DNA from: a virus
Lineage: Duplodnaviria; Caudoviricetes
Strand: one strand, 5' to 3'
Virus record (IMG/VR): IMGVR_UViG_2908446538_000001
Coordinates: 1 to 64,000 of that record
DNA length: 64,000 bases
In this document: positions 1-64,000 of the stretch, piece by piece
How the letters are laid out: every line of letters starts with the position of its first letter
Position numbering within the stretch: position 1 is the stretch's first letter
Program-made: the position numbers and the translations under genes
Notes under the pieces: generated by a model
The model's database searches: none
What the model saw: the letters and a program-made list of their open reading frames with translations, nothing else
What the model was told of the DNA's origin: nothing

Positions 1-58
1 CCTATTCATGGCCTCGGCCCCTTGTAGATGAAGACGTAGGCGAACCAGAGGGTGGCGA

Positions 59-718
59 TCATGGCGTCACCCGCTTGAACTCGACCACCCAGACCCACGG
101 GTTGGCGTTCCACGACTCGGCGCCGTTGATCCCCACCCACAGTTCGCGCCAGGCGTCGAAAGGGTCAGTCCAGCTGCCTGGACCTGGATCGGACTTGAAG
201 GGGTGAAACGCATAATCGCCATCGCCCTGATGGATTCGGTTGATGCCTTCGGCGATGTAGCGGCTTTCGAAGGCCGTCTCACCTTCGCCGTCCTGCAACC
301 GCTCAACGCGCACGTCGGTGATCTCCAGCAGAATGCGGCTGGCCCAGCGGGGCATATGGATAGATGGCTTCCAGATTGGCTGATCAGCTTCGTACGGGGT
401 CAGCCCGTCGGCGGCGTAGACCAGTGTCCCGTCATCGATTGCTTCGCTGACGTTCAGGTCATCCGGCTTGAGGTAGGGCCCGCGCATTACTTCAAAGTGA
501 TCGCAGTACCAGGTCTCGCGCACCCACAGCCGGTCGCCGGGCTTGCCGTAGGGGCAGAAGTGATTCTCTGGCAGGGCGACGTATTCAGGCGTGAAGTCGG
601 CGAGGAAGTTTAGGCCGGAGCCTTTCACAGCACGGCGCGTGACCGTCTTCCGGCCCTCCAGGATGGCGCGCACCATCGGCGCCGAGAACAGGATCGGCCG
701 TTCCTTTATTTCAGACAT
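59..718 (-). CDS. Conserved phage protein, ASCH/PUA-like
   Basis: N-terminal ERPILFSAPMVRAILEGRKTVTRR and C-terminal WNANPWVWVVEF motifs; start moved to MSEIKERP. Confidence 0.65.
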   Translation of the reverse strand: MSEIKERPILFSAPMVRAILEGRKTVTRRAVKGSGLNFLADFTPEYVALPENHFCPYGKPGDRLWVRETWYCDHFEVMRGPYLKPDDLNVSEAIDDGTLVYAADGLTPYEADQPIWKPSIHMPRWASRILLEITDVRVERLQDGEGETAFESRYIAEGINRIHQGDGDYAFHPFKSDPGPGSWTDPFDAWRELWVGINGAESWNANPWVWVVEFKRVTP

Positions 719-806
719 GACTTCGTCCTTGCCGCTATAGCGGCTGACTTTGAAGGGGGAGGAGTTACAGACTAGACTTTGCACCTCACTTCTTGAGGGC
801 TGGGCC

Positions 807-1028
807 ATGTCCGTCGAAAGGGTGTTTCATCTTGAGCAGGCATTGCTGGCAGTGCTTCAGCAGGCCGAACAGCAGGGCGTCGATATCGACCGGCTTTACA
901 AGCTGGCGATTGGTGGCCTTATCGGCAATACCTCGTGGCGCTGGGTCACTGCTGACCACGTAGCTGGTGCCTCCGATGAACTGGAAAGCGCTATGAGGGT
1001 TTTGCGCGATCGCCCGAACCAGGGTTAG
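807..1028 (+). CDS. Small hypothetical protein, opposite to early-left operon
   Basis: 73-aa ORF MSVERVFHLEQ..., GAGGG upstream. Confidence 0.5.
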   Translation: MSVERVFHLEQALLAVLQQAEQQGVDIDRLYKLAIGGLIGNTSWRWVTADHVAGASDELESAMRVLRDRPNQG

Positions 1029-1245
1029 GCGGGGCGCTTGGTGCCGGGATAGATTGCCATGGAAGAAACGCTGCCTTGACGAGCATCTTCATTTCAGAGA
1101 AGTCGCTACGGTTCGCCCACAGGATCGCAGCTGCGAAAACGAAGGGCGCGATAGGCAGCATCACCAAGCAGAAGATCCGAGCGGCAAGGCGATACTTGAT
1201 CATCCAAGGCCGAATACCTTTCGGGTTAAAGGTCGGGATATTCAT
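991..1245 (-). CDS. Small hypothetical membrane protein
   Basis: One hydrophobic segment; ATGA overlap with upstream ORF. Confidence 0.55.
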   Translation of the reverse strand: MNIPTFNPKGIRPWMIKYRLAARIFCLVMLPIAPFVFAAAILWANRSDFSEMKMLVKAAFLPWQSIPAPSAPPNPGSGDRAKPS

Positions 1246-1604
1246 TGTCCTGCGCCCGCTGGCGCTGTGAGTGATGCGATACGCTCCTGAGCATCAGCGC
1301 ATGTTTCTTCACTGGTATGACAGATGCCGTCATGCGGGCAGTGCGCGTTCCTGCTGTTATTGGTCCGCTGGGCATCCTGCGACAGCATCGTGTCAATGTC
1401 TTTGGTCAGAAGAGTCCATTGATTCTCGCCAATTGCGCCGCGCGCCAGTCGCAACAACCCTTCCATGGTATCCGCCAGCTCATCCGCTGCGGCCAGGCGC
1501 TGTTGCAAGGCGTCACGCTCACGGATCGCCTGAGCGTGCTTGCCGCGCCAGTGCAGCACGGCGTCCAGTTCTTCAACTGTTTGAATTACCTTGATCATAC
1601 TCAA
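1242..1604 (-). CDS. Hypothetical phage protein (coiled coil)
   Basis: ORF in tightly packed minus-strand operon. Confidence 0.6.
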   Translation of the reverse strand: MSMIKVIQTVEELDAVLHWRGKHAQAIRERDALQQRLAAADELADTMEGLLRLARGAIGENQWTLLTKDIDTMLSQDAQRTNNSRNAHCPHDGICHTSEETCADAQERIASLTAPAGAGQ

Positions 1605-1608
1605 AACC

Positions 1609-2136
1609 TCAATTGTCTGTGCCGGTGTAGGTGCGCCATGGCACCTTCACGCCGTTGACCAGAAAGCCCCAGTCACCACGCCACTTGCTGGTGATGAAGA
1701 GGGTGTAGACGCCGCCGGGCGAGACTTCATCGATTCGGTGGTACTCCCCGTGCCGCAGGCTCGCGGTATCGCCAGGCTCTCGCCAGTAATTAATGTCGGG
1801 GTGTCCTCCGGACTCCCATGTATGCCGGCGCTGCTCTTTGTAGAAGCCGCGCAGGATGACGGTGCGGGCGTTCCAAGGGTGGTCGTGCAGGTCCTGGTCT
1901 TGGTCGTGCCGCATGATGTGGTGGATGCGGAACGACCACGGGCACCACCACAGCGCAGGTTTGTGCGTTTCGCGGGAGTAGGGGTTGAACAGCCACCAGC
2001 GGCCCATGTACATCTCGGAGCCGTCGGCGGACATGATGTGCAGGTAAGGGGTGCGCTGGGCGCGGGCGATTAGCCAGGCGGCAACCGCCGGACGCGCAAG
2101 CAGCTTGGCAACCAGGCGCCAGAACAGGTTGATCAC
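1609..2136 (-). CDS. Phage protein with cupin-like His motifs
   Basis: RIHHIMRHDQDQDLHDHPW and YHRIDEV motifs. Confidence 0.6.
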   Translation of the reverse strand: MINLFWRLVAKLLARPAVAAWLIARAQRTPYLHIMSADGSEMYMGRWWLFNPYSRETHKPALWWCPWSFRIHHIMRHDQDQDLHDHPWNARTVILRGFYKEQRRHTWESGGHPDINYWREPGDTASLRHGEYHRIDEVSPGGVYTLFITSKWRGDWGFLVNGVKVPWRTYTGTDN

Positions 2137-2181
2137 GGGGAGTCCTTACCGGGCCATGCCCGGGCGGTGGAGTGGGGGGAG

Positions 2182-3345
2182 TTACTTCTTCTGGAAAGTT
2201 TTCGTCAGTCCAGCGTTGATGCTGTTGCCGCGCTTCAGCACGACGCGGGCGAGTGCTGCCCGGTCCGTGTGGCTGTGACTGGCCTGGCTGAGCAGGCCGA
2301 AGTAGCTATTGGCGGTCTCACGGATATCCTCAGCCGGCGCCTCAGCGGTGCGCTTCAGCGCCTGGCCGAGGGAACGCTTGCGGGTGGTTCGCCGCCACGG
2401 CTTGATGACGTGGCCGACGAAGTCGACGCCGCGATCCACGGGCTGCAAGATTGTCTTCGTGGGGTTCAGCTTCGCGCCGAGCCTGGGCAGGAACGCTTCG
2501 ACCTCGGCCAGCCACTGGTTGAGCTGCTGCGGCGACTCATGCAGGAACACGAAGTCATCGACGTACCGGATGTAGTGCTTGGCACGTAGCTGGTGCTTGG
2601 CGAACTGGTCCAGGGCGTCGAGGTAGACGTTGGCGAAGAACTGCGAAGACAGGTTGCCGATCGGCAGGCCAAGTCGCGCGGGTTGCGCAACCAGCCGCTT
2701 GTGCTGCGGCACCCGGTTGAACAGGTGCGCCGGGCTGCGGGTCTCGTAATCCTCGCGCGGGTCGTGCATGAGGATCTGCGTGGCCAGGGCCAGCCACCAG
2801 GGTTCGATGATCTTGACCTCCAGTTGCTTGCGCAGCACCGCCTTGTCGATGGCGACGAAGAAGTTGGCCAGGTCGCACTTGAGGTAGAAGACCGGCTTCG
2901 ACCAGTTCTCGCTGGCGCTGCGGATCTTCGATTCAAGGCGGGTCGCGGCGTACAGCGTGCCGCGCCCTGGAATGCATGCGCAACTATCCGCTATGAAGCT
3001 GGCGTAGAAGCGCGGTGCCACATGGTTGTACATGAGGTGGTGGACGACGCGGTCCCGAAAAGCTGCGGCCCAAACCTCGCGGGCTTTCGGACGGGTGACC
3101 ACGAAACAAATGGATCGGCCTGGCCGGTAAGTGCCGGCAATCAGGTCGTCGTGCAGCTCCAGCAAGTTGATCTCCATGTCTTTCTCGAACAGCCGAGCGC
3201 TTGCGGAATTCCGCTTGTTGCGTCGGCAGTCGTAGTAAGCCTGGACAAGATCCTCGAACTGGAAGGGAGCAACACTTAAATCTGCGGACAGGGCGCGCGA
3301 GCCGCTCGTTGTTCTTGTCGTTGTTGTTGAGCCAGCCATCTTCAA
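2182..3345 (-). CDS. DGR-type reverse transcriptase (exact start uncertain; 5' end overlaps TR)
   Basis: RT motifs AFRDRVVHH, GLPIGNLSSQFFANVYL, YIRYVDD; adjacent Avd and TR. Confidence 0.95.
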   Translation of the reverse strand: MKMAGSTTTTRTTSGSRALSADLSVAPFQFEDLVQAYYDCRRNKRNSASARLFEKDMEINLLELHDDLIAGTYRPGRSICFVVTRPKAREVWAAAFRDRVVHHLMYNHVAPRFYASFIADSCACIPGRGTLYAATRLESKIRSASENWSKPVFYLKCDLANFFVAIDKAVLRKQLEVKIIEPWWLALATQILMHDPREDYETRSPAHLFNRVPQHKRLVAQPARLGLPIGNLSSQFFANVYLDALDQFAKHQLRAKHYIRYVDDFVFLHESPQQLNQWLAEVEAFLPRLGAKLNPTKTILQPVDRGVDFVGHVIKPWRRTTRKRSLGQALKRTAEAPAEDIRETANSYFGLLSQASHSHTDRAALARVVLKRGNSINAGLTKTFQKK

Positions 3346-3381
3346 AGTCCATGTTGTAGGCGTTGTTGGCGGAGCGCTGCG
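3282..3381 (-). repeat. DGR template repeat (TR), ~100 nt
   Basis: Identical to two gene-terminal repeats except at adenines of the minus strand; 28 adenines and 8 AAC codons in the VR frame (SQRSANNAYNMDFEDGWLNNNDKNNERLARPVR). Confidence 0.95.
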
Positions 3382-3551
3382 ACCTGTCGAGCTATCTACA
3401 TCGCCAAACCGAAGGCAGTGCCGATCAGCTTGGAAACTGCGCGAGACCTACGCGGACGCTTTAGACCGGCGGTTTCTGTTGTGCGCATGGCGGTGACCCA
3501 GAGGTCAGCGGCTCGACCAGATTTGGCGCACAGGCAAGAGGGCCTTGACCC

Positions 3552-3905
3552 TCAAGCAGCGGGCGCGGTTGCGGATTTCTTCCAGGCGTTCGCCTGGCGG
3601 CCAACTGAGGCCGTCATCATCATCGCCTTGGCGTGTTGTCCCTTGCTGATCAACCCTCGGTTCGTGAGGGCGCGCAGCAAGTAGTTCAGCATCCAGATGC
3701 TTTCCAACAGGAGGTTGATGTGCGGTAGCTTCTCCCGGGTCATATTGGCCCGACCGATCAGCACCAGGACCTGCAAGCATTCGTCCCGGATCTTTGCCCC
3801 GACAACCTGTTTCAGGTCGCGCGGGATATTGCGCACCAGGTCGAGCGAAAGCCCGAGCAATTCCTCGGCTACCTTGTGGATTTCCAAATCCGTATGCAGC
3901 GCCAT
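3552..3905 (-). CDS. avd: DGR accessory variability determinant (four-helix bundle)
   Basis: 117 aa, helical, ends GRQANAWKK; lies between target genes and TR/RT. Confidence 0.85.
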   Translation of the reverse strand: MALHTDLEIHKVAEELLGLSLDLVRNIPRDLKQVVGAKIRDECLQVLVLIGRANMTREKLPHINLLLESIWMLNYLLRALTNRGLISKGQHAKAMMMTASVGRQANAWKKSATAPAA

Positions 3906-3927
3906 CCCTGGCCTCCCTGAAAAGCGA

Positions 3928-3943
3928 GGGTGCTATCGCACCC
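3928..3943 (-). promoter_or_regulatory. Hairpin/cruciform downstream of VR1
   Basis: GGGTGC-GATA-GCACCC, 20 nt past the target stop codon. Confidence 0.6.
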
Positions 3944-3963
3944 ATGAATGAAGAATTGAATGA

Positions 3964-4557
3964 TCAAATAAACTTTCTGCGGACAGGGCGCGCGAGCCGC
4001 TCGTTGACCTTGCCGTCGTAGTAGAGCCAGCCAACTCCAAAGTCCATGCCGTAGGCGCCGTTGGCGGAGCGCTGCGAACTGGTCCAGTGGTAAGCCTGGG
4101 TGAACACCTCTGGTACGGTGATTTCAAGGAAGGACGCCTCACGACGCGCCATCAGGTAGAAGTCCTTGTGCCCGTCGCGCTCGAATGCGGCGCAAAACTG
4201 AGCGGCGGGGTGGTCATGCTCCCTATTGGTACTTGTCAGGTACGCGGTGTTCGCCTGTCCATCCCATGGGGATTTGGCGCCTTCGAGCTCCTGGCCGTAG
4301 CCACCCCACTCAAGGGTGGACTCAGCATCTGCGCCCGTCGGCACGATCAGGTAGTAGGGCTTGTCGCCCCCAGGAAACAGGCCGCCGTTGATTCCACCTT
4401 CGCCGGGCCAGCACTCGCCGACGGCGGGGATGCTGCTTGCCGCAATGGCTGGGGCGGAGGCGATGGCCAGGGTTGCCAGTTTCAGCACCACCCCTTCGTC
4501 CGGGCTGCTGATAGTCAGATCGCCACGGGTGTACGTGGTCAGTTCATTGGCGCGCAT
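3964..4557 (-). CDS. DGR target protein 1, DUF1566-like (C-type-lectin-like fold inferred)
   Basis: Start MRANELTTY with AGGAG; ends HWTSSQRSANGAYGMDFGVGWLYYDGKVNERLARPVRRKFI. Confidence 0.85.
   Translation of the reverse strand: MRANELTTYTRGDLTISSPDEGVVLKLATLAIASAPAIAASSIPAVGECWPGEGGINGGLFPGGDKPYYLIVPTGADAESTLEWGGYGQELEGAKSPWDGQANTAYLTSTNREHDHPAAQFCAAFERDGHKDFYLMARREASFLEITVPEVFTQAYHWTSSQRSANGAYGMDFGVGWLYYDGKVNERLARPVRRKFI
3977..4076 (-). repeat. DGR variable repeat VR1
   Basis: 12 mismatches to TR by manual alignment, all at TR adenines (8 A>G, 4 A>T). Confidence 0.95.
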
Positions 4558-4620
4558 GAGATGCTCCTGTGAGCGAGATAAGTTGCAGGTAGCCGGCGCT
4601 TCCCGACGAGCTTCTGGTCT

Positions 4621-4639
4621 GAGCGCCGTCCTGGCGCTC
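4621..4639 (-). promoter_or_regulatory. Hairpin/cruciform downstream of VR2
   Basis: GAGCGCC-AGGAC-GGCGCTC, ~38 nt past the stop codon. Confidence 0.5.
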
Positions 4640-4676
4640 CCGGGAATCACCTGCGAAAAACGATTGAAGGAATGAA

Positions 4677-5153
4677 TTACTGAATAGGGAGGCTGCGGAC
4701 AGGGCGCGCGAGCCGCTCGGTGAGCTTGGCGTCGTGGTAGAGCCAGCCATCTACAAAGTCCATGGTGTAGGCGGTGTTGGCGGAGCGCTGCGTACTCAGC
4801 CAGTGCCACCGGTCTTCGCGCAGTTCCAACAGGCCATCAGCCTTGGCCGCCATCACTAATTGACCTTCCAGGCATGACGGGATGAAGCCATCCATCTCCA
4901 GGGCCTTGATGGCGATCACGCTGCCGGCCTCGGCCATGGCGCGGGTGTTGGCTTCGCCATCGCTGTAGCTGCCGGCACCTTTGATCTCGACGCCATACTC
5001 ACCCCACGGGCCGCTGAGCTCGTCAGCCAGGAGGATCAGGGCACGCTCGACGCCGTTGAGCCAGTAGCGGGTAACGAACACGCCACCGGCCAGAGGTTGG
5101 CCGCGCTCGGGGAGTTCGGCGGCGAGTACTGTTTGCTGTGCTTGCTTGGTCAT
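4677..5153 (-). CDS. DGR target protein 2, DUF1566-like
   Basis: DGEANTRAM motif; ends HWLSTQRSANTAYTMDFVDGWLYHDAKLTERLARPVRSLPIQ. Confidence 0.85.
   Translation of the reverse strand: MTKQAQQTVLAAELPERGQPLAGGVFVTRYWLNGVERALILLADELSGPWGEYGVEIKGAGSYSDGEANTRAMAEAGSVIAIKALEMDGFIPSCLEGQLVMAAKADGLLELREDRWHWLSTQRSANTAYTMDFVDGWLYHDAKLTERLARPVRSLPIQ
4693..4792 (-). repeat. DGR variable repeat VR2
   Basis: 10 mismatches to TR, all at TR adenines (6 A>C, 3 A>T, 1 A>G). Confidence 0.95.
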
Positions 5154-5213
5154 GGGGTTACTCCGGGTAAGCGCCGCCCTCCGATTACCGGATGCAGCGA
5201 GTAGGGTGGGTTG

Positions 5214-5702
5214 TCAGTCGTTCTCGCCGTCGTCTTCGGCGTTCATTTGGATCGATTCGGCAAAGCCTGTTTGCCGTAATTTGCGCGCCACGTTTTCGGT
5301 TATCTCATAACCGTGGCGCTTAATTTCGAAGAGTGGCGCTGACTTCTCGGCACCCAGCGAGTGGGCATGCGCGATCAGGCGCCAGATGGTCGCCCGATCC
5401 TTCGTCTCGCCCAGTTCGGCGGAGAGCGCCGCCAACCGGTCACGCATGGCCTGCCGGAAGTAGTGTCGGATGATGTCGGACGGCCCTTTGACTTTCGGCG
5501 GCGCCGGCGGCATATCCTCGGCCCGTCCATTCAGCACCAGCAGTTGCACCGCTTCGCTGACTTCCTCTATCTCATGCCAGCGCATCAACTCGCCGAGCAT
5601 CTGCCGGGTGCCGTGCGGGACTGTGTGCCGCAATTCCTGCTCGCCCAGTTCCTGCCGTTTCTCGGCAAGTTTGGCTGTGCGCTCTTTCTGTTCGGCAGCC
5701 AT
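5214..5702 (-). CDS. Hypothetical phage protein
   Basis: 162-aa ORF with GAGG RBS in early operon. Confidence 0.65.
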   Translation of the reverse strand: MAAEQKERTAKLAEKRQELGEQELRHTVPHGTRQMLGELMRWHEIEEVSEAVQLLVLNGRAEDMPPAPPKVKGPSDIIRHYFRQAMRDRLAALSAELGETKDRATIWRLIAHAHSLGAEKSAPLFEIKRHGYEITENVARKLRQTGFAESIQMNAEDDGEND

Positions 5703-5771
5703 GGCCTACCTCTTCTATTCCGCTGGCCGGCAGTGCGAGCCAGGTTTGACGTTTACGTTGCTGGGTGCGGG

Positions 5772-6365
5772 CTATGCGGCGCATGAAGTGCTGCCCTGGC
5801 GCGCTTTCGGGTAGTCGATGCCGTGGGCGGCGATGATCCGCTCGAAGGCCTTGTTGCCGATTGCCAGCTTCCCGCAGCACTGGCGCCGGGAAATACCGAG
5901 TTCCTTGAAGGCCTTGATGCGCTCAGCGAACTTCGCATCGCGTTCCTCATCGACCGCGTTGTGCACCAAGTTCCTGGCGCCGCCTCTGGTGGGCGCTTTG
6001 AACGTGATGTCGTACCGCTCGGCGTGGTTGTAGATGAGTCGCCGGCTGACACCAAGGGCTGCCGCTACCTCGGTCTGGGTATGCGTGACACCCAGCTGGC
6101 GTATCTGCTCAGTCAGCTTGATTCTGGCCTGGGTGCGAATATCGTTTTTGTCGAGAGGCAGGGGGTCCGCCTCAACCCGCCGCCGAACAAACGGCTTCGG
6201 CGCCGGCGGCATCTGGTTACTGTAGGTGATGGGCTTGGGCTTGTAGTTGTAAGCCGGGGCCTGTTCGATCTCGCCGCCGGCTGCCACGAACTCGGCGACC
6301 TGAGCCGCCAGTTCGTCCGATGCTGGCCGTAGTGCCTCGACCAGGCTTAGGTGGTTGCTGATCAT
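5772..6365 (-). CDS. Phage protein with two HTH-like segments
   Basis: TQTEVAAALGVSRRLI and GISRRQCCGKLAIG. Confidence 0.6.
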   Translation of the reverse strand: MISNHLSLVEALRPASDELAAQVAEFVAAGGEIEQAPAYNYKPKPITYSNQMPPAPKPFVRRRVEADPLPLDKNDIRTQARIKLTEQIRQLGVTHTQTEVAAALGVSRRLIYNHAERYDITFKAPTRGGARNLVHNAVDEERDAKFAERIKAFKELGISRRQCCGKLAIGNKAFERIIAAHGIDYPKARQGSTSCAA

Positions 6366-7129
6366 GCTGCCTTACTCCTGAGCGCTGCCTCGTACCCGTC
6401 GACCAGCAGTTTGAATTCCCACAGGTCTTCTTCAAGGCTTTCGATGTAGTCGTCGTCGCGCTGGAATTCTTTCCACCAGAGCTGGCGGCCCACCGGCTTC
6501 AACAGCGGGCAGTACATCCCGATGTGCCACCACTTCCGGTCGGTGATCCACATACAACCCTGCACCTGGTCGATGACTTCGCTGGCGTCGTTGTCGATGT
6601 GGAAGGACCTGAGCTTGTCAGGCGCCAGGAAGCACTTATATTCGGAGCCACCGTCGTCGCCGATGAATCCATCTGCGCTGGCGCCAAACACGCCATCATC
6701 TGTTTTGACCAATCCGACCTGTGTAACGATGAGGCCGGTTTGGATTTCGTGCTCCATTCGCGCTTCGGGTTCCAGTTCGTGGCCCCGGCGCATCTGCCAA
6801 GTCTCGAAACCGCCGTCCAGCGGCACGCCGCCGATGCGTTCGACGGCCAACTCAAAGGCGTAGGAGAGCGCGGCGTTTGAGGGTTCACCAACCTTCTCGC
6901 CGTCCAGTGCGCGCAACACAACTTCAGCCCTTGGCGCGGCTTTGTAGCCGGCCAATTCTCGCGAGCGGGCCTCGCTATATCCGTTCAGCATCGCATTCAC
7001 ATAGGTTTGCTGCTGCGAGGTCAGTCCGTTCACCTTGGATCGGGCCGTGCTGAACATGCTTGCGGTGATGACGCCGGCGCGGGCCTGCAGCCACTCGGCT
7101 GAGCCCTGAGTGCAATTCACGATGATCAT
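6362..7129 (-). CDS. YqaJ/lambda-exonuclease family recombination nuclease
   Basis: QGSAEWLQARAGVITAS, RGHELEPEAR, GASADG, EYKC, QVQGCMW. Confidence 0.9.
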   Translation of the reverse strand: MIIVNCTQGSAEWLQARAGVITASMFSTARSKVNGLTSQQQTYVNAMLNGYSEARSRELAGYKAAPRAEVVLRALDGEKVGEPSNAALSYAFELAVERIGGVPLDGGFETWQMRRGHELEPEARMEHEIQTGLIVTQVGLVKTDDGVFGASADGFIGDDGGSEYKCFLAPDKLRSFHIDNDASEVIDQVQGCMWITDRKWWHIGMYCPLLKPVGRQLWWKEFQRDDDYIESLEEDLWEFKLLVDGYEAALRSKAA

Positions 7130-7884
7130 TGAGGTGCCTCCAGCTTGGCTTTGTGGACGGTGACCGCAGTCTTCACTGTGGAATACCCGTTGGTGTCACC
7201 TGACGCCTGCAGGACTTTCAGGCTTGCCTGCCAAACGTCCTTCAGCTCATCCGGTGTAGTGGTCTGCCCGACACGCTCCAGGATGTCCGCGACGACCTGG
7301 GCGCGCATATCCTCCGTTTCTGAACCGTCCGAAGACTGCCCGTCGTCGTCGCGACTCTCGCCGGTCGTGATGTTCAGCAGTGCACACATCACGTACCGTT
7401 TGCCGTAGGTAGTCGATGATCCGACGGCCTGTACATCGTTACGGCCTTTGCCGATATCGATCGGTAGGCTCATGGTCGTTTGCTCTCGGTGACCACCCCG
7501 ATGCATCAAGATTCCAGTGACGCTGATCGCCTTTTCAGCGTTTTCCACCTTGAAGGTAATGGCGAATCCGTGCTGCTGCATGATCGGTTTCAGGGTGTGG
7601 GTGATGTGGTCGAGCGTGGCGTAGGAGTTTCCTGTGTGCAGGTTTACCGCGCCCTCGAAAACCGTGGGGATGTTGCACTGCATTTCGGCCATCGCAGCGT
7701 TGAAAGCTTGCTCAGCCTCCTTGGCCTGCATGCGCTCATGCATGGCCAGAAGACGCTCCATCTTTTCGATGTCGCAGGTTGGATCGGCGGCAGCACGGCT
7801 GATGACGGCCATGATGCTGTTGTCCGTGGAGATCGGTGCCATAGCCTGGCGCCGCTGTTCGGGAACGATGATTTGGCCGCTCAT
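7126..7884 (-). CDS. ERF-family single-strand annealing protein
   Basis: YATLDHI and QAVGSSTTYGKRY...LNITTGE.DDDG motifs. Confidence 0.85.
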   Translation of the reverse strand: MSGQIIVPEQRRQAMAPISTDNSIMAVISRAAADPTCDIEKMERLLAMHERMQAKEAEQAFNAAMAEMQCNIPTVFEGAVNLHTGNSYATLDHITHTLKPIMQQHGFAITFKVENAEKAISVTGILMHRGGHREQTTMSLPIDIGKGRNDVQAVGSSTTYGKRYVMCALLNITTGESRDDDGQSSDGSETEDMRAQVVADILERVGQTTTPDELKDVWQASLKVLQASGDTNGYSTVKTAVTVHKAKLEAPQ

Positions 7885-7894
7885 GCTGGCTACC

Positions 7895-9058
7895 TCAGAA
7901 GTGGATGGTGATGTTTGGGACTTCGCGGCGTGCGATCTTCAGGACAATGGCCTTGGCCAGTTCCTCGGTGATGTTCATCGACATCAGCGCCTCTTTGGCG
8001 GCGCCCATGATCTTCACCTTGTGAGCCTGGTCCGCTTCGCGGGCCTTCTGCTGGCGCTGCGCTTCTTCAGCCTCCGCCGCCTGCCGGGCAATCTCCGCCA
8101 GTCGCGCCTGTGCTACAGCTTCTTCCTGGCGGCGCACCGCGGCGATGCGTTCTTGCTCGGCGCGCTGCTCAGCGGCGATTCGGCTGGTTTCGGCCTGTGC
8201 CGCTGCTGCGCGGGACTGTTCGGCCTGTAATTCCAGCTGCAGGCGCTGGCGTTCGGCGGCTGCCTCGGCGCCCAGTGCCGCCTGTGCAGCGGCGCGCTGA
8301 GTGGCAGCGGCCTTGTCCAGCAGTTCCTGCTCACGTCGTGCGGCAGCTTCGCGCTCGGCCTGGGCCTGCTGTTCGGCTTGGAGCCGGGCTTGCTCAGCGG
8401 CAACTCGTGCAATCTCTGCATCTCGGTCACGCTGGGCCTGTGCTTCAGCTTCGGCGCGCAACCGGACTAGTTCGGTCTGCTCCGCTTCGTACTGGGTGCG
8501 CTCGGCGTGCAGGGTGCGCAGCTTCGCCAGGGTCTGGTCTTTCACCTGGGCGGCTTCGGCCAGGAACTCTTCCCAAGCATCGTTGATTTCAATGGCTTCG
8601 AGGTCGGCGATCAACTGGGTAACTATGGACGCCGAAGGTGTTTCGCCGAACAGCGCCATACCCTTGATCTGCTGGATGCCTTCGTTGTGCTTGGCAACCC
8701 GCGCATCTTCGGCCGCCTGCCAATCATCCAGCGGCTGCCGCACCTCCTTCTGCCATGACTCCAGCGTGTCCCATACACGCTTGCGTTCGGCGTCGATCAG
8801 CTTCGGGATCTCCTTTTGCTTTGCGGAAATCTCTTTGCCTACCGCTTCAAGTGCGTTTTTCGATTTTGCGATCTGGTGCGCCATCGATGCATAAGCTTTG
8901 CGGCCTTTGTCCGTTTTCAGGTCGGGAAGCACTTTTTTGAATTCGTCTACCTTCGCGCGGACCTGCTGAAGCCACGGGTCAAGTCCCTTAACGGTGCTGA
9001 ATACGGTTAACGCTGTTTCTTTCGGCGGTACGACTGCCAGTTCGGTTTCTGCGGACAT
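7895..9058 (-). CDS. Long coiled-coil phage protein
   Basis: Ala/Glu/Gln-rich 387 aa, usual position upstream of ERF/exo. Confidence 0.7.
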   Translation of the reverse strand: MSAETELAVVPPKETALTVFSTVKGLDPWLQQVRAKVDEFKKVLPDLKTDKGRKAYASMAHQIAKSKNALEAVGKEISAKQKEIPKLIDAERKRVWDTLESWQKEVRQPLDDWQAAEDARVAKHNEGIQQIKGMALFGETPSASIVTQLIADLEAIEINDAWEEFLAEAAQVKDQTLAKLRTLHAERTQYEAEQTELVRLRAEAEAQAQRDRDAEIARVAAEQARLQAEQQAQAEREAAARREQELLDKAAATQRAAAQAALGAEAAAERQRLQLELQAEQSRAAAAQAETSRIAAEQRAEQERIAAVRRQEEAVAQARLAEIARQAAEAEEAQRQQKAREADQAHKVKIMGAAKEALMSMNITEELAKAIVLKIARREVPNITIHF

Positions 9059-9214
9059 GAGGAATCCTTGCCGCGATGCTCGCAGCGATTGAAGGTGTTG
9101 GTTATTGGGTGATTCGATCAGCGAGGGCGCTGAGCAGCATCAGGAAGGTGCAGAGGGAGAGGGCAGAGAAAGAGCCGCGCCAGATGAGCAGGCGCCGGGT
9201 GCGCTGGCGGGTGG

Positions 9215-9562
9215 TCATTGCTGCGCCTCTCTAATCTTCGCAGCAGCCCTCACTATGGCCCTGCATATGGCAGACTCGGAACGACCACCAACCACGTCCT
9301 CACAAGCTTGACCATCGTCGTGATAAGCCTGAACCCATCCAGTCTGAAAGCCGCGCTCAGTCACCACGTTCATGTCGATGCTTATTCCCAAGCGCGCCTG
9401 AAGAACAAAAGCGTGGCCGGTATTGAAATCGAGAGGGCTAAAGCAGCCAGACGAAAAGGTATGGCTGCTCAAGCACACGTAACCATTCTTGTCTGGGTAA
9501 TGGCCGTTGCAACGAAGGCCAGCAGCTTCGGCGGCCAAATAGAGCATTTCACGGTCATCCAT
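9215..9562 (-). CDS. Hypothetical phage protein (ABA-sandwich-like)
   Basis: FSPLDFN...AICRAIVRAAA pattern. Confidence 0.55.
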   Translation of the reverse strand: MDDREMLYLAAEAAGLRCNGHYPDKNGYVCLSSHTFSSGCFSPLDFNTGHAFVLQARLGISIDMNVVTERGFQTGWVQAYHDDGQACEDVVGGRSESAICRAIVRAAAKIREAQQ

Positions 9563-9728
9563 GACGAACCCTCACCGCGATACGCCCGCCCTTGATCGCA
9601 GCAGCAAGTTTTGGCGGTAGTGCCGACACAGGCAGGTCTCGCGGCAGGCCGGCGCCGAGGATTGTCAGGCTGCGTTCGATCTCGGCGATCTGTTCGTCGA
9701 TCAGTGATTTAACCGGTGCAGTGGTCAT
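9555..9728 (-). CDS. Small phage protein (57 aa; below ORF-track cutoff)
   Basis: MTTAPVKSLIDEQIAEIERSL...; overlaps neighbours at both ends, AAGGAGG RBS. Confidence 0.6.
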   Translation of the reverse strand: MTTAPVKSLIDEQIAEIERSLTILGAGLPRDLPVSALPPKLAAAIKGGRIAVRVRHG

Positions 9729-9910
9729 GCTGCCTCCTTGCGCGAGACCTTATTGAGGCGTGCGCAGTAGTGGTCGAATTCTTTGAGGGTTAGCGACCGA
9801 TCAACGAGGAACTGAGTGATCATCCGCTGAACAATTACCGCCTCTTCCTGAGTGCTTGCTGCGTGCTTGAGGCTTTCTAGCGCGTCGTCGATAAGGATGT
9901 GAGCGCTCAT
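9725..9910 (-). CDS. Small hypothetical phage protein
   Basis: 61 aa, coupled to neighbours. Confidence 0.6.
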   Translation of the reverse strand: MSAHILIDDALESLKHAASTQEEAVIVQRMITQFLVDRSLTLKEFDHYCARLNKVSRKEAA

Positions 9911-10344
9911 AGGTCACCATCCACGTCGTCTTCGAGCTCTTCCCGTTCTGCTGCAACCGCGTCGGAGGCGTAGGGCCTGAGCAAGTCCATAGCGATCCGT
10001 TCCGCGGCTTCGATGGGGCGCTGTTCGCCCATCAGTTCCGCGGCGTGGCCGCGTGAGTCCGCTTGGCTGCCAAGGATTGAGGACAGGAACAGCCGAGCAA
10101 GTGAGTCTCGCTCGTCCAGGCCGTCGATTTGGCGCTGGTTCAGGTGGCCTTGAAGGTACGTGCAGTAACGATCAAACGTCACCACTTGCGGCTGGCCGTG
10201 GCGGCGCTTCCACTTGATGTCCATGCCGCACACCAACTGCTCGGCCGAGTGTTCCAGCCACTCCTGTTCCGCGCTCGCCTCGCTGACCTCTGGCGGCAAC
10301 TGAGCGTCGTAACGCTCCTGGCATATCTTCAATGCTGCGTTCAT
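9907..10344 (-). CDS. Hypothetical phage protein
   Basis: 145 aa, GGAGG RBS. Confidence 0.65.
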   Translation of the reverse strand: MNAALKICQERYDAQLPPEVSEASAEQEWLEHSAEQLVCGMDIKWKRRHGQPQVVTFDRYCTYLQGHLNQRQIDGLDERDSLARLFLSSILGSQADSRGHAAELMGEQRPIEAAERIAMDLLRPYASDAVAAEREELEDDVDGDL

Positions 10345-10363
10345 GGTCGCCTCCAGGGTGGCG

Positions 10364-10789
10364 TTACTCGGTGGGCCGGGTCAGATCGTTGATCGACTTG
10401 ATAACGTTCAGAATGTGTTGCGCCTGAACTTCCATGGTCTGATCGGACTTGTTTTGTTGGCAGGTCGAGTCAGAGTCAGCCTGCTGCCAGTAAATCTGCC
10501 CAAGGGAGAAAGACCGGCGCAAAGCGCTTTCGACCATTGCAACGATTTCAGCGGTCCAGGCCGTATCCCGCTGCTGCAATGCGGCGCCATAATCGAGGCG
10601 GCTTACAAGCTCGACATGAACGTCATCAATGCTTGTCACGAGGTTGCGCTGTAGCGCTTCACACTCCGGCATGTCATAGACCATATCGATATCGCCAAGC
10701 TCTCGATTATCAAAGATCCCCCCAAGCACAAGAGTCGCCAGGGTTTTAACTTCACTCAGCTTCTCGCTGCACTTGATCCAATCGCTCAT
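10364..10789 (-). CDS. Hypothetical phage protein (DUF551-like N-terminus)
   Basis: MSDWIKCSEKL start motif. Confidence 0.55.
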   Translation of the reverse strand: MSDWIKCSEKLSEVKTLATLVLGGIFDNRELGDIDMVYDMPECEALQRNLVTSIDDVHVELVSRLDYGAALQQRDTAWTAEIVAMVESALRRSFSLGQIYWQQADSDSTCQQNKSDQTMEVQAQHILNVIKSINDLTRPTE

Positions 10790-10810
10790 GGCGACCTCCA
10801 GTGTTTGGGG

Positions 10811-11398
10811 TTAGGCGTCTGCGGCAATGTCCGAGAGGATTTGAGCTTTGCGCTTCTCGAAGCGAGCGCTCCAGGTTGGCCTGCCATCTACGCGCCAGAT
10901 GGTGGCGCCGCGCTTGCGGAGCTTCCGGGCCCGAGCTGGAGAAATTCGATTCCCCCATCCCCTGGTGCGGTAAATGTCCTCCCAGTACTCGACGGTCTCG
11001 CGCTTGTCGTACTTGTAATAACGGCTGCTCGGCTTGTTCTCGGACAGCCAAGCCTCTACCAGCGACCTCGCGACAGTGGCTGCACTGAACACGTAGCAAC
11101 TCTCCAGTGACTCGCGGGTGCCAATGCCGACATGAACCGTGGGGACACCAGGGTCGCCGCCGGAATCCCAGACCTGGCCTTTGCACTCCAGAGTCGAGCC
11201 GTCAGAAAGATTGATGCTGAAAGAGCGACCCGCAAACGCATCACGGGTACCTGGCACAATCTTCATGAAGTCGAAGAAGCCATCGTGGCTCGAAACAAGC
11301 AGGTTGCCGGTGCGCTCGTATACACGGCGTGGCATTTCATCCAGCAGCAGGAACATCTGCCCCTGCTTGGTTTTGATCACATCCAAAATCTTTGGCAT
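10811..11398 (-). CDS. Hypothetical phage protein
   Basis: Start set at MPKILDV. Confidence 0.6.
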   Translation of the reverse strand: MPKILDVIKTKQGQMFLLLDEMPRRVYERTGNLLVSSHDGFFDFMKIVPGTRDAFAGRSFSINLSDGSTLECKGQVWDSGGDPGVPTVHVGIGTRESLESCYVFSAATVARSLVEAWLSENKPSSRYYKYDKRETVEYWEDIYRTRGWGNRISPARARKLRKRGATIWRVDGRPTWSARFEKRKAQILSDIAADA

Positions 11399-11547
11399 TT
11401 CGGGAGCTCCATTCGTTGGTTCACCTGTATTCGTCAACACTCATGCCTCCCGCTGGTTGCCGATGGGCGCGGGGGAGGAGTGCTGACGTAATAGAGGTGG
11501 GGAAGGGTAGGTGCCGGTCTTTCCCGGCTGTCATGGCGCTGGTCGTC

Positions 11548-11748
11548 CTACTCGGCGTCCTGCTCAAGCCAAGCAATCTTCGGCGCCTCTTTGCGAAGCG
11601 CGAAGTACTCGACTTGAACCTTGGCGCTGTTGATCATCTTGCCGCCGAGATTGGCGAGTTCGGCCGCTTCGGCCGGCTTCAGCTCGCCGGCCTGCAATTG
11701 GCGGAAAACGTCGGCCAAGTTCTTGCGTAATTCTTCAGCGTTCTTCAT
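11548..11748 (-). CDS. Small conserved helical phage protein
   Basis: MKNAEELRKNL...ANLGGKMINSAKVQVEY; overlaps upstream gene. Confidence 0.6.
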   Translation of the reverse strand: MKNAEELRKNLADVFRQLQAGELKPAEAAELANLGGKMINSAKVQVEYFALRKEAPKIAWLEQDAE

Positions 11749-12286
11749 CTTGACTACCTTTAATGAGCCGCCGGAGCAGCATGTGAGCTCGTTTTGCTTC
11801 AATTAATATTTTCGGGATATTCGATTTGTTCAGACTTGGCGAGTACTGCCTGATGTGAGCGATGACTACAGGGTCAGGCAGGGAGTCCCTGTAGTTTTTC
11901 GCCTTCTGCTGAACAAGCGCTCTGTTCCGTTTTCGGCTCTCCCTTTGCTGCTCGGCAAGCCTTTCCTTGTTGGTGGCCCGATATTGCTTTCTATCCCTCT
12001 TAGGCGCTGGCTTGCTCGGAGAGTCAGGCTTAAGCCGATACCTCTCTTTATACTCAGCAAGCTTTCCTGGATTTTTAGCGCGCCATTCCGCAGCAATATC
12101 GTTTTTCGATTTGCGATATTCGGGATCGGACATTCTTTGTTTGCGCTGGGCGGCCTCGACCAAATTGCAGCACGTTCTGCACGAAGATCTCAGGCGAGAT
12201 CCGTTCTTCCGGTAGTCTGACGCTAGCTTAGGAAGGCGGCATATTGAGCAAATCCTTGTCTCGATTTTCAATTGATTGCTCTCCAC
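11735..12286 (-). CDS. Basic Zn-finger (CxxC...CxxC) protein, first gene of PL operon
   Basis: CSIC...CRTC, Lys/Arg-rich helices. Confidence 0.65.
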   Translation of the reverse strand: MESNQLKIETRICSICRLPKLASDYRKNGSRLRSSCRTCCNLVEAAQRKQRMSDPEYRKSKNDIAAEWRAKNPGKLAEYKERYRLKPDSPSKPAPKRDRKQYRATNKERLAEQQRESRKRNRALVQQKAKNYRDSLPDPVVIAHIRQYSPSLNKSNIPKILIEAKRAHMLLRRLIKGSQDEER

Positions 12287-12541
12287 TCAATTCAACAATG
12301 CCGCCTCATAGAAGCGGCATCAGTAAATCTGTGGGTGCTTCATCTCCACCACGCGCATCGCCCGATTCATATCTCTAGTCGGCGTCACACATTTCGTGGA
12401 CGGTGTTCTTCGCCGACCGGCTTGCGTGGTTTCGCGTACTCACATCTGATGAGCACGGCCAGTTCCAGAGCTGGCGTGGAGATCGAATTTATTGCTCGCA
12501 CTGTGCCCATTGCTGGGGATTGATCTGCGAGGTTCCCGTGC

Positions 12542-12553
12542 TGTTAAAGAGCG
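12542..12553 (-). promoter_or_regulatory. nut-type boxA in PL leader
   Basis: CGCTCTTTAACA matches lambda/rrn boxA consensus. Confidence 0.65.
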
Positions 12554-12604
12554 GCGGGCTGTGAGGCCCTTCGCAGTCCCTCGTAAGTCGCTGCGATGGA
12601 TTAA

Positions 12605-12649
12605 ATCTACAACCAAAAGTTACAGCTTGCAAGCTTTTTGGTTGTAGAT
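12605..12649. promoter_or_regulatory. OL-like operator region: 14-bp perfect inverted repeat
   Basis: ATCTACAACCAAAA-N17-TTTTGGTTGTAGAT; GTTGTAG also occurs three times between cI and cro. Confidence 0.6.
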
Positions 12650-12708
12650 ATTTCGATTTAAAGTTGTCGGTGGGTTCTGTCATGGTTGTAGGTCCGAATC
12701 CCAGGCAT

Positions 12709-12733
12709 GAAAAAGCCCGCACTTGGCGGGCTC
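12709..12733 (-). terminator. Intrinsic terminator after immunity cassette
   Basis: GCCCGC stem, U-tract on minus strand. Confidence 0.7.
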
Positions 12734-12749
12734 TGGTGACTCTCGGCTG

Positions 12750-13373
12750 TCAGTCGGTAATGGGGGGATACTTGCCGCTCACCGAGTCCCTGTAAACGAT
12801 CTCGCTGAATAGCCTGGGGCCGTCGCGCATCGTGACCATGGCTTGCTTGGCTTCTTCCTTCGTTTCGAATGGGCCGGCACCCACAGCTAGGCCAATCATT
12901 GAAACGACCGGAAGCCCGCTACTGGTAATGGCTTCAATGGTTCGCTGCTGCTCTTCTTCGTCACGGCAGGCAGTTGATGCGACCCACCCATTTTTAAGGC
13001 GCGGGGCGGCTACTGGCTCAACATCAGCGCCGCAGTGCTTGCATTTGATGGCCGCGCATTTGATCGTCTCGGCACAGTAAGGGCAGGCGCGATCACCGGA
13101 TACGACAAGGCCCTGCGAACTTTTTTCGGCTGGGCTTTCTGTGTTTGCTGAGGAAGCCCACACCAAGGCTGCAACCCAGCCCAGGAATGTCCACCCCAAG
13201 AGCAGGTTCACCAGAAAGATCGAGGTGAAGTTGACGTGCTTGCGATTCGAAGCAACGAACGTAGGCAGGAAATAGATGACAAAGGCAGCCACAAGAAGAA
13301 CAAAGCCAGCCCAAGGGCTTCCACTATCCATATCGTAAACCTGATCCATTGAATTGAGCTCGCACTCTACCAT
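12750..13373 (-). CDS. Superinfection immunity (T4 Imm-like) domain + zinc ribbon + SPOR-like C-terminus
   Basis: IYFLPTFVA..RKH.N..SIFLVNLLLGWTFLGWVAALVWA; CPYCAE...CKHCG; start may be ~13331. Confidence 0.8.
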   Translation of the reverse strand: MVECELNSMDQVYDMDSGSPWAGFVLLVAAFVIYFLPTFVASNRKHVNFTSIFLVNLLLGWTFLGWVAALVWASSANTESPAEKSSQGLVVSGDRACPYCAETIKCAAIKCKHCGADVEPVAAPRLKNGWVASTACRDEEEQQRTIEAITSSGLPVVSMIGLAVGAGPFETKEEAKQAMVTMRDGPRLFSEIVYRDSVSGKYPPITD

Positions 13374-13454
13374 TCGTGGCGTACGGCCACCATTGGAAGG
13401 CAGGGAAGGGTAGGCGCAAGAAGCCCGGCCCAGTTGAAGGCCAGCAATTCGTTT

Positions 13455-13781
13455 TCAGAGGGAAGTTGCGATCGCCCGGGCGAGTTGGGCGTCTGACATC
13501 AGCGGCGGTGCGGCGTTGGAGCGGTAGTATCTGGAGGCTTGCTCAAACTGCGCGCCGCGGATCTCGCCATCCGAACCAATGAACGCCAGAGCGTCGGTCT
13601 TCGCCGATTTGAAAACCTTTGGCGGCTCGGTCGTGAGGGATGTGGTCGCCCCAACCAAAATGGTTGGCGCGGAGATTGTGAGAAATATCGCGGCAGCGAT
13701 AGGGTTGGCGCCATCACCTGATACGGCCTGCGTGCTGAACGATGCCAGTAGGGCTATCGCCAATGTCTTCCATGACTCCAT
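13455..13781 (-). CDS. DUF2388-like exported protein
   Basis: Signal peptide; AKTDALAFIGSDGEIRGAQFEQA motif. Confidence 0.7.
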   Translation of the reverse strand: MESWKTLAIALLASFSTQAVSGDGANPIAAAIFLTISAPTILVGATTSLTTEPPKVFKSAKTDALAFIGSDGEIRGAQFEQASRYYRSNAAPPLMSDAQLARAIATSL

Positions 13782-13888
13782 GCTTCATTGCTTCCATTGC
13801 GATCTAAGGGCGCCACCATAGCAGGGTAGTGGCTCGCCAGAAACAAGAAGCCCGACGCAGGGCGGGCTCTATGTAACCGCGTCAGAAA

Positions 13889-14320
13889 CTAACGATGCTT
13901 GTTATTGTGTTTATGCTTGTTGTTGCCTTTGTGCTTCTTACCATCCGATCGATGATTGCTCTCATCATCCGCCAGGTTGTTTCCAAGCGCGCCACCCGCG
14001 GCACCGCCCAGACCTGCGCCGATCGTCGAGCCAGTCGTGCCGCCGAGGCGGTTACCGATGAGGGAGCCACCAGCCGAGCCGATACCGCCACCTAATGCGG
14101 CTTCAGCTCTGTTTCCTCTCTGAGCGCCGACAGCACTGCCCGCAGCACCACCTACGCCTGCGCCTACCGCCGCGCCAGTTGAGCCTCCCAGCTGTTGGCC
14201 TACGATATTGCCAAGTGCACCACCAACGCCGCCTCCAAGGCCGGCTGTGCCGTCTCCGGCAGCCATTGCTCCTTGCGAAATGAGTACGCCCAAGAATAGG
14301 GCGGGCAGTGTCATTTTCAT
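13889..14320 (-). CDS. Glycine-zipper exported protein
   Basis: Signal peptide, GGxxG repeats, His/Lys-rich tail. Confidence 0.75.
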   Translation of the reverse strand: MKMTLPALFLGVLISQGAMAAGDGTAGLGGGVGGALGNIVGQQLGGSTGAAVGAGVGGAAGSAVGAQRGNRAEAALGGGIGSAGGSLIGNRLGGTTGSTIGAGLGGAAGGALGNNLADDESNHRSDGKKHKGNNKHKHNNKHR

Positions 14321-14564
14321 TTTTTGAACCTCTATGGGTTGTCAGCAGGCGCTCACGGTTTAAAGCACGCCTAGCATTAGGACTGGAGTAGAAGTTTGTA
14401 GTTCTCTACGGGCGGTGTATGCGGGCGAATGGTTGTAACAATATATGCCGTGATGGATTCGGCTGCAGAGCTCGGGCTAAACGGTTTCACCAGGAGTTGG
14501 GATGACCAGAAGAGTCGAGTGTGAAAGAGCAGAAACAAGAAGCCCGGCGCTGGGCCGGGCTCAA

Positions 14565-15014
14565 TCAGATGAAAGGATTTTCTTGAATATCCGCAGGGGA
14601 GGCTACGTCGATCTCGAGTCCTGCACAGTACAGCCTCTCGCCGTCAGCTATGACCTCTACGGTCAATTTTCCAGGCCCTTCAATCTGGAAAGGGCTCAGT
14701 ACAGCCATCAACTGGATATAAGAGCTATGAGCATCAGGTCCAGGTGTTGGGAGTGATGCGTCCATGGCTCTGATTTCCTCGGGACTCAGAAACATCTCGA
14801 ATGCTGCCTGGCCTCTAAAAACTCCCCGCACAGAAATATTTTGAAAGGCTTGGTTCAAAGGTGTTGAGATGTGAACTACGGTACAAAGCTTAGAAATGGT
14901 TCCGGGCAGCGCGGATGTAAGCATTTTGTCGTTGTACACACCGATGTAGCTGTTTTTTCGACCAATTTCGGCGCGAACGTCATCGCAGAAAAATGTATGT
15001 GCATAGCGACTCAT
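14565..15014 (-). CDS. DUF6941-like beta-sandwich protein
   Basis: FCDDVRAEIGRKNSYIGVY motif; ATGA overlap with XRE gene. Confidence 0.6.
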   Translation of the reverse strand: MSRYAHTFFCDDVRAEIGRKNSYIGVYNDKMLTSALPGTISKLCTVVHISTPLNQAFQNISVRGVFRGQAAFEMFLSPEEIRAMDASLPTPGPDAHSSYIQLMAVLSPFQIEGPGKLTVEVIADGERLYCAGLEIDVASPADIQENPFI

Positions 15015-15508
15015 TTCGGTTCCTTCCGAGCGTTTATTTTCTGCTGGTTCTCTATCATGCATTGAAAGTCGTTTGGCGTTATTACCAAGGCGTCACACAG
15101 CCGTAGAACTGTATTAAACATGACGTTGACCGATCCTTTTTCGATATTAGCAACGTGCGGCTGACTAGATCCGATTATTGTCGCCAGCTGCTTTTGCGAT
15201 AGCCCTCTTCTAAGCCTAACCGTACGAACGGTGTTTTGCTCATCAGGGTAAAAGCGATCGGCAACCCATACCGCAGCAGCAGCAAGGCCTTCGCGATTTG
15301 AGTCGTCACTCTCAAGCTCTAGCTCCAAGTCTGCAAAGTCTTGATGAGCTGCAGCAATGTTTGACGGCTTTACGCTAAAACTGCCGATGTGAATATTGGA
15401 GTGCCGGGTCTCAGTTTTGACTGGCGGAGGCGAATCGCTACCAAAGGCCTTCGACCAGTCTTTTATAAGAACTGGCGATTCGCTGCGAAATAGGGTGTTT
15501 AAGCTCAT
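15011..15508 (-). CDS. XRE-family HTH protein (antitoxin-like)
   Basis: RLRRGLSQKQLATIIGSSQPHVANIEKG; extended polar N-terminus. Confidence 0.8.
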   Translation of the reverse strand: MSLNTLFRSESPVLIKDWSKAFGSDSPPPVKTETRHSNIHIGSFSVKPSNIAAAHQDFADLELELESDDSNREGLAAAAVWVADRFYPDEQNTVRTVRLRRGLSQKQLATIIGSSQPHVANIEKGSVNVMFNTVLRLCDALVITPNDFQCMIENQQKINARKEPK

Positions 15509-15884
15509 AATTGAATCTCTCATCGTGTATCACGCCAAATTCAGACTTTTCAATCACCGCTAGGAGCACATAGCGATTCTCAGTAGGAAAAAAAGCGTGA
15601 ATGAACCTATAACCTGCCAGGTCCTCGTCAAAAAAACGAAGCCTCCAAAGGTTCATTTGGGCGTTTTGCGCTTCAACCCATGGTCCGGTATTGAAGGTGG
15701 CTGTTTTGGGGCGAGGCCATTTAGGCGATCCTCCCCAGTCCATTTGTGTCAGCCTGTCCATCGCATCTTGGTCATCGCGGAGCTGTTGAACCGCCCGATA
15801 AACGATCAGGCCCTGCTCCTTGTCTTCCGCGATCACGCCCCGAATGTCAGCTGTAGCATCGTTGTGAATGATGTACTCGTACAA
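15438..15884 (-). CDS. RelE/HigB-like toxin candidate
   Basis: TTG start with AAGGA RBS; LWRLRF...YRFIHAF...YVLLAV beta-strand pattern; precedes XRE gene. Confidence 0.55.
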   Translation of the reverse strand: MYEYIIHNDATADIRGVIAEDKEQGLIVYRAVQQLRDDQDAMDRLTQMDWGGSPKWPRPKTATFNTGPWVEAQNAQMNLWRLRFFDEDLAGYRFIHAFFPTENRYVLLAVIEKSEFGVIHDERFNYELKHPISQRIASSYKRLVEGLW

Positions 15885-16084
15885 TATATCGTCCTTAGTA
15901 TATTTCTACAACAACGCTCTCGCTTGCAAGGTGTAAAATCCGCTTGCTGCTGACTTTTTTGTCCGTATCGGCGATACCTTGAGGAATCTTACCGCCTACC
16001 ATGCCGATTTGACATGCTGATATGAGCTCTCTCCCCGAGTGAAGCACGCTTACAGCCAGCCAAGGGCAAACGTTCGCGCTTGCA

Positions 16085-16303
16085 TCAGCCAAGCACGCCA
16101 TAGAATTGGTTCAGCGCTATCAGCTCAACCACCGCCACGAAAACGCACAGAGCAATGAAATTAGGGCTGAATACCCGCTTGCTATTCGATGATCCCCCGC
16201 CTGACCAGTTCGCACCAGTATAGATAGTGAGTGTTGCAACGAGTGCGAGCAGAGCATAGGTCCAAGCCTTGCTCCAAAAGCTTTGCTCTCGCCATGCAGT
16301 CAT
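16085..16303 (-). CDS. Small two-TM membrane protein
   Basis: Two hydrophobic segments; coupled to upstream ORF. Confidence 0.55.
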   Translation of the reverse strand: MTAWREQSFWSKAWTYALLALVATLTIYTGANWSGGGSSNSKRVFSPNFIALCVFVAVVELIALNQFYGVLG

Positions 16304-16545
16304 TTGCGCTGTTCCGCAGTCCGAATTATCCGGCAGTCCTTCACCTCATCCGCATAACCCTCCAGTCGATCCTCATCAGCATGAAACACGGTGCACATCT
16401 TCAGCACGGCCTGGGCGTCTTCCTCATTCCCTGCCAAGCTCAGCCGCTCCGCAATCCTCATCAGCTCTACGGCTGACCATTTTAGGTCGGAGGCGATGCC
16501 TTGCAGGTCACGCTTGAGGTCTTGGTTTGGCTTGGTCAGGGACAT
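16300..16545 (-). CDS. Hypothetical protein downstream of cI
   Basis: 81 aa, AAGGAG RBS. Confidence 0.65.
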   Translation of the reverse strand: MSLTKPNQDLKRDLQGIASDLKWSAVELMRIAERLSLAGNEEDAQAVLKMCTVFHADEDRLEGYADEVKDCRIIRTAEQRK

Positions 16546-16561
16546 AGCCGGCTCCTTTTGG

Positions 16562-17284
16562 TTAGCGGGCGTACATTCCCCACCAGAACACGTGCCCTAG
16601 GATGCCGATCTGCTCATCCTGCATCTGCTGGAAGCTATAGTCCTCATCCGGGTGATCGTCGCGGTTGAAGCTTCGCAACCTGATCCCTGATGGAAGCCTG
16701 AAAACCTGTTTAACACGCATCTGGCCATTATGGTTTATGGCGTATAGGTCGCCATCGATGATGTCGCCCAGGCTCGTTTTGCCCAAGTCGATGCCCACCG
16801 TTGCGCCATCGCGCAACACCGGGGTCATGCTGTTGCCACGGACCGTCACGCACTTGGCGTTGCTGAACTGAACGCCGTTTTCGCGAAGGTTCTTCTTGCG
16901 GAAGCGAAGGCTTTCCCCCTCGTCCTCCTGAATGACAAAGCGGCCCGATCCTGCGGCCAGTTCGACTTCGCGCAGAAATGGAACCTCAACCTCGTCATCG
17001 TCGAGCGGGGTCTTTTCGTCCCAGCCATCAATAGCCTTCATGGAGCTGGCATTCGAGTCAGGCGCGGTTCGGCCCGTTTCACCAGGACCGCCATCTATTA
17101 AGTAGCCCATCGAAGTGCCGAGGGCCTCAGCCAGGTCGCCCAGCTTGCTATTCCGTGGCGTAGAGACGCCAGCCTCCCACTTCTGGACAGCCTGAGGGCT
17201 CAGCCCCAAACGACGGGCCAACTCCGACTGGCTAAGGCCTGCCGCCTCTCTTTTTTGCGCGATGCGCTCACCGATATTTTTCAT
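16562..17284 (-). CDS. cI: CI repressor (HTH + S24 autopeptidase)
   Basis: N-terminal HTH (LSQSELARRLGLSPQAVQKWE), AAG cleavage site, GNSM and VK catalytic motifs; start MKNIGERI. Confidence 0.92.
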   Translation of the reverse strand: MKNIGERIAQKREAAGLSQSELARRLGLSPQAVQKWEAGVSTPRNSKLGDLAEALGTSMGYLIDGGPGETGRTAPDSNASSMKAIDGWDEKTPLDDDEVEVPFLREVELAAGSGRFVIQEDEGESLRFRKKNLRENGVQFSNAKCVTVRGNSMTPVLRDGATVGIDLGKTSLGDIIDGDLYAINHNGQMRVKQVFRLPSGIRLRSFNRDDHPDEDYSFQQMQDEQIGILGHVFWWGMYAR

Positions 17285-17294
17285 CGCCGAATCA

Positions 17295-17375
17295 TACAAA
17301 CAACGGTTGTAGATGTAATTGCGAATTTGAGTTGTAGATAAATACGTCCATGGGTTAACCTTAGGTTGTAGCTGT
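17295..17375. promoter_or_regulatory. OR region / divergent PR-PRM
   Basis: GTTGTAG at 17306, 17331, 17365; TACAA-N7-TTGTA palindrome at 17295. Confidence 0.65.
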
Positions 17376-17390
17376 AACTTTGAGGTGCGT

Positions 17391-17612
17391 ATGACGCAGA
17401 CAGCAATCCAGAAGGCCGCGAAAGCTGCCGGCGGCCAATCCGCCTTAGCCCGGTCACTGAAGGTCACGCCACAAGCAGTGCAGAAGATGTGCGCCACCGG
17501 GCGCGTTCCTGCTGAGCGAGTGCTGGAGATCGAGAAATTAACCGGGGTTCATCGCTCTGAGCTGCGCCCAGACCTTTACCCGCCAAGGGTGAAAAGGCCG
17601 CAGGCAGCGTAA
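17391..17612 (+). CDS. cro: Cro-like repressor (YdaS type)
   Basis: AGGQSALARSLKVTPQAVQK...GVHRSELRPDLY; divergent from cI. Confidence 0.88.
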   Translation: MTQTAIQKAAKAAGGQSALARSLKVTPQAVQKMCATGRVPAERVLEIEKLTGVHRSELRPDLYPPRVKRPQAA

Positions 17613-17660
17613 GCGACATCCCTGTCCGCAGTTCCATTGAAGCCAGATTAGAAGAGAGCA

Positions 17661-18284
17661 GTGCCCATGCAAACGTCCAGTTCCAGACACACCGTAGAAA
17701 CCCGTGATCAGGTGCTGGTCGCCCATGCCCAAAACCAGATCGCCCGCACCAGCTTGAGCCAGGACGACTTCGCCCAAGCGCTGAGCCGCGAGATCTACCT
17801 GACCGTGCCTGCCGCGAAGATCAACGACGCGAAAGTCCCGGACTTCGTAGAGCTGGCACGCCTGAACGATGTGGGCGAGTTCATTAAGGCCACGGGTCGT
17901 TGGCTCAAGCGTGTTCAGCGCTGGCTGTCCGGCGATCAGGAAATGCCGTCCTGGCTTGAAGAGTCGTGGGTCAACGCCCTTGAACCTGAATACCGCGATC
18001 ACTGCTTGAACGAGCTGGCGAGCCGCCACGGCTTGACCGGCGCCCGCCAGATGACCAGCGACCAATGCGCGAACAAAAGCTTCGGCGCACTGATCCGCGC
18101 CCTGGGCGATGTGATCGACACCGGCAGCGAAGTGTTTGATGACCAAGTGATGTGCGAGCAGGACCTGCCGCACTTGCCAGCGTTCGCCAAACAGTGCCGC
18201 CAGGTTGAAGCGAAGGCAGGGGAGTTGCGCCGTAAGGCTGAAGCTCTGCTCAACGGCAAGCCAGCACTGAAATCAATCGCCTGA
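17661..18284 (+). CDS. CII-position regulatory protein
   Basis: Position after cro; HTH-like segment. Confidence 0.5.
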   Translation: MPMQTSSSRHTVETRDQVLVAHAQNQIARTSLSQDDFAQALSREIYLTVPAAKINDAKVPDFVELARLNDVGEFIKATGRWLKRVQRWLSGDQEMPSWLEESWVNALEPEYRDHCLNELASRHGLTGARQMTSDQCANKSFGALIRALGDVIDTGSEVFDDQVMCEQDLPHLPAFAKQCRQVEAKAGELRRKAEALLNGKPALKSIA

Positions 18285-18295
18285 ATTCCAGGCAC

Positions 18296-18325
18296 AAAAA
18301 AGCCGACGTACGAGGTCGGCTTTTT
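18296..18325 (+). terminator. tR1-like terminator
   Basis: AAAAAAGCCGAC...GTCGGCTTTTT. Confidence 0.75.
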
Positions 18326-18353
18326 CTACAGCGGTAAACAACTGGAGCGAATC

Positions 18354-19205
18354 ATGCACCAACATACAGAATCGATCAATACCCCCAACATTTCCGCGCC
18401 ACGTTTTTCGCAATCTGAAAACGTGGCGCGTAATTCCTCAGTGATCCCGTTCGACTTCGACGGCGCGGCGATCCGGGTCATAACTGACAAGCTCGGTGAC
18501 CCGTGGTTTGTCGCGCGCGATGTCGCTGATGCCCTCGGTTACTCCAAACCGGAGAATGCCGTGGCCCGCCATTGCAAGGCTGCGACCACTACCCCGAAAC
18601 AGGGTGGTGGTTTCATGACCATTATCCCGGAGCGGGACCTGTACCGGCTAGTGATGAAGTCCAAGCTGCCGGCCGCCGAGAGGTTCGAAGAGTGGGTGGT
18701 TGGCCAGGTCCTGCCGAGCATCCGCAAGACCGGCAACTTTTCTGCCCAAGGCCCAAACAACTCCAAAATCGTCGGCGAGCTGGCCATCCTGGAATGCTTT
18801 GACCGCCTGTTGAAGCCTGCCAACTCCAGCAAGATGCTGATGCTGGCCAAGATTGCCGCCAACAACGGCCTGGACGCTAAATTCCTCCCAGGCTACGCCG
18901 TTGATGCCGCCCCTGACGCCGCTGGTGGTTCGTCGATGCCCACCAAGGCAATCACCGCCCTGATCAAAGATCACGCCATCGCCAGCACCGCCCGCGGCTT
19001 CAACCTTGCTCTTGAGGCCCACGGCTTCCTCAAGGTTCTTCAGCGCAAAAACTCCAGGCAGGAAATGGTCGACTTCTGGTCCGTGACCGAGAAGGGCATG
19101 GCCTACGGCAAGAACCTCACCAGCCCTCAATGCCCCCGCGAGACGCAGCCTCACTGGTACGTGGATCGCTTCCTTGAATTGGCCGCTAAGGTCGGGAAGG
19201 CCTGA
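18354..19205 (+). CDS. BRO-N / antirepressor protein
   Basis: PWFVARDVADALGY, PERDLYRLVMKS, FEEWVVGQVLPSIRKTG; C-terminal VTEKG. Confidence 0.85.
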   Translation: MHQHTESINTPNISAPRFSQSENVARNSSVIPFDFDGAAIRVITDKLGDPWFVARDVADALGYSKPENAVARHCKAATTTPKQGGGFMTIIPERDLYRLVMKSKLPAAERFEEWVVGQVLPSIRKTGNFSAQGPNNSKIVGELAILECFDRLLKPANSSKMLMLAKIAANNGLDAKFLPGYAVDAAPDAAGGSSMPTKAITALIKDHAIASTARGFNLALEAHGFLKVLQRKNSRQEMVDFWSVTEKGMAYGKNLTSPQCPRETQPHWYVDRFLELAAKVGKA

Positions 19206-19206
19206 C

Positions 19207-20184
19207 ATGCAATACACCGTGACGATTAACCAGGTGAAGGCGCTGGAGTGGGGGCTGAATTCTCAGCAGGCCCTGCTGTTCGCCTTCATCTACGGCTGCC
19301 CGAGCTGGACCAAGCCAATCAAGACTGATGACGGGATCTTCTTCGCGCTGAGCAAGGCCAAGATCATCGAGGAGCTGCCGCTGCTCACTGATAAGCCGGA
19401 CACCGCTTACCGCATGCTGAAGGCCCTGGAAGAGGCCGGCTTGATTGAGCTTTCCAGTACTTCGAACATCACGCTTTTCCGCCTCACAGAGAAGGCCGTC
19501 GAGTGGAACCAGAAGCTGGATGGGTCGGAAAAATATCCGACCCCACCAAAAAACAAGGGTCGGAAAAATATCCGATCTACCTCGGATAAATCTCCGAGCA
19601 AGGTCGGAAAAAAATCCGAACAAGGGTCGGAAAAATCTCCGACAAATCAGGATACCAATCATCAGGGTACCAATCAGGACACCAGTCAGGACTTGCAGGA
19701 CGCCACCGGCAAGCCGGCTCAGTCCCGCGGTCTGGTGCTGGTGGTTGATCGCACCGACACCCCACGGGTCGAGATCCCCGCCGACATGCCTGGCCCCAAA
19801 GACCAGACCTGCAAAACCTTCAAGGTCTGGGCGAACTACGCCATGGCTTACCGCAAGCGCTACAGCGCCTGGCCTGTGTGGAATGCCAAGGTCGGCGGCC
19901 AGCTCGGACAGTTGGTAGACCGTCTCGGCGCCGATGTCGCCCACCACGTCGCCGCCCACTTCCTGAAAACCAGTGATGCCGCAGTCTTGCGCAAGTGCCA
20001 CAGCCTCAACGAGCTGCTGGCCAACGCCGAGAGCTATCACACCCAGTGGGTGACCGGGCAGCGCATCAACGGCACAACCGCCCGCCAGATGGAAAGGACG
20101 GAGGCGAACCACTCTGCAGCCGAGCAGGCCGCCCAGATGGTTCTGGCCAAACGCCAAGCAGGTGACCGCAATGAATACCTCTGA
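19207..20184 (+). CDS. Replication initiator (O-like)
   Basis: N-terminal winged HTH, Ser/Lys-rich iteron-like linker (repeated GGAAAAA-A/T-CC). Confidence 0.75.
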   Translation: MQYTVTINQVKALEWGLNSQQALLFAFIYGCPSWTKPIKTDDGIFFALSKAKIIEELPLLTDKPDTAYRMLKALEEAGLIELSSTSNITLFRLTEKAVEWNQKLDGSEKYPTPPKNKGRKNIRSTSDKSPSKVGKKSEQGSEKSPTNQDTNHQGTNQDTSQDLQDATGKPAQSRGLVLVVDRTDTPRVEIPADMPGPKDQTCKTFKVWANYAMAYRKRYSAWPVWNAKVGGQLGQLVDRLGADVAHHVAAHFLKTSDAAVLRKCHSLNELLANAESYHTQWVTGQRINGTTARQMERTEANHSAAEQAAQMVLAKRQAGDRNEYL

Positions 20185-20968
20185 AATGAACGACCACCAG
20201 GTCGCCGGGCTTGCCGCCGCCATCTGTGCAACGGCCGAGGCTATGGGCCAGGAGATGAACCCGGGCACCGCCGCAATGATGGCCGAAGATCTTTGCGCCT
20301 ACCCGGTGCCGGTCGTCAAAGCCGCGTTGAAGGCTTGCCGCTTCGAGGTGAAGGGCAAGCTGGCAATGGCCGACATCCTGCAACGAGTCCAGTCCTCGGA
20401 TGGGCGTCCTGGCAAGGACGAGGCCTGGGCCATCGCCATGACCACCAACGACGAATTTGAAACCGTGGTGCTGACCGACGAAATCCAACTGGCCCTGGCT
20501 GCCGCGAAACCCATCTTGGATGGCGGCGACAAGATCGGTGCGCGCATGGCGTTCATCGATGCCTACCAGCGTTTCGTAGGGCAGGCCCGCGAGGATGCGA
20601 AACCGGTCAACTGGCACGTGTCCGTGGGCTTCGACTCCAACCGCCGCATCCAGGCCGTCACCAAGGCTTTGGAGCTGAAACGCATTCCCCAAGAGCACGG
20701 CCAGAAGTACTTGGCTGACCTGAGCATCGTGCCAGTTACCGAGGACGGCCGCGCCATTGCCGGTTTACTCACCGGCGCCGTCACCCAGCCTGCGCCAGTG
20801 CTGCGCCAAAGGCTGGAACTGGTCAAAAACTCGATGCTGGAGATGCGCAAGGCCAGCGCCGAACGGAAAACCGAAATGCGAATTGAAGCGGCCAACGAGT
20901 TGGCGGATCGCCGGGCGCTGCTGATACGGCAGGCCCAGGAACTGGAAGAGAAGAGGGCGGCGCAATGA
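20171..20968 (+). CDS. Replication protein (P-like/helicase loader position)
   Basis: Overlaps O; GRPGKDEAWA motif. Confidence 0.6.
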   Translation: MNTSEMNDHQVAGLAAAICATAEAMGQEMNPGTAAMMAEDLCAYPVPVVKAALKACRFEVKGKLAMADILQRVQSSDGRPGKDEAWAIAMTTNDEFETVVLTDEIQLALAAAKPILDGGDKIGARMAFIDAYQRFVGQAREDAKPVNWHVSVGFDSNRRIQAVTKALELKRIPQEHGQKYLADLSIVPVTEDGRAIAGLLTGAVTQPAPVLRQRLELVKNSMLEMRKASAERKTEMRIEAANELADRRALLIRQAQELEEKRAAQ

Positions 20969-21342
20969 ACGACTACACCGAACTCAAGAAGGCCGCCGAA
21001 TACGCCGCCCAAGACGTGACAAAGTTCGCCGACGAAGGCGAGGAAATGCGAGCGCTCCAACAGTTCCATGAAGAGGTCGACCCTGAAACGGTCCTGGCCT
21101 TGATCAAGGACCTTGAGAGCCACAAACGCATGCTTCTGGCCGCTGCCTGCGACCTTGGCGCGATTGGCGAAGCGCTCAAGTCCGACATGGACGCCGATGG
21201 GGATGAGTTGCTTGGCATGGTCATCGACCTGAAGGCACAGAACACCCGAATGCTGGAATGGCTCAAGGACATTAGCCGCACATCCGGCGACAAAGGTGCC
21301 GTCATGGGCGCGCGCCAACTGCTCAAGGAGTTCGCCGAATGA
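20965..21342 (+). CDS. Hypothetical nin-region protein (Ead/Ea22-like start)
   Basis: DPETVLALI motif. Confidence 0.55.
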   Translation: MNDYTELKKAAEYAAQDVTKFADEGEEMRALQQFHEEVDPETVLALIKDLESHKRMLLAAACDLGAIGEALKSDMDADGDELLGMVIDLKAQNTRMLEWLKDISRTSGDKGAVMGARQLLKEFAE

Positions 21343-21542
21343 ATGACTTCGACCAATCGGTGCTCGCGTATTACCAAGAGCAGGGTGGCGCAACCGCCTG
21401 GATCTGTTCCGGGGCGTTGAAATGCTCACGTGAAGAGGTCAGCAAGGCGCTACAACGCCTGAAGCGTAAAGGCGTCATGAAAAACAAGGGCCCGTTCTGG
21501 GAGTGGAAAGCGCCATCGCGTCAGGAGGTCGGCTATGACTGA
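21339..21542 (+). CDS. Small HTH-like protein
   Basis: 67 aa, SREEVSKALQRLKRKG. Confidence 0.5.
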   Translation: MNDFDQSVLAYYQEQGGATAWICSGALKCSREEVSKALQRLKRKGVMKNKGPFWEWKAPSRQEVGYD

Positions 21543-22005
21543 CAAGATCAGCGTCAACTGCCGCTCTATGCTCACTGAGGCCATCACCCGCATGTCCAAG
21601 ATGTTCGAGGACAAGCACTTCGTGGTGGTCTCCCTGCGACCAGGCAAGGACCGCACGCTCGACCAGAACCGCCTGTGGTTCGCGATGTACAAGCGCATCG
21701 CCGAGATGACCCAGATCGGTGACGCTGCTGACGCCCGCAAGTACTGCAAGCTGCACATCGGCGTGCAGATCCTGCTGAACGAGGACGCCGGCTTCCAGGC
21801 CGAGTGGTACCGGGTGATGCGTCACCTGCCGTACGAAACCAAGCTGGACATGATGGGCGAGTGTCACCTGTTCGGGCCTGACGGCTTTCCGGTGACCAGC
21901 CTGTTCAATCGGGCCCAGGGCATCGCCTACACCGACCGCATCGTCGCGCGCTTTGCACCGCAGGGCGTGTACTTCTCTGACCTGCTTAGCCAGGAGGCCG
22001 CATGA
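21535..22005 (+). CDS. ninB: NinB-like protein
   Basis: KDRTLDQNRLWFAM motif, nin position. Confidence 0.6.
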   Translation: MTDKISVNCRSMLTEAITRMSKMFEDKHFVVVSLRPGKDRTLDQNRLWFAMYKRIAEMTQIGDAADARKYCKLHIGVQILLNEDAGFQAEWYRVMRHLPYETKLDMMGECHLFGPDGFPVTSLFNRAQGIAYTDRIVARFAPQGVYFSDLLSQEAA

Positions 22006-22271
22006 GCCATAACTTCAAGCCGGGCGATCTGGCACTGGTGATTTCAGGTGGGTACCTGGGCGAGACCGCGGAACTGGTGCGTTTTGTAATGCCTGGCGAC
22101 CTGATCGTCTCACCCACCACGGGCAAGGTTTACGAATTCAGGCCGGCCGCCAGAGTAGGTGGATGGTTGTGCAAATTCAGATGCAGTCATGCGGTAAAGC
22201 ACGAAAAGAACCTGATGCCCCTGCGCGGCCGATTCACCCTAGAGCAGCAGAAAGCCAAGGAGGCTGTATGA
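22002..22271 (+). CDS. Hypothetical phage protein
   Basis: FKPGDLALV...EKNLMPL. Confidence 0.6.
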   Translation: MSHNFKPGDLALVISGGYLGETAELVRFVMPGDLIVSPTTGKVYEFRPAARVGGWLCKFRCSHAVKHEKNLMPLRGRFTLEQQKAKEAV

Positions 22272-22900
22272 AGCGCACACCGCTGCAACGAAAGACTCCA
22301 CTCGCGTCCGGTGGCCCGCGCCGCAAGCGCTGCCCAGAGTGCCGGGTGATGTTCACGAAAGCGCGTGAGTCGCAGGTGGTGTGCGGCGAGATCGAGTGCG
22401 CCATAGCACACGGTAAGTCGGAGAAGGGTCGGACGATCGCCGGGAAAGCCCTGGCAGAAGTTGGGCGCCGCGAAATCAAGGTCCGCAAGGAGGCCCTGAA
22501 GACCAGAGCGGATCACTTGCGCGAAGCTCAGGCGGCGGTGAACGAGTACGTGCGCCTGCGTGACGCTCACCTGCCATGCATCAGCTGCGACTCCACGCCC
22601 AACGACAACGACCTCATGACCGGCAGCCGCTGGGATGCCGGGCACTACCGATCCGTCGGCGCCTGCCCAGAGCTGCGCTTCGAGCCGTCGAACATCCACC
22701 GGCAGTGCGTGAAGTGCAACCGCAACCTATCCGGAAATGCCGTGGAGTACCGCATCCGCCTGGTGATGCGCATCGGTGCCGAGAAGGTCGCTTGGCTGGA
22801 AGGCCTGCACGCGCCCTGCAAGTACACCGTGGATGAGATCAAGGCCATCAAGGCCAAGTACCGTGCAATGACCAGAGAACTCAAGAGGGCTGCAGCATGA
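22268..22900 (+). CDS. ninG: NinG/Rap-family endonuclease
   Basis: CPEC..CGEIEC, PCISC, DAGHYRS, NIHRQCVKCN. Confidence 0.9.
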   Translation: MKRTPLQRKTPLASGGPRRKRCPECRVMFTKARESQVVCGEIECAIAHGKSEKGRTIAGKALAEVGRREIKVRKEALKTRADHLREAQAAVNEYVRLRDAHLPCISCDSTPNDNDLMTGSRWDAGHYRSVGACPELRFEPSNIHRQCVKCNRNLSGNAVEYRIRLVMRIGAEKVAWLEGLHAPCKYTVDEIKAIKAKYRAMTRELKRAAA

Positions 22901-23577
22901 ACTACCAAAACGTCATTTCTGCAGTCGTCCGCGCTCTGGCAGCGGAAACAATCAACAGCGCCGGGGGTTGCAACGTCGAGCCGCGAGTGCAGACCAGTAA
23001 ACTGAAGGGCGAGATCACCGGTAAGGATGCGGCACTGCTCGCCGACTGCATCGTGCACAAGCTGCTGCACGCCCAGCTCAGCCCGCGCCACTGGAACGCA
23101 CTGGTGGCGAAGTACAGCACCCACCGCGGGCGCAAGATCGATTCCATTGGGCGGCTTGTAGCGGTTGTGCCTTCGCCTGCGCCACTGCGCTTCACTCAGC
23201 AGGCGGTTCTGGTCTGGGCTGTGCCGCAACAGTCGAAAGGCATCCAGCGCGCAGTGGTCGAGGTCAAAGCTCCAAAGCATCGGGAAAACAAGGATGAGGG
23301 CCAGTGGGATTGGCGAAACAAAGCGGCCGACGCCGATGCTGCCCGCGCCAACAAGCACGCCAGGTCAGTGGCTGAAACGAAGCCGGGTGAGATGATCGTC
23401 CTCGCCGATTCGAACTACGACATGACGAACTGGGATTCCCAAGGCCTGACGGAGCGCACCTATCAGCGCTGGAATAAGACCATCAAGGGGGCGCTTGAGT
23501 CGATGGTGGACGAGGCTTTGGTCGATGCACAGCACATGCTTGAGGTCGTGGGAGTGCTGGAGTGCGAAGCGGCGTGA
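22897..23577 (+). CDS. Q: Late antiterminator Q-like protein
   Basis: Position after ninG and before promoter/terminator pair. Confidence 0.7.
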   Translation: MNYQNVISAVVRALAAETINSAGGCNVEPRVQTSKLKGEITGKDAALLADCIVHKLLHAQLSPRHWNALVAKYSTHRGRKIDSIGRLVAVVPSPAPLRFTQQAVLVWAVPQQSKGIQRAVVEVKAPKHRENKDEGQWDWRNKAADADAARANKHARSVAETKPGEMIVLADSNYDMTNWDSQGLTERTYQRWNKTIKGALESMVDEALVDAQHMLEVVGVLECEAA

Positions 23578-23596
23578 AATAGTCCCTCAAAAGGGC

Positions 23597-23626
23597 TTGC
23601 AATATCATGTCGCCATGTCGCATTAT
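23597..23626 (+). promoter_or_regulatory. PR'-like late promoter
   Basis: TTGCAA-N18-CATTAT with tandem CATGTCGC repeat in spacer (Q-binding-element-like). Confidence 0.55.
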
Positions 23627-23670
23627 TCACCCATCCTGTCATTCCTGCGTGTGTAGGACTGAGTTACAAG

Positions 23671-23698
23671 AACCCCGGCCATCGTTTCGGGGTTTTTC
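23671..23698 (+). terminator. tR'-like terminator
   Basis: AACCCCG...CGGGGTT + T-tract. Confidence 0.7.
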
Positions 23699-23735
23699 GT
23701 TATTACCCTTCTGTTAAAAAACTTGGTGACCTACT

Positions 23736-24257
23736 ATGGCCTTTCTCATTGATTTGCTAGAGGAAGGCGCCTTGACTGATTTTTCGGACATTCGAAACGC
23801 GTACGCCAAGCATAAAACAGCGCAGGATGCTTACTGGAATGATCTTCAGACGAAGGCATACAGTATTTATCGAGGTTTTGAGCATCACGTTGGCTTGGCT
23901 GGGCAGAAGTTCGCCACGCCAGGTAAGCCAGAAGAAGCCTACTGTCAGGTTGGCGTCATGGAGTCGGGCAAATTCAAGCAGGTACTCGGGCCTTCGTTTA
24001 GCGGTTCCGATTTGCAAGTTGAGTTTGCTATTCGCCTTGTCGTCGATGAGTCACCTATCTCGTTACCGAAAAAGGCTCTGATCATCCAGCTGCGACTTGG
24101 AAAGTCCAAGGATGGCTACTTGGCTCGCCTGAAAACGAGCGAAGGCTGGTTTGATTTCTCTATTTCTTTCGCATTCGCGGAAAGCGAATTGAAGAATCTT
24201 TATGAGGCGATTGCGCTGGATGTGATTGACTCAATGGATGAATCAATTTTCGGTTGA
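23736..24257 (+). CDS. Moron, hypothetical protein
   Basis: AT-richer ORF bracketed by terminators. Confidence 0.65.
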   Translation: MAFLIDLLEEGALTDFSDIRNAYAKHKTAQDAYWNDLQTKAYSIYRGFEHHVGLAGQKFATPGKPEEAYCQVGVMESGKFKQVLGPSFSGSDLQVEFAIRLVVDESPISLPKKALIIQLRLGKSKDGYLARLKTSEGWFDFSISFAFAESELKNLYEAIALDVIDSMDESIFG

Positions 24258-24271
24258 AGCTTCATTCAAAG

Positions 24272-24298
24272 AGCCCGGCCACTGAGCCGGGTTTTTTA
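24272..24298 (+). terminator. Intrinsic terminator
   Basis: GCCCGG-CCACTGAG-CCGGG + T-tract. Confidence 0.75.
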
Positions 24299-24304
24299 TT
24301 GCCT

Positions 24305-24545
24305 GCGTTTCACTGCAGCCAGGGCAGCCTCACGGAAGGCCTGGACGCTGATAAGCCGGTAGTGCAGCGCTACGGAAAAAAACCGGCAGCCCGTGCATCC
24401 TGACCTCACTGTGCTTCCAGGGTGGCGCGAGACACGAACGGCGAGATCGGTGCATTGGGGCGTCGACGCCGGAAAGGTCTTTGGCAGACAGCGCGGAAAG
24501 ACGCGCGCACCTATTCAGGGCCTCAGCATTCGCTGGGGCTTTTCT
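24305..24545 (+). ncRNA. Candidate structured RNA / leader
   Basis: Several stems: CCAGG/CCTGG, GCCGG/CCGGC, GCGCG/CGCGC, final U-tract hairpin; no convincing ORF. Confidence 0.35.
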
Positions 24546-24563
24546 CGTTATGAGGCACAGCAA

Positions 24564-25094
24564 ATGTCCGGCTCTATCCAATCCAGCAACTACGTGCCGG
24601 GCGTTTCCGGCTGGAAAATCGATACTGATACGGGATCCTTCGAGCTTGCATCTGACCGGGTGACAGTTTCAGGGGTTGACCCTAAAGCGGTGTACTGCGG
24701 AAAGTCCCGCAAAGAAAGCCATAAGCCATTCATCGTTGTGGACGGCGTGATCTACATCAGCCAGGCATCCATCGAGGACGCCTCAATCGCTAAGGCCAAA
24801 ATCGGTAACGAATGGTCGGTAAGGATTTGCGTGACGCCAGACGGTGAAAAATACGCAGCCGGCCTTGGTTTGGGCGTCCATCCGGAGTGCCTAGTGCAGC
24901 CTGATCGCTTCGACATCAACGGTCTAGATGCCTCGAAGATCCTTGAGATGCTAGCGGGCAAGATCAGCAAGACCGAATTGTGCCGCCAGGTACTGGCAAA
25001 TAGTGATCAGCTCGGATCCAGCTTCGCCGAACAGGTCAAGGATTTGCTCCGCAAGGAGCTCATGCCTGGCGGTCTGCTGCACCGCTCCCGCTAA
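24564..25094 (+). CDS. Small protein composed of gpJ-like (DUF1983-region) blocks
   Basis: Four segments resemble segments of this phage's J protein; GAGG RBS. Confidence 0.7.
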   Translation: MSGSIQSSNYVPGVSGWKIDTDTGSFELASDRVTVSGVDPKAVYCGKSRKESHKPFIVVDGVIYISQASIEDASIAKAKIGNEWSVRICVTPDGEKYAAGLGLGVHPECLVQPDRFDINGLDASKILEMLAGKISKTELCRQVLANSDQLGSSFAEQVKDLLRKELMPGGLLHRSR

Positions 25095-25129
25095 TCCATT
25101 CCTTCACTCCCTATCGAGCAGGTAAAAAT

Positions 25130-25324
25130 ATGAGCAAGGAGGACGTGGAAAGAAAAGTCATTGTCCTTGTTCCTTCTGGCGAATTTGATCCACGATCGCT
25201 GAGAGCAATGCTCTTAACTACCCAGGGTGAATTCAAAGACACCTTCGTTAAAGTCCATGACAAGGGCGCCTTGTTTCAGGAACTCAAGCCCGAGCACGGC
25301 CTGATAGGTTCTTCCGTTGGCTGA
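25130..25324 (+). CDS. Possible small ORF overlapping protease gene antisense
   Basis: RBS-like CAGGT; 111-nt convergent overlap makes it doubtful. Confidence 0.3.
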   Translation: MSKEDVERKVIVLVPSGEFDPRSLRAMLLTTQGEFKDTFVKVHDKGALFQELKPEHGLIGSSVG

Positions 25325-25669
25325 GAGCGGGGTTGACACGAAGCTGGCTGCATAATGCTCTGAGTGTCCGTCGATTGAAAAAATCGAAGGCCTCTCCTGT
25401 GAGGCGAGAGTCCCCGTACCGCCCATCACGTTTATCGTTGCTGCACGGTGATAGCTAAAGGCGTTAGCCAGGCCTTCATCCATGTAAAAGCGGTCTGCAC
25501 CTGTATCTATCAACGCGTAAACGATGACGGGTGTCGAGCCCGCAGCGGGGCTGTGAAAGTTTTCGGGCGCAGCTGGCTGCATATTTATCGCGATGACCGG
25601 AGAGCCGCCCGGAGTGTCGCTGACTAATCCGGCATCAGACATGAATTGAATCTTGATCTTTGTAGCCAT
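25214..25669 (-). CDS. Retropepsin-like (clan AA) aspartic protease, moron
   Basis: ALIDTGAD catalytic motif, VMGGTG flap, VLGLEFL C-terminal motif. Confidence 0.8.
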   Translation of the reverse strand: MATKIKIQFMSDAGLVSDTPGGSPVIAINMQPAAPENFHSPAAGSTPVIVYALIDTGADRFYMDEGLANAFSYHRAATINVMGGTGTLASQERPSIFSIDGHSEHYAASFVSTPLSANGRTYQAVLGLEFLKQGALVMDFNEGVFEFTLGS

Positions 25670-25723
25670 GCTAGCCGTCCATCGTTTTGCTATAGGGGCA
25701 ATGACGATAGCACGGAGCCATAT

Positions 25724-25748
25724 GCCCTCCACTGAGCGGGCTTTTTAT
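25724..25748 (+). terminator. Intrinsic terminator-like hairpin
   Basis: GCCC-TCCACTGAGC-GGGC + T-tract. Confidence 0.55.
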
Positions 25749-25792
25749 TCCTGCGCTCCCAGACCAGGGAGAACAACAAATACGGAGCAACG

Positions 25793-26164
25793 ATGGATCC
25801 TACTGACCTCGGCCCGGGCACAGCTACCTGGCTGGGCGGTAGCGCCACCGTGGTGCTGGGTGGCTTGCTTTGGCTGCGCCGGTTCCTCTCCAAGGATGCG
25901 ACTGACCGGGCAATGGATAGCGCCGATATCGGCACGCTGAAGCGGCTGAACGAACTGCTGAACCAAGAGCGCGCCGCCCGCAAAGAAGCCGAGTCCCGCG
26001 CCGATCAGTTCGCCAAGGAGCGCAACGACCTTGCCGCCGCAGTAGGCCGCATGGAAGGCAAGATCGAGGCCCTGACTAGTCAGGTCGCCCAACTTACTGA
26101 CCGCGTGACGCAGCAGAGCGACGAGATCACTCGCCTGCGTACCAAGCTGGGAGGTATCGCCTGA
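25793..26164 (+). CDS. Putative holin-position protein (1 TM + coiled coil)
   Basis: N-terminal TM; position before terS. Confidence 0.5.
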   Translation: MDPTDLGPGTATWLGGSATVVLGGLLWLRRFLSKDATDRAMDSADIGTLKRLNELLNQERAARKEAESRADQFAKERNDLAAAVGRMEGKIEALTSQVAQLTDRVTQQSDEITRLRTKLGGIA

Positions 26165-26481
26165 TGGACAGATGCGCATTGGAATTTATCGCCCGCCGCT
26201 GGTGGCGCCGGGCCGAAGTATGGGCGATTGCCGTCGTGCTGGTGGGTGGTGGTGCTGTTCTCGGCTACCAGGCTGCTTACTGGTCGCTCGCCGAGAAGCA
26301 GAGCAACCAGGTGACCGACATCCGCAAAGCCTATGACACCGCAATGGGCGAGCGCGATAAGCGCCTGGAAGAGCTGACCCGCCAAACCGGCACTGCTGCC
26401 GACAAGGCGACCAAGGCAGCAACGACTGCGGCCCAGGCTGCCGACAAAGCGGATGAAGCCCTCAACCGGGTAACTCAATAA
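26164..26481 (+). CDS. Membrane-anchored coiled-coil protein (holin partner position)
   Basis: One TM; coupled to previous gene. Confidence 0.5.
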   Translation: MDRCALEFIARRWWRRAEVWAIAVVLVGGGAVLGYQAAYWSLAEKQSNQVTDIRKAYDTAMGERDKRLEELTRQTGTAADKATKAATTAAQAADKADEALNRVTQ

Positions 26482-26538
26482 GCCGCGCCACGTTTTCGAA
26501 TGCGCCAAATCGTGGCGCGCAATCATGAGGAATCACCC

Positions 26539-26769
26539 ATGGATAACCAGCACAAGAAAATCACCGGCTACCGCGACCTGAGCCAGTCCGAGATCGACGG
26601 CATGAATTCCATCAAGGCGCTGGAAGCTGACACCGGCGAACTGTTCAAGCAGATCGGCCAGATTGAAGGCGTTGACCCGCGCCTGCTGGCTCTGGCCAAG
26701 ACCAACCTGCAACAGGGCTTCATGTGGTTCGTGCGCTCTATCGCCAAGCCAGCCGATCCATTCAGCTGA
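26539..26769 (+). CDS. acb2: Acb2-like anti-CBASS cyclic-nucleotide sponge
   Basis: MDNQHKKITGYRDLSQSEIDGMNSIK...LALAKTNLQQGFMWFVRSIAKP matches recalled Acb2 N- and C-terminal motifs. Confidence 0.8.
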   Translation: MDNQHKKITGYRDLSQSEIDGMNSIKALEADTGELFKQIGQIEGVDPRLLALAKTNLQQGFMWFVRSIAKPADPFS

Positions 26770-26960
26770 TGGGCGACGTAACCCGCCTGCGCCATGCGCT
26801 ACCGATGAGTCAGGACATCAACGCAGCGGTAAGCGCTCTCGACAAGGCCATTGCTACCGCCGTGGACGCCGCCAAGGCTGCCGGGCTCCCCCAGGGCCTG
26901 ATCGTTGGATTGCTCCACGGCCATGCCCATGCACAGACACACCAAATGGTGACGCAATGA
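26769..26960 (+). CDS. Small hypothetical protein
   Basis: MGDVTRLRH...; coupled. Confidence 0.55.
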   Translation: MGDVTRLRHALPMSQDINAAVSALDKAIATAVDAAKAAGLPQGLIVGLLHGHAHAQTHQMVTQ

Positions 26961-27211
26961 CCGTCAAGGTTCTTGAGTTCAAGCGGGAAGACTGGCGCGA
27001 CGCCGCGAAGACACTGCGCAAGATCGCCGATGACCTGGATGCCGGTGAACATCCCGAGTGCACTGTAGGTGCCTTGACGCTGATCGGTGCGAAGGGAGAG
27101 GTGACTGTGTTCGGCCTCGGCCCCAAGTGCGACGACCTGCAATGCCTGGGGGCGATGCGCCTGGGGGAGCAGAAGCTGATTGATGTGCTGCTCGATGGCG
27201 GGGAAGGGTAG
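26957..27211 (+). CDS. Small hypothetical protein
   Basis: MTVKVLEFKRED...; ATGA overlap. Confidence 0.6.
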   Translation: MTVKVLEFKREDWRDAAKTLRKIADDLDAGEHPECTVGALTLIGAKGEVTVFGLGPKCDDLQCLGAMRLGEQKLIDVLLDGGEG

Positions 27212-27242
27212 GTGTGCCGCAGGTGAGTGCGGCACGGGTGGA

Positions 27243-27437
27243 TCACTGCGCTTTCAGAGCCTCTTGGATTTTGTCCGCGTAGCTAGAGAGCTTTCCCAAC
27301 TCTTGGTCTAGATGGTTTCCGTTGGGGGAGGTTGCCCCAATGCGCACAGAGATGAGTTCCAGCGCAGCATTTACTGCTAGGCCGCGTTTGTCTGCCGCTG
27401 AGCCGTTTTCATACTTGACGTGATCCAAAAGAGCCAT
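27243..27437 (-). CDS. Small moron, opposite strand
   Basis: 64 aa, AAGGA RBS. Confidence 0.55.
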   Translation of the reverse strand: MALLDHVKYENGSAADKRGLAVNAALELISVRIGATSPNGNHLDQELGKLSSYADKIQEALKAQ

Positions 27438-27527
27438 GTCGCATTCCTTGCTGTTGAGTTGATCCTCACCAATACCGGCAAAACCCTAATATTTCAATCA
27501 CGCCTTTAGGTTTAGCTGAGACAATTT

Positions 27528-28127
27528 ATGACAACCAAGCAGCCCGACTGGGAGGCAATCGAACGTGCCTACCGGGCCGGTTCGCTTTCCATCAGAACTA
27601 TCGCTGAGCGCCAGGGCGTGAGCGACACGGCAATCCGGAAGAAAGCCAAGGTTCAAGGATGGGCGAGAGACCTTTCTGACCAGGTGCGCAAAGAGGTTCG
27701 CAGCAAGCTGGTTCGCGGAGAGGTTCGCAACGACCAAGGCGCGAACTGCGAACTTGACGCCGAGATCATCGAAGAGGCCGCAGAAGAAGGGGCTCGGGTG
27801 GTTCGCAGCCATCGCCGAGACATTCGCAAGGCCACGAACCTTGCGAACTTGCTGATGGATGACCTGCTTAATACCATCCAGCGCCGCGAAGAGATTGAAG
27901 ACGCGATCATCGACGAGACTGGCGAGGACAATAACGGGATGCGCCGGGCCTCGATGCTCGCTGCTGTCGCGCTACCCAGCAATTCCAAAACCCTGTTCCA
28001 GCTTTCCTCTGCAATGAAGAACCTGCAAGTTCTGGAGCGTCAGGCATTCAGCCTGGACGAGAAGGAGAAGACGGACGACGCCGACGAGATCTCGAAGATG
28101 ATGGACGAATTAACACAGGACGCCTGA
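27528..28127 (+). CDS. terS: Terminase small subunit
   Basis: PDWEAIERAYRAG.LSIRTIA...AIRKKAKVQGW HTH; precedes terL. Confidence 0.88.
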   Translation: MTTKQPDWEAIERAYRAGSLSIRTIAERQGVSDTAIRKKAKVQGWARDLSDQVRKEVRSKLVRGEVRNDQGANCELDAEIIEEAAEEGARVVRSHRRDIRKATNLANLLMDDLLNTIQRREEIEDAIIDETGEDNNGMRRASMLAAVALPSNSKTLFQLSSAMKNLQVLERQAFSLDEKEKTDDADEISKMMDELTQDA

Positions 28128-28128
28128 C

Positions 28129-29616
28129 ATGAAGCCCGAGCACATGAAGCTGCTTCGGGATCGGTTCTGGCGACTGAATAACCTCTACTTCATCACCGAC
28201 AAGCAGGGTAAGAAGGTTCGCTTCCGCATGACGCAGGAGCAGATCGATTACTTCCAAGGGATGCATACCCGGAACATCATCCTGAAAGCACGCCAGCTTG
28301 GCTTCACGACGCTGGTGTGCATCGTCCAGCTGGACGCGGCGCTGTTCGAGGCTGCCAAGTGCGCCTTGATCGCTCACACATTGAACGATGCCAAGCGACT
28401 TTTCAGGGAAAAGGTCAAATACGCCTACGACAACCTGCCGAAAGAGCTTCGCGCTGCCAACCCAGCACGAAATGACGCCGCCGGTGAGTTGGTGTTTAGC
28501 AAGGGCGGTTCGCTGTACGTCAGTACCTCGTTCCGTGGCGGCACGCTGCGCTACCTGCACGTATCCGAGTTCGGAAAGATCTGCGCCAAGTTCCCGTACA
28601 AGGCGCGGGAGATCGTCACCGGTGCTTTCGAGGCTGTCGCTGCTGAGTGTTTCGTCACCATCGAGTCGACGGCAGAGGGCAGGGCCGGGTATTTCTTTGA
28701 TTACAGTCAGTCGGCAGAGCGCCAGCAACTCGCTGGTGTCCCGCTGGGCCTGCTTGACTGGAAGTTCTTTTTCTTCAGTTGGTGGAACAACAAGGCCTAC
28801 AGCCTTGATTCGACCGACGTGGTGCTGCCGCAGCGCCTGACCGACTACTTCAACGAGTTGTTCGCCAAGCATGGCATCGACACCAGCCCGGGCCAGCGCG
28901 CATGGTACGCCGCCAAGGAGAAGACACTCGGCGACGACATGAAGCGGGAGTACCCGTCGATCCCCGTCGAAGCCTTCCAGCAGTCGGTCGAGGGCGCCTA
29001 CTACGCGCAGCAACTGACGAAGCTCTATGCGCAGCAGCGCATCGGCGTGATACCGAACAACAGCCACCTGCCGGTGATGACCTTCTGGGACATCGGCGTC
29101 GGCGACTCCACGGCCATCTGGTTCGTGCGCCAGGTCGGTGAAGAGTTTCACATCATCGACTACTACGAAAACAGCGGTGAGGGCCTTCGGCACTACATGA
29201 AGGTGCTCAAGGACAAGGGTTACACCTACTCCGAGCACTGGGGGCCGCACGACATTGATAACCGGGAGTTCGGCAGCGATGCCAAGACCCGCCGGGAGTT
29301 GGCTCGGGAGGGCTACGAGATCGATGGGCAGATTTACAGCATGACGTTCGACGTAGTCCCGAAAATTGGCATCAGCGACGGCATCGAAGCGGCGCGGGAG
29401 ATTCTTCCGCTCTGTGTGTTCGATGAGGCGAAGTGCGAGCAGGGTGTTTCCTGCCTTGAGAACTATCGCAAGGAGTGGGACGACAAGCGCGGCTGCTGGA
29501 AAGACAAACCTCTTCACGACTGGACCTCTCACGGCTCCGACGGATTTCGGTACTTCGCCGTGGCGAAGACCGCCAGGAAGCCGGCCACCTCTATCAAAAT
29601 GGGATACGCCCGATGA
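28129..29616 (+). CDS. terL: Terminase large subunit
   Basis: ILKARQLGFTT Walker A, LHVSEFG, WDIGVGDSTAIW, HGSDGFRY. Confidence 0.95.
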   Translation: MKPEHMKLLRDRFWRLNNLYFITDKQGKKVRFRMTQEQIDYFQGMHTRNIILKARQLGFTTLVCIVQLDAALFEAAKCALIAHTLNDAKRLFREKVKYAYDNLPKELRAANPARNDAAGELVFSKGGSLYVSTSFRGGTLRYLHVSEFGKICAKFPYKAREIVTGAFEAVAAECFVTIESTAEGRAGYFFDYSQSAERQQLAGVPLGLLDWKFFFFSWWNNKAYSLDSTDVVLPQRLTDYFNELFAKHGIDTSPGQRAWYAAKEKTLGDDMKREYPSIPVEAFQQSVEGAYYAQQLTKLYAQQRIGVIPNNSHLPVMTFWDIGVGDSTAIWFVRQVGEEFHIIDYYENSGEGLRHYMKVLKDKGYTYSEHWGPHDIDNREFGSDAKTRRELAREGYEIDGQIYSMTFDVVPKIGISDGIEAAREILPLCVFDEAKCEQGVSCLENYRKEWDDKRGCWKDKPLHDWTSHGSDGFRYFAVAKTARKPATSIKMGYAR

Positions 29617-31031
29617 GCAATGACGTCTCCTTCAAGCGGGCGGAATACACGGCAGTGCTGGACCGCTGGGCGACCGTTCGCGACGTCTGCGCAGGACAGC
29701 ACCGAGTTGTCGATCGGCTGCCTTACATCAACGCGCACGACAAGTCGCCGGAGAACGAAGATCGGAACCGGGCTTACCGCGAGCGGGCTGTGTTCAAGAA
29801 CGCCACCGGGCACACCCGTAACGGGCTGCTGGGCCTGGCCTTCCACAAAGATCCGACGCTGACAGTGCCGAAGAAACTGGAATACCTGCAGGACAATGCC
29901 AACGGCTCCGGCGTGAGCATCTACCAGCACTCCCAAGGCACGCTTGAGAAGGTGCTTGAAGCTGGCCGCCACGGTCTGTACGTCGACTATCACCAGGACG
30001 ACGGCATCGGCGGTCACTCAGTGATCCTTTCCTACTGCGCCGAGGACATTATCAACTGGCGCACCGGCATGGTGAATGGTCACAGTGTGCTAACGCTGGT
30101 GGTGCTGCGGGAGTCGCCGGAGATACCGGACGGGTTTGGCTACAAGACAGCTGAGCAGTACCGGGAACTGGCGCTGGAGGACGACGGTTTTGTCTGCCGC
30201 GTCTGGCGTCGGTCCGGTCCGAAAGGTGGCGGGCCGCTGGCGGTCATCGAAGAGTTCAGGCCGGAAGGCGTCACTGGGCGCTTAAAGGAGATTCCGTTCA
30301 CCTTCGTGGGCGCGCAGAACAACGACTCAAGCATCGACGAATCGCCGCTCTACGACATCGCCATGATTAACCTGGGCCATTACCGGAACAGCGCCGACTA
30401 CGAAGACAGCGTCTTCTGGTGCGGCCAGGCCCAGCCATGGATTTCGGGCCTGACCGAGCAGTGGGTAAAGCTGCTCGAAGCAAAGGGGGTTTACGTCGGA
30501 TCGCGCGCGCCGATGCTTTTGCCTGCTGGTGGTACATTCGGCTACGCGCAACCGGCGCCGAACACGCTGGTCAAGGAAGCAATGGCCGACAAGAACCAGA
30601 TGATGATCGAACTGGGCGCCCGGATGGTGGTTGCGTCTCTGTCGTCCAAGACGGCGACCGAGGCCCGGGGCGATCAGTCGGCGTCCACATCAGTGCTGGC
30701 TGGCTGCGTGGCAAACGTCAGCGAGGCCTACACCCGGGCAATCATGTGGTGCTGCGCCTACATGGGTATCGCTGACAAGAAGGTCGCCTATCAGGTGAAT
30801 CAGGAGTTCGTCGAACTGACGGCCGATCCGCAGATGATCACTGCCCTTGTAGGGTTGTGGCAGAACGGAGGGTTCGCAAAAGCGGATCTTCGGGCATATC
30901 TGCGCAAGCTGGGGCTGATCGCGCCAGAGCGAACTGACGAGCAGATCGACGGCGAACTGGAAGAGCAGGGCGATGGCCTGGGCCTGGACGACGAGGACAA
31001 AGTAGATGGCGGCGAACCAAGCAATACTTGA
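29613..31031 (+). CDS. Portal protein (DUF4055 type)
   Basis: Follows terL; YRERAVFKN, IPFTFVGA...SPLYDIA motifs. Confidence 0.88.
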   Translation: MSNDVSFKRAEYTAVLDRWATVRDVCAGQHRVVDRLPYINAHDKSPENEDRNRAYRERAVFKNATGHTRNGLLGLAFHKDPTLTVPKKLEYLQDNANGSGVSIYQHSQGTLEKVLEAGRHGLYVDYHQDDGIGGHSVILSYCAEDIINWRTGMVNGHSVLTLVVLRESPEIPDGFGYKTAEQYRELALEDDGFVCRVWRRSGPKGGGPLAVIEEFRPEGVTGRLKEIPFTFVGAQNNDSSIDESPLYDIAMINLGHYRNSADYEDSVFWCGQAQPWISGLTEQWVKLLEAKGVYVGSRAPMLLPAGGTFGYAQPAPNTLVKEAMADKNQMMIELGARMVVASLSSKTATEARGDQSASTSVLAGCVANVSEAYTRAIMWCCAYMGIADKKVAYQVNQEFVELTADPQMITALVGLWQNGGFAKADLRAYLRKLGLIAPERTDEQIDGELEEQGDGLGLDDEDKVDGGEPSNT

Positions 31032-32091
31032 CGCAACCATCCGGCACGCTGTCTTTCTCGAAAAGCTCAAGGCTGGGGAGGTGGGCAAGTTCGCTCCCTT
31101 CCTCAAAGAGATCGACCGGTCCGTTCGGGATCGGCTGACTCAGTCGGACCTGACCGAGTACAACGTCAAGCGCCTGGAAGCTTTGCTTAAAGAGGTCGAC
31201 AGTCTGCTACTTGGCATCTTCGACCGCTATAGCGCGCAACTGAACCTCGACCTGGTGGACATCGCCAATTACGAGGCCGAGTTCGAGGCGACCAGTCTTG
31301 CCAGGTCGGCACCGGTTGGCGTGTCGCTGGATGTAGTCGCGCCGACAGCTGCTGCAATCCGTACCGCCGTGCTGACGAATCCGCTCAGCGTGCGCGGCAC
31401 CGGTGGCGGCAAGCTGTTGAAAGCCTTCATCAAGGGCTGGACCGGCGCCGAGCGAGAGCGCGTCACCGGCACCATCCGGCAAGGCTTCTTTGAAGGGCAG
31501 ACGAACTTCCAGATCATCCGCAACATTCGCGGCACCAAGGCGGCAGGGTACAAAGACGGCATCCTGGCCACCACCAACCGCAATGCCAGCACGGTTGTGC
31601 ATACAGCAATCCAGCATGTGTCGTCACAGGCACGCATGGAGGTGGCGAAGGCCAACACCGACATCGTTGAGGAGATCCAGATAGTCGCAACGCTGGATAG
31701 CAAGACAAGCCAGCAATGCCGCTCATTGGATGGTCGTCGGTTTCCCGTAACGTCGGGGCCGCGACCGCCGTTTCACCCGAATTGCCGCTCCACTTTCATC
31801 ATGCTGACCAAGCTCAGCGAGATGTTCGCAAAGGGCGCGACGCGAGCAGCAGTAGGCGCAGGCGGAGCAGGTCAGGTCAGTGCCAGCCTCGATTACTACA
31901 ACTGGCTGAAAGATCAGCCAGCAGCGTTCCAGGACGAGGCAATCGGGCCGGTGCGAGCAAAACTGTTTCGCGAAGGGGGCCTGACGGTCGAGCGCTTCAC
32001 CGAGTTGCAACTCGATCGCAATTTCGCGCCTCTGACGCTTGCCCAAATGAAAGGGCTGGAGCCTTTGGCATTCGAGCGCGCCGGCATTTGA
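31006..32091 (+). CDS. Minor capsid / head morphogenesis protein (SPP1 gp7-like)
   Basis: ATLDSKTSQQCRSLDG...PPFHPNCRS. Confidence 0.9.
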   Translation: MAANQAILDATIRHAVFLEKLKAGEVGKFAPFLKEIDRSVRDRLTQSDLTEYNVKRLEALLKEVDSLLLGIFDRYSAQLNLDLVDIANYEAEFEATSLARSAPVGVSLDVVAPTAAAIRTAVLTNPLSVRGTGGGKLLKAFIKGWTGAERERVTGTIRQGFFEGQTNFQIIRNIRGTKAAGYKDGILATTNRNASTVVHTAIQHVSSQARMEVAKANTDIVEEIQIVATLDSKTSQQCRSLDGRRFPVTSGPRPPFHPNCRSTFIMLTKLSEMFAKGATRAAVGAGGAGQVSASLDYYNWLKDQPAAFQDEAIGPVRAKLFREGGLTVERFTELQLDRNFAPLTLAQMKGLEPLAFERAGI

Positions 32092-32107
32092 CGCAAGAAA
32101 CTCAATC

Positions 32108-32130
32108 AGCCGCCTTTGGGCGGTTTTTTA
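32108..32130 (+). terminator. Intrinsic terminator
   Basis: GCCGCC/GGGCGG + T-tract. Confidence 0.7.
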
Positions 32131-32173
32131 TTGCCTGCAAAGCGGGCAACACATACCCAAGGGGTGCATCAAC

Positions 32174-32902
32174 GTGGCAGAAGAAAACGAAATCGACCTG
32201 GAAAACCCGGCAATCAAGGCCGCTATCGCGACTGCCGTTGAAGCATCCGTTTCCGGTTTGAAAACCAAGAACTCGGAACTGCTGGGCAAGCTGAAGGAAA
32301 CCTCCGGCAAGCTGACTCAGTTCGAAACCCAGTTTGAAGGCATCGATATCGACGCCGTCAAAGGTCTGCTCAGTCGGGCGGGCCAGGACGAAGAAACCAA
32401 GCTGCTGACCGAGGGCAAGGTAGACGAGGTATTCAATAAGCGCACCGAGCGCCTGCGTGGCGAGCACGACAAGCAACTGAAGACGCTCGCCGGTCGCGCT
32501 GAGAAGGCTGAAGCCTTCGCCGCTAAGTTCCAGGGCAAAGTCCTGGGCGACTCGGTGCGCGGTGCAGCACTGAAAGCCGGCGCATTGCCGGAAGCAACCG
32601 ACGACATCATCTTGCGCGCCAAAGGCGTGTTCTCACTGAACGAAGAGGGCGAAGCCGTCGCTGTTGACGAGAATGGCCAGACCATCCTCGGCAAAGACGG
32701 CAAGACCCCTCTGACTCCGCTTGAATGGGCTGAGTCTCTGCGCGAAAGCGCACCTCACCTGTGGCCAAGGGCTTCAGGGACACATGCCCCGGGCGGGGGC
32801 GGCGGCCAGGCTGCATTTAAGCGCTCCGAAATGACTGCTGAGCAGAAGCGCGACTTCCAGCGCAAGCACGGCCAAACCGCATATCTCGCATTGCCCAAAT
32901 AA
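32174..32902 (+). CDS. Capsid scaffolding protein
   Basis: Coiled coil before major capsid gene. Confidence 0.75.
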   Translation: MAEENEIDLENPAIKAAIATAVEASVSGLKTKNSELLGKLKETSGKLTQFETQFEGIDIDAVKGLLSRAGQDEETKLLTEGKVDEVFNKRTERLRGEHDKQLKTLAGRAEKAEAFAAKFQGKVLGDSVRGAALKAGALPEATDDIILRAKGVFSLNEEGEAVAVDENGQTILGKDGKTPLTPLEWAESLRESAPHLWPRASGTHAPGGGGGQAAFKRSEMTAEQKRDFQRKHGQTAYLALPK

Positions 32903-32914
32903 GGGGAAAGACCC

Positions 32915-33877
32915 ATGGCTACAACTGTCAACAGCGACCTGATCATCTACAACGATGAGGCGCAAACTGCTTACCTGGAGCGCATCCAGGATAACCTGGA
33001 CGTGTTCAATGCCTCGTCCAACGGCGCGATCGTCCTCGACAACGAACTGATCCAAGGCGACTTCCGCAAGCGTGCTTTCTACAAGCTCGGCGGCGGTCTG
33101 GAACACCGCGATGTCAACTCCGACGGCAAGGTAACCGCCAAGAAAATCGGCGCTGGTGAAGCTGTAGGCGTCAAGGCGCCCTGGAAATACGGTCCATACC
33201 AAACCACCGAAGAGGCGTTCAAGCGTCGCGGTCGTGCGGTAGATGAGTTTTCCCAGATCATCGGCGCCGATGTGGCTGATGCGACCATCGAAGGCTTCAT
33301 CGAGTACGCCACCGGCGCCCTCAAGGCTGCCATCGGATCGAACGCCGCAATGGTGGTGTCTGCCAACATCGAAACCGACGGCAAGAAGACCCTGACCCGT
33401 GGCATGCGCAAATTCGGCGACAAGTTTGGCCGCATTGCGCTGTGGGTCATGCACTCGTCTGCCTATTTCGACATCGTTGATGAAGCGATCGCGAACAAGG
33501 TCTACGAAGAAGCGGGCGTCGTGATCTACGGCGGCCTGCCTGGCACCCTGGGCAAGCCGGTGCTGGTGACCGACAAGGCGCCAGTGGATGCGATCTTCGG
33601 CCTGCTGCCGAATGCCGTGGTGATCACCGAGTCCCAGGCCCCGGGTTTCCGTTCTTACGACGTGAACGACGAGGAAAACCTGGCCATCGGTTACCGCGCC
33701 GAGGGCACCGTCAACATCGACGTGCTGGGTTACAGCTGGAAGGAAACCACGGGCGGTACCAACCCGACTCTGGCCGCCGTCGGCTCTGCTGCGAACTGGG
33801 TCAAACACTCGGACAGCAACAAGGTCACCGCTGGCGTGATGATCAACCTCACCACCACGCCACCAGTCGGCGGCTGA
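32915..33877 (+). CDS. Major capsid protein
   Basis: 320 aa, position after scaffold. Confidence 0.85.
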   Translation: MATTVNSDLIIYNDEAQTAYLERIQDNLDVFNASSNGAIVLDNELIQGDFRKRAFYKLGGGLEHRDVNSDGKVTAKKIGAGEAVGVKAPWKYGPYQTTEEAFKRRGRAVDEFSQIIGADVADATIEGFIEYATGALKAAIGSNAAMVVSANIETDGKKTLTRGMRKFGDKFGRIALWVMHSSAYFDIVDEAIANKVYEEAGVVIYGGLPGTLGKPVLVTDKAPVDAIFGLLPNAVVITESQAPGFRSYDVNDEENLAIGYRAEGTVNIDVLGYSWKETTGGTNPTLAAVGSAANWVKHSDSNKVTAGVMINLTTTPPVGG

Positions 33878-33923
33878 TAACCACCCCAGAAAGCGGTCAG
33901 TGATGGCCGCTACGGAGATTCCG

Positions 33924-34514
33924 ATGGAACTCGTTTACACAAATCAGCTTGAAGGCTTCGAGCCTGGCAAGCGTTATCGCGTCCCAGGCCTGTTCCGCAG
34001 CATTGAGCGCGATGCAACAGCGGTGACCGTAGTGGGTAACTATCCCGAAATCGTCACGGCATACGAAGATGTTGGCGTCGATGTTGAGGTGGTCGCGCTG
34101 CCAGAGCCTGTTGTTGTCGGCATGCCGGTGGAGGCATCTAGTGAGTTGTCTAAGCTGCTTGCCGCTCTGCAAGCCGAGAATGGCGCAATGGTTCTGCTGG
34201 TCGACGGCCTGGAGGCTGGCGAAATCCACCGTCCAGAGTCTGGCGAACTGGCGTTGCGCCTGTTTGACGTGCTGGGCACCATCCATGCTTCGGTTGGTGA
34301 GTTGACCACTGAGCGTGATGGCCTGGCCTTGACTGTCGACGCGCTGCGCGCCGAGGTTGAAGCGCTGAAGAAGTCTGCCCTCGCGCCGCCGGTTGATGAG
34401 GCCGGTGAAATCGCGGCGCTGAAAACAAAGCTCGACGAAGCCAAGATTCAGTATCGGGCCAACGCCTCCAAAGAATCCCTGGAAAAGCTCGTCGCTGAGC
34501 TGCCCAAGGAGTAA
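33924..34514 (+). CDS. Head-region accessory protein
   Basis: GGAG RBS; C-terminal HeH-like LKTKLDEAKIQY.ANASKESL. Confidence 0.6.
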   Translation: MELVYTNQLEGFEPGKRYRVPGLFRSIERDATAVTVVGNYPEIVTAYEDVGVDVEVVALPEPVVVGMPVEASSELSKLLAALQAENGAMVLLVDGLEAGEIHRPESGELALRLFDVLGTIHASVGELTTERDGLALTVDALRAEVEALKKSALAPPVDEAGEIAALKTKLDEAKIQYRANASKESLEKLVAELPKE

Positions 34515-34573
34515 TACTGCAGGCTGTCGGTGATCCGGCAGCCGCTCATCAAAACATTCCAGCGAGTTGACGC

Positions 34574-35077
34574 ATGACACTCATCATTGAGGACGGCACT
34601 GGCAAGCCAGACGCCGAAAGCTACGCGAGCGCTGAGGACCTGGCTATGTATGCCGTGAAATTCGGCACGGTCATCCCCGCAGGCGTTCCTGAGCAGGAAG
34701 CGTTGCTGCGCCGGGCCGCCTTGGCGATGGATGGCATGACCTGGAAGGGGCGCAAGATGAGCAGCGAGCAGGGCCTGTCCTGGCCGCGCCGGGAAGTGCT
34801 GCTGGATCATGAGATCAAGCCGAACAACTACCTGCCGGCGCGTATTCAGTACGGCCAGATGGCCCTGGCCGCCGAGATTCACCAGGACGACATCGACCCA
34901 GTGGAGAAGCGCAAAGGTGCTGTCTTACTGGATCGTGTCGAGGGAGCGGTGACGCGGCAGTACGCGGCGATCCCATCTACCAGTAACAGGCTGCTGCCGG
35001 CGGCGCCGGATCGGCCGAGTGCAACCCAGTTTGCCGACTACCTACAAAAGCGCGGGTTGTTCGCGATCCGCGCATAG
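34574..35077 (+). CDS. Head-tail adaptor (DnaT-like annotation family)
   Basis: LIIEDGTGKPDAESYAS, QGLSWPR. Confidence 0.75.
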   Translation: MTLIIEDGTGKPDAESYASAEDLAMYAVKFGTVIPAGVPEQEALLRRAALAMDGMTWKGRKMSSEQGLSWPRREVLLDHEIKPNNYLPARIQYGQMALAAEIHQDDIDPVEKRKGAVLLDRVEGAVTRQYAAIPSTSNRLLPAAPDRPSATQFADYLQKRGLFAIRA

Positions 35078-35094
35078 CTGCAACGGAGACCACC

Positions 35095-35466
35095 ATGGCC
35101 ACCTTCTACGACGAAATGGCCGTGATGGCTCTGGAGATGATCACAGAGTTTGGCCAGCCCGTGACCATCAGCAAGACTGAGCCGGGCGAGTACGACCCGG
35201 AGACTGGCGGGGAAGCGCCTGGCGCAACAGTCGAGCAAACCGCCCAGGGCATCCTGCTCGACTTCACCGGCCAAGAATTTCAAACCAACAGCCTCATCCG
35301 GCAGGGCGACAAGAAGCTCAAGATCGCCGCGCAGGGTTTGGCTTGGGTACCCGGGCTGCTCGACAAGGTGGTCGCTCAGGGGCGCACCTGGTCAATTGTC
35401 CCGCCGCTGAAAGAGGTCAACCCGGCGGGCACGCCGATCCTGTATGAGTTGCAGGTGCGGTCATGA
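35095..35466 (+). CDS. Head closure / head-tail joining protein
   Basis: FGQPVTI, LIRQGDKK; position. Confidence 0.7.
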   Translation: MATFYDEMAVMALEMITEFGQPVTISKTEPGEYDPETGGEAPGATVEQTAQGILLDFTGQEFQTNSLIRQGDKKLKIAAQGLAWVPGLLDKVVAQGRTWSIVPPLKEVNPAGTPILYELQVRS

Positions 35467-36119
35467 CGAACAAATACGCGAGTATGAACGGCAGCTTTGC
35501 CGAGAACATCCGTGACTTCGCCGAACGGGCGAAAGACGGTATCGACGCAACCATTCGCGAGATTGTGATTGAGATCGGCAGCAGCGTTATCCTCAAGTCG
35601 CCAGTCGGCAATCCTGAAATCTGGGCAGCGAACGTCGTTCACCGACAGGCGAACAAGCGAGCCGCCGATGACTACGACTTCAAGGTTTCGGTGCGCAACA
35701 CGATCATCAACCTCAACGAATCGAACTTCACAAAGGCCGGCAAGCTGCGAAAGGGCGTGAAGTACGCCAAGCCCCTGACCAAGACCGAGCGCGACCAGAA
35801 CTTCAACGTGAACGGTTTGGTTGCAGGCAAGGGCTACGTCGGCGGGCGGTTTCGCGGGAACTGGCAGTTTTCGATTGATACGCCGGCCGAGGGAGTGCTT
35901 GACCAGATCGATGTCAGCGGTAACGTCAGCATCGCCGTGCTCAAGGCGCAGGTTCAATCCCTGACAGCAGGGCAAACGGCCTACATCGTGAATAACCTGC
36001 CCTACGGAATCCCGCTTGAGTATGGGCATAGCAAGCAAGCGCCTCACGGGATGATTCGGGTCACGTTGTCTCAGTTCCAGAAAACTGTCGATGACGCCAT
36101 CAGGAATAACCAAGTATGA
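35463..36119 (+). CDS. HK97 gp10-like neck protein
   Basis: GRFRGNW, NNLPYGIPLEYGHSKQAP.GM. Confidence 0.8.
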   Translation: MTNKYASMNGSFAENIRDFAERAKDGIDATIREIVIEIGSSVILKSPVGNPEIWAANVVHRQANKRAADDYDFKVSVRNTIINLNESNFTKAGKLRKGVKYAKPLTKTERDQNFNVNGLVAGKGYVGGRFRGNWQFSIDTPAEGVLDQIDVSGNVSIAVLKAQVQSLTAGQTAYIVNNLPYGIPLEYGHSKQAPHGMIRVTLSQFQKTVDDAIRNNQV

Positions 36120-36535
36120 GCCACGCCATCATCGCGTCGATCTACGAGGCCAAGTTGCTTGCCTGGAGCAAGGCGCGGGCAGAACCCATCAAGGTCGTGT
36201 TCGAAAACACTCAGTACGATCCGGCGGATGCCGAGACCTATCTGCGGGCGTTCATGCTCCCAGGCGACACCGCGAGCAGCACGCTCGCTGGCGACCACCG
36301 CGCTTTCATCGGCGTCTACCAAGTCAGCATTGTGGCTCCGGCGAACACCGGGAAGACAAAGACGAACCCACTGGTAGCTGAGCTGACCGCGCTGTTTCCG
36401 CTGTACGCGAGAGACACGAAGGCAGGCCTCACCGTCGTTACGATGTCGCCAGTTGACCCCGGCCCAGGCATCCCCGATCCACCCACATTTACCGTGTCGG
36501 TGTCGTTCGAATACCGAGCGGACATCGCCACCTGA
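36116..36535 (+). CDS. Tail terminator (DUF4128-like)
   Basis: FIGVYQVSIVAP; position before tail tube. Confidence 0.75.
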   Translation: MSHAIIASIYEAKLLAWSKARAEPIKVVFENTQYDPADAETYLRAFMLPGDTASSTLAGDHRAFIGVYQVSIVAPANTGKTKTNPLVAELTALFPLYARDTKAGLTVVTMSPVDPGPGIPDPPTFTVSVSFEYRADIAT

Positions 36536-36607
36536 ATAAGCCCGCTGGGCAAACCCCGAAACCCGCCTCTGTGCGGGTTTTGTCATTTATGAAAAGAGGA
36601 AACACCC

Positions 36608-37255
36608 ATGCAAATGCCCAACGGCGCCACCCTTGAGATCGCGTCAATCTACGGCACGCCGATCCCATTCACCGCCCTGACCAACGCCAATCCAGCCGTC
36701 GCAACGGCTGCGGCGCACGGTCTGGCCGAGGGCGACATCATTGCCGTGAATTCTGGCTGGACCCGCCTCGATGGTCGCGGCGTTCGAGTTGGGACTATTG
36801 CCAGCGGCACGTTCGCGCTGGAGAACATCAATACGACCAGCATCCAGCAGTATCCCGCGGGCTCGGGGATTGGTTCCGTTCGCGAGGTGACAGCCTTCAC
36901 CGAGATCTCGCAGATTACTGAGATGAATTCCAGTGGTGGTGATCAGCAGTTCCTGACCTTCGGCTTCCTGGCCGACGATGATGATCGCCAGATGCCGACC
37001 ACAAAAAACCCGATCACGCTGACCTTCACGGTCGCTGATGATCCTTCCAAGCCTTACGTGGCGGTGTGTGAAGCTGCTGACGACGACAAGCAGGCTCGTT
37101 TGCTTCGCCTGAACCTGCCGGGCGGCAGCAGCATCATCTACAACGGCTATGTGTCGATCACGTCGACCCCGACCATGTCCCGCAACAACCTGATGACCCG
37201 TGTGATCAGCCTGGCGCTGACCGGTCGCCCAGCCCGTTACGCGGCTGCGGTGTAA
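36608..37255 (+). CDS. Tail tube protein
   Basis: Position; lambda-type tube motifs. Confidence 0.8.
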   Translation: MQMPNGATLEIASIYGTPIPFTALTNANPAVATAAAHGLAEGDIIAVNSGWTRLDGRGVRVGTIASGTFALENINTTSIQQYPAGSGIGSVREVTAFTEISQITEMNSSGGDQQFLTFGFLADDDDRQMPTTKNPITLTFTVADDPSKPYVAVCEAADDDKQARLLRLNLPGGSSIIYNGYVSITSTPTMSRNNLMTRVISLALTGRPARYAAAV

Positions 37256-37258
37256 CCC

Positions 37259-37639
37259 ATGGCCAAGTTCAAGTTGATCCAGAAACCGACCTTCAAGGCA
37301 CCGGTGATGATCCAGCGCGCCGGCTACAACGCCGAAAAGGTGGAGTTCGAGTTTAAGTACTTGGACCGCACTGCGCTCGCCGAGCTGTACACCGGCTGGA
37401 ACGAGCGGCACGACGAACTGGGCAAGCAGGTCGGCGACATGGACCTTAAAGCTTTCACTGCCGCCCAGATCGCCCTGCAAGCCGACCAACTGCTGGATGT
37501 GGTTGTCGGCTGGGATATCGAAGAGGAATTCACGCCTGAAAACGTGCGCATCCTCGTTAATTCGATCAACTCGGCGCCGAAGGCAGTGTTGAACGCTTAC
37601 GCCGAAGCCTTCAGCGAAGCACGCCTGGGAAACTCCTAA
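37259..37639 (+). CDS. Tail assembly chaperone G
   Basis: QLLDVVVGWDIEEEFTPEN; slippery site at end. Confidence 0.8.
   Translation: MAKFKLIQKPTFKAPVMIQRAGYNAEKVEFEFKYLDRTALAELYTGWNERHDELGKQVGDMDLKAFTAAQIALQADQLLDVVVGWDIEEEFTPENVRILVNSINSAPKAVLNAYAEAFSEARLGNS
37627..37633 (+). promoter_or_regulatory. -1 programmed frameshift heptamer G GGA AAC
   Basis: Correct phase; -1 frame is open into the 37687-37965 ORF. Confidence 0.8.
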
Positions 37640-37686
37640 GCGCCTCCCGCGCGCTGTATGAGCCAGGGCCGTCAGATGCAGATCTG

Positions 37687-37965
37687 ATGGCCTTCGGTTT
37701 ATCGCGCCAGGACATCCCCGACAAGGAAGTCGGCATCTGGCCAGACAACTGGGACGCCTTCAAAGTCTTCGAGGCCATGAGTACCCAGTGGCGCACGGGC
37801 GCGTGCGGCGCAACAGGCATGGACTACAGCGTTCTCTCCGGTGTGATTCGGATGTGTGGCGTACCGATCAGCCAGCGACAAACCATTTTCAGCGACTTCC
37901 GGCGGATGGAGACCGAAGCCCTGCAGGTGATGGCGGAGCAGAGGGAAAGTGCGAGGGGAGCCTGA
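37687..37965 (+). CDS. Tail chaperone T segment (DUF1799-like), expressed as G-T fusion
   Basis: WPDNWDAFKVF..M.TQWR...GMDY motif; in frame with -1 shift. Confidence 0.8.
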   Translation: MAFGLSRQDIPDKEVGIWPDNWDAFKVFEAMSTQWRTGACGATGMDYSVLSGVIRMCGVPISQRQTIFSDFRRMETEALQVMAEQRESARGA

Positions 37966-38006
37966 TCCTCAGGCACAAAGACGCAAAACAACCAACATGA
38001 CGCGGC

Positions 38007-38231
38007 ATGGCCGCAGGAGTGGGTATGCAAAAGAGTGATCAGTTCAGCCCGGTAATCGCTTGGCGCTCAATGCTGGGGAGCAAGCCCAATCGCGAGCCAG
38101 TCGAAGTTGATGTCCAAGATGGGCGCGCCGAGTACTTGCTCAGCGGCCCGTATAATCTTTCTGAGGGCGGCAAAATCGAAGTTGTTGGTGGCAAGCTTCT
38201 TTTTACAGGCAGCAGAACGAAGATCAGTTGA
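38007..38231 (+). CDS. Small hypothetical protein
   Basis: 74 aa between T and immI-like block. Confidence 0.4.
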   Translation: MAAGVGMQKSDQFSPVIAWRSMLGSKPNREPVEVDVQDGRAEYLLSGPYNLSEGGKIEVVGGKLLFTGSRTKIS

Positions 38232-38478
38232 TGTGATGGAAGACCCTGGCGAACGTGCCGTCACCTGAGTAGTTCAGATCACCAGCCAAGATCAGCGCAT
38301 ACCCTGGCCCAACGTTTTTGAGTGATTCGGAGATAGTCTCAAAATCAAACTCCGACAAAAAGGTAATGACGCCACACCCCACTTCAAAACCTTTGTGGGC
38401 GAATAATTCCACTACAGGAATGTATTCATTTTTCGACGTGACGATGATGTAGGGGAAGATGGTTTGTGCTTCGCTCAC
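38224..38478 (-). CDS. Small hypothetical protein
   Basis: 84 aa, GGAGG RBS. Confidence 0.55.
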   Translation of the reverse strand: MSEAQTIFPYIIVTSKNEYIPVVELFAHKGFEVGCGVITFLSEFDFETISESLKNVGPGYALILAGDLNYSGDGTFARVFHHIN

Positions 38479-38558
38479 ATTGACCTCCAGGTCATAAACG
38501 CGCCGATATTGGCGCTATCCCAGTCCTTGGGCTTGCAGGCGTAGGACTGGGAAATCCT

Positions 38559-38942
38559 TTAATCGAGCATTTCCCGGCGCATCATGGCCTGGAACTTCTC
38601 CCGCTCGATTCTGCCGAGAGCCTCCGCCACTTCGAGTATCTGAGGGCCGAAACTGTCTTCATCTTCGGTGCCGGCGGCTGCCTTGGCTTTGCTCATGAGC
38701 AAATCGAGGGCGCGGCTGTGCTTGGCGCTTTCCATGCTGAGCCTGGCTATTTCCCTGTCCAGTTCATCAGCCTTTGCCACCTCAACCTCGTCAAGGGTTC
38801 GAGGGGAGAAGCTTTCCTCAAGGCGAGCTGTGATTTCAGCGTTGAGGCTGCGCTTGGTCTTTCGAGCAGACTCTTCAAGCTTCTCCCGGAGTGGTAGCGG
38901 CATCCGCAGCGGGTAGGCGGTTGGCTGAATCTTCTCGCTCAT
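38559..38942 (-). CDS. Arc/Mnt-family ribbon-helix-helix repressor
   Basis: YPLRMPLPLREKLEESARKTKRSLNAEITARLE. Confidence 0.85.
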   Translation of the reverse strand: MSEKIQPTAYPLRMPLPLREKLEESARKTKRSLNAEITARLEESFSPRTLDEVEVAKADELDREIARLSMESAKHSRALDLLMSKAKAAAGTEDEDSFGPQILEVAEALGRIEREKFQAMMRREMLD

Positions 38943-38978
38943 CTTTGTCCTAGGGGTGAAGGTGTATATGGAGTATGC

Positions 38979-39039
38979 AAATAGATTTGTTTTGAGATCA
39001 AAGAATCTATTTGACGCCACTGATATCTTGATATCTAAT
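38979..39039. promoter_or_regulatory. Divergent Arc/Mnt control region with promoter
   Basis: IR AAATAGATT...AATCTATTT; TTGACG-N17-TCTAAT on + strand. Confidence 0.6.
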
Positions 39040-39064
39040 AGATTCACACCACAAGGAGCCAGCC

Positions 39065-39241
39065 ATGGCAGCGAAGACACCAATCAGTCCATACCCACTG
39101 CGCCTGCGGCCGCACGTGAAAGAGGCTGCGAAAGCGCAGTCGGAGCTCTACCGACGCAGCCTGAATACCGAAATTGAAATGCTTATTGAGGAGGGGCTGA
39201 AATGGCGGGAGATGCAGCAGAGCAGGCAGGCGGTAGCCTGA
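39065..39241 (+). CDS. Arc-family RHH protein (58 aa, below ORF-track cutoff)
   Basis: MAAKTPISPYPLRLRPHVKEAAKAQSELYRRSLNTEIEMLIEEG; AAGGAG RBS. Confidence 0.8.
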   Translation: MAAKTPISPYPLRLRPHVKEAAKAQSELYRRSLNTEIEMLIEEGLKWREMQQSRQAVA

Positions 39242-39309
39242 AACGAAGAAGCCCCGGCGTGCAGGCCAGAGCTTCAGATAACGAAATCAACTTCGGAGAA
39301 GAAAACGTC

Positions 39310-40182
39310 ATGAGCGATATTAGCACAGCTGTATCCAATGTCATCCCCTTCAAGTTCGGCAAACAACAGGTCCGCACGCTGCTGATCGACGATCAACCTT
39401 GGTTCGTGGCCAACGATGTTTCTGCTGCGCTTCAGTACGGCGAAGCGTCGGCGATGACTCGCAATCTGGACGACGACGAAAAGGGTCTGTCTATTGTGCA
39501 GACCCTTGGCGGTGATCAGGAGATGCTGGTCATAAACGAATCCGGCCTTTACTCGGCGATCCTGCGCAGTCGCAAGGCCGAAGCCAAGCGCTTTAAGAAG
39601 TGGGTCACTGCTGAGGTTCTTCCGGCGATCCGCAAGCACGGTCGATATGAGGACCAGGGCAAGATGGCTACACTCATGGACGAGCTTATCGGCATGAGCG
39701 AGCTGAATGTCATCAAAGGCTTGATCCGCGACAAGTCTAAGGCTGTTTCAGCTGATCAGCGCCAAGGTTTTCAGCTGGTGATGCACAATCGCCTGCACAC
39801 CCGCTTCAATGTTCCACGCACTGAGCTGATCCCTGCTGACCAATTCGATCAAGCCTGCAACTTCATTGGCAGCTATGCACTTGAAGGCGAGTACCTGCCC
39901 AAGACAGAGCTGGTCAGCAATACGAATGCACTGTCGGACAAAGAGCTCTACAACGTATTTTTCCTGATGCACCACTTCTTGGCGCTGAAGAGGGTTTACG
40001 ACGAGTACCAGCTTTATAGCGCGCTCAGCATGCTCGGCTCTCAGGCTGGCGCTGACATGATTGACCACTTCCGCGACCCGATGGTGGCCGTTTCCACTCT
40101 GAAGCAACGACTCCCGGACATGGAGGCAGCAGCAGTTCGTATGGGGATGGAGCCTGGTTTTGTGATGAGGATGGCGGCATGA
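39310..40182 (+). CDS. BRO-N antirepressor
   Basis: PWFVANDV, INESGLYSAILRSRKAEAKRFKKWVTAEVLPAIRKHG. Confidence 0.88.
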   Translation: MSDISTAVSNVIPFKFGKQQVRTLLIDDQPWFVANDVSAALQYGEASAMTRNLDDDEKGLSIVQTLGGDQEMLVINESGLYSAILRSRKAEAKRFKKWVTAEVLPAIRKHGRYEDQGKMATLMDELIGMSELNVIKGLIRDKSKAVSADQRQGFQLVMHNRLHTRFNVPRTELIPADQFDQACNFIGSYALEGEYLPKTELVSNTNALSDKELYNVFFLMHHFLALKRVYDEYQLYSALSMLGSQAGADMIDHFRDPMVAVSTLKQRLPDMEAAAVRMGMEPGFVMRMAA

Positions 40183-40397
40183 ACTTCACACTCAAAGCTG
40201 GCGGTCGCGCTCTGATCCTTTCCCCGGAGCTGCCAAATCTGGTCGGCCGCTCTGGCCAGCTGATTCGCAAGGTCGACGAAAATTGGCTGATGCTGGTCGA
40301 GGGCAAGCGCTACTCGGTCAGCGAGAAAAGTCTGATGCCTCTGGACGGCTTCAATCCTGGCGCTCCAAGCGCAATGTGTGCGGAGGTGGCGGCATGA
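40179..40397 (+). CDS. Small hypothetical protein (SH3-like)
   Basis: 72 aa, coupled. Confidence 0.55.
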   Translation: MNFTLKAGGRALILSPELPNLVGRSGQLIRKVDENWLMLVEGKRYSVSEKSLMPLDGFNPGAPSAMCAEVAA

Positions 40398-40906
40398 ATA
40401 CAGGAATTATTCCGTTCCACTACGAGGGGCAGGCCGTCAGCTTCAATAGTGACGGCTGGATAAATGCCACTGAAGTGGCGGCGCGTTACGGGAAGAAGCC
40501 AATCAAGTGGCTAGAGCTGGCCAGCACGAAAAACTACATGGCGGCGCTTTCTCGGCACCTCGGGTTTGATGTCCGCAATTCGGACTTCAAAATGGTCGAG
40601 GCGTCCCGGGTTCGTGGTCGCGCCGGTACTTGGCTGCATCCAAAGCTTGCGGTTGCGTTTGCCCGATGGCTGGATGACGACTTTGCGGTCTGGGCTGACC
40701 TTCATATTGATGCGCTCCTGCGTGGCGAACTCAACGAAAAGCAACAATTTGACCGGGCATGCAAGGCCCTGAACGACGCTCAGAGCATTGCCAGCCTCAG
40801 CGGAAAAGAGCTTTCAAAGTTTCGGTGGAAAAAACCGAAGCTTGTGCACGACGTTGATTACTGGCGAGACCAATTGCAGCTCACGCTCGGCCTCGACGCC
40901 GCATAG
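40394..40906 (+). CDS. KilA-N domain protein
   Basis: GWINATEVA, GTWLHPKLAVAFARWL. Confidence 0.88.
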   Translation: MNTGIIPFHYEGQAVSFNSDGWINATEVAARYGKKPIKWLELASTKNYMAALSRHLGFDVRNSDFKMVEASRVRGRAGTWLHPKLAVAFARWLDDDFAVWADLHIDALLRGELNEKQQFDRACKALNDAQSIASLSGKELSKFRWKKPKLVHDVDYWRDQLQLTLGLDAA

Positions 40907-41001
40907 CCTCCCGCGAACCCGAAGAACCCCGCACATGCGGGGCTTTCGTGTTGCTCCCTTGTTGGTGATAAAGTCCCGCGATATCTCAACGAGGGAACGA
41001 T

Positions 41002-41490
41002 ATGAAAATGTTCGTGGGGGCTTTGGCGCTCGTAGCGCTGGCAGGGTGTGGTGACCAAGGGCCTTGGGATGGGCCTGTTGGCACTAAAATGGGGGTTACA
41101 ACTTCTCAGCTGGAGAAATATGTCGCCCTGTCAAAAGATGGGGGCGCCGATCCCCTGGGGCGAACGACCTACTTTTCTCCGCAAGCGCCAAAAAACGAGG
41201 CAGGCGCTGATAGGTATTCATATTTAATCGGTGGAAAATCTGGGTTGTGCGAGGTCGGCCAGTGGTTTCAGAGCATTAACTCTACAAACTCCGACGTTGC
41301 AAAGTCGCTTGCAGATAAGTACGGGGCGCCAAACAAGGAGGCTGCGCCAAGCTGGGGCGTGTCATGGACGGCTGGCGAACATAAGCTTGACCATGACCTT
41401 GAGTCCATCAGGATCAAGTTCAGCGGTGAAGAACCCCGTATCTCTGCCTATGTGAAATACACGTACAAGAACCTGAAAGACTGCAAATAA
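41002..41490 (+). CDS. Lipoprotein moron before tape measure gene
   Basis: Lipobox LAGC after hydrophobic signal; own terminator at 41507-41531. Confidence 0.75.
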   Translation: MKMFVGALALVALAGCGDQGPWDGPVGTKMGVTTSQLEKYVALSKDGGADPLGRTTYFSPQAPKNEAGADRYSYLIGGKSGLCEVGQWFQSINSTNSDVAKSLADKYGAPNKEAAPSWGVSWTAGEHKLDHDLESIRIKFSGEEPRISAYVKYTYKNLKDCK

Positions 41491-41547
41491 ATCTAATTCT
41501 GCAAAGAGCCCGCCTAGAGCGGGTTTTTTATTGCCCGGAGAAAACTG

Positions 41548-44500
41548 ATGAGCACGAACTTCGCCTCGCTGGGCATTTCTGTCGAGTCTTCGCAGGCTGC
41601 AAAGGCTGCTGACGATCTGGACAAGTTGGTTGATTCGGCAGTTGATGCCGAGAAGGCGATTGATGACCTTGGCAAAACTGGCGAAGGATTGGCCAATACC
41701 GGAAAGAAGATCACTCAGGCAGAAAATGAGGTAGCCCAGGGTGTCGAGAAGTCTACGGCCGCGATAGACCGCAAATCTGGTGCAAGCCGCAAAGCAGCCG
41801 ACAGCGCTGTGGCTGAGATCAACGTGATCGCCCAGCTTGATCGGGCCATGACCGGCAATATCACCAGTATGGAATCCCTGATGCAGGCTGAGGGCCTGCT
41901 TGAGCGCGCCAAGAAAGGCGGATTGGTCACGGCTGAGGAGCAGATCAAGTATCAGGAGCAGTTGGGCAAAGCGTTCGACAAAATAGAGAAGGCGGAAGCC
42001 AAGGAAACAGCCCAAAAGCAGCGCCTGATTGACGCAGAAAACCGACAGATTGAGGCGCTGAAACGCACCGTCAATGGAATTGACCCGGTAACCGCAAAGC
42101 TGGCAAAGCTTGAGGCGCAGGAGAAGGCAGCGCACGAAGCGTTCCGTGTTGGAGCAATTGATGTCGAGGCCTACAACGCCGCCCTGGCGAAGGTCGGAAA
42201 AGATCGAGCGGGCGTTACCGAAGTAGGCGGAGCCTTCGACAAGCTGAAGCTCGGCACTCGGCAAGCCCAAGAAAATGTCATGCAGCTCAGCAATGCCATT
42301 CAGTCGGGCGATTGGGGCAGTGGAGCGCGGGCAATTGCGCAGTTAGGCGCCGGCGCAGGCGAGTCGGCGGGGCGAATGATTTCCTTGGCTGCCCCTGTTG
42401 CTCTGGTGACTGCTGCCATCGGCACACTAGCAGCTGCCTACTTGCAGGGCGTTGATAGAGCAGAAAAATTCAACAACGCGCTTATTGTTAGTGGTGGGGC
42501 TGCGGGCAAGACAACTGCGCAGTTAACTGCAATGTCGCTAGCGCTTGGGAAGGGGGGCAACCTCACTCAGGCGTCAGAGGCTCTTCTCGCAGTCGCAAGT
42601 TCTGGAGAACTCACAGGCAGTACTTTTGATTCCGTTGCGCGCGCCGCCACCGAGCTTTCGGTGGCCACAGGGCGGAGCTCTGGGGAAATCGCCAAGCAGA
42701 TGGTCGGCAGTAAGGGGGACGTTGCTGCACTCGCAGCTGAGTACAACCGCCAATACCACTTCATGAGCAGCGAAACTTACTCGCACATCAAGGTTCTGCA
42801 GGAGCAGGGCGATGAAATGGGGGCGTTGGAGCTTCTCACTACTCAGCTTGCCGACTCAATGGCTAAACGGAACAAGGATATTGAGGACTCGGCTCGCGGT
42901 GTCGTCGGTGCGTGGCGCGATGCGAAGAAAGCGTTCAGTGACTACTGGGGGGAGTTTACGAGCCGTGCAGGCGCAGATAAGGATACGTTTACTCTGCAAG
43001 TTAAGCAGGGACAGCTCGAAGACGTTAAGGCCCTGCCTGAAAGCAATCTCCGAACAAAAGCAATTGCGAACCTTGAGCAAGAGATATCGCTCATCCAGCA
43101 GCGTATCGGCGCAAAGCAGAAAGACGCCGAGCAGGATGCCAAGACTGACGAAAAAACTCAGAAAGGCATTGATGCGGAGCGTGACCTTGAAGTTATTCGC
43201 AAGGCTGCCTACACAAACAAGCAAAAGCGAGACAAGGAAGAGGAAAAGTATCTTCAGAAGATCGCTGACCTGCGCGAGGCGAACCCAAAAAGCCCGCTGC
43301 TCGATCAGAAACTGATTGAGCGAGACCTGGACAATATCCGCAACAAGTACAAAGACCCGAAGGCAGCCTCAACCCAAGTCGATCTGACCAGCTTCAACAA
43401 CGCCAAGAACAACCTCTCCGATATAGTCAATGAATACCGGAACGCCCAGAAGGAACTGGAGGCCCAGCAGAAAGCCGGCGTGGTATCGCTCTCGGACTAT
43501 GCGAAGCAGCGTTCGGCACTGATCAATCAGGAAAAGGACGATGTCACCGCGGCGTACCAGGCCGAGATTGATGCACTGGAAGCGGCCAAGGCCAAGAAAG
43601 GCACGACGGCGGCCCAGAGCATCCAGCTCGACCAGAAGATCGCCGATGCTCGCACTGGAATGGTCAAAGCGCAAAAGGACGCCGACAGTCAACTGACGAT
43701 CATCGCCACAAGCGAGAAGGGCCGACTTGAGCAGCTGACGGCCGCCTCAGAGGCGTACGTCAACCAGTTGGAACGCCAGCGGGCCGCACTGGAAGCCGCT
43801 GGCTCCCGCGCAGCAAACGGGCTGGGCCTGGGAGACCGGCAAGCGGCACTGCAAGCGAGCCTCGACGCAACCACGGACAAGTTCAACGACGAGCGGGCCA
43901 AGCTGCTGGATCGCCGCAAGACCGCGCCTGACAAGTACAGCCAGGAAGACTACATGCGCGACCTGGCCAGTCTTGAGGATGCGGAAAGGAAGTACCGCGA
44001 CACTGTGGTCGACAACTACGACAAGATGTCGGAGGCCCAGGGTGATTGGCGTAGCGGGGCCTCATCGGCTTTCCAGAACTATCTGCAGTCTGCCAACGAT
44101 GTGGCTGGCCAGACCAAGAGCCTGTTCACGAATGCTTTTTCCAGCATGGAAGACGCGGTCGCGAATTTTGCTGTAACCGGCAAATTGTCGTTCTCCGATT
44201 TCACCAAATCGATCATCGCCGATATGGCGCGGATCGCGACTCGACAAGCTGCCTCTGGTTTGCTTTCGAGCATCGCCGGAAGTGCGCTTGGGGCGTACTT
44301 CGGTGGCGGTGCGGGTGCTGGCGCTACCAGCTTCGGGTCAGACATTGGTGGTGCAATCACTGCCAATGCCAAGGGCGGTGTGTACGACTCGCCAAGCTTG
44401 TCCAGCTTCAGCAACCAGGTGCACGACAAGCCGCAGATGTTCGCCTTCGCGAAGGGCGCGGGCATCTTCGCCGAAGCCGGGCCGGAGGCGATCATGCCGC

Positions 44501-44766
44501 TGACCAGGACGGCTGGCGGTGAGCTTGGGGTGCGGGCGCTGGGTGGCGGTGGGGGCGGGGCGGGCGGCGGGAATACCGACTCCAAGATGGAGGTCACCAT
44601 CAACATCAATCGAGATGGATCTGGCGATGCGACTGCAGATACAGCAATGGGCCAGAAGCTGGCCCCTCAGTTCCTCGCCATGATCCGAGGTGAGATCGCA
44701 GCGAATGAACGCAGAACGTTGAGCCCCAGCGGGGGCGCAACGTGGAGAGCAATCAACGGGAGATAA
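41548..44766 (+). CDS. Tail tape measure protein
   Basis: 1072 aa helical; lambda-type C-terminal motifs (ANAKGG, AGPEAIMPL). Confidence 0.93.
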   Translation: MSTNFASLGISVESSQAAKAADDLDKLVDSAVDAEKAIDDLGKTGEGLANTGKKITQAENEVAQGVEKSTAAIDRKSGASRKAADSAVAEINVIAQLDRAMTGNITSMESLMQAEGLLERAKKGGLVTAEEQIKYQEQLGKAFDKIEKAEAKETAQKQRLIDAENRQIEALKRTVNGIDPVTAKLAKLEAQEKAAHEAFRVGAIDVEAYNAALAKVGKDRAGVTEVGGAFDKLKLGTRQAQENVMQLSNAIQSGDWGSGARAIAQLGAGAGESAGRMISLAAPVALVTAAIGTLAAAYLQGVDRAEKFNNALIVSGGAAGKTTAQLTAMSLALGKGGNLTQASEALLAVASSGELTGSTFDSVARAATELSVATGRSSGEIAKQMVGSKGDVAALAAEYNRQYHFMSSETYSHIKVLQEQGDEMGALELLTTQLADSMAKRNKDIEDSARGVVGAWRDAKKAFSDYWGEFTSRAGADKDTFTLQVKQGQLEDVKALPESNLRTKAIANLEQEISLIQQRIGAKQKDAEQDAKTDEKTQKGIDAERDLEVIRKAAYTNKQKRDKEEEKYLQKIADLREANPKSPLLDQKLIERDLDNIRNKYKDPKAASTQVDLTSFNNAKNNLSDIVNEYRNAQKELEAQQKAGVVSLSDYAKQRSALINQEKDDVTAAYQAEIDALEAAKAKKGTTAAQSIQLDQKIADARTGMVKAQKDADSQLTIIATSEKGRLEQLTAASEAYVNQLERQRAALEAAGSRAANGLGLGDRQAALQASLDATTDKFNDERAKLLDRRKTAPDKYSQEDYMRDLASLEDAERKYRDTVVDNYDKMSEAQGDWRSGASSAFQNYLQSANDVAGQTKSLFTNAFSSMEDAVANFAVTGKLSFSDFTKSIIADMARIATRQAASGLLSSIAGSALGAYFGGGAGAGATSFGSDIGGAITANAKGGVYDSPSLSSFSNQVHDKPQMFAFAKGAGIFAEAGPEAIMPLTRTAGGELGVRALGGGGGGAGGGNTDSKMEVTININRDGSGDATADTAMGQKLAPQFLAMIRGEIAANERRTLSPSGGATWRAINGR

Positions 44767-44786
44767 GAAGCGGAAATGATTCGCCG

Positions 44787-45008
44787 TTAAATTTCGGTCA
44801 GGGATGACCGGACCTTATCAATCACAAGTTGCTCAAGCTGGCGATAGGTCAAATCTTTGGCGCCTTCATGCTCGAAAGTCACCCCGAAAGTGCCACCGGC
44901 CTGCCCCTCTGCCATCTCCAGCGAAATTTGTACCTTCCCGCCGATGCTGGTTTTCCCTGCGTCCGGGGTGTCTTCGTAGACGCTTACTTCTGCCAGTTTC
45001 ATTTTCAT
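44787..45008 (-). CDS. Small moron, opposite strand
   Basis: 73 aa MKMKLAEV... between TMP and M. Confidence 0.5.
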   Translation of the reverse strand: MKMKLAEVSVYEDTPDAGKTSIGGKVQISLEMAEGQAGGTFGVTFEHEGAKDLTYRQLEQLVIDKVRSSLTEI

Positions 45009-45057
45009 GTAATTACCCATTTCCTTGGTCAAAAAAACATTCTACCCCGGAGCCATC

Positions 45058-45396
45058 ATGGCGATCGAGACATTCACCTGGGCCACCCAGCACGGGGAGG
45101 CGCCCGATATTACCTATCGGGTGCGCACCTCGCAGTTCGGGGACGGCTACAAGCAAGAGGTCGGGGACGGGATCAACAACAAAGTCGATTCCTACCCGAT
45201 CACCCACACGGGCGGACAGGCGAGAGCGCTGGAAATTATGGCGTTCTTCGACCGTCATAAGGGTGCCAAAGCCTTTCTCTGGACAACCCCGCTTGGCCAG
45301 CTTGGCCTGTTCACCTGCAAAAACCCAACCCCTACGCCTATGGGCGGGGGAGTATTCAAATTGACGGCGACGTTCGAGCGCGCTTTCCACCCGTAA
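45058..45396 (+). CDS. Distal tail protein (lambda M-like)
   Basis: FGDGYKQ...GINN, FLWTTP. Confidence 0.88.
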   Translation: MAIETFTWATQHGEAPDITYRVRTSQFGDGYKQEVGDGINNKVDSYPITHTGGQARALEIMAFFDRHKGAKAFLWTTPLGQLGLFTCKNPTPTPMGGGVFKLTATFERAFHP

Positions 45397-45406
45397 AGGT
45401 CAATCC

Positions 45407-46156
45407 ATGTCGCTGATCAACGCTATCCAGACTCTTGAGCCTGGCAATGAAGTCATGCTGTTCGAATTGGACGGCAGCGATTACGGCGCCGATGTTCTGC
45501 GCTTCCACGGGCACGCAATACCGCATACCCCTGCGGAACTGATCGCCGCCGGCGGTGACGCCGATCAGCTGCCGGCGAAGTCGATCTGGTGGAAGGGCGA
45601 AGAGTACGGCGCCTGGCCCATGCAGTACGAGGGCAGCGAGGCGAACGGCGACGGCACTGCGGTAAGGCCCAAGCTGTCGGTCGGTAACGTGAACGGGCGC
45701 ATCACCGCGCTGTGCCTGGCCTTCGAGGATCTGCTCGAGTTCAAACTGACAATTCGCAACACGCTGGCCGAGTTTCTCGACGCGGTGAACTTCGAAGGCG
45801 GCAACCCCACGGCCGATCCCACTCAAGAATCGATCGAGGTCTGGTATGTAGACCAGAAGGCCAACGAGGACGGCGAGACGGTCAGTTGGGACTTGGCCAG
45901 CCCGGGCGATGTCGGCGGCGAGACGATCGGCAGGCAGATGACCACGCTATGCCACTGGTGCCTCACCGGTGGCTACCGTGGCCCGAACTGTGGATACACC
46001 GGCCCATACGTCACCAAGGACGGCGTCGTCACCGACAACCCAGAACTGGACGTGTGCGACGCCACTCTGGGCAAGGGCTGTATTCCGCGTTTCGGCGAGG
46101 GCAATGCCTACCCGTTCGGCGGTTTTCCCGCCGTTTCCTTGATCGCTCGGAGCTGA
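45407..46156 (+). CDS. Minor tail protein L
   Basis: Cys cluster CHW..YRGPNCGY..CDATL..C..RFG. Confidence 0.9.
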   Translation: MSLINAIQTLEPGNEVMLFELDGSDYGADVLRFHGHAIPHTPAELIAAGGDADQLPAKSIWWKGEEYGAWPMQYEGSEANGDGTAVRPKLSVGNVNGRITALCLAFEDLLEFKLTIRNTLAEFLDAVNFEGGNPTADPTQESIEVWYVDQKANEDGETVSWDLASPGDVGGETIGRQMTTLCHWCLTGGYRGPNCGYTGPYVTKDGVVTDNPELDVCDATLGKGCIPRFGEGNAYPFGGFPAVSLIARS

Positions 46157-46158
46157 CC

Positions 46159-46914
46159 ATGCGCAAACACATCATTGCGGCCATTCAGGCGCATGCGGCG
46201 GCCGAGTACCCGAAGGAGTGCTGTGGGTTGGTGCTGGCCGTGGGCCGGGCGCAGAAGTACTTCCCGTGCCGTAACATCGCAACCGAGCCCAACGAAGAGT
46301 TCCGGCTTGAGCCAGAGGATTACGCCGCGGCGGAAGACCAGGGCCAGGTGATCGGTATCGTGCATTCGCATCCGGACGCCACCAGCAGGCCGTCATCGCG
46401 CGACCTGGCGATGTGCGAGGCTACGGCCTTGCCCTGGCACATTCTGTCATGGCCTGAAGGGGATTTAAGGACGATCACGCCGACGGGCAGCACGCCGCTG
46501 CTCAAGCGCCCGTTCGTACACGGCGCCTGGGACTGCTGGCAGGTCTGCGCGGATTGGTATCAGCGTGAATGGGGGCTCCAGTTTGAAGCTTTCCAGCGCG
46601 CCGATGGCTGGTGGGAGAGTGCAGACAGCACAAGCCTTTATGAATCGAACTACGCCGCCGCCGGATTCGAGCAGGTCGACAGCCCGCGGCGAGGCGACAT
46701 GATCGTAATGGAGGTAGGCCGCACGGCTCACCCGAACCACGCAGGGATCTATCTGGGAACTGACCCGTTGCTTCCCGGTGAAGATTCCGGAGTGTTCGGG
46801 CCTGGTCCGTTCGTACTGCACCACCTGTATGGCCGTCCGTCCGAGGTGTTCGTCTACGGCGGTCCGTGGCTCCAGCGCACCCGCTTAATTCTTCGACACA
46901 AGGAGGCCCGATGA
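46159..46914 (+). CDS. Tail assembly protein K (JAB + NlpC/P60)
   Basis: PKECCG, HSHPD, WDCWQ, HAGIY. Confidence 0.92.
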   Translation: MRKHIIAAIQAHAAAEYPKECCGLVLAVGRAQKYFPCRNIATEPNEEFRLEPEDYAAAEDQGQVIGIVHSHPDATSRPSSRDLAMCEATALPWHILSWPEGDLRTITPTGSTPLLKRPFVHGAWDCWQVCADWYQREWGLQFEAFQRADGWWESADSTSLYESNYAAAGFEQVDSPRRGDMIVMEVGRTAHPNHAGIYLGTDPLLPGEDSGVFGPGPFVLHHLYGRPSEVFVYGGPWLQRTRLILRHKEAR

Positions 46915-47492
46915 GCGCCATCGTTTATTCGCCGATGACCACAATCAAACTGTCCTGCTCACTGGCTCAGAAGTTCGGCCGGCTGCACCGCCGCCAAGTT
47001 TCATCTGGCGACACATGGGAGGTTTTCCGGGCTCTGAAGGCGACTATCCAAGGTTTCGACGAAGAAATTCGGCGCCTTGACCGACTCGGCATGCGATTTG
47101 CCATCTTTCGCAACCGAAAAAATGTCGGTGTCGATGAGTTCGGCATGGGCGGTGCCAGGGAGATACGCATCGTTCCGGTGGTTGAGGGGTCTAAGCGTGC
47201 TGGGCTGCTCCAGACAATCATAGGTGTGGTGCTGATCGCGGCGTCATATTTTACCGGGGGTTCTACTCTGGCTTCTGGCATCGCGCTGACTGCGGGAGGC
47301 GTTATCCAGATGCTCAGCCCTCAAGCCGCAGGCCTCAAGCAAAGCGCCTCTCCGGAAAACATGCCCAGCTATGCATTTGGCTCGGCAAAGAACACCACGG
47401 CGAGCGGCAACCCCGTCCCCATCTGCATCGGTGATCGCCGGTGGGGCGGGGCAATCATCTCGGCATCGATCTATGCCGAGGACAAGACATAA
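46911..47492 (+). CDS. Tail assembly protein I
   Basis: IRIVPVVEGSKRAG, SYAFGS.KNTTASGNPVP. Confidence 0.9.
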   Translation: MSAIVYSPMTTIKLSCSLAQKFGRLHRRQVSSGDTWEVFRALKATIQGFDEEIRRLDRLGMRFAIFRNRKNVGVDEFGMGGAREIRIVPVVEGSKRAGLLQTIIGVVLIAASYFTGGSTLASGIALTAGGVIQMLSPQAAGLKQSASPENMPSYAFGSAKNTTASGNPVPICIGDRRWGGAIISASIYAEDKT

Positions 47493-47549
47493 ACGCAACG
47501 CAGCGAACAGGCCGCCCAAGAGGCGGTTTTTTATTGCCTGGAGGAAAGC

Positions 47550-50500
47550 ATGGGCGCAGCACAGAAGCTGGATATACACGGCGCCAAAGGTGGCGAGAGC
47601 AAGCCGAAGTCTCCGGTAGAGTCACCCGACAGCCTGCGCTCGACCAACGTGGCCAAAATCCTGATCGCCGTGGGCGAGGGTGAATTCGACGGAACACCCA
47701 CTGCGCGCGATATCTTCCTCGACAACACCCCAATCCAGGATGCCAGCGGCAACTACAACTTCACCAACGTGAAGTGGGACTGGCGTCCGGGTTCTGTCGA
47801 GCAGACCTACATCCCGGGTATACCATCGGTCGACAACGAGACCTCGCTGAATATAGAGCTGCGTAGCGGAACGCCGTGGGTTCAGTCGCTGACCAACCTG
47901 CAGCTGTCGGCGGCACGTATTCGCCTGGCTACGCCGCGGCTTGCGAGCCAGGACAACGAAGGCAATATTGGTGGTTACAGCATCCAGTACGCGGTCGACG
48001 TGGCCACCGATGGTGGGGCCTATCAGGAGGTATTGGTTGGCGCTATTACAGGCAAAGCCACCACTCGCTACGAAAAGTCCATGCGTATCGATTTGCCGCC
48101 GGCCACCAGTGGATGGCTGATTCGCGTTCGCCGCATTACCCCAAACCAGAACACCGACAAGATTGCAGATAGCCTGTTCATCGCCGGCTACACCCAGGTG
48201 ATCGATGCAAAGCTGCGCTACCCGAACACCGCGCTACTTTTTGTGCAATTCGACGCCGAGCAGTTCACCAAAATCCCGGCGGTCACCGTGAAGTGCAAGG
48301 CCCGCCGCTGGCAGGTGCCGAGCAACTACGACCCGGTGGCCCGCACGTACTCTGGCGCCTGGGATGGCACCATGAAGGAGGCGTGGACGAATAACCCCGC
48401 CTGGGTCACTTACGGTATCTGCACTCAGGACCGCTTCGGCCTTGGTAAGCGCATAAAACCGTGGATGGTCGACAAGTGGGAGCTGTACCGCATCGCGCAG
48501 TACTGCGACCAGTTGGTGTCGAACGGTGCCGACGGCGTTGAGCCGCGTTTCCTGTGCGACATGAACCTGCAGGGCAAAGCCGATGCATGGTCTCTGCTGC
48601 GTGATATCGCCGGCATTTATCGCGGCATGACGTACTGGGCTCAAGGTCAACTGGTCATGCAGGCAGATATGCCGCGCTCGCAAGATATCGACTACGTCTT
48701 TACCCGCTCCAATGTGATCGACGGGAAGATCTCGTACGGCAGCGCCTCGGCGAAAACGCGTTTCACTCGGTGCCTGGTCAGCTATGACAATCCGCTGAAC
48801 AACTACGACACCGACGTCACCGTCTATTCCGACCTGCCGCTGCAGCGCCGTTTGGGCGACAAGCCAACTGAAATCAGTGCCATCGGCTGCACTCGGGCAT
48901 CTGAGGCCCAGCGCCGCGCTAAATGGCTGGTGCTGAGCAACAACCAGGACCGCACCATCAGCTTCAGGACCGGTATGGAAGGCCGTATCCCGCTGCCAGG
49001 GTTCATCATCCCCGTTGCCGACTCGTTGCTGGCTGGTCGGGAGATCGGCGGGCGCATTGCGGCGGCGTCAGGGAAGGTCATTACCCTGGACCGTGACACC
49101 CTGGCCAAGGCGGGTGACCGGTTGGTGGTCAACCTTCCCGGCGGGCGGGCAGAAGGCCGCACCGTGGAAAGCGTGAGCGATCGCAACGTAACCGTGACCA
49201 TTGCTTACAGCGAGGCACCAGCTGCACAGCTTCAGTGGGCAATCGACGCTGACGACCTGGCAATCCCTCTATATAGAGTGATGAGGACTGCACGGACGCC
49301 AGGGGGCGATTACGAAATCAGCGCCTTGCAGTACGAGCCAAGCAAGTTCGCCAGCATCGACACTGGCGCACGCCTCGAAGACCGCCCGATCAGCGTCATA
49401 CCAATCACGGTGGTGCCGCCGCCGGAAAGCGTAACCGTCACGTCGAACGTGTCGATCGACCAGGGCCTGGCCATCAGCACCATGAACATCTCGTGGCCAG
49501 CCGTCACCGGCGCGGTCGCCTACGACGTGGAGTGGCGCAAGGACAGCGGCAACTGGATCAAGGTGCAACGCACCGGCTCCACCAGCCTTGATGTCACCGG
49601 GATTTACGCGGGCGCCTATCTGGCCCGCGTGCGCTCGGTGAGCGCCTTCGAAATCTCGTCGATCTGGAAGAGCTCAAACCTGACCAACTTGGAAGGCAAG
49701 GTTGGCCTGCCGCCGGCGGTGTCTTCCCTGACCACAACCAGCGAATTGTTTGGGGTCGGCATCAAGTGGGGCTTCCCACCTGGTGCAGAGGACACCCAGC
49801 GAACCGAGGTGTGGTATGGGCCTGCAAACGATCTGGGAGCCGCTACCAAGCTGGCCGACCTGGCTTACCCGCAGGCTGAATACCGCATGCAGCAGCTGCA
49901 GGCGGGCGCAACCCTGTTCTTCTGGGCGCGCTTGGTGGACCGTACCGGCAACGTCGGGCCGTTCTATCCGGTTGTCGACGGGGTTATGGGGCAGGCCAGC
50001 TCTGAGGCTGGGCCAATCCTCGATCTGCTCGCCGGCAAGGTCACGAAAACTGAGCTGGGCAAGGATCTTCTGGATGAGCTTGAAGGCCTGCAGGACCAGA
50101 TCGACTCGCTTGATGGTTTGAAGGGCTACGATCCAGAAGCCACCTACCTGAAAGGCCAGATGGTGGTGGAGGGTGGGCGAATCTATCAGGCCTTCGTAGA
50201 TGTTCCGGTAGGCACACCACCGCCGAACGGCGCTTTCTGGCTGGATGTTGGCCAGTCTGTCGAGACTGCGAACGGCCTGGCCCAGCAAGTGGCAACCAAC
50301 AAAGCGGACATCACGGAGCTCGACGGCGTCGTCACGGCCCAGGCCAGCATGACCAACGCATTGCGCGCCTCGGCGCGCGATGACAGTGGCAGCGGTGCGA
50401 AGGCTGATGCACTGAGAGGATACGCCAGCACTGTCGCTATCGTCGAAGAGAGCAAGGTCAGGGCTACCGCCATCGAGGCCGAAGCGACCAAGACAACGAA

Positions 50501-51008
50501 GCTTGAAGCGACTGTTGGACAGAACACTTCTGCCATTCAGCAAACGTCCTCAGCGTTGGCCAACACCAATGGCCGGCTGCAGACATTGTGGTCAGTGAAG
50601 ATGGAGACCACCGCCGGTGGACAGAGGTACGCGGCCTCGTTCGGTCTCGGTCTTCAGGTCGATCCATCTGGTGTGTCGTCACAGTTCGTGGTCAGGGCTG
50701 ACACGTTCATGCTGTTGAACTTGAATAACGGCACGCCGGTGTCACCGTTCTCTGTGTCTGGCGGGCAAACCTTTGTCAGTTCGGCGTTTATTCAGGATGG
50801 CACCATCACCAACGCTAAGATCGGCGAATACATCAGCTCGACCAACTACATCGCTGGCCAGCAGGGCTGGATTCTCCGGAAGGATGGATCGTTCGAAATC
50901 AACGGGATTGTTCCTGGTCAAGGGCGCTCCATGATGACGAATCGCTCTATGCGGTTTTGGGATAACAATAACATGAAGAGAGTGCAGCTAGGAGATCAAA
51001 CCGAATGA
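47550..51008 (+). CDS. Central tail tip / host-specificity protein J
   Basis: 1152 aa; FN3-like and DUF1983-like C-terminal segments. Confidence 0.93.
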   Translation: MGAAQKLDIHGAKGGESKPKSPVESPDSLRSTNVAKILIAVGEGEFDGTPTARDIFLDNTPIQDASGNYNFTNVKWDWRPGSVEQTYIPGIPSVDNETSLNIELRSGTPWVQSLTNLQLSAARIRLATPRLASQDNEGNIGGYSIQYAVDVATDGGAYQEVLVGAITGKATTRYEKSMRIDLPPATSGWLIRVRRITPNQNTDKIADSLFIAGYTQVIDAKLRYPNTALLFVQFDAEQFTKIPAVTVKCKARRWQVPSNYDPVARTYSGAWDGTMKEAWTNNPAWVTYGICTQDRFGLGKRIKPWMVDKWELYRIAQYCDQLVSNGADGVEPRFLCDMNLQGKADAWSLLRDIAGIYRGMTYWAQGQLVMQADMPRSQDIDYVFTRSNVIDGKISYGSASAKTRFTRCLVSYDNPLNNYDTDVTVYSDLPLQRRLGDKPTEISAIGCTRASEAQRRAKWLVLSNNQDRTISFRTGMEGRIPLPGFIIPVADSLLAGREIGGRIAAASGKVITLDRDTLAKAGDRLVVNLPGGRAEGRTVESVSDRNVTVTIAYSEAPAAQLQWAIDADDLAIPLYRVMRTARTPGGDYEISALQYEPSKFASIDTGARLEDRPISVIPITVVPPPESVTVTSNVSIDQGLAISTMNISWPAVTGAVAYDVEWRKDSGNWIKVQRTGSTSLDVTGIYAGAYLARVRSVSAFEISSIWKSSNLTNLEGKVGLPPAVSSLTTTSELFGVGIKWGFPPGAEDTQRTEVWYGPANDLGAATKLADLAYPQAEYRMQQLQAGATLFFWARLVDRTGNVGPFYPVVDGVMGQASSEAGPILDLLAGKVTKTELGKDLLDELEGLQDQIDSLDGLKGYDPEATYLKGQMVVEGGRIYQAFVDVPVGTPPPNGAFWLDVGQSVETANGLAQQVATNKADITELDGVVTAQASMTNALRASARDDSGSGAKADALRGYASTVAIVEESKVRATAIEAEATKTTKLEATVGQNTSAIQQTSSALANTNGRLQTLWSVKMETTAGGQRYAASFGLGLQVDPSGVSSQFVVRADTFMLLNLNNGTPVSPFSVSGGQTFVSSAFIQDGTITNAKIGEYISSTNYIAGQQGWILRKDGSFEINGIVPGQGRSMMTNRSMRFWDNNNMKRVQLGDQTE

Positions 51009-51334
51009 GTTCTGGATTGCGATTGTGGTCATCAACTGGGGCTCTTGAGTTTGATACCAGCACATCTACTTACAGAATCGTTCTTTCTGTGCTGGTTTCT
51101 TATGCGGGCGAACCAAGGAGTCAAAAAACTTTTTCCGTTCCTGGGTGTAATCCAAGTAATTCGATCTGCTTTCTTTTGCCGGTTAATAATGATGCGTCGC
51201 AAACCGCTACCAATAGGCAACTTGAGTGCCAAATTGGTGAGGGTATTGCCTACGTGAGGAACTATCTTGCGTCTAACCCTAATGACTCTATCTCCCAGGC
51301 AACAATGCGATTAATGGTTGCGAGGTGGGCTTGA
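51005..51334 (+). CDS. Tail-tip accessory protein
   Basis: SGLRLWSSTGALEFD start; AT-rich; ATGA overlap with J. Confidence 0.65.
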   Translation: MSSGLRLWSSTGALEFDTSTSTYRIVLSVLVSYAGEPRSQKTFSVPGCNPSNSICFLLPVNNDASQTATNRQLECQIGEGIAYVRNYLASNPNDSISQATMRLMVARWA

Positions 51335-51981
51335 TGAGCTATGGGCTAACAGTTATCAATGACTCAAGTGTAGTGTCTATTGATTCGGAATACGCACGGC
51401 TTTGCGTATTCCATAAGGGGACTTACACCGCGAACGTAGGCATAACGTTTCAGAACGTTGTAACTACCCAGGAACCTCCGCTTGTTTTTATAAGGCCCCA
51501 GAATAACGGTGCATTCATACAGCTGGGCTTGACTCTAGGCGGTTCCGCCGGTGCTTGGGCCGGAGCCACTGTTGTTTCGGGGCAGGCTCACTCTGGGGAA
51601 ATATTTGTAGCGGCATTTTCATCAAAACCCATAACTTCATATGGATTGCGGATGTGGGATGCTGACTCAAAGCAGATATTTGACTCTGGAACTCAAGCTG
51701 TAATTTTTACTCGCGCGGTTCAAAACTGGAGTTATACACATACTACCTATAGCTCTCAGGGGTTGCCGACAAATTGGTACGCTATTACTTTGAACTACGC
51801 GCTTGGTGATTACCTAATGATAAATAACGCGAGAATGCCCATGATGGGGGCAAATAACGAGACCCGCTCCGGGGGACTTAGGTATGATTTTGCATCTTCC
51901 GTTTTGAGATTTAGTGTTACAACGGTTTCAAATCCATTTTACTTCTCGCTCCAGGCTATTTTCGGAAAGATTGCAGTCTGA
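51334..51981 (+). CDS. Tail-tip accessory protein
   Basis: YGLTVIND...YGLRMWDADSKQIFDS; AT-rich. Confidence 0.65.
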   Translation: MSYGLTVINDSSVVSIDSEYARLCVFHKGTYTANVGITFQNVVTTQEPPLVFIRPQNNGAFIQLGLTLGGSAGAWAGATVVSGQAHSGEIFVAAFSSKPITSYGLRMWDADSKQIFDSGTQAVIFTRAVQNWSYTHTTYSSQGLPTNWYAITLNYALGDYLMINNARMPMMGANNETRSGGLRYDFASSVLRFSVTTVSNPFYFSLQAIFGKIAV

Positions 51982-52051
51982 CATATGACTCTGTAATAAA
52001 TTGAAGTTTTATACGCCGCCTTGATCGGTTTTTTATTGCTTGGAGAAAGTT

Positions 52052-52780
52052 ATGGTTTGGCAACGAGCAGGAACTGTTTCTGTGCAAAATGGCAGCACTA
52101 CAGTCATCGGCACGAACGTAGATTTCGCCGCAAGTAGCAGGAACGGCGACTCATTCGTTGGCCCAGACGGGGCGACTTATGAGTTGGCGAACGTCGCAAG
52201 CTCCACCGTTATCTCGATCCTGCCAGAGTACAAAGGGCCAACTGTAGCCGGCGCTGCCTACGCCATCATGCCGGTGCAGGGCTACGACAAAATGCTGTCG
52301 GATGCCTTCAATAACTTGAATAACCAGTTCGGTTCGAAGCTGGCGGCGCTGGGCACCACGGGCAACTACGACATTCTGCCTGTCAGCAAAGGCGGTACGG
52401 GTCGCGCATCGGTCGGCACGGCAATTGACTCGGATGTTACGACCGGGGCCATATCCGGTACTGCGGGGCAACTTCTTAAAGTCGGTGACTTCGGTATCGG
52501 TTCTACCTCGGTTCCTTATATAGCAAACGTGAACGAGATCTCAAAGGCAGGGATTTATAAGTTCGACTCTAATACCCTGGCTCTTCCGTCGGGATTCGGC
52601 ACCGTCACTCATTGCGCTTATGACGCATCCAGCAGCAACTGGACGCAGCAGGCCTTCTATATGAACTCTTCTGTGTCCTATTTCAGGCAGTCAATCAACG
52701 GATCAATAAGCGATTGGGCGAAGGTTTACACCACCGCCAATACCACCCGAATGGCCGACGGTACACTCAAGGCGATCTGA
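52052..52780 (+). CDS. Short side tail fibre-like protein
   Basis: W.RAGTVSV.NGSTTV.G N-terminus; GQLLKVGDFGIG motif. Confidence 0.75.
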   Translation: MVWQRAGTVSVQNGSTTVIGTNVDFAASSRNGDSFVGPDGATYELANVASSTVISILPEYKGPTVAGAAYAIMPVQGYDKMLSDAFNNLNNQFGSKLAALGTTGNYDILPVSKGGTGRASVGTAIDSDVTTGAISGTAGQLLKVGDFGIGSTSVPYIANVNEISKAGIYKFDSNTLALPSGFGTVTHCAYDASSSNWTQQAFYMNSSVSYFRQSINGSISDWAKVYTTANTTRMADGTLKAI

Positions 52781-52782
52781 TC

Positions 52783-53169
52783 ATGGCAAGAGCAGCTTTA
52801 AATATCGTCGGCAAGACCGGCGAGAAGTATTTCATGGACTCAATGGGCGGCACCGACGTTGGTTGCTACCGCAAAGACGTAGGCGTGTATTGCGTCACCG
52901 GCAGCCAAGGCATGGTGCCTTATCCCCCTGAGGATGTGGGCTGGGGCTACACACTTCACCCATCCGAGAGCCGGGCAGAGGTGGAAACGGATTTTCAAGA
53001 TGGCCTGCTCACCATTTATGTGACCATGCGCGGCGCGCCATACGACCTCAAGACCATAATCACTTTGCACATTTTGGTGCCAGACTTGCCTGCGTCGCAG
53101 AATCCGCCAATCGTCAGCACCGCGTCAGCGGGAGATCCTCAGCCACTTGGCGATACCGCTGAATCCTGA
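52783..53169 (+). CDS. Tail fibre-associated protein
   Basis: RKDVGVYCVTGS.GM motif; follows fibre gene. Confidence 0.6.
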   Translation: MARAALNIVGKTGEKYFMDSMGGTDVGCYRKDVGVYCVTGSQGMVPYPPEDVGWGYTLHPSESRAEVETDFQDGLLTIYVTMRGAPYDLKTIITLHILVPDLPASQNPPIVSTASAGDPQPLGDTAES

Positions 53170-53225
53170 GAAACGCCAGAACACCACGGCCGCCTTGAGC
53201 GGTTTTTTTTCGCCTGGAGAAAAGC

Positions 53226-53651
53226 ATGCCTATCACCGAAACCCGTGGGGTGCGCAATAAGAACCCCGGCAACATCGACTACAGCCCGGCCAACCAGTGG
53301 CAAGGCCAGCTCAAGCCCGACCCGTCCATCGAGAAGCGCTTCGCCAGGTTTGACACCGCCGAGAACGGTATCCGCGCCCTGGGCAAGGTGCTGCTGACGT
53401 ACCAGCGCAAGCATGGCTTGAAGACCGTGGAGGCCATCATTGGCCGCTGGGCGCCGAGCGGGGAGAATGATACGGCCGCTTACGTCGGTGCCGTCGAAGC
53501 GAACACCGGTACCCGGCCAGGTGCCGAAGTCGACCTGACGCGGCCGGCGGTGATGACCGGTTTCGTCAAGGCGATCATCCATCACGAAAACGCGGGGTAT
53601 GCCTACCCTGATGCTGTGCTGGCTGAAGGCGTGCGGCGGGCGCTGGCATGA
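53226..53651 (+). CDS. Endolysin / lysozyme-like protein
   Basis: RGVRNKNPGNI, FDTAENGIRA, RWAP..ENDT.AY, AII.HEN; precedes spanins. Confidence 0.8.
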   Translation: MPITETRGVRNKNPGNIDYSPANQWQGQLKPDPSIEKRFARFDTAENGIRALGKVLLTYQRKHGLKTVEAIIGRWAPSGENDTAAYVGAVEANTGTRPGAEVDLTRPAVMTGFVKAIIHHENAGYAYPDAVLAEGVRRALA

Positions 53652-54178
53652 TGCCTGCGCAGAAACTGGTCGGGCTGGCTGTGTTGGTTATGGTGCTGAT
53701 GGCCGGTGCCTGCGGCGTGACCTGGCAGGTTCAGGACTGGCGCCTGGGGAAGAAGCTCGCCGAGCAGCTCACGGAGCAGGGCATTGCGCACCAGAAAGAT
53801 CTGGACGCAATCACCGGCGAGGCCTGGCGTCAGCAGGCCGCCGAGCAAGACAAGCGGCTGGCCACTGAGCAGCAGCTCGCCACCGTGGACCAACAACACA
53901 CCAAGGAATTATCCGATGCCCAGCGCAATCAGGCTCTGCTGCGTGATCACCTTGCTACTACTGAACTGCGGCTGTCAGTCCTTATCGACGCCACGGATTC
54001 AGCCAGTGGCTGCGACGTGCCTGCCGCCCCCGGCGCCGCAGGCGTGGTTCATGCAGCCCGTCGAGCCCAACTTGACCCAGCGCATGCTCAAAGAATTATC
54101 GCCATCACCGACGATGGGGATAACGCCGTGATCGCGCTGCGTGCGTGCCAGGCGTACGTCAGGGCTGTGGCTCGGTGA
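53648..54178 (+). CDS. Rz: i-spanin
   Basis: N-terminal TM, coiled coil, ALRACQAYV end. Confidence 0.88.
   Translation: MMPAQKLVGLAVLVMVLMAGACGVTWQVQDWRLGKKLAEQLTEQGIAHQKDLDAITGEAWRQQAAEQDKRLATEQQLATVDQQHTKELSDAQRNQALLRDHLATTELRLSVLIDATDSASGCDVPAAPGAAGVVHAARRAQLDPAHAQRIIAITDDGDNAVIALRACQAYVRAVAR
53916..54131 (+). CDS. Rz1: o-spanin embedded in Rz
   Basis: AAGGA RBS, hydrophobic signal ending ..NCGC, Pro-rich, alternative frame inside Rz. Confidence 0.8.
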   Translation: MPSAIRLCCVITLLLLNCGCQSLSTPRIQPVAATCLPPPAPQAWFMQPVEPNLTQRMLKELSPSPTMGITP

Positions 54179-54512
54179 CGTTCTTCAACTCCATTAGCAG
54201 CCGCTGATTCTCCCTGAGCAGATAGTCGCGCTGTTCGGCAACGAGTTTCATGCTGAGGATGGCGGGCTCGGAGCATTTCTCTTTGAGCGCGTCGATCTCG
54301 ACCAGGGCAGCCGTCAGGGCTTCTTCCGCTTTGGCCTTGCCGGTGGCCAGCGCGTCATTCATCTGCACCAGCCCGGCGATATTCTTCCGCGCCTTGCTCA
54401 GCAGCGCCTGGGCTTGGGTCAGCTCGTCCTCCAACAGGGCGCACTGGTGTTTATACATTTCCAGGGGCGTAGGGCAGCCGAGCCACGCGGAGGTGTCTTC
54501 GTCGATGTTCAT
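54159..54512 (-). CDS. Coiled-coil protein with upstream SOS box
   Basis: MNIDEDTSAWLGCPTPLEMYKHQCALLEDEL. Confidence 0.7.
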   Translation of the reverse strand: MNIDEDTSAWLGCPTPLEMYKHQCALLEDELTQAQALLSKARKNIAGLVQMNDALATGKAKAEEALTAALVEIDALKEKCSEPAILSMKLVAEQRDYLLRENQRLLMELKNVTEPQP

Positions 54513-54530
54513 GGTGAGGTAATCCGAATG

Positions 54531-54546
54531 CTGTATGCACATACAG
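54531..54546. promoter_or_regulatory. LexA (SOS) box
   Basis: CTGTATGCACATACAG fits CTGT-N8-ACAG. Confidence 0.8.
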
Positions 54547-54677
54547 TAGTCGAGGCGTTACGGATTTGGGAGTGGTGTTCGTCGGCAGGACGCCGGGGAT
54601 GGTGTATTTCTGTCTAATACTACCTGTAGCTAACTCGATTTCATTGGCCTTAAAGCCTCAAAAATCGCGGTATGGTT

Positions 54678-54788
54678 TTAGACATAGGAACCGCGAAAGC
54701 CACGCTCTACATGGCTTTCGCATCGATCAAGCCCATACTGCTGCATCATTGGCGTGTGGGAAGACAGATCGGACGTGTTTTTACTCAT
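54678..54788 (-). pseudogene. mutS: 5' fragment of mutS (18 codons) fused to 18 phage-derived codons
   Basis: MSKNTSDLSSHTPMMQQY is the Pseudomonas MutS N-terminus; the expected W-x-x-K continuation is replaced by GLDRCES...*. Confidence 0.85.
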
Positions 54789-55112
54789 TGGATAGTAGGC
54801 AAATTCGTTGAAAGTGATGGGGCAAAGGGGGCGCTTGGTCCAGTGTCGATCAGTTGCGCAGCGCAGGTTTCCAAACGACGCAGGCCGATGTGGGAGCTGT
54901 CGAGCCCTAGCGAGGCTGCGAAGGGATCGCCGCGCTGTACCGGCAGGCCGCAGCCCCTGCATCGCTGAAGTTCGAAAGCTCAACATCGTGCCCAATCGTG
55001 GTCGCTTAACTGATCGGCATCGGGCGCTTGGCCCAGCATTTTTGCGATGGGCGCAAGGTTAACACGCGAAGTCGGGGCTTCGCAGGTCGCAAACGGTTAG
55101 GTAAAACACAAA

Positions 55113-55149
55113 AAAGGGCGGTGCATTTAACTAAATGCGCCGCCCCTTT
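55113..55149 (-). terminator. Long hairpin terminator
   Basis: AAAGGGCGGTGCATTT / AAATGCGCCGCCCCTTT, U-tract on minus strand. Confidence 0.65.
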
Positions 55150-55163
55150 CTTTCTTCCGGCTG

Positions 55164-55439
55164 TTACTGAAGGTTACCGGGCGAATCCAACACCTTCACC
55201 ACATCATCCACCACCGCCTTCACCATCTCCTGCAAGTAATGCGACGCCCAGGCGTAACGGTCCGTCTCCTTGGTCATCGCCGCATCTTCTGCGAGCTGCT
55301 TGGCAACGTGGAGGAGGTCGGAGGCGTGGTGCAAGGCTTCGTGCAGGGAAACACCGCTGTTGACGCGGAATAGAGGTTGGTCGGAGTGGAAGGAGAAGGG
55401 GGTGACGCCGAGGGTGGTTAGATCTTGCGCAGCGTTCAT
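55164..55439 (-). CDS. DUF3077-like small protein
   Basis: LFRVNSGVSLHEALHHASDLL; GGAGG RBS. Confidence 0.75.
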   Translation of the reverse strand: MNAAQDLTTLGVTPFSFHSDQPLFRVNSGVSLHEALHHASDLLHVAKQLAEDAAMTKETDRYAWASHYLQEMVKAVVDDVVKVLDSPGNLQ

Positions 55440-55565
55440 AAAACACCTCCGAGCGCGGAGGAAATGAACCGGGAAGGATGACGCCGTTTGGTGCGGTAAC
55501 TGTAGAAGCACATAAGTGAAAATTCCTTGATTTGAGGAACTGCCACGAACCTTCTCACAGGTTTG

Positions 55566-55647
55566 GGTGGCAGCTGTGCGCAGGGTGAGAAACCGGCAAT
55601 CAAGGCAACCGGTAGACCCGAAGGTCTCCCACGCACAGCCGCCATAA
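55566..55647 (-). ncRNA. C4-type antisense RNA (three-stem junction)
   Basis: GGCGGCTGTGCG/CGCACAGCTGCC closing stem, AGACC-TTCG-GGTCT hairpin, CCGG/CCGG stem; GGTTTCTCAC complementary to upstream GTGAGAACC. Confidence 0.65.
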
Positions 55648-55713
55648 AACGATATCGCAGACGAAAAAAAACGCCGCGATAGGGTTCTTGGGCGCTTTGC
55701 GCCTTGATTTGCT

Positions 55714-55752
55714 CGGGTTCTCACACCCGGTCGCTGAATTTGCAGCGACCGG
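55714..55752 (-). promoter_or_regulatory. C4 target (a1/b1-like) tandem hairpins
   Basis: GTCGCTG-CAAATT-CAGCGAC then CGGGTGTGAGAACCCG. Confidence 0.55.
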
Positions 55753-56080
55753 GGGAGGTTAGCGTGATGGTGGGGTGGGTGCAACTGGGAAACGGCGGAC
55801 GTCTTTACTTTGCCAGTTGTCAGCGAACCCATGCAGGAGGATATGCCTAGGAAATGATCACCTAAAGATGTCAGCCCCCTGGCTAGTGGCTTAAAGGTGA
55901 AGGCAGCTTTCGGCCCAGAAGCAGAAGTTTGCGAGTGGCGGCTGAGGGCTGACCACCGCCTGTCAATACAACAGAAATAGGCCCGGAGCTGGCGTCTAAT
56001 GTCCAGATGGTAGAGAGTGATCTCTAGCGGCGGAAACGTAGTGGCACACTAGTCTAATAGCTGTATTGACGTGAGGGGAC

Positions 56081-57802
56081 ATGGACGTGGCACCGACATC
56101 TACAGAGTTAGTTAAGTTGTACGAGTGCGGAGAATTCGCCAGCCAAATGGCCCACCGGTTCGGATTGGGGAGAAGTGCAGAAACTCATTTGGTCGAGGAA
56201 CTGTGCATAACACTGCACAACTCAGGAGCTATTGACCTATTAGCCCTTGTTGAAGATCGCACCCTGCAGGAGCTTCCAGGAACCGAGTTCTTTATGGCGT
56301 CATATTTTTTTTGCCGTCTTTTGCCGGAGTTAGACGCGACCCCTGAGCGAATGATGCGCTGCGTTGATGGATTGGTAACTCGCGGAGGAAATGACGGTGC
56401 AGCCAATGAACCCAATGCAGCATTCCGCAAATGGTGCGCGAGCGTTCCTCTGCGTGCTCTTGAAGTTATCGCCGCAGCGCACGAAGGTAATGAGCTCGCC
56501 ATCCAACATCTCGCCTTCGCATTAGAGGCTATCAGTAACCTCAGCGAAGCGCGTCGAATGGCAATTGAATATGAGGACATTCGTCGCCAAGCCGCCATCT
56601 CTGCCCTAGGACGTATCGATCACAAAGGTTCAGAGGAGTGTGGCGAGACGTTTGCAGTTTTCCATTCACTACTTGATGGCAGCATTGGCGATGCTACAAG
56701 AGCAAGTGTGCTGCATGCGTCGATGGAAATTCTGAATCGCGGCCAAGATGTTTCGTCTGCTGATGCGAACTCGCTAATAAGTCGGATAGTGAGCGAGCCC
56801 GGTCAGTTCACTATACATCAGTGTGCACGTGCACTCTGGTCGTGCCGACAAGCACTTACTCAAGATATCGTTTCTTTCTTGCTGGGTGCATTGGAGCACT
56901 TGGACTCGGCAAATAAAGGAACGATTGAGGAGGTAGATCTAGGCCTTCATGTGCTATTGGAACTCGGGTTTGATGAATCGGCCGTTTCTTTCGTAACTAT
57001 GCTTCTCTCACGTCCAGATAATGAACTAGAACTTGAGGCTTTTGATAGCTTTACTCACAATCTGCTATCCGGCTCTCCGGGTCTTATTAGCCGAGTCGTG
57101 GTGAAGTGGCTTCAGCTGGGCTCGCCACAACTGTGTAACGGACTTGCCAAGGCTATAAAGGGCCCCGGACTGGATGGTGTGCCACTGAGCCTTCAGGCTG
57201 ATGACCTAGCTCTCCCTCCCTCCACACAATTGTTTATCTGTCGAAAAGCATTGGGTTGGTTCTTCTTTAAACCGACTACGGGAGCATCCGTCCTAGTCTC
57301 TGTATTGCGAATTTGCGATTCAGACACAGCTCAAGAGGTACAAAACCTGTTGGTTAATCCATTGCTTCAAAACTATGGAGGTGTGCGGGAATATCTGGAA
57401 AACCTTGCTACGGAGGATGCAGCGACCAAAGCTGTTTCTGGGGCTCTTGCTCAAAATTTGGCTTATCTCGATGCAAAGCGTTCAGTTCCACTTCTTGTTG
57501 AGCTGCAACCAACCGAGCACCATCGCCGTATTGAGCGCTTGCGTATATCAGATCAGATGAGGGAAGCGTATAAAGGGGCGGAGAGTGATTCTGTATTCTT
57601 GGGACTGGTGAGCCGCTCCGTGCTGCTCTATGGCAATCGCTCACTTAGTTTTATCGACGATGGCCAAGACGGGCTTCGCCACGTGGAGGTCGATCTTCAG
57701 TCCCATGGTATTTCCTACGAGATGCCGCGAATGGAGGTCGTTGATCCCATTGGCCTTGACTACATCCTCCGCGTCTTCCGCAATGAGAGGATGGAAAAAT
57801 GA
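56081..57802 (+). CDS. Alpha-helical (HEAT/ARM-like) 573-aa protein, candidate defence gene A
   Basis: GAGGGG RBS; Leu/Ala-rich helical pattern; no catalytic motif recognised. Confidence 0.75.
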   Translation: MDVAPTSTELVKLYECGEFASQMAHRFGLGRSAETHLVEELCITLHNSGAIDLLALVEDRTLQELPGTEFFMASYFFCRLLPELDATPERMMRCVDGLVTRGGNDGAANEPNAAFRKWCASVPLRALEVIAAAHEGNELAIQHLAFALEAISNLSEARRMAIEYEDIRRQAAISALGRIDHKGSEECGETFAVFHSLLDGSIGDATRASVLHASMEILNRGQDVSSADANSLISRIVSEPGQFTIHQCARALWSCRQALTQDIVSFLLGALEHLDSANKGTIEEVDLGLHVLLELGFDESAVSFVTMLLSRPDNELELEAFDSFTHNLLSGSPGLISRVVVKWLQLGSPQLCNGLAKAIKGPGLDGVPLSLQADDLALPPSTQLFICRKALGWFFFKPTTGASVLVSVLRICDSDTAQEVQNLLVNPLLQNYGGVREYLENLATEDAATKAVSGALAQNLAYLDAKRSVPLLVELQPTEHHRRIERLRISDQMREAYKGAESDSVFLGLVSRSVLLYGNRSLSFIDDGQDGLRHVEVDLQSHGISYEMPRMEVVDPIGLDYILRVFRNERMEK

Positions 57803-59517
57803 AGCTAATGATTCGGGACTATTTGGCTTCTCTGAAGGAAAGGGATGAGCTGGATGCGGTGTTACCAGACTTATTGAGTGAATTAGGTTTTAACGTCTAT
57901 TCACGTCCTCAAAGAGGAACAAGCCAACTTGGTGTCGATATTGCGGCCATTGGAAAGGACGATGATGGTGAGAAGAAGCTCTTTCTGTTTTCCGTCAAAC
58001 AGGGTGACCTGACCCGTCAAGACTGGGACGGCAATCCGCAGGCTCTACGATCATCATTAGATGAGATCTTAGATGCGTACATCCCCCACAGAGTTCCGAC
58101 TAGATACAAAGATCTGAAGATTGTTATCTGTCTCGCTTTTGGAGGTGATGTAAACGAGCAAGTACGAGAGAAGTTAACAGGATTTATCGACAAAAACACT
58201 TCGACGAAAATTGCTTTTGATGAATGGAATGGCGATAAGATTGCAGGAATGATTTTAAGAGGAATTCTCAGGGAGGAAATCCTTCCAAAGCCATTGCGTA
58301 GCAGCTTTCAGAAAGCTGTCGCTATGGTCGATGAATCAGACGTCTCTTATGAGCACTTTAGTCGCCTTGCTGGAAACCTATGTAAGGCTGGCATGGTGTC
58401 GGGAAAATCCCGTATACGCTCTGCCCGACAGTTAAATATCTGTCTGTGGATCCTGTTTGTTTGGGCCCGTAGTGCAGGCAACATCGAGTCGCCATATCGT
58501 GCAAGCGAGCTTGCACTTTTGACGACCTGGGAATTGCTCCGGCCTACCCTTGGTAGCAATGGGCGGGAGTTGAAAGCACTCAGCATCGTTGTTCGTCAGT
58601 TGATCGAGCTACATCTTACTATTTCTATGGAGTTCATCGAGCAACGTGTGTTGCCGTATGCCGAGATCCCCCATGGGATATCAATGGCCACTGGGTCCAG
58701 AAGTTCGTTGGATGTGAACTTAGCGCTATTTGAAGTACTGGCTCGCATTGGCTTGGCAGGGCTATGGCTCTACTGGCTAGGAGAGCGGGGCGATGAGGCA
58801 TACAAAGATCAGATAAGCCACCGCGTCGCACAACTCACTCATACGGGACTAGAGCTAATTAAAAATAACCCCATACTATTTCTGCCGATAACAGATCCGC
58901 AAGGAACCAGTATTGCCCTTTTCCTTCAGCTTTGGCTGGTTAGTGGGCTTGATGCGACGGGAGTAACTTCTTGGCTTCAGGAAATGGCAAAACGCCTAAC
59001 GTTCACCATTCACACAAGGGGTCGTTATACCACCTCTCTCTCAGACTACCGTGATCTTGCTGACCACCCTCGTGATAGATCCGACAACTATTTCAAAGAG
59101 GCGACGGCGGGCAGCACAGTCGTTCCCCTGATCGCCGTTTGGCTGCATGCCCTTGGTGCAACAGAGGCCGTCGAGGCTCTAAGCCGTCTTGCACGGAAAG
59201 AGTTAAAACACTGTACGTTACAACTTTGGTTGCCTGATGCCTCGTCGGAAGAGAAATTCTATGTAGGTGACAACTCTCATGGACGAGCAATTTGTGGATT
59301 GCCTTTGGATAAAGGGGGACAGAAGTTACTCGCAACTATCGCAGAGGCATGCAGTATGAATGCAGACTTGCAGAATTTATCGCCTGTCAAATCAGGCTTC
59401 TGGCCGGTCGTAATGGTCGCCTGCCACCATTATGATTTGCCGGTCCCTCCTGGGTTCTGGATCAATTCATTATTGGATCCAGAGTCGAAACCAGAACTGG
59501 AGGCCGATCAAATTTGA
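57799..59517 (+). CDS. N-terminal PD-(D/E)xK (Mrr/REase-like) nuclease + helical domain, candidate defence gene B
   Basis: LLSELGF...QLGVDIAAIG...LFSVKQG; ATGA overlap with gene A. Confidence 0.7.
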   Translation: MKLMIRDYLASLKERDELDAVLPDLLSELGFNVYSRPQRGTSQLGVDIAAIGKDDDGEKKLFLFSVKQGDLTRQDWDGNPQALRSSLDEILDAYIPHRVPTRYKDLKIVICLAFGGDVNEQVREKLTGFIDKNTSTKIAFDEWNGDKIAGMILRGILREEILPKPLRSSFQKAVAMVDESDVSYEHFSRLAGNLCKAGMVSGKSRIRSARQLNICLWILFVWARSAGNIESPYRASELALLTTWELLRPTLGSNGRELKALSIVVRQLIELHLTISMEFIEQRVLPYAEIPHGISMATGSRSSLDVNLALFEVLARIGLAGLWLYWLGERGDEAYKDQISHRVAQLTHTGLELIKNNPILFLPITDPQGTSIALFLQLWLVSGLDATGVTSWLQEMAKRLTFTIHTRGRYTTSLSDYRDLADHPRDRSDNYFKEATAGSTVVPLIAVWLHALGATEAVEALSRLARKELKHCTLQLWLPDASSEEKFYVGDNSHGRAICGLPLDKGGQKLLATIAEACSMNADLQNLSPVKSGFWPVVMVACHHYDLPVPPGFWINSLLDPESKPELEADQI

Positions 59518-59660
59518 TTTCGATTGGTCTTGAATTCAGTTTTCGGCCAACACTGTGGTTTGTCCGCTCCTGGCCGATTTCTGCCTGATATGATTGACCG
59601 ACATCGACCCACTCAGGCCAGTCGTGACAGGTAGATCCCTGCCATGAAAGTGCGAACTGT

Positions 59661-60032
59661 ATGGCACCCAAATGTGTGGAGAAAATCGCTGTGCGAGTAA
59701 GGAATGAGCAAAGCATTTGTGAATGGCAGGGGGTTACCCCTGATCGACCACAATCTGGGTCAAAAATCGGCATAGCGTTGGGGACTCTGGGGCTTCAGCC
59801 CATAAATGGGTTAAGGGTTAATCCGGATAACGGTACGAACGGTTGGTACCTGTGGTGCGGTATGGAGTGGTCTGAGGCTGACGATTTTTTTTCACCCCTG
59901 CATGTGGACCACATCACTGACTATCTACCGGAAGTTGTCGGATATCTTGATTTGCCGCCAGGCTATCGTTTTTACATCGACGGCAATAATTTTGAAGACG
60001 TTTGGCTTGACCCAGAGTTGGTACGCACTTGA
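59661..60032 (+). CDS. Imm33-like immunity protein (orphan)
   Basis: PINGLR.NP..GTNGWYLWCG, FFSPLHV.H, YLDLPPGYRF. Confidence 0.65.
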   Translation: MAPKCVEKIAVRVRNEQSICEWQGVTPDRPQSGSKIGIALGTLGLQPINGLRVNPDNGTNGWYLWCGMEWSEADDFFSPLHVDHITDYLPEVVGYLDLPPGYRFYIDGNNFEDVWLDPELVRT

Positions 60033-60169
60033 CTCGTCCGGTGAATTGACCTGAGTTTTCATAGACACATTGAATGAGTACTTCTGGTCGATAGCAGCCT
60101 CTCAGATTTTGAAATTGACGAGTGCCCAGGCCCCCATAGCTTACTGACGCGTTGGTTAACGGTTTCTAA

Positions 60170-60190
60170 ATTTGCATAAATTATGCAAAT
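60170..60190. promoter_or_regulatory. Perfect palindrome upstream of prtR (probable operator)
   Basis: ATTTGCATAA-A-TTATGCAAAT. Confidence 0.65.
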
Positions 60191-60232
60191 TAGCATTTGC
60201 CAACCCCAAAATCCCCCGTCATCATCCCCCTT

Positions 60233-60967
60233 ATGCAAAAACGCAACGTTTCAACCGTCTTAAGAGAACTCCTAGACCGCGACCGGATCTCCCCCACGGA
60301 GCTTCACCGGCGTACTGGCGTGCCTCAATCCACACTCTCGCGAATCCTCAGCGGCAAGATCGTTGATCCGTCGGACAAGCATATCTCGCGCATCGCCGAG
60401 TACTTCCGTGTCAGCACCGACCACTTGCGCGGGCGCGCGGCGGTGGGGGCTTTGCGGGATGACGGGCGTGACCCGATGCATTCGGAACTCAAGGACATAA
60501 GCCTGTGGGACGACGACACGCCCGTTAATGATGACGAGGTGTCGATCCCCTTTCTGCGTGAGGTTGAATTGGCTGCTGGATCAGGAAGATTCGTCATCGA
60601 GGAAAGCGAGAAGGCCAGCTTGCGTTTCGGCAAGCGCAGCCTGCGGCATAACGGTGTGCAGTTTGACCAGGCCAAGTGTGTAACGGTGCGCGGCAACAGT
60701 ATGTTGCCGGTGCTGCGCGACGGCGCGACGGTCGGGGTGAACGCAGGCAAGAGTGGCATTGGCGATATCGTCGATGGCGACTTGTATGCCATCAACCACA
60801 ATGGCCAGCTGCGGGTGAAACAGCTCTACCGCCTGCCTTCGGGGATTCGCCTGCGCAGTTTCAATCGCGATGAACACCCGGATGAGGACTACAGCTTCCA
60901 GGATATCCAGGATGAGCAGATCAGCATCCTCGGTCATGTGTTCTGGTGGGGCATGTACGCCCGTTAA
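60233..60967 (+). CDS. prtR: PrtR-like tailocin repressor (HTH + S24)
   Basis: HTH ISPTELHRRTGVPQSTLSRIL; AAG, GNSM, VK; heads tailocin cluster next to mutS. Confidence 0.88.
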   Translation: MQKRNVSTVLRELLDRDRISPTELHRRTGVPQSTLSRILSGKIVDPSDKHISRIAEYFRVSTDHLRGRAAVGALRDDGRDPMHSELKDISLWDDDTPVNDDEVSIPFLREVELAAGSGRFVIEESEKASLRFGKRSLRHNGVQFDQAKCVTVRGNSMLPVLRDGATVGVNAGKSGIGDIVDGDLYAINHNGQLRVKQLYRLPSGIRLRSFNRDEHPDEDYSFQDIQDEQISILGHVFWWGMYAR

Positions 60968-60983
60968 CCTCCTTACGTAAGAC

Positions 60984-61011
60984 AAAGCCCGCCAGTGCGC
61001 GGGCTTTTTTT
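60984..61011 (+). terminator. Intrinsic terminator after prtR
   Basis: AAAGCCCGC...GCGGGCTTTTTTT. Confidence 0.8.
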
Positions 61012-61098
61012 CGCCTGTAGAAAACCACCAAACCCTTAACCCACAAGGCCTGAAATGCACTCGTGCATTTCGATAGTGAAAATAAATGCATTTGCGCA

Positions 61099-61127
61099 TT
61101 GACTGTATATGCATACATGCATATTCT
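61099..61127 (+). promoter_or_regulatory. Tailocin promoter with overlapping SOS-like box and ATGCAT repeats
   Basis: TTGACT-N17-TATTCT; CTGTATATGCATACAT (one mismatch to LexA box). Confidence 0.6.
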
Positions 61128-61164
61128 TCATCTCAAGCCAGCCAACAAGGCCTGGTGGAGGCGG

Positions 61165-61260
61165 CAAGGATGCTGCCAAGGAAGACAAGGAAGGCACGCA
61201 ACATCGGCAAGGACGCCATCGAAGCGATGGCAGGGAAGCCAGGCAACACCGGCAAGGATG
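61165..61260 (+). repeat. Six CANGGANG (CsrA/RsmA-type) motifs in tailocin leader
   Basis: At 61165, 61177, 61186, 61208, 61231, 61253; four sit in short hairpin loops. Confidence 0.7.
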
Positions 61261-61470
61261 CCGACGCTCTTTAGTTGTACCGCTTCAAGAAAACAGGCAG
61301 CGATGAACCGGCCTTAACGGTTCAGAGGGTTGGCAACTGACCCGGGTGTGCAGCGTAAAGCACCAGAAGCAGTTATCCGGCAGACAGGGATCGTGGTCGG
61401 AAAAACATCTTAGGAAAGAACCGTACCGCGCCAGTAGCGCCGAACGTTCGAATCTGGACCGCATTACTGA

Positions 61471-61494
61471 AAAGCCCGGGCCACCGGGCTTTTT
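61471..61494 (+). terminator. Leader terminator before holin
   Basis: AAAGCCCGG-GCCA-CCGGGCTTTT; boxA-like CGCTCTTTA at 61265. Confidence 0.7.
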
Positions 61495-61567
61495 GGAATG
61501 CCTACCCATAAATGGATTTACCCAAACACCGGCCCGTTGCCGGTAGTGCTCAGCCAGGAGGCGTGAC

Positions 61568-61906
61568 ATGACAAACGAGCAGCAAGCGTTAGCGGAAATG
61601 CCTATCTGGCTGGTGATCGTACTGGCGCTGATCGGCGGTGTATCCGGTGAAATGTGGCGCGCCGACAAGGAGGGCGCCCGTGGTTGGTCGCTGATTCGGC
61701 GCCTGGCCCTGCGGTCCGGGGCGTGCATGGTGTGTGGGGTTTCTGCCCTGATGCTGTGCTACGCCGCCGGTATGTCGATCTGGACGGCCGGCGCCATTGG
61801 TTGCCTGACCGCCATGGCCGGCGCCGACGTGGCCATCGGCCTCTATGAACGCTGGGCCGCCAAGCGTATCGGCGTTAACCAAGGCTCCGGCCAGGACCCG
61901 CAATAA
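61568..61906 (+). CDS. Tailocin holin
   Basis: Three hydrophobic segments; first gene of cluster. Confidence 0.88.
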   Translation: MTNEQQALAEMPIWLVIVLALIGGVSGEMWRADKEGARGWSLIRRLALRSGACMVCGVSALMLCYAAGMSIWTAGAIGCLTAMAGADVAIGLYERWAAKRIGVNQGSGQDPQ

Positions 61907-61929
61907 CCGTTGCAAGGACGCTGATCAAA

Positions 61930-62445
61930 ATGGACCTTATCGAAAAACCCTCCCAATTGCCCCAATCCATCGGCGACGCACTGCGCGCCGCCTTCCCGGA
62001 CTTGAAGGTCGGTAATCATCAGGACTTTCAAGGCACCGGGGATAAAACCGGCGTGCTGATCACGGTCGAGGGCAACGGCCCGGGCATTCGCTCCCGTGAG
62101 GGCCGTAAAGCTCACGCCTTGTCGATTTCGCTCAAGGCCATGGTCGCGCCGGGTGCATTGCCGTTCGATGCCTGCGATTTGGCCAGCCAACTAATGGACC
62201 TGGTGCTGGATAACCGCTGGAACCTGCCACGGGCTCAGTGTGATTTGCCGACCACTATCGTTGCGGCTCCCTCACTGCATGCCACCGCAGAAACGGACTA
62301 CGACACCTGGACCGTTTCCTTCACGCAAACCCTCTATCTCGGACCGGTGCTGCTCAACGATCCCACGGGCCAACCGCTGTTTGCCCGCACCTGGGAAGTC
62401 TCGAACATCAACGACCCCGATCAATACAAACCACTGGCGGAGTAG
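61930..62445 (+). CDS. Tailocin collar/terminator-position protein
   Basis: Position between holin and spike, as in R-type pyocin clusters. Confidence 0.7.
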   Translation: MDLIEKPSQLPQSIGDALRAAFPDLKVGNHQDFQGTGDKTGVLITVEGNGPGIRSREGRKAHALSISLKAMVAPGALPFDACDLASQLMDLVLDNRWNLPRAQCDLPTTIVAAPSLHATAETDYDTWTVSFTQTLYLGPVLLNDPTGQPLFARTWEVSNINDPDQYKPLAE

Positions 62446-62448
62446 CCC

Positions 62449-63057
62449 ATGTTCGACGCGCTGTTACGCATGCAACTGGGGCCGATCATCGAGCGCTTGG
62501 CGGAGATGGAAACCCAGCTCGAAGACCTGTATCGACGCGCTGAAAGTTTCTGTCGGATTGGCACCTGCCAGGCAGTCGACGCCGCCAGCAGTACCTGCAA
62601 GGTCAGTCACGGTGACCTGCTCTCGCCATCGATCCGTTTTTTCAACCCCAGCGCGGGCGCGCAGAGCGAAACCCGCATCCCATCGGTGGGCGAGCAATGC
62701 CTGTTGCTCAACTACGGCGGCGGTGAAGGTGGCGCGCAGTCTGTGGCCTTGTTCGGTCTTAACAGTAGTCTGTTTCCGCCGGTTTCCAGCGTTGCCTCGC
62801 TGACCCGACGCCGCCACCAGGACGGCACCCAAAGCGAGTACGACGACGCCAGCCACACCTTCAACTGGGTCAACGGCCCCACCACCTTCAGCGGCTCCCG
62901 CGAACAGGTCGACGTCAAGGTCGGCGCCGCCAGCCTGACGATCAATGCCCAGAGCATCACCCTGCAAATCGGCGGCACCCGCCTGTTGCTGGACGCCGGC
63001 GGCGCGCACTTCAGCGGCCCGGTGGTGGACCACCAAGGACGCGTCATCAGCCCCTGA
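62449..63057 (+). CDS. Baseplate spike (P2 gpV-like)
   Basis: TRIPSVGEQCLLL, RRHQDGT.SEYD. Confidence 0.88.
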   Translation: MFDALLRMQLGPIIERLAEMETQLEDLYRRAESFCRIGTCQAVDAASSTCKVSHGDLLSPSIRFFNPSAGAQSETRIPSVGEQCLLLNYGGGEGGAQSVALFGLNSSLFPPVSSVASLTRRRHQDGTQSEYDDASHTFNWVNGPTTFSGSREQVDVKVGAASLTINAQSITLQIGGTRLLLDAGGAHFSGPVVDHQGRVISP

Positions 63058-63069
63058 TAAGGACATCCC

Positions 63070-63402
63070 ATGATCGGAATCGACAGGAACACCGGGGCAG
63101 CCGTCGATGACTGGCTGCAATTCGTGCAGCGCGCCACCCGAGCGCTGACCACCCCCGTAGGCACTCGCCAGAAACGGCCGCTGTACGGCTCACTGATCCC
63201 GCAATTGCTCGGCCAGAACCTCGGCGACGACCTGCTGATCCTCGCCCAAAGCCACGCCGCGCAAGCGTTCTACAACACCCAGAACGGCATCGCCGACTTT
63301 CAACCCCAGGTCATCGTCGCCACCCGCCAGGGCGCCGGTCTGTTGCTGCGTTTTGCCGGCACCTGGAAAAACCGCCAACAAACCTTCGAGGTCGTGACAT
63401 GA
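63070..63402 (+). CDS. Baseplate wedge gpW/gp25-like
   Basis: MIGIDRNTG, LTTPVGTR.KRPLYGS. Confidence 0.88.
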   Translation: MIGIDRNTGAAVDDWLQFVQRATRALTTPVGTRQKRPLYGSLIPQLLGQNLGDDLLILAQSHAAQAFYNTQNGIADFQPQVIVATRQGAGLLLRFAGTWKNRQQTFEVVT

Positions 63403-64000
63403 GCATGCTGATCCCCGGCCAGAACCAACTGGCCGAACCGGCCATCATTACGGTGGATGAGTTCGAGCCGTTGCTGGCGGAATTCAAGGCGTTCGTGGTC
63501 GATTACGTCGCCACCCGCGCGCCGCAAAGCGCGGCCAAACTCAAGGTCAGCCTCGACAACGAAAGTGAGTTGCTGACTCTGGCCCTGGAAGCCTTTTGCG
63601 TGCGGCTGCAAACCCATGAGCGCAAATACAACGCCCGCATCAAGCAGATGCTGGCGTGGTGGGCCACCGGCAGCAACCTGGATGCCCGCCTGGCCGATAT
63701 GGGCCTGGAGCGCCAAGTGCTTGACCCTGGCGACCCGGCTGCGTTTCCACCCGTACCGCCGACGTTGGAAAGCGATGACGACGCACGCCTGCGTTATTAC
63801 CTGGCGCCACATGCCCCGGCAGCGGGGTCGCGAATGCAGTATCGGCGTGAGGTTTTCACTCTGGGCGAGCGGCCGTCGGTGAAAGTGCAAAGTGCCACGC
63901 CGGGCGTGGTAACCGTCAGCTACACCTTTGACCCGGACGGGTATGCGGCGCAGGTCAAGGACGGCAATGGGCGTCGAACCGCGCCCGGCGAAGTGATGGT
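63399..64000 (+). CDS. Baseplate J-like protein (truncated by window end)
   Basis: ATG at 63399; WATGSNLDARLADMGLER, ESDDDARLRYYLA. Confidence 0.85.
   Translation, partial: MSMLIPGQNQLAEPAIITVDEFEPLLAEFKAFVVDYVATRAPQSAAKLKVSLDNESELLTLALEAFCVRLQTHERKYNARIKQMLAWWATGSNLDARLADMGLERQVLDPGDPAAFPPVPPTLESDDDARLRYYLAPHAPAAGSRMQYRREVFTLGERPSVKVQSATPGVVTVSYTFDPDGYAAQVKDGNGRRTAPGEVM

Follow-up and report, generated by a model that had tools for sequence, protein, structure and literature searches.

A lambda-like prophage of Pseudomonas carries a complete diversity-generating retroelement (DGR) in its leftward, cI-side early region. The two genes that end in its variable repeats (VRs) each code for a minimal stand-alone protein of C-type-lectin (CLec) fold. 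The prophage is integrated beside mutS in a 6.8-Mb Pseudomonas chromosome and was analysed over 64,000 nucleotides (the window); its integrase gene lies 1.1-2.1 kb past the left edge of the window, adjoining mutS.

Organization of the retroelement and genomic setting

The DGR components are all on the minus strand and comprise target B, target A, a bAvd accessory protein, an RT-15 RNA, a 101-nt template repeat (TR) and a DGR-type reverse transcriptase (RT). The features of the region are the following:

16562..17497, minus strand, CI-like repressor that heads the leftward region (context)
7884..7126, minus strand, ERF annealase (Pfam match), upstream of the DGR
7129..6362, minus strand, YqaJ exonuclease (Pfam match), upstream of the DGR
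4677..5153, minus strand, target B, 158 aa, stand-alone CLec-fold protein (DUF1566/Lcl_C-like)
4692..4792, minus strand, VR-B
4660..4685, minus strand, AT-rich motif 3' of VR-B
3964..4557, minus strand, target A, 197 aa, N-terminal module followed by a DUF1566-like lectin domain
3976..4076, minus strand, VR-A
3940..3970, minus strand, AT-rich motif 3' of VR-A
3928..3943, minus strand, GC hairpin with T-rich tail between target A and avd
3552..3905, minus strand, Avd, 117 aa
3380..3568, minus strand, RT-15 structured RNA
3281..3381, minus strand, TR
2182..3339 (or start 3345), minus strand, DGR reverse transcriptase

Both targets are encoded on the cI-proximal leftward strand, with ERF and the YqaJ exonuclease upstream and int downstream, which agrees with the original prediction that they lie on the early side and outside the structural genes. 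The structural genes occupy 28-53 kb on the opposite strand, with the tail genes at 41-53 kb. A scan for sigma-70 promoters over positions 1500-6500 found none, and terminator-like sites in the same region do not exceed the level of chance. Searches of PADLOC and NCBIfam assigned no family to the targets, to the three downstream ORFs or, upstream, to two out of three ORFs. An HTH protein in the neighbourhood has weak, sub-threshold matches, and no known defence or anti-defence family was matched among targets or neighbours in these two collections.

Reverse transcriptase, Avd and RT-15 RNA

The RT translation features YVDD and GLPIGNLSSQ, in accordance with the YxDD and [I/L]GxxxSQ motifs of the DGR clade. 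The protein matches Pfam RVT_1 (E 1.3e-15) and phrog_1423 (E 8e-116), its best solved relative is bRT from the Bordetella phage (8ub7, E 1.2e-37), and no match to a defence-type RT model comes near that model's cut-off. The only in-frame starts upstream of the conserved amino terminus (FEDLVQAYYDCRRNKR) are ATG 3339 and TTG 3345, both inside the TR.

Avd matches PF22296 bAvd above the Pfam cut-off of 40 bits (51.5 bits, E 1.6e-13) and NCBIfam DivGenRetAVD under NCBI's 80-bit cut-off (48.3 bits, E 1e-12). A longer overlapping ORF (3945..3505) was rejected as Avd, being in the wrong frame and having no profile matches; 3905..3552 is correct. The RT-15 RNA (Rfam RF03018) extends over the avd 3' end and the spacer, stopping at the first TR bases. 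Its match is full length (1-192) and reaches 171 bits for a gathering score of 82 (E 3e-42). Motifs, profiles and repeats all confirm the initial identification of a complete DGR with RT, Avd and a 100-nt TR.

Template and variable repeats

The TR spans 100-101 nt and has 29 adenines and eight AAC codons in the target frame, while VR-A and VR-B form the final 33 codons of their respective genes. VR-A differs from the TR at 12 positions (8 A>G and 4 A>T) and VR-B at 10 (6 A>C, 3 A>T and 1 A>G), reproducing the counts first reported for this DNA, with an A>C at the boundary base as a possible eleventh change in VR-B. Every mismatch is found at a TR adenine (12/12 in VR-A, 10-11/10-11 in VR-B) and there are 0 non-A differences over 101-102 nt. 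That the differences are confined to adenines and distinct between the two VRs supports independent diversification of the two targets, as had been proposed.

The 26-nt GC-rich 3' end of the repeat is identical in the TR and both VRs, whose sequences diverge directly beyond it, and it occurs exactly 3 times in the window (0 expected). Only three TR-like copies are present in the whole 6.8-Mb genome, all at 3.2-4.8 kb; J and the tail fibre are therefore devoid of a TR copy, as noted at the outset. An alignment of 10 VR flanks taken from 5 elements shows an AT-rich 3' flank that is common to the VRs and missing from TRs. In the present element it reads ATCATTCAATTCTTCATTCAT after VR-A, as placed by the flank alignment, and is TAATTCATTCCTTCAATC-like after VR-B, where it spans the stop codon; it is absent after the TR.

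The hairpin found between target A and avd (GGGTGC-GATA-GCACCC) can be read as terminator-like or as belonging to a DGR target site. The VRs are followed by weak GC hairpins (z -2.4 and -0.9), and in related phages they follow only some VRs. Since they are missing after the VRs of phages Haboob and phPA-G, the GC hairpin was dropped as a candidate and is not proposed as a conserved recognition element.

Target proteins

A ribosome-binding site precedes both genes (GGAG 8 nt before the ATG of target B, AGGAG before that of target A). The two proteins match phrog_4245 (target A, E 1.7e-29; target B, E 1.3e-23, in its C-terminal part) and are 43% identical over residues 79-194. The AF2 model of target B (pLDDT 97.2, pTM 0.91) confidently predicts a DUF1566/Lcl-type CLec fold whose C-terminal strands contain the VR. 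This is the fold that the original prediction expected, and the model does not bear out its concern that VR residues might be buried. Structural matches are Lcl (8q4e, Z 13.1), Mtd (1yu0, Z 7.2) and TvpA (2y3c, Z 7.1). The model of target A, built from an alignment of 119 near-identical homologues, is poor (pLDDT 44.5), so that its CLec assignment rests on homology to target B.

The term DUF1566-like, initially given to both targets, is justified by fold and relatives but not by the Pfam threshold. Target A scores 17.1 bits with PF07603 Lcl_C (E 0.007) for a gathering cut-off of 34.9, and target B has no match to this profile (DUF1566). Lcl_C is matched by 39 of 63 relatives, and the family profile matches Lcl 8q4e with an E value of 1e-7. 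Together with the fold match, this makes the targets divergent DUF1566 relatives rather than threshold members. The close structural relatives are all surface adhesins (Lcl, a Bacteroides fimbrial protein and a Bdellovibrio fibre tip), and in BFVD the same lectin domain caps tail-fibre-like proteins.

A-type targets have a conserved amino-terminal module of ~45 aa, a beta-hairpin followed by an Ala/Pro-rich helix or linker, which could be a docking peptide. Searches with the first 46 residues of A-type targets had no match in the ESM Atlas, nor among proteins longer than 345 aa, and B-type targets have no amino-terminal module at all. Hydropathy analysis of 13 family members recognised no signal peptide, as predicted, and no membrane helix; a signal- or TM-grade amino-terminal segment is not conserved across the family by this measure. 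The amino-terminal helix of target A reaches a KD19 of 1.79. As a candidate membrane anchor this borderline hydrophobic stretch was discarded, Glu being present there in 20 of 119 homologues and the equivalent Haboob segment being acidic. Family members have 0-2 cysteines.

Variation among homologues

Variability was assessed in 119 close homologues of target A and 120 of target B. In VR-A (aa 166-185) seven of the eight AAC codons have an entropy of 3.0-3.4 bits, and aa 166 has one of 2.2; in VR-B seven of eight likewise have 3.0-3.4 bits, the first has 2.3 and non-A codons have ~0. Only the AAC codons are hypervariable among the ~120 homologues of each target, with 11-14 residue types each, and the mean entropy of target B outside the VR is 0.23 bits. 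Nearly all residues at AAC codons (1894/1896) are reachable from AAC by A-to-N changes. Identity is 96-97% in the scaffold versus 67-74% in the VR part, and the closest homologues, at 85-91% identity, differ nearly only at A-codons. Such A-codon-only hypervariability in both targets is what the original prediction opposed to an inactive relic, and it indicates that the DGR is active in the lineage and that both tips are hypervariable in natural populations.

With six other A-containing codons besides the eight AAC codons, each target has ~10^13 possible tips. Tyr (TAC) accounts for 22% and Ile (ATC) for 2% of the residues at AAC codons, each one A>T change away, and Pro is absent. The bias for Tyr over Ile and the missing Pro suggest that selection acts on the target tips.

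Related phages, orphan targets and distribution

The same cassette is found in four isolated Pseudomonas phages (Haboob, phPA-G, Cruim01 and SC_8_H2H8_2017), with two tandem targets and A-only differences. The RT-Avd region is 68-83% identical at the nucleotide level to that of these four phages and of Burkholderia phage Magia. Haboob and phPA-G have one common TR and different VRs. Targets are positioned on the early side also in Haboob, phPA-G, Cruim01 and Medea1, and a third target of Cruim01 adjoins its repressor (10/10 mismatches at adenines). A DGR goes unmentioned in the Cruim01 and phPA-G papers. Phages D3, FBPa42 and Medea1 keep orphan targets without an intact RT, Medea1 retaining no more than a remnant of it. 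D3 and FBPa42 have a B-type target in common, and their virion modules give 0 tblastx matches to each other.

The cassette type is common: 300 sampled Pseudomonas species genomes yielded a closely related RT in 21 and a target homologue in 27, 7 of these 27 having no match to the present RT (E <= 1e-60). One of the genomes counted here, G099, is unpublished. The tblastn matches in jumbo phages (Paride and others) sit on the strand opposite to the annotated genes.

Comparison with known systems

The DGR of Bordetella phage BPP-1 (mtd-avd-TR-brt) has the gene order target-avd-TR-RT in common with the present one. The likeness extends to the RT, related to bRT, to the bAvd-family accessory protein, to the adenine-only differences and to the VR at the carboxyl terminus of a CLec fold. 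The BPP-1 target, however, is a single 381-aa trimeric tail-fibre-tip protein of the late/tail module, while the two targets found here are short and encoded in the early region. The present element also differs in having RT-15 5' of the TR and an RT ORF that starts inside the TR, with no separate TR-RT spacer, and its VR-specific element is the AT-rich flank and not a hairpin directly after the IMH.

The novelty of the element is limited and was overstated in the original prediction, its type being already catalogued. About half of the targets of the DUF1566 class (CLec2, 'category d') are short DUF1566-only proteins, and two targets are present in 13% of DGRs (Wu et al. 2018, PMC5758913). 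Legionella LdtA (PMC5758913) has its VR in a DUF1566-like domain as well, but is an exported surface lipoprotein in a cellular/ICE context, unlike the present targets, which show no export signal and belong to a phage early region. In Quimbyvirus a defence-related island holds a second target of the DGR, one that is not structural (Benler et al. 2021, PMC8008677). This CLec target outside the structural module, interpreted there as a phage-host conflict factor, resembles those described here. Quimbyvirus nonetheless keeps a structural target too, whereas there is none here. The two also differ in host phylum and in type of phage, and the relatives of the present phage are cultured. Short target ORFs were also described for the Magia DGR, with a suggested change of host range (PMC7883833), in a paper silent on where the targets lie. 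Beyond phages, cellular DGRs diversify intracellular CLec sensors, namely cyanobacterial regulators (PMC7517822) and putative antigen sensors of multicellular bacteria (PMC10907252). The likeness is a diversified tip on proteins thought to be intracellular and engaged in conflict or signalling; according to the abstracts those sensors are part of cell-encoded regulatory/conflict systems, while the present targets are bare phage-encoded lectin domains.

Proposed mechanism and role of the targets

Adenine-misreading mutagenesis of TR-derived cDNA by RT-Avd is established for the DGR family. As in the rest of the family, transcription across avd, RT-15 and the TR would yield a structured template RNA, and the RT-Avd complex would copy the TR into cDNA, misreading its adenines. 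The cDNA would then replace the homologous last 33 codons of both upstream genes, with the invariant 26-nt GC-rich 3' end and the VR-specific AT-rich flank as its probable guides.

The targets are probably soluble, non-virion products, made early after infection or induction, that serve as variable binders where phage and host, or one phage and another, are in conflict (counter-defence, host takeover or exclusion). The non-virion role is the better-supported reading because the targets show no export signal, are encoded in the early region and are found as RT-less orphans in phages with unrelated virion modules; their cellular location and ligand are matters of inference. More tentatively, the bare lectin domains may constitute an intracellular, antibody-like pair of hypervariable binders, regenerated in each lytic round, that neutralises variable host defence proteins or components of rival phages.

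The canonical fold by which DGR targets bind receptors is CLec/DUF1566, all of the closest structures belong to adhesins, and the tips, rich in Tyr, Asp, Ser and Gly, resemble binding sites. Such features would suit tropism-switching accessories made from the early region and attached to the virion, for example through the conserved amino-terminal module of A-type targets, or otherwise receptor-binding like Mtd in BPP-1. That role is unlikely, since the module is wholly missing from B-type targets and was not seen fused to a longer protein, while near-identical B-type scaffolds occur across phages with unrelated virion modules. A receptor-binding protein of the Mtd kind is encoded in the tail module and has amino-terminal trimerisation/attachment domains; the present targets lack Mtd's trimerising domains, and their genes, on the early strand at 4-5 kb, are 23-49 kb away from the structural module, which is on the other strand. 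It is quite improbable, too, that they leave the cell at lysis, or through some unrecognised export route, and act extracellularly without being virion parts, for instance on glycans of neighbours or debris. Relatives of the fold have extracellular ligands, and proteins so small, soluble and poor in cysteines could function after release; yet hydropathy gives no export signal, early rather than late placement is unlike that of a lysis-timed product, and no precedent was found in the literature searched.

Loss of the DGR with retention of the target is common (D3, FBPa42, Medea1 and 7/27 genomes), and in this prophage the cassette could be an inert passenger whose VR differences are historical, with no current diversified function. 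This is very unlikely given that all its parts are intact (a full-length RT with YVDD, Avd and RT-15 at 171 bits), that the non-A bases of the TR match both VRs exactly and that the nearest homologues, with 85-91% identity, differ almost only at A-codons.

Significance

Phage DGR biology is taught through a single case, tropism switching by a tail fibre, and the present cassette type never touches a structural gene. It is carried by phages of P. aeruginosa and P. syringae that are cultured and tractable, so that the gain from randomising a small non-virion lectin is directly testable, and the orphan targets of D3, FBPa42 and Medea1 can serve as natural 'frozen' variants to compare with. If the two lectins do act as an antibody-like pair, a virus would be using a DGR for counter-defence or exclusion and not for receptor choice. 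Should their ligand be a host defence protein or a protein of a rival phage, the cassette would represent a new mode of viral counter-adaptation and also, at ~150 aa, a compact natural scaffold on which binders could be evolved.

Organization of the prophage and of its DGR cassette

The prophage extends from an integrase adjoining mutS, just left of the window, to lysis genes near 54 kb. The integrase abuts mutS (L011:3245-6865, host genome left of the window), so the prophage occupies a mutS-flanking site. All features of the diversity-generating retroelement (DGR) lie on the minus strand, in the 5' to 3' order target B, target A, hairpin, avd, RT-15 RNA, template repeat (TR) and reverse transcriptase (RT).

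Features of the DGR cassette and of the prophage (window positions)
5153..4677, minus: target B, 158 aa
4557..3964, minus: target A, 197 aa
3940-3970 and 4660-4685, minus: AT-rich motif flanking the variable repeats (VRs)
3943..3928, minus: short GC hairpin
3905..3552, minus: avd, 117 aa
3568..3380, minus: RT-15 RNA match (Rfam, 171 bits)
3381..3281, minus: TR
down to 2182, minus: RT, with GLPIGNLSSQ and YVDD motifs
17497..16562, minus: CI-like repressor
from 18.3 kb, plus: antirepressor and replication genes
28.1 kb: terminase
32.9 kb: capsid
41.5 kb: tape measure
47.5-51.0 kb: J
52.0-52.8 kb: tail fibre

The diversification machinery is that of a standard DGR. The RT matches RVT_1 (Pfam) and phrog_1423, its nearest solved structure being the Bordetella phage bRT (8ub7, E 1.2e-37). 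The Avd product exceeds the family cut-off of Pfam bAvd and matches the NCBIfam DGR Avd model with E 1e-12 and 48.3 bits, under that model's 80-bit cut-off.

The DGR shares its strand with the repressor. ERF and the YqaJ exonuclease lie upstream of it and int downstream, a gene order that places it in the accessory part of the leftward early region. A promoter scan of the DGR region found none. Two genes upstream of target B, an early protein (5772-6365, minus) combines a helix-turn-helix with a SutA-like RNA-polymerase-binding segment (PF20661, E 8e-7, slightly under cut-off) and may be a host-transcription takeover factor. Another leftward-region ORF (12750-13373, minus) matches phrog_1039, 'immunity to superinfection' (E 6e-25).

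Template and variable repeats

Gap-free comparison of the TR with the VRs that end the two targets reproduces the mismatch counts of the original prediction: VR-A differs at 12 positions (8 A>G, 4 A>T) and VR-B at 10 (6 A>C, 3 A>T, 1 A>G), and the boundary base adds a further A>C in VR-B. Every difference falls at a TR adenine, all non-A bases being identical across 101-102 nt. The unchanging 26-nt 3' end has three copies in the window and none in 100 shuffles. The complete 6.83-Mb genome holds three TR occurrences and no additional target paralogue, and therefore no structural or remote target, which agrees with the original prediction, where no TR copy was seen in J or the tail fibre.

The Rfam RT-15 match runs from the 3' end of avd across the spacer to the first TR bases. 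As TR/VR homology starts there, the structured part of the template RNA that Rfam recognises is located 5' of the TR. This differs from BPP-1, whose well-known spacer is 3' of the TR. No stop codon interrupts the RT frame within the TR (3281-3345, minus). No start codon occurs in this frame between the TR and the conserved RT amino terminus, and the sole in-frame starts upstream of the latter, ATG 3339 and TTG 3345, are both within the TR. Translation of RT probably starts at ATG 3339; the RT of Cruim01 is likewise annotated from within the TR, while that of Haboob starts at a GTG directly after it.

Across the window and loci L001, L002, L003, L007 and L012 (the last from Cruim01), an AT-rich motif resembling TAATTCATTCATTCAATC follows 10/10 VRs in five elements, reaching past the stop codon, and is absent after every TR. 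The motif is a candidate for a VR-specific element involved in recognition or directionality. GC hairpins are present 3' of some VRs only.

Fold and variability of the target proteins

The model of target B, built with 62 diverse relatives, is confident (pLDDT 97.2, pTM 0.91) and bears out the expected C-type-lectin fold. Its best structural match, the carboxyl-terminal domain of Legionella Lcl that is the archetypal DUF1566 domain, superposes at 2.3 A over 113 residues (Z 13.1). Further matches are a fimbrial protein of Bacteroides (Z 12.3), the fibre-tip domain of a Bdellovibrio protein (Z 10.5) and dozens of C-type-lectin-like domains, among them two DGR proteins, Mtd and TvpA (Z ~7). The family profile finds Lcl with E 1e-7. 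The 'DUF1566-like' label thus holds by the fold of target B and by the relatives (39/63 match Pfam Lcl_C), but neither target A nor target B reaches Pfam's own Lcl_C cut-off. VR-B covers the carboxyl-terminal strands of target B (residues 121-154), which is also where other DGR targets carry their VR. Target A is a paralogue, 43% identical over the lectin part, that carries an extra conserved amino-terminal module of ~45 aa.

Activity was judged from homologue populations, since one genome cannot show it. Among 119 target A homologues (78-90% identity, from fluorescens-group genomes and metagenomes), entropy is 3.0-3.4 bits at seven of the eight AAC codons and 2.2 at the first, with 8-13 residue types; it is middling at GAN, ATG and TAC codons and ~0 at non-A codons. 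The pattern is the same in 120 target B homologues, where mean entropy outside the VR is 0.23 bits. Residues at AAC codons are attainable from AAC by A-to-N changes in 1894/1896 cases. Tyr reaches 22% and Ile just 2% although each is one A>T away, and Pro is absent (0%), so the tips are under selection as well as mutation. The spectra of the two targets are near-equal (Asp 12-15%, Asn 12-13%, Ser 11-12%, Gly 9-11%), and their paratope-like composition implies similar selection on both tips.

The same two-target cassette, again with A-only differences, is found in four isolated phages, Haboob, phPA-G, Cruim01 and SC_8_H2H8_2017. Scaffolds of the compared targets are 96-97% identical and the VR parts just 67-74%; Haboob and phPA-G have a common TR, yet their VRs differ. 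Hypervariability at A-containing codons in the homologue populations, together with A-only differences in the isolated phages, thus speaks against an inactive relic at the level of the lineage.

Relatives in other phages and genomes

Haboob, phPA-G and Cruim01 have in common the early-side position of the cassette. Cruim01 encodes a third, remote target 8.8 kb upstream, near the C2 repressor (L012:3001-3600; PP179333.1 43578-44177), with 10/10 differences from the TR at adenines and 45 amino-terminal residues closely resembling those of the window's target A.

Target homologues without a DGR are encoded just beyond the repressor in D3 (L008:4707-5384) and FBPa42 (L010:3896-4384), which have no RT. 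Medea1 has two in tandem following ERF-YqaJ-SSB (L009:4992-6300), and of its RT just a 48-aa carboxyl-terminal remnant with a stop is left. The scaffolds of these targets are 88-97% identical to the scaffolds in DGR-bearing phages. They are orphaned and frozen, because the RT is gone while the tips still differ at variable positions. D3 and FBPa42 both carry a B-type protein, yet tblastx comparison of their virion modules gave no match; the B-type gene thus travels with early regions rather than with any one tail.

In a sample of 300 Pseudomonas species genomes (counts include unpublished genome G099), 27 encode a target homologue, 21 a closely related RT, 20 both and 7 targets only. In Paride and related 287-kb jumbo phages, a tblastn lectin-domain match (33% identical; L027:4001-4375), opposite in strand to annotated small genes, may be an unannotated gene.

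Role of the targets

The balance of genomic evidence favours the targets being soluble, non-virion binders that are made early and act in conflicts between phage and host or between phages, a role that we infer with somewhat better than even confidence. The predicted lack of a signal peptide is borne out by 13 family members, in which neither a signal-like amino terminus nor a conserved hydrophobic stretch is present; each has 0-2 cysteines. No defence-family match was found for the targets and their neighbours. Attachment to the virion or an extracellular location, taken jointly, is rather unlikely. They retain some weight because the close structural relatives are all extracellular adhesins and the A-type amino-terminal module of ~45 aa has no assigned role.

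DUF1566-class targets account for 14% of DGRs, half being short DUF1566-only proteins, and two-target cassettes for 13% (Wu et al. 2018, PMC5758913). DGRs are frequent in Pseudomonas (Yan et al. 2019), and short target ORFs are noted in the announcement of phage Magia (PMC7883833). Phage DGR targets described before were structural according to Benler et al. (2021, PMC8008677), who located a Quimbyvirus target in a defence-related island; Roux et al. (2021) sorted viral targets as structural or unknown only. Publications describing Cruim01 and phPA-G make no mention of a DGR. Since DUF1566-class, two-target, non-structural and short-target DGRs are already published, the cassette represents no novel type of system; it is a clean new member of a catalogued, functionally unexplored DGR class.

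Follow-up and report, generated by a model that had tools for sequence, protein, structure and literature searches.

Results

The gene, its protein and its family

The window analysed here is a stretch of 64,000 nucleotides of viral DNA (Caudoviricetes; IMG/VR record IMGVR_UViG_2908446538_000001, positions 1 to 64,000). At positions 24564-25094, on the + strand, it carries an accessory gene of lambda-like Pseudomonas siphophages that is real, conserved and encoded on the late strand; the gene is present as one copy within its own genome. The product, a scrambled tail-tip mimic of 176 amino acids, is called P0001 below. A GAGG sequence lies ~9 nt 5' of the ATG at 24564; upstream of this codon the frame is still open back to a GTG at 24393, and the start in relatives is the methionine of MSGSIQSS or MQSSNY.

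The earlier note on this DNA had treated the gene as a singular oddity, but it belongs to phrog_18217, a catalogued phage family without a characterised function. The profile of this family matches P0001 over its full length (E 1.7e-33, residues 4-175 against profile positions 2-216 of 216), and we found 134 homologues, with E-values down to 1e-67. Members are 130-400 residues long, include no fused longer forms, and occur almost only in Pseudomonas phages and prophages. Their N- and C-termini are invariant at a mean identity of 37-50%, and the ORFs are intact in about 50 loci. The longer members contain a conserved alpha/beta insert and a coiled-coil extension. In a predicted model of a 276-residue member (pLDDT 65), only the insert, at about residues 39-120, is confident. 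A Foldseek search of the PDB with this model returned nothing at E < 0.06 and no fold was assigned; VIA-align gave generic alpha/beta matches with a best Z of 6.0. An HMM of the insert found no other tail protein, and thus the insert does not extend the idea of a "multi-epitope" mimic. The literature on phages Medea1, Aurca01, Cruim01 and PMBT14 holds no virion proteomics or functional paper that mentions the protein.

The only Pfam family found on P0001 is PF09327, Phage_Tail_Tip (E 6e-16, 58.9 bits against a cut-off of 22). The match falls into three separate stretches rather than one collinear alignment, the best of them pairing residues 48-82 with profile positions 65-99; in the phage's own J protein, residues 995-1127 follow positions 1-133 of the 139-position profile collinearly. 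Pfam detected neither the hub nor the FNIII domains (PF13550, PF24801) in P0001, which at 176 residues is far shorter than J proteins of about 1000-1300. NCBIfam gave no match, chaperone families of the Tfa or gpG type were absent from the Pfam, NCBIfam and PHROG matches, and none of the defence models of PADLOC-DB 2.0 matched P0001 or a second protein, P0006. The AlphaFold2 monomer of P0001 (pLDDT 53) was unusable, and the ESM Atlas model was equally poor, its structural neighbours being of its own family only.

Blocks of J in reversed order

The source type of the J-like blocks in this protein is J, the central fibre protein of 1152 residues (47550-51008, +), which carries PF24801, PF13550 and PF09327 (E 1e-43, a single collinear stretch) and also matches phrog_31 and phrog_2589. 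BLASTP of P0001 against this J gave four high-scoring pairs, with E-values from 1e-3 to 6e-5, in exactly reversed order, just as the earlier note had described. Block A (residues 5-28; 24576-24647, +) resembles J 1095-1117 (E 1e-3), the lowest conserved layer of the central straight fibre of J. It contains the family-invariant N-terminal motif QS.NYVPGVSGWK, with Q6, P12, G13, G16, W17 and F26 invariant, and it also resembles residues 371-389 of chain 9ze4_N. Block B (residues 55-81; 24726-24806, +), with the pattern PF..DG..YI..A.I.D.SI.KAKIG, corresponds to J 1066-1092 (E 1e-4). Block C (residues 84-122; 24813-24929, +) shares the pattern WSV...G.KYAAGLGLG...V.ADRF with J 1014-1059 (E 6e-5) and is also similar to lambda J 858-905 and to residues 1079-1118 of the F2 pyocin fibre (cf. 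PMC12874032). Block D (residues 122-144; 24927-24995, +) matches J 819-841 (E 1e-4), the helix with which the fibre begins beneath the last FNIII domain, and lambda J 808-840; the lambda helix at 809-840 is the AHS (PMC11101478).

P0001 thus holds the lower, middle and top layers of the fibre and then its starting helix, which is the reverse of the order in J. Read from the C- to the N-terminus, the pieces stand in their spatial order along the tail axis. The reversal was seen again in four further comparisons. Against lambda J (8iyk), the family profile aligned query positions 120-152 with J 808-840 and 79-119 with J 858-905; against 9ze4_N, query positions 124-152, 53-80 and 3-21 aligned with chain residues 124-152, 319-346 and 371-389. 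The PF09327 coordinates in homologues, taken in gene order, run for example 94-125, 67-95 and 7-40, and the same arrangement recurs against the cognate J proteins of loci L001, L002, L006 and L021 and of Aurca01. An A-then-B order that appeared in matches to Klebsiella tail proteins was a mis-extension, the canonical order there being C-B-A.

The order of blocks A, B, C and D, followed by the tail end, is constant throughout the family. The middle of the protein is nevertheless a mosaic, in that some members swap block C for another J-like piece or lack blocks. Further, the blocks track the J with which they reside: in 6 of 11 pairs the match to the resident J is the row maximum, and a permutation test gave p 0.00055. 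At the nucleotide level, blocks and J are 58-61% identical with a longest shared word of 10 nt, which rules out recent gene conversion from J.

A C-terminus like that of tape-measure proteins

The C-terminal ~45 residues of P0001 (24957-25091, +) finish with ..LRKELMPGGLLHRSR and are similar to those at the very end of lambda-type tape-measure proteins. The likeness had been remarked upon from the sequence, and it held up in comparison: hhalign of the family C-terminus with the tape-measure C-terminus gave a probability of 93% (E 3.2e-7, 37 columns). The motif GG.[LIVMS][WHYF]R occurs within the last 16 residues of 30 ORFs among 3339, namely 26 family members and four tape-measure proteins, and the family C-terminus also resembles residues 583-608 of the F2-pyocin tape measure 25vf_5 (E 0.82). 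An HMM of the family C-terminus missed the cognate tape measures (none at E < 10); the motif count and the profile-profile comparison were needed to detect the resemblance. The tape-measure protein of this phage (41548-44766, +) aligns with the tape measure of the F2 pyocin right up to its last residue (E 2.7e-32), and its C-terminal 45 residues (44629-44763) bear the related ending ...IRGEI...GGATWRAINGR.

In solved tails, the C-terminal 33 residues of the tape measure form a trimeric helix bundle that touches the gpI-type protein inside the tip, making the latter the contact partner of these helices (PMC12874032, PMC11101478). The corresponding gpI-like tail assembly protein (THIP) is encoded here at 46911-47492 (+; phrog_32, E 2e-62).

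Both P0001 and the tape measures gpH and PyoF5 (579-611) finish in an amphipathic helix and then, at the very C-terminus, ..E-L-x-P-G-G-x-h-[W/H/Y]-R, the GG-x-h-aromatic-R ending; everything upstream differs, and in the 176 residues of P0001 there is no long helical ruler of the kind encoded between chaperone and tip genes. With lambda gpJ and PyoF10 (PF09327; PDB 8iyk, 8xcj, 25vf) P0001 has in common the fibre-start helix and the straight-fibre layers, but those proteins are of about 1150 residues, are encoded elsewhere in the genome, and have the hub, FNIII domains and fold-switching coiled coil that P0001 lacks, with the blocks in the opposite order and no tape-measure-like end. The analysis upholds the view that P0001 mimics the tail tip in shuffled form, and extends it to the helix of the tape-measure C-terminus and to the tracking of the resident J.

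Genomic position and expression signals

In every locus the family gene lies on the same strand as the late genes, in one of two recurrent slots. The first, used in about 20 of the roughly 50 loci, separates the tail terminator from the major tail gene; the second, which the window gene occupies, lies between a Q-like regulator and the holin-terminase region. In F-pyocin clusters, the first of these positions, upstream of the tube gene, is occupied by pyoF1, which is regarded as non-functional (10.1101/2021.02.16.431561). The first slot is empty in the window, being a 72-bp gap (36536-36607) that follows the tail terminator gene (36116-36535) and precedes that for the major tail protein (36608-37249); in close relatives it holds the family gene. 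At L001, for instance, the gene sits between orthologues of these tail terminator and major tail proteins (64% and 87% identical), with gaps of 16 and 70 bp on its two sides. Close relatives whose capsid and major tail proteins are 87% identical have the gene in different slots. The observation that it stands 23 kb from the tail genes is correct for this prophage but does not carry over to most relatives, in which the gene lies inside the tail module.

Among 200 sampled Pseudomonas genomes, about 8 have the family gene; the sample includes two unpublished genomes, G108 and G159, on which none of our conclusions depends and which gave J-type matches only in this tally and no match in the TaiEcA tally described below. 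Phages of the phiPSA1 type have the J protein and lack a family member. The family gene is accessory and mobile.

A hairpin resembling an intrinsic terminator (CCCGGC..GCCGGG, then a T run; 24271-24299, +) lies behind the phrog_5091 gene that precedes the P0001 gene, 265 nt ahead of the start codon of the latter. It was read directly from the sequence and is absent from the consensus-scan listing. A consensus scan of 23400-26000 found no promoter-like (sigma-70-like) site. An Acb2/Tad1-type sponge gene lies 1.4 kb downstream of the P0001 gene, and members in the second slot adjoin diverse opposite-strand cargo, including a HicB. We considered a conserved opposite-strand partner, as tai is to ati, and rejected it: the reverse-strand neighbours are related neither to one another nor to the ORF at 25214-25732 of the window, which itself has no similarity to TaiEcA. 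No neighbouring defence gene or partner antidote gene is conserved among the family loci.

Relation to tail-assembly interference systems

[quoted passage not shown] Mutations that escape Tai map to the C-terminal, oligomerisation-relevant region of J (PMC11364771). The tai gene lies on the opposite strand ahead of the packaging module, and its antidote is encoded on the late strand (PMC11364771). The Tai/Ati pairs of phi80 and PICIs and the Tab/anti-Tab pair of JBD26 resemble the present family in the step concerned, the initiation of the tail tip with the C-termini of J and the tape measure, and in their places, namely a late operon or the region upstream of the packaging genes, with the antidotes on the late strand. 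Tai and Tab themselves differ from it in being encoded on the opposite strand with promoters of their own; the family gene is on the late strand everywhere and, in the window, has a terminator upstream and no promoter-like site. It shares with antidotes of the Ati and anti-Tab kind a Q-dependent late strand, dispensability and a sporadic distribution. These antidotes, however, do not mimic the target; they reportedly bind the defence protein.

A distant relative, gp49/orf66 of phi80 (NC_021190, 45352-46080), lies within the tai/ati island. It is related to the half of the family protein comprising blocks B, C and D and the tail end (hmmsearch E 7e-6 and 2e-6), ends in ..ECFPGGVIW.., and is on the late strand just upstream of cos and the genes for terminase. 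It differs in its unrelated N-terminal 100 residues (N15 gp59-like) and its lack of block A, and hhalign gave a probability of only 36%. Deletion of orf66 did not lower the titre of phi80, although phi80 itself carries TaiEcA (PMC11364771). We assigned TaiEcA (orf63) to the phi80 ORF at 44365-44979 by strand and size; the family HMMs did not match it at E < 10, and among the ORFs of the phi80 island only gp49 is similar to the family. With the TaiEcA protein as query, no similar ORF was found in the present genome, and no Tai- or Tab-like gene was found beside the P0001 gene; TaiEcA-like ORFs are present in 7 of the 200 sampled Pseudomonas genomes.

Discussion

The proteins of phrog_18217 probably act on, or protect, tail-tip assembly. 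Our best guess as to the mechanism, to which we assign a probability of roughly 0.3, is that P0001 is a late-expressed decoy that shields this assembly. The mimic would be made together with the tail proteins and would act in trans. [quoted passage not shown] We infer that the reversed order and the missing hub could prevent the mimic from falling into register with J and so poisoning the phage's own tail.

Several features suggest such a decoy: the combined mimicry of J blocks and a tape-measure end, the tracking of the resident J, and the constraint evident in more than 130 homologues with invariant termini. Its late-strand position in two recurrent slots, the upstream terminator with no promoter-like site in the scanned region, and its accessory and mobile character are consistent with this role, as are the sponge gene nearby and the opposite-strand cargo beside slot-2 members. 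The location of the Tai escape mutations in J and the strand layout of tai and its antidote (PMC11364771) point the same way, as do the phi80 relative in the tai/ati island and the TaiEcA-like ORFs of Pseudomonas. Other observations fit a decoy less well. The known antidotes, AtiEcA and anti-Tab, are small unrelated proteins, none of them a target mimic. Conservation of the N-terminal block and C-terminal motif of the family exceeds that of the J and tape-measure sequences which they would be imitating; this suggests that block and motif have partners of their own. Most members are packed tightly within the tail operon, as a structural gene would be, and the insert and coiled-coil extension of the longer members are not obviously needed by a pure decoy. 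The failure of the C-terminal HMM to retrieve cognate tape measures, the unaffected titre of the phi80 orf66 deletant, and the failure to find a Tai- or Tab-like neighbour, or a TaiEcA-like ORF in this genome with the TaiEcA protein as query, also count against it.

An accessory tail-tip or assembly protein, the two taken jointly, is likewise a tentative candidate, although each version by itself seems doubtful. As a part of the phage's own tip, P0001 would be a small trimeric mini-fibre or an internal tip protein, in or on the virion, docking through its tape-measure-like helix (to a gpI-type plug or the J hub), through its J-like layers, or through both. The slot beside the major tail gene with its small gaps in L001, the modular fibre-like build of beta layers, helices, optional coiled-coil N-extension and conserved globular insert, and termini as invariant as attachment sites would suit such a part, as would the co-variation with the resident J and the contact of the tape-measure bundle with the gpI-type protein (PMC12874032, PMC11101478). 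Yet the gene is optional and shifts position between close relatives, three tape-measure chains already fill the tape-measure site inside the tip, and reversed blocks cannot give the native fibre fold by simple threading; our literature search found no virion proteome with a family member, and the monomer models were poor (pLDDT 53 and 65). Acting outside the virion, P0001 might instead be a putative chaperone, as the earlier note suggested, a template or safety pin for trimerisation of the C-terminal fibre of J or for its metastable pre-ejection form, or it might hold the gpI/J site until the tape measure arrives. Predicted late co-expression with the tail genes and the co-variation with J argue for this, and P0001 carries precisely those elements that lie on either side of the fold-switching coiled coil in fibres of the F-pyocin type, minus the switching segment; in the F7 pyocin fibre, the coiled coil is maintained only if it is stabilised from outside (PMC12874032). 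Against it, P0001 is unlike known fibre chaperones, Pfam having returned PF09327 alone, and the phi80 deletant had no titre defect (PMC11364771). Many phages of the same J type also lack the gene, which therefore cannot be a general requirement.

P0001 could also be a dominant-negative poison, the other role raised in the earlier note. It would work in the manner of Tai or Tab, co-assembling with or blocking the J, gpI or tape-measure proteins of related phages that superinfect, of prophages induced at the same time or of F-type tailocins, and so leave tail-less particles. Interference with tail assembly is an established strategy aimed at these very regions (PMC11364771, PMC10884400); in the window, the gene is part of an accessory island that precedes the packaging genes, the position that tai has in phi80, and Tab too lies within a late operon. 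We nevertheless consider such a weapon unlikely. All loci have the family gene on the late strand, as opposed to tab and taiEcA with their opposite strand and own promoters, and the P0001 family has neither TaiEcA similarity nor a PADLOC match. Moreover, the blocks resemble the phage's own J best, so that the phage would poison itself, and no partner antidote gene is conserved. The late strand, the terminator with no promoter-like site found, the likeness to the phage's own J, and the layout of Tab and TaiEcA on the opposite strand with their antidotes on the late strand fit a self-directed role, as decoy or assembly accessory, better than that of a constitutive poison. It is very unlikely that P0001 is recombination debris without a function, patched together from J fragments and retained by chance. 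The mosaic middle, with block C replaced or blocks missing in some members, would be expected of debris; more than 130 homologues with intact frames, terminal motifs invariant at 37-50% identity, a uniform order from block A to the tail end and conserved genomic slots would not.

If P0001 is a decoy, it would represent a new class of counter-defence, a structural decoy that mimics parts of the virus's own virion. We know of no described mimic of a phage's own structural proteins that serves as a decoy. Sponge and decoy proteins such as Acb2/Tad1 and Ocr embody the same concept, in which a small protein of the phage is abundant enough to sequester an immune component, but they bind nucleotides or mimic DNA. 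Interference with tail assembly by Tai and Tab has only recently been recognised as a layer of bacterial immunity, and the family copies precisely the two regions on which these proteins key while tracking the resident J; one small gene thus offers an experimental handle. Should P0001 prove to be a tip component or assembly factor, it would bear on how tails of the F-pyocin type assemble and hold their metastable, fold-switching central fibres, a question that matters for engineering tailocins and phage host range.

P0001 is also a clean natural case of homologous blocks in fully reversed order, relevant to protein evolution and to annotation; databases label the family genes 'DUF1983 / phage tail tip fiber protein' and also 'host specificity protein J'.

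Architecture of the small protein

The earlier note had proposed that the 176-aa product of the ORF at 24564-25094 (+) is made of four blocks of the prophage's own tail-tip protein J (47550-51008, 1152 aa) in opposite order, and this observation is confirmed. Four BLASTP HSPs, with pairwise E-values of 1e-3 to 6e-5, relate block A (aa 5-28) to J 1095-1117, block B (aa 55-81) to J 1066-1092, block C (aa 84-122) to J 1014-1059 and block D (aa 122-144) to J 819-841, the exact reverse of their order in J. The Pfam family Phage_Tail_Tip aligns to J as a single collinear stretch (E 1e-43); the small protein also scores above threshold (E 6e-16), yet is split into three pieces, and along the homologous genes the profile coordinates run 94-125, then 67-95, then 7-40. 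Solved fibres give the same picture: positions 120-152 of the family profile match lambda J (8iyk) at 808-840 and positions 79-119 match it at 858-905, while a third solved J fibre, 9ze4_N, is matched in three pieces of reversed order. The reversal is likewise present in each of the members from Aurca01 and the related loci L001, L002, L006 and L021 when compared with their own J. We rate the protein as a J/PF09327 derivative.

The ending, LRKELMPGGLL, had been called reminiscent of tape-measure C-termini, and a profile match, a motif count and a profile-profile comparison all bear this out. The family profile weakly matches residues 583-608 of the 612-residue F2-pyocin tape-measure chain (E 0.82), to which the window's tape measure is homologous up to the last residue (E 2.7e-32). 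Among the ORFs of at least 80 aa in the window and the related loci surveyed for this ending, 30 of 3339 carry GG.[LIVMS][WHYF]R in their last 16 residues, namely 26 family members and four tape-measure proteins. Further, when 14 family members and nine tape measures are compared profile to profile over their last 45 residues, 37 columns align (93% probability, E 3.2e-7). A plain HMM of the family's C-terminal end does not retrieve the cognate tape measures; the likeness is thus genuine, yet short and diverged.

Solved tails give these pieces a structural meaning. Block D corresponds to residues 809-840 of lambda J, the upper helix of a bundle just under the last FNIII domain, and the chain from about 858 on (blocks C, B and A in turn) is the central straight fibre leading toward the receptor-binding domain (PMC11101478). 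The closest solved relative of the window's J type, the F7 pyocin central fibre, has a "spine" (818-921), a coiled coil switching to a beta-prism (921-1083), and the bottom of that prism (1083-1119, block C), after which comes an intertwined beta-helix (PMC12874032). The final 33 tape-measure residues pack within the tip as a trimeric helix bundle that touches the gpI-type plug protein (PMC12874032; lambda likewise, PMC11101478). Read from C- to N-terminus, the small protein thus lists the tail axis from the tip interior outward: tape-measure end, first fibre helix, then the top, middle and bottom fibre layers. It reproduces these elements in scrambled order, without the hub, the FNIII domains or the fold-switching coiled coil.

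An uncharacterised family matched to its resident J

The family is already catalogued, but uncharacterised: phrog_18217, of unknown function, matches the protein over its full length (E 1.7e-33). A database search returned 134 relatives of 96-308 aa, all named ones from Pseudomonas, which their source annotations call "DUF1983 domain-containing" or "phage tail tip fiber protein". Short members have 130-190 aa; an insert of some 110 aa behind block A sets apart the members of about 280 aa, and those of 320-400 aa carry an extra N-terminal coiled-coil piece; among the members compared, none is fused to a hub or tape measure. Invariant residues lie in block A (Q6, P12, G13, G16, W17, F26), block B (G61, I65) and the C-terminal end (R163, E165, G169, G170, L172, R174), and the middle is a mosaic. 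A member is present in about 8 of the 200 Pseudomonas species genomes sampled; the unpublished genomes G108 and G159 belong to this sample, gave J-type matches only and support none of the claims made here. The gene is single-copy in the window's genome. Among isolated phages, Medea1, Aurca01, Cruim01 and PMBT14 each encode a family member, which in Medea1 bears the annotation "host specificity protein J". In the literature we found no description of the family's permuted make-up, tape-measure-like end, two genomic positions or co-variation with J.

The product of phi80 gp49 is a distant relative of the half comprising blocks B, C, D and the end. This gene (gp49/orf66, NC_021190, 45352-46080) is a chimera, with its first 81 aa common to N15 gp59-like proteins of many enterobacterial phages and its last 120 aa resembling the Pseudomonas family. 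It ends in a tape-measure-like ..PGGVIW..; the phi80 tape measure ends ..SAGGVLYSRR.

The blocks of the family are tuned to the resident J. In 11 phages, each family member was compared with the last 420 residues of each J by summing the bits of non-overlapping HSPs, and the cognate J was the best of its row in 6 of the 11 pairs. After removal of row and column means, only 0.055% of 20,000 random pairings matched or beat the diagonal, in a test that ignores the phylogeny of these related phages. Since the two genes are paralogues, co-inheritance alone would not yield this pattern; it points either to selection for a match or to lineage-specific exchange long ago. Recent gene conversion from J was rejected as the cause, since the window's blocks are 58-61% identical to J at the DNA level, with a longest common word of 10 nt. 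The annotation of Aurca01 (PP179334) divides J between two overlapping "tail fiber" ORFs (5393-8185 and 8124-8729), the second of which holds the C-terminal fibre blocks; a frameshift or an error of sequencing may lie behind this split.

Genomic setting

The window holds a lambda-like siphophage. Around the gene of interest the order is NinB, NinG, phrog_3412 (in the position that Q-like antiterminators hold near other family members), phrog_5091, the gene itself, an opposite-strand 172-aa ORF, a hol-like gene, phrog_6065, an Acb2/Tad1-hairpin protein, terS and terL. Downstream of terL lie head genes, the tail terminator, major tail and chaperone genes, an Arc/Ant insertion and the tape measure, and then M/L/K/I-like genes, J, two small ORFs, a fibre fragment, endolysin and spanin. 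Two arrangements stand out among about 50 loci: upstream of the family gene lies a tail terminator or neck protein (19 loci) or else a Q-like protein or phrog_3412 (about 6-10), and downstream a major tail protein (about 20) or a holin (about 10-14). In L001, a related locus with 87% identity to the window in both the capsid and the major tail protein, the gene sits between tail terminator and major tail gene, a gap that is an empty 72 bp in the window. In both settings the family gene and the late genes on either side of it are read the same way, and every member-carrying record checked has a full-length J. The family is conserved, late-strand and accessory. Expression probably depends on antiterminated late transcription, as suggested by an intrinsic-terminator-like hairpin after the preceding gene and the lack of any visible sigma-70-like promoter before the ORF in the window.

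Directly after the gene, the 172-aa candidate ORF (25214-25732, -) interrupts the late strand, overlapping a 64-aa candidate ORF on the plus strand (25130-25324). The 172-aa ORF carries a DTGA motif and matches a retropepsin-like family weakly, below the cut-off (PF13975, E 0.001); it has no PHROG or PADLOC match and no similarity to TaiEcA. Diverse opposite-strand ORFs often follow the family gene where it lies between Q-like regulator and holin-terminase (L018, L034, L036, L041-L043, L046, L049), which suggests a cargo hotspot. They comprise unknowns, one HicB-like antitoxin and a 238-260-aa gene common to L018 and L046 (84% identity). The Acb2/Tad1 ORF (26500-26769, +; 89 aa; PF24729, E 1e-18), 1.4 kb downstream and directly ahead of the terminase genes, is likely an anti-CBASS/anti-Thoeris nucleotide sponge.

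Possible functions

Tai and Tab are two experimentally characterised defences that block tail assembly (PMC11364771, PMC10884400). Tai proteins of phi80, PICIs and P4-like satellites produce tail-less particles, and escape mutations map to the C-terminal part of J, to a residue considered important in oligomerisation; the taiEcA gene is on the opposite strand upstream of the packaging genes, and its antidote atiEcA on the Q-dependent strand (PMC11364771). Tab of JBD26 stops tail assembly, and anti-tab is on the late strand (PMC10884400). The small protein copies exactly both target regions, the C-terminal parts of J for Tai and of the tape measure for Tab, and is like the Ati and anti-Tab antidotes in strand, timing and sporadic distribution. 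It could, tentatively, be a decoy against assembly-blocking immunity, to which we give a probability of roughly 0.3. No homology to TaiEcA or to PADLOC entries was found. TaiEcA-like ORFs occur in 7 of the 200 sampled Pseudomonas genomes (G108 and G159 without a match), and phi80 gp49 sits in the tai/ati island.

Three features argue most strongly against a decoy: the family gene sits closely packed within tail operons, conservation of the termini goes well beyond that of the sequences they would imitate, and longer members carry an additional conserved insert domain, which has a confident alpha/beta model and for which no fold or sequence relative was found. The protein might instead be an accessory component of the tail tip, or act outside the virion as an assembly factor for the metastable fibre; we consider either role rather unlikely. 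Deletion of phi80 gp49/orf66 causes no titre defect (PMC11364771). That the protein poisons competitors in a dominant-negative manner is similarly doubtful, and that the family is debris seems highly improbable; together these readings leave part of the probability unassigned.

Other features of the prophage

An immI-like insertion of lower GC (38007-41490) separates the tail chaperone genes (37262-37944) from the tape measure; it holds an Arc-like repressor (38559-39083, -), an antirepressor Ant (39202-40182), a regulator (40283-40906) and a 162-aa unknown ORF; in Medea1, the K and I genes are likewise parted by a similar Arc/Rha/HTH insertion. After J, at 51005-52780, two small low-GC3 ORFs of 109 aa (phrog_7961) and 218 aa (phrog_3370) hold the position of the F-pyocin receptor-binding adaptors PyoF11/PyoF12. 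The next ORF (246 aa) matches only part of tail-fibre families (profiles of 449-700 positions) and is possibly a truncated side fibre. In F-type pyocin clusters, the 95-aa ORF pyoF1 upstream of the tube gene is regarded as non-functional (10.1101/2021.02.16.431561); its position is the slot held by the family in phages, and it could be a remnant. Finally, two adjoining ORFs of about 570 aa (56081-59517; GC3 0.48, low), past the lysis genes near the prophage end, have the look of foreign cargo and may be a defence system.

Follow-up and report, generated by a model that had tools for sequence, protein, structure and literature searches.

Do two adjacent genes of almost equal length, lying just ahead of a tailocin cluster, form a new anti-phage system, or are they a further copy of one that has already been described? 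The question arose from a sequence-only reading of the window (the whole 64,000-nucleotide stretch of DNA that was analysed), which could match the pair to no named system and took it for an anti-phage system combining a helical scaffold or sensor with a PD-(D/E)xK nuclease effector. This general description agrees with the literature on Olokun and with our tests of fold and family. The absence of a named relative does not stand, since both proteins match the Olokun profiles of PADLOC over almost their full length.

Identification as Olokun

Gene A is OloA (PADLOC PDLC03925; E 3.6e-97, 325 bits, residues 10–572 on profile positions 14–595 of 596) and gene B is OloB (PDLC03926; E 3.9e-197, 655 bits, residues 1–557 on positions 1–553 of 556). 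The earlier reading had itself named a match to a described system as the result that would remove its novelty, and these profiles supply that match. Olokun here is an already known system, of which this is another copy, placed in the mutS-prtR spacer, a chromosomal position new for it. Olokun is a two-gene bacterial anti-phage system that PMC10121019 credits to Millman et al. 2022; the name Olokun is absent from the text of the Millman preprint. We consider it very likely that oloA and oloB form an intact Olokun operon for defence against phage, with a FokI-like nuclease head and a HEAT/adaptin-like solenoid.

Gene order, gene sizes and overlap are the same here as in the Olokun represented by the PADLOC profiles and by the published homologue PfOlokun, as are the PD-(D/E)xK head in OloB, the HEAT/adaptin-like character of OloA and the lack of an NTPase in either protein, and nothing of substance differs in the present copy except its chromosomal position. 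The nearest named homologues are 93% identical for OloB (P. fluorescens) and 85% identical for OloA (P. farris). The evidence from this copy itself comprises its family membership, its operon architecture, the nuclease fold, intact catalytic residues and a patchy, mobile distribution.

Features of the oloAB locus (coordinates are positions in the window)
Feature	Coordinates	Strand	Description
oloA	56081..57802	+	573 aa; all-helical HEAT/adaptin-like Olokun partner; PADLOC OloA profile
oloB	57799..59517	+	572 aa; Olokun nuclease subunit; PADLOC OloB profile
OloB N-terminal PD-(D/E)xK nuclease domain, aa 1-156	57799..58266	+	putative catalytic E14, D47, K67; structure matches
OloB C-terminal all-helical domain, aa 157-572	58267..59514	+	stacked helices in AlphaFold2 model
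5.1-kb block: C4 RNA + DUF3077 gene, oloAB, Imm33-like gene	55095..60172	.	missing from mutS-prtR spacer of relatives

The two co-directional reading frames are exactly as first described and are translationally coupled, the ATG of oloB overlapping the TGA of oloA by 4 bp (AAAATGAAG), with a Shine-Dalgarno-like run, GAGAGGA, upstream. The motifs quoted from the translations are likewise present (LLSELGF, GVDIAA and FSVKQG in gene B, SYEMPRMEVVDPIGLDY in gene A), and the pair is AT-richer than most of its surroundings, with a GC content of 0.46–0.52 over 56000–60000 compared to 0.53–0.64 downstream and 0.53–0.63 in the 4 kb upstream. A simple scan found no sigma-70-like promoter upstream of the operon and no terminator. 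The 5.1-kb block holds no methyltransferase, conserved P-loop or transposase, as the earlier reading had said, its other genes being the DUF3077 gene and the Imm33-like gene; with no methyltransferase beside OloB in that block by Pfam or PADLOC, the locus lacks the make-up of a restriction-modification system.

The nuclease head of OloB

OloB belongs to no family in Pfam or NCBIfam, none of 50 OloB homologues matched the Pfam nuclease families (Mrr_cat included), and a PDB sequence search returned nothing for OloB and no solved Olokun structure. An AlphaFold2 model without an alignment was unusable (pLDDT 39), whereas one built with 102 homologues had a mean pLDDT of 95.1 and a pTM of 0.90. 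When the whole model was used as a Foldseek query the matches were dominated by designed helical repeats, among which the catalytic domain of MspJI alone stood out (probability 0.99–1.00). Structural alignment (VIA-align) of residues 1–160 gave the FokI cleavage domain (2fok_A, Z 10.7, rmsd 3.4, 141 residues aligned), the small subunit of R.BspD6I (2p14_A, Z 9.8) and N.BspD6I (2ewf_A, Z 8.9), and OloB also aligned with AF1548 (1y88_A, Z 9.6, range 13–267), an XisH-like protein (2okf_B, Z 8.4) and MspJI (4f0p_A, Z 8.1, range 1–267).

Five residues (E14, G45, D47, K67 and W76) are invariant in the 102 homologues, which are 26–83% identical, and E14, D47 and K67 are present in this copy. In 95 of the 102, position 65, where the (D/E) of the (D/E)xK motif is expected, is occupied by S, T or V, and in none is it acidic. 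The putative catalytic triad is E14 / D47 / x-K67, with the invariant glutamate of the first helix probably replacing the absent middle acid. This copy departs from the family consensus at several conserved non-catalytic sites (R171Q, P180S, G315A, P411T, R543H and R546D).

The fold of residues 1–156 thus matches those of the Type IIS enzymes FokI and R.BspD6I/N.BspD6I (Z 8.9–10.7), in which two heads are needed for a double-strand cut, a requirement that fits the 2:2 model of PfOlokun and its reported nicking of plasmid DNA. However there is no sequence similarity to these enzymes, OloB carries neither a DNA-recognition domain nor an accompanying methyltransferase, and it differs in its never-acidic position 65 and its invariant E14 on helix 1. 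The layout D...(Q/S)xK is common to OloB and the endonuclease domains of Mrr/MspJI-type (Type IV) enzymes, but OloB has no SRA-like or other modified-base reader and requires its partner OloA.

OloA and the helical domain of OloB

OloA is a HEAT/adaptin-like alpha-solenoid, on the basis of three lines of evidence: a weak, sub-threshold Pfam HEAT_2 match; a profile built from 48 homologues, for which a PDB sequence search gave only a weak match, to an AP-3 adaptor chain (7p3x_B, E 0.029); and structural neighbours in the ESM Atlas that are HEAT/ARM proteins and AP-2 alpha adaptin (TM 0.50 over 426 residues). Its conserved C-terminal segment covers about aa 470–573. It contains no Walker A motif and in this differs from the partners in nuclease-NTPase systems in the strict sense, such as Gabija and Hachiman, which carry conserved Walker A/B motifs; the list of P-loop partners in the PfOlokun preprint (bioRxiv 10.1101/2025.07.10.664194) omits Olokun.

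The C-terminal domain of OloB, of ~410 residues, forms stacked helices in the AlphaFold2 model, gives generic helical-repeat matches, is less conserved than the nuclease head and is possibly the part that binds OloA or senses. Two candidate features of OloB were set aside. Resemblance of the C-terminal domain to the LanC-like alpha/alpha-toroid (nisin cyclase, GCR2 and CuvL, Z 8.2–9.6) falls below the level that is meaningful for helical folds, and the candidate His/Cys residues H494 and C542 are conserved in less than 75% of homologues; it is kept as a lead only. The Walker A-like string AGMVSGKS (residues 197–204) falls where two helices meet, and the family does not conserve its G and S.

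[quoted passage not shown] This difference, in wording or in layout, counts against our reading, as do the lack of a promoter in the scan and the departures of this OloB from the family consensus.

Chromosomal setting and distribution

A lambda-like prophage of ~57 kb is integrated in mutS, and separates the intact gene, ~2 kb before the start of the window, from an 18-codon mutS 5' stub at 54735–54788. oloAB lies outside the prophage boundary at ~54735, 1.3 kb past the lysis/attR end and 0.7 kb before prtR. The earlier placement of the pair between mutS and the tailocin is therefore right for the ancestral locus but needs qualifying for the present chromosome, in which the prophage lies between intact mutS and the stub; the 5.1-kb insertion sits between the ancestral mutS promoter and prtR/tailocin. 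The block is missing from relatives: window positions 55022–55094 and 60173–61962 are only 46 bp apart in G005 (L020), and positions 55140 and 60173 are ~520 bp apart in G002 (L019). No direct repeats were found flanking it.

The mutS-prtR spacer is variable, with cargo in 5 of 14 relatives, and the mutS-cinA/recA region is a published hotspot for tailocins and prophages (PMC7815802). These observations bear out in part the suggestion of an integration hotspot, though not of one devoted to defence, as neither of the two annotated spacer cargos (a peptide ABC transporter with hydrolases, and an IS3 element) is a defence gene.

Of 300 other species genomes in the genus, 10 carry Olokun, at 27–82% identity and in different islands. 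oloA is directly upstream of oloB in all eight other loci of the genus whose OloB is 40% or more identical, and in two of the four loci with an OloB of ~25% identity the C-terminal segment of OloA can still be recognised upstream; three close homologue loci share the 4-bp overlap. The flanks of the homologues are unrelated (among them a DDE transposase; a tyrosine integrase and resolvase; HNH/MazG-like neighbours). OloB homologues occur on 35 plasmid records, and no Olokun homologues were found in 50,697 phage records.

Mechanism and alternative explanations

What is said here of the stoichiometry of the complex, of its cleavage of DNA and of protection against phage is taken from published work on homologues. 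PfOlokun, a Pseudomonas-type homologue made up of an adaptin-like OloA and a PD-(D/E)XK OloB, is reported to form a 2:2 complex of ~278 kDa (by mass photometry and AlphaFold3) with two nuclease heads side by side, and to degrade the genomic DNA of T7, SECphi17 and SPO1 and nick plasmid while sparing E. coli chromosomal DNA (bioRxiv 10.1101/2025.07.10.664194). Given the paired heads of that complex and its selectivity for phage DNA, OloB would most likely cut the DNA of invading phages directly, in a way that depends on dimerisation. OloA may serve as a scaffold or sensor, and we infer that it would gate OloB. Since the published specificity in vitro agreed only in part with protection in vivo (bioRxiv 10.1101/2025.07.10.664194), this does not yet account fully for how the family works.

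A fuller scheme, which we offer as a speculation that is unlikely to be right in all its parts, is that Olokun is a nuclease of FokI style, gated by dimerisation, whose non-canonical E...D...xK site takes its middle acid from helix 1. HEAT-like OloA would hold two OloB heads or release them on a phage cue, and the variable sensor would be the large, less conserved helical domain of OloB, which weakly resembles an alpha/alpha-toroid. The present copy might add a twist in the form of expression linked to DNA damage, since oloAB has the orphaned promoter of mutS on one side and prtR on the other.

Against the reading of the locus as Olokun may be set the possibility of a solitary Type IIS or Type IV-like restriction enzyme with a helper, acting on modified or specific DNA sequences. 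The best structural matches of the OloB head (FokI, BspD6I and the modification-dependent MspJI cleavage domains), the lack of a nearby methyltransferase and the fact that PfOlokun cut DNA of SPO1, T7 and SECphi17 and left that of E. coli uncut (bioRxiv 10.1101/2025.07.10.664194) would all fit such an enzyme. However Pfam and NCBIfam reveal no recognisable DNA-recognition or modification-reading domain, and the locus has the obligate HEAT-like partner of Olokun and matches both profiles of that family; we regard this explanation as very unlikely, and it would be less a rival identity than a refinement of mechanism inside Olokun. Slightly less credible again is an addiction module of the toxin-antitoxin kind, with OloB as toxin and OloA as neutraliser, stabilising the island without defending against phage. 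The close coupling of the two genes, in a cassette carried by mobile islands and plasmids, would suit it, and mutations in the nuclease site of PfOlokun abolished the OloAB complex, a sign that the two proteins depend closely on each other (bioRxiv 10.1101/2025.07.10.664194). Yet both proteins, at ~570 aa, are far above the size typical of toxin-antitoxin pairs, and the same preprint reports that every operon of its panel, Olokun included, defended against at least one phage and that overexpression toxicity was absent for broadly cutting systems, in a statement that does not name Olokun.

The proximity of oloAB to the lysis/attR end of the prophage and to prtR might alternatively mark the pair as a load carried by one of these neighbouring elements, prophage or tailocin, such as a superinfection-exclusion or accessory function. 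This has the smallest probability of the three, and the comparative data already contradict it: the pair is outside the prophage boundary, G002 appears to have a prophage at the same mutS site without Olokun, relatives with the same prtR/tailocin lack Olokun, and homologues lie in unrelated islands and in none of the phage records.

The locus as Olokun adds little to knowledge of the system, although the invariant E14/D47/K67, the family-wide absence of the middle acid and the FokI/BspD6I-like head may be of use to those working on it. In public records the label "chemotaxis protein" is widely and wrongly attached to OloB homologues, which matters for genome annotation.

Identity of the gene pair

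ORF A matches the OloA profile of PADLOC-DB (PDLC03925, E 3.6e-97, residues 10–572 on profile positions 14–595 of 596) and ORF B matches the OloB profile (PDLC03926, E 3.9e-197, residues 1–557 on profile positions 1–553 of 556). These matches are decisive and identify the pair as Olokun, a system already described and catalogued; PMC10121019 includes it in its list of systems from Millman et al. 2022. The sequence-only reading had assigned the pair to no named system, which is refuted by the two profile matches; its functional guess of a helical scaffold or sensor working with an antiphage nuclease effector was essentially right, given the Olokun profiles, the nuclease fold of OloB and the helical OloA. 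The sole Pfam match of ORF A was a sub-threshold HEAT_2, ORF B had none, and neither had an NCBIfam match.

The two co-directional frames had been placed exactly, and every motif quoted from them was found in the translated ORFs. The ATG of oloB overlaps the TGA of oloA (ATGA), with a purine-rich GAGAGGA run just 5' of the overlap. The genes had also been described as AT-richer, and their GC content (0.46–0.52) is indeed below that of both flanks (0.53–0.64 downstream, 0.53–0.63 in the 4 kb upstream). Features of the region are listed in the table; the window corresponds to G000:C1:1549424-1613423 in the source genome.

Features around oloAB (window positions)
Feature	Position	Strand	Remarks
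J-type central fibre (prophage)	47550-51008		
Endolysin (prophage)	53226-53651		
Rz spanin (prophage)	53648-54178		
Native 18-codon mutS stub at attR	54735-54788 (within 54681-54788)	-	MSKNTSDLSSHTPMMQQY, then unrelated sequence
Three Rfam matches above gathering score, with short DUF3077 gene	55563-55762 and 55164-55440	-	Matches 5' of the gene
oloA (ORF A)	56081..57802	+	573 aa
oloB (ORF B)	57799..59517	+	572 aa
Imm33-like immunity-domain gene	59661-60032	+	Pfam PF24719, E 2e-37; inside 5.1-kb block, between oloB and prtR
PrtR-like S24 repressor	60197-60967		Downstream of pair

Conservation and predicted fold

The OloB family comprises 799 clusters at 50% identity (E up to 1e-3). Among 102 aligned full-length homologues (26–83% identity), E14, G45, D47, K67, W76 and G495 are invariant, and E17, D19 and Q43 almost so. 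All invariant residues are kept in the window copy, which therefore looks functional. At position 65, the expected site of the acid in (D/E)xK, 95 of the 102 homologues have S, T or V and none has an acidic residue; the site thus follows an E...D...xK pattern in which the glutamate of helix 1 probably supplies the missing acid.

No PDB entry is sequence-similar to OloB. In an AlphaFold2 model from the 102-homologue alignment (pLDDT 95.1, pTM 0.90), residues 1–156 form an alpha-beta-beta-beta-alpha-beta domain resembling the FokI cleavage domain (Z 10.7, rmsd 3.4, 141 aligned), the R.BspD6I small subunit (Z 9.8), AF1548 (Z 9.6), N.BspD6I (Z 8.9), a XisH-like protein (Z 8.4) and MspJI (Z 8.1; Foldseek probability 0.99–1.00). 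Beyond residue 156 the model is helical, with generic structural matches only. Homologues in public records are often labelled 'chemotaxis protein' (P0007, P0013, P0015, P0017, P0021, P0036 and plasmid match H2); with no support for this label in sequence or fold, an annotation error has probably been propagated. The 793-aa homologue P0257 carries an N-terminal extension of ~225 residues (query 13–555 aligns to 226–774) and is possibly a fused form.

OloA diverges faster than OloB (e.g. 69% identity where OloB has 81%), and its conservation is highest at residues ~91–150 and 391–450 and in the C-terminal segment highlighted earlier. A profile of 48 homologues gave a single weak match, to an AP-3 adaptor chain (E 0.029), and the ESM Atlas places OloA structurally close to HEAT/ARM proteins and to AP-2 alpha adaptin (TM 0.50 over 426 residues). 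A Walker A motif was sought in OloA and is absent.

Proposed mechanism

A preprint on the Pseudomonas-type homologue PfOlokun (bioRxiv 10.1101/2025.07.10.664194) describes a 2:2 OloA-OloB complex of ~278 kDa, made up of an 'adaptin-like' OloA and a PD-(D/E)XK nuclease, OloB. This complex breaks down the DNA of T7, SECphi17 and SPO1 and introduces nicks into plasmid DNA but leaves E. coli genomic DNA uncut; activity needs high protein concentration, and nuclease-site mutations abolish complex formation. According to the same text, OloA contacts an 'N-terminal helical domain' of OloB; our model, by contrast, has the nuclease at that end.

On the best-supported account, an OloA2:OloB2 complex would cleave invading phage DNA via two FokI-like heads acting as a pair, OloA serving as the scaffold or sensor; we infer that OloA gates the nuclease. 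The present analysis established that the pair belongs to the family, together with its architecture, fold and catalytic residues, while stoichiometry, cleavage and protection are drawn from the literature on homologues.

Linkage and distribution

Of 300 genomes sampled from other species of the genus, 10 contain an OloB homologue (27–82% identity). Where identity is at least 40%, an OloA homologue ends at the OloB start in every locus; at ~25%, the OloA C-terminal segment is still detected upstream in two of four loci. The flanks of these loci are unrelated, and one copy adjoins a DDE transposase near rpoD. The closest named homologue, from P. fluorescens (93%), belongs to an island that also encodes a tyrosine integrase and a resolvase, and a P. 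chlororaphis copy has HNH and MazG-like genes around it, close to a T6SS effector locus. Among plasmids, 35 records contain an OloB homologue; a search of 50,697 phage records gave none. This patchy, mobile distribution is the pattern expected of a defence cassette.

Genomic context

The pair was proposed to occupy an integration hotspot. In 14 relatives in which both mutS and prtR could be placed, the intervening spacer is 172–194 bp in nine and holds cargo in five, and the spot is therefore variable. The cargo is an 8.5-kb segment with a peptide ABC transporter and alpha/beta hydrolases in G012 (L028, G012:C1:1351300-1360200), an IS3-family element in G015 (L029, G015:C1:5097500-5101300), and inserts of ~1.9 kb in G011 and ~0.8 kb in G008. 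In G002, ~41 kb separates mutS from prtR and a mutS 5' stub adjoins prtR; this unannotated insert is read as a prophage occupying the same site in mutS. The mutS-cinA/recA region has been published as a hotspot of tailocins and prophages (PMC7815802). The proposal is partly supported, but no sign of a specifically defence hotspot was seen in the annotated cargos of G012 and G015, or among the neighbours of oloAB, which gave no meaningful PADLOC matches.

Upstream of oloAB, the window covers the late region of a ~57-kb lambda-like prophage that is integrated within the first few codons of mutS. Intact mutS (864 aa) is found ~2 kb before the window (L036, G000:C1:1547000-1549500), directly adjoining the 329-aa prophage tyrosine integrase, with a phage-supplied start (MTDLSSHTPMMQQYW...). 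Its reading frame was kept after insertion and its upstream region replaced; the stub at attR retains the native promoter side. Positions 54829-55036 hold ~180 bp extra relative to relatives, between copies of a 15-nt direct repeat (GGGCGCTTGGTCCAG / GGGCGCTTGGCCCAG), and are followed by a strong hairpin (13-bp stem, T-rich tail) at 55116-55145.

Relative to relatives, 55095-60172 (5.1 kb) is an insertion whose flanks are only 46 bp apart in G005. It contains a C4 RNA and DUF3077 gene, oloAB and the Imm33-like gene, which is an orphan with no toxin gene adjacent; tailocin genes also lie downstream of oloAB. The Rfam matches 5' of the DUF3077 gene are C4 antisense RNA (RF01695, 82.8 bits), its a1/b1 target (RF03163, 63 bits) and isrK (RF01394, 50.5 bits), and the true start of that gene is probably the ATG at 55440. 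The C4 and DUF3077 unit is multi-copy in the source genome and its relatives.
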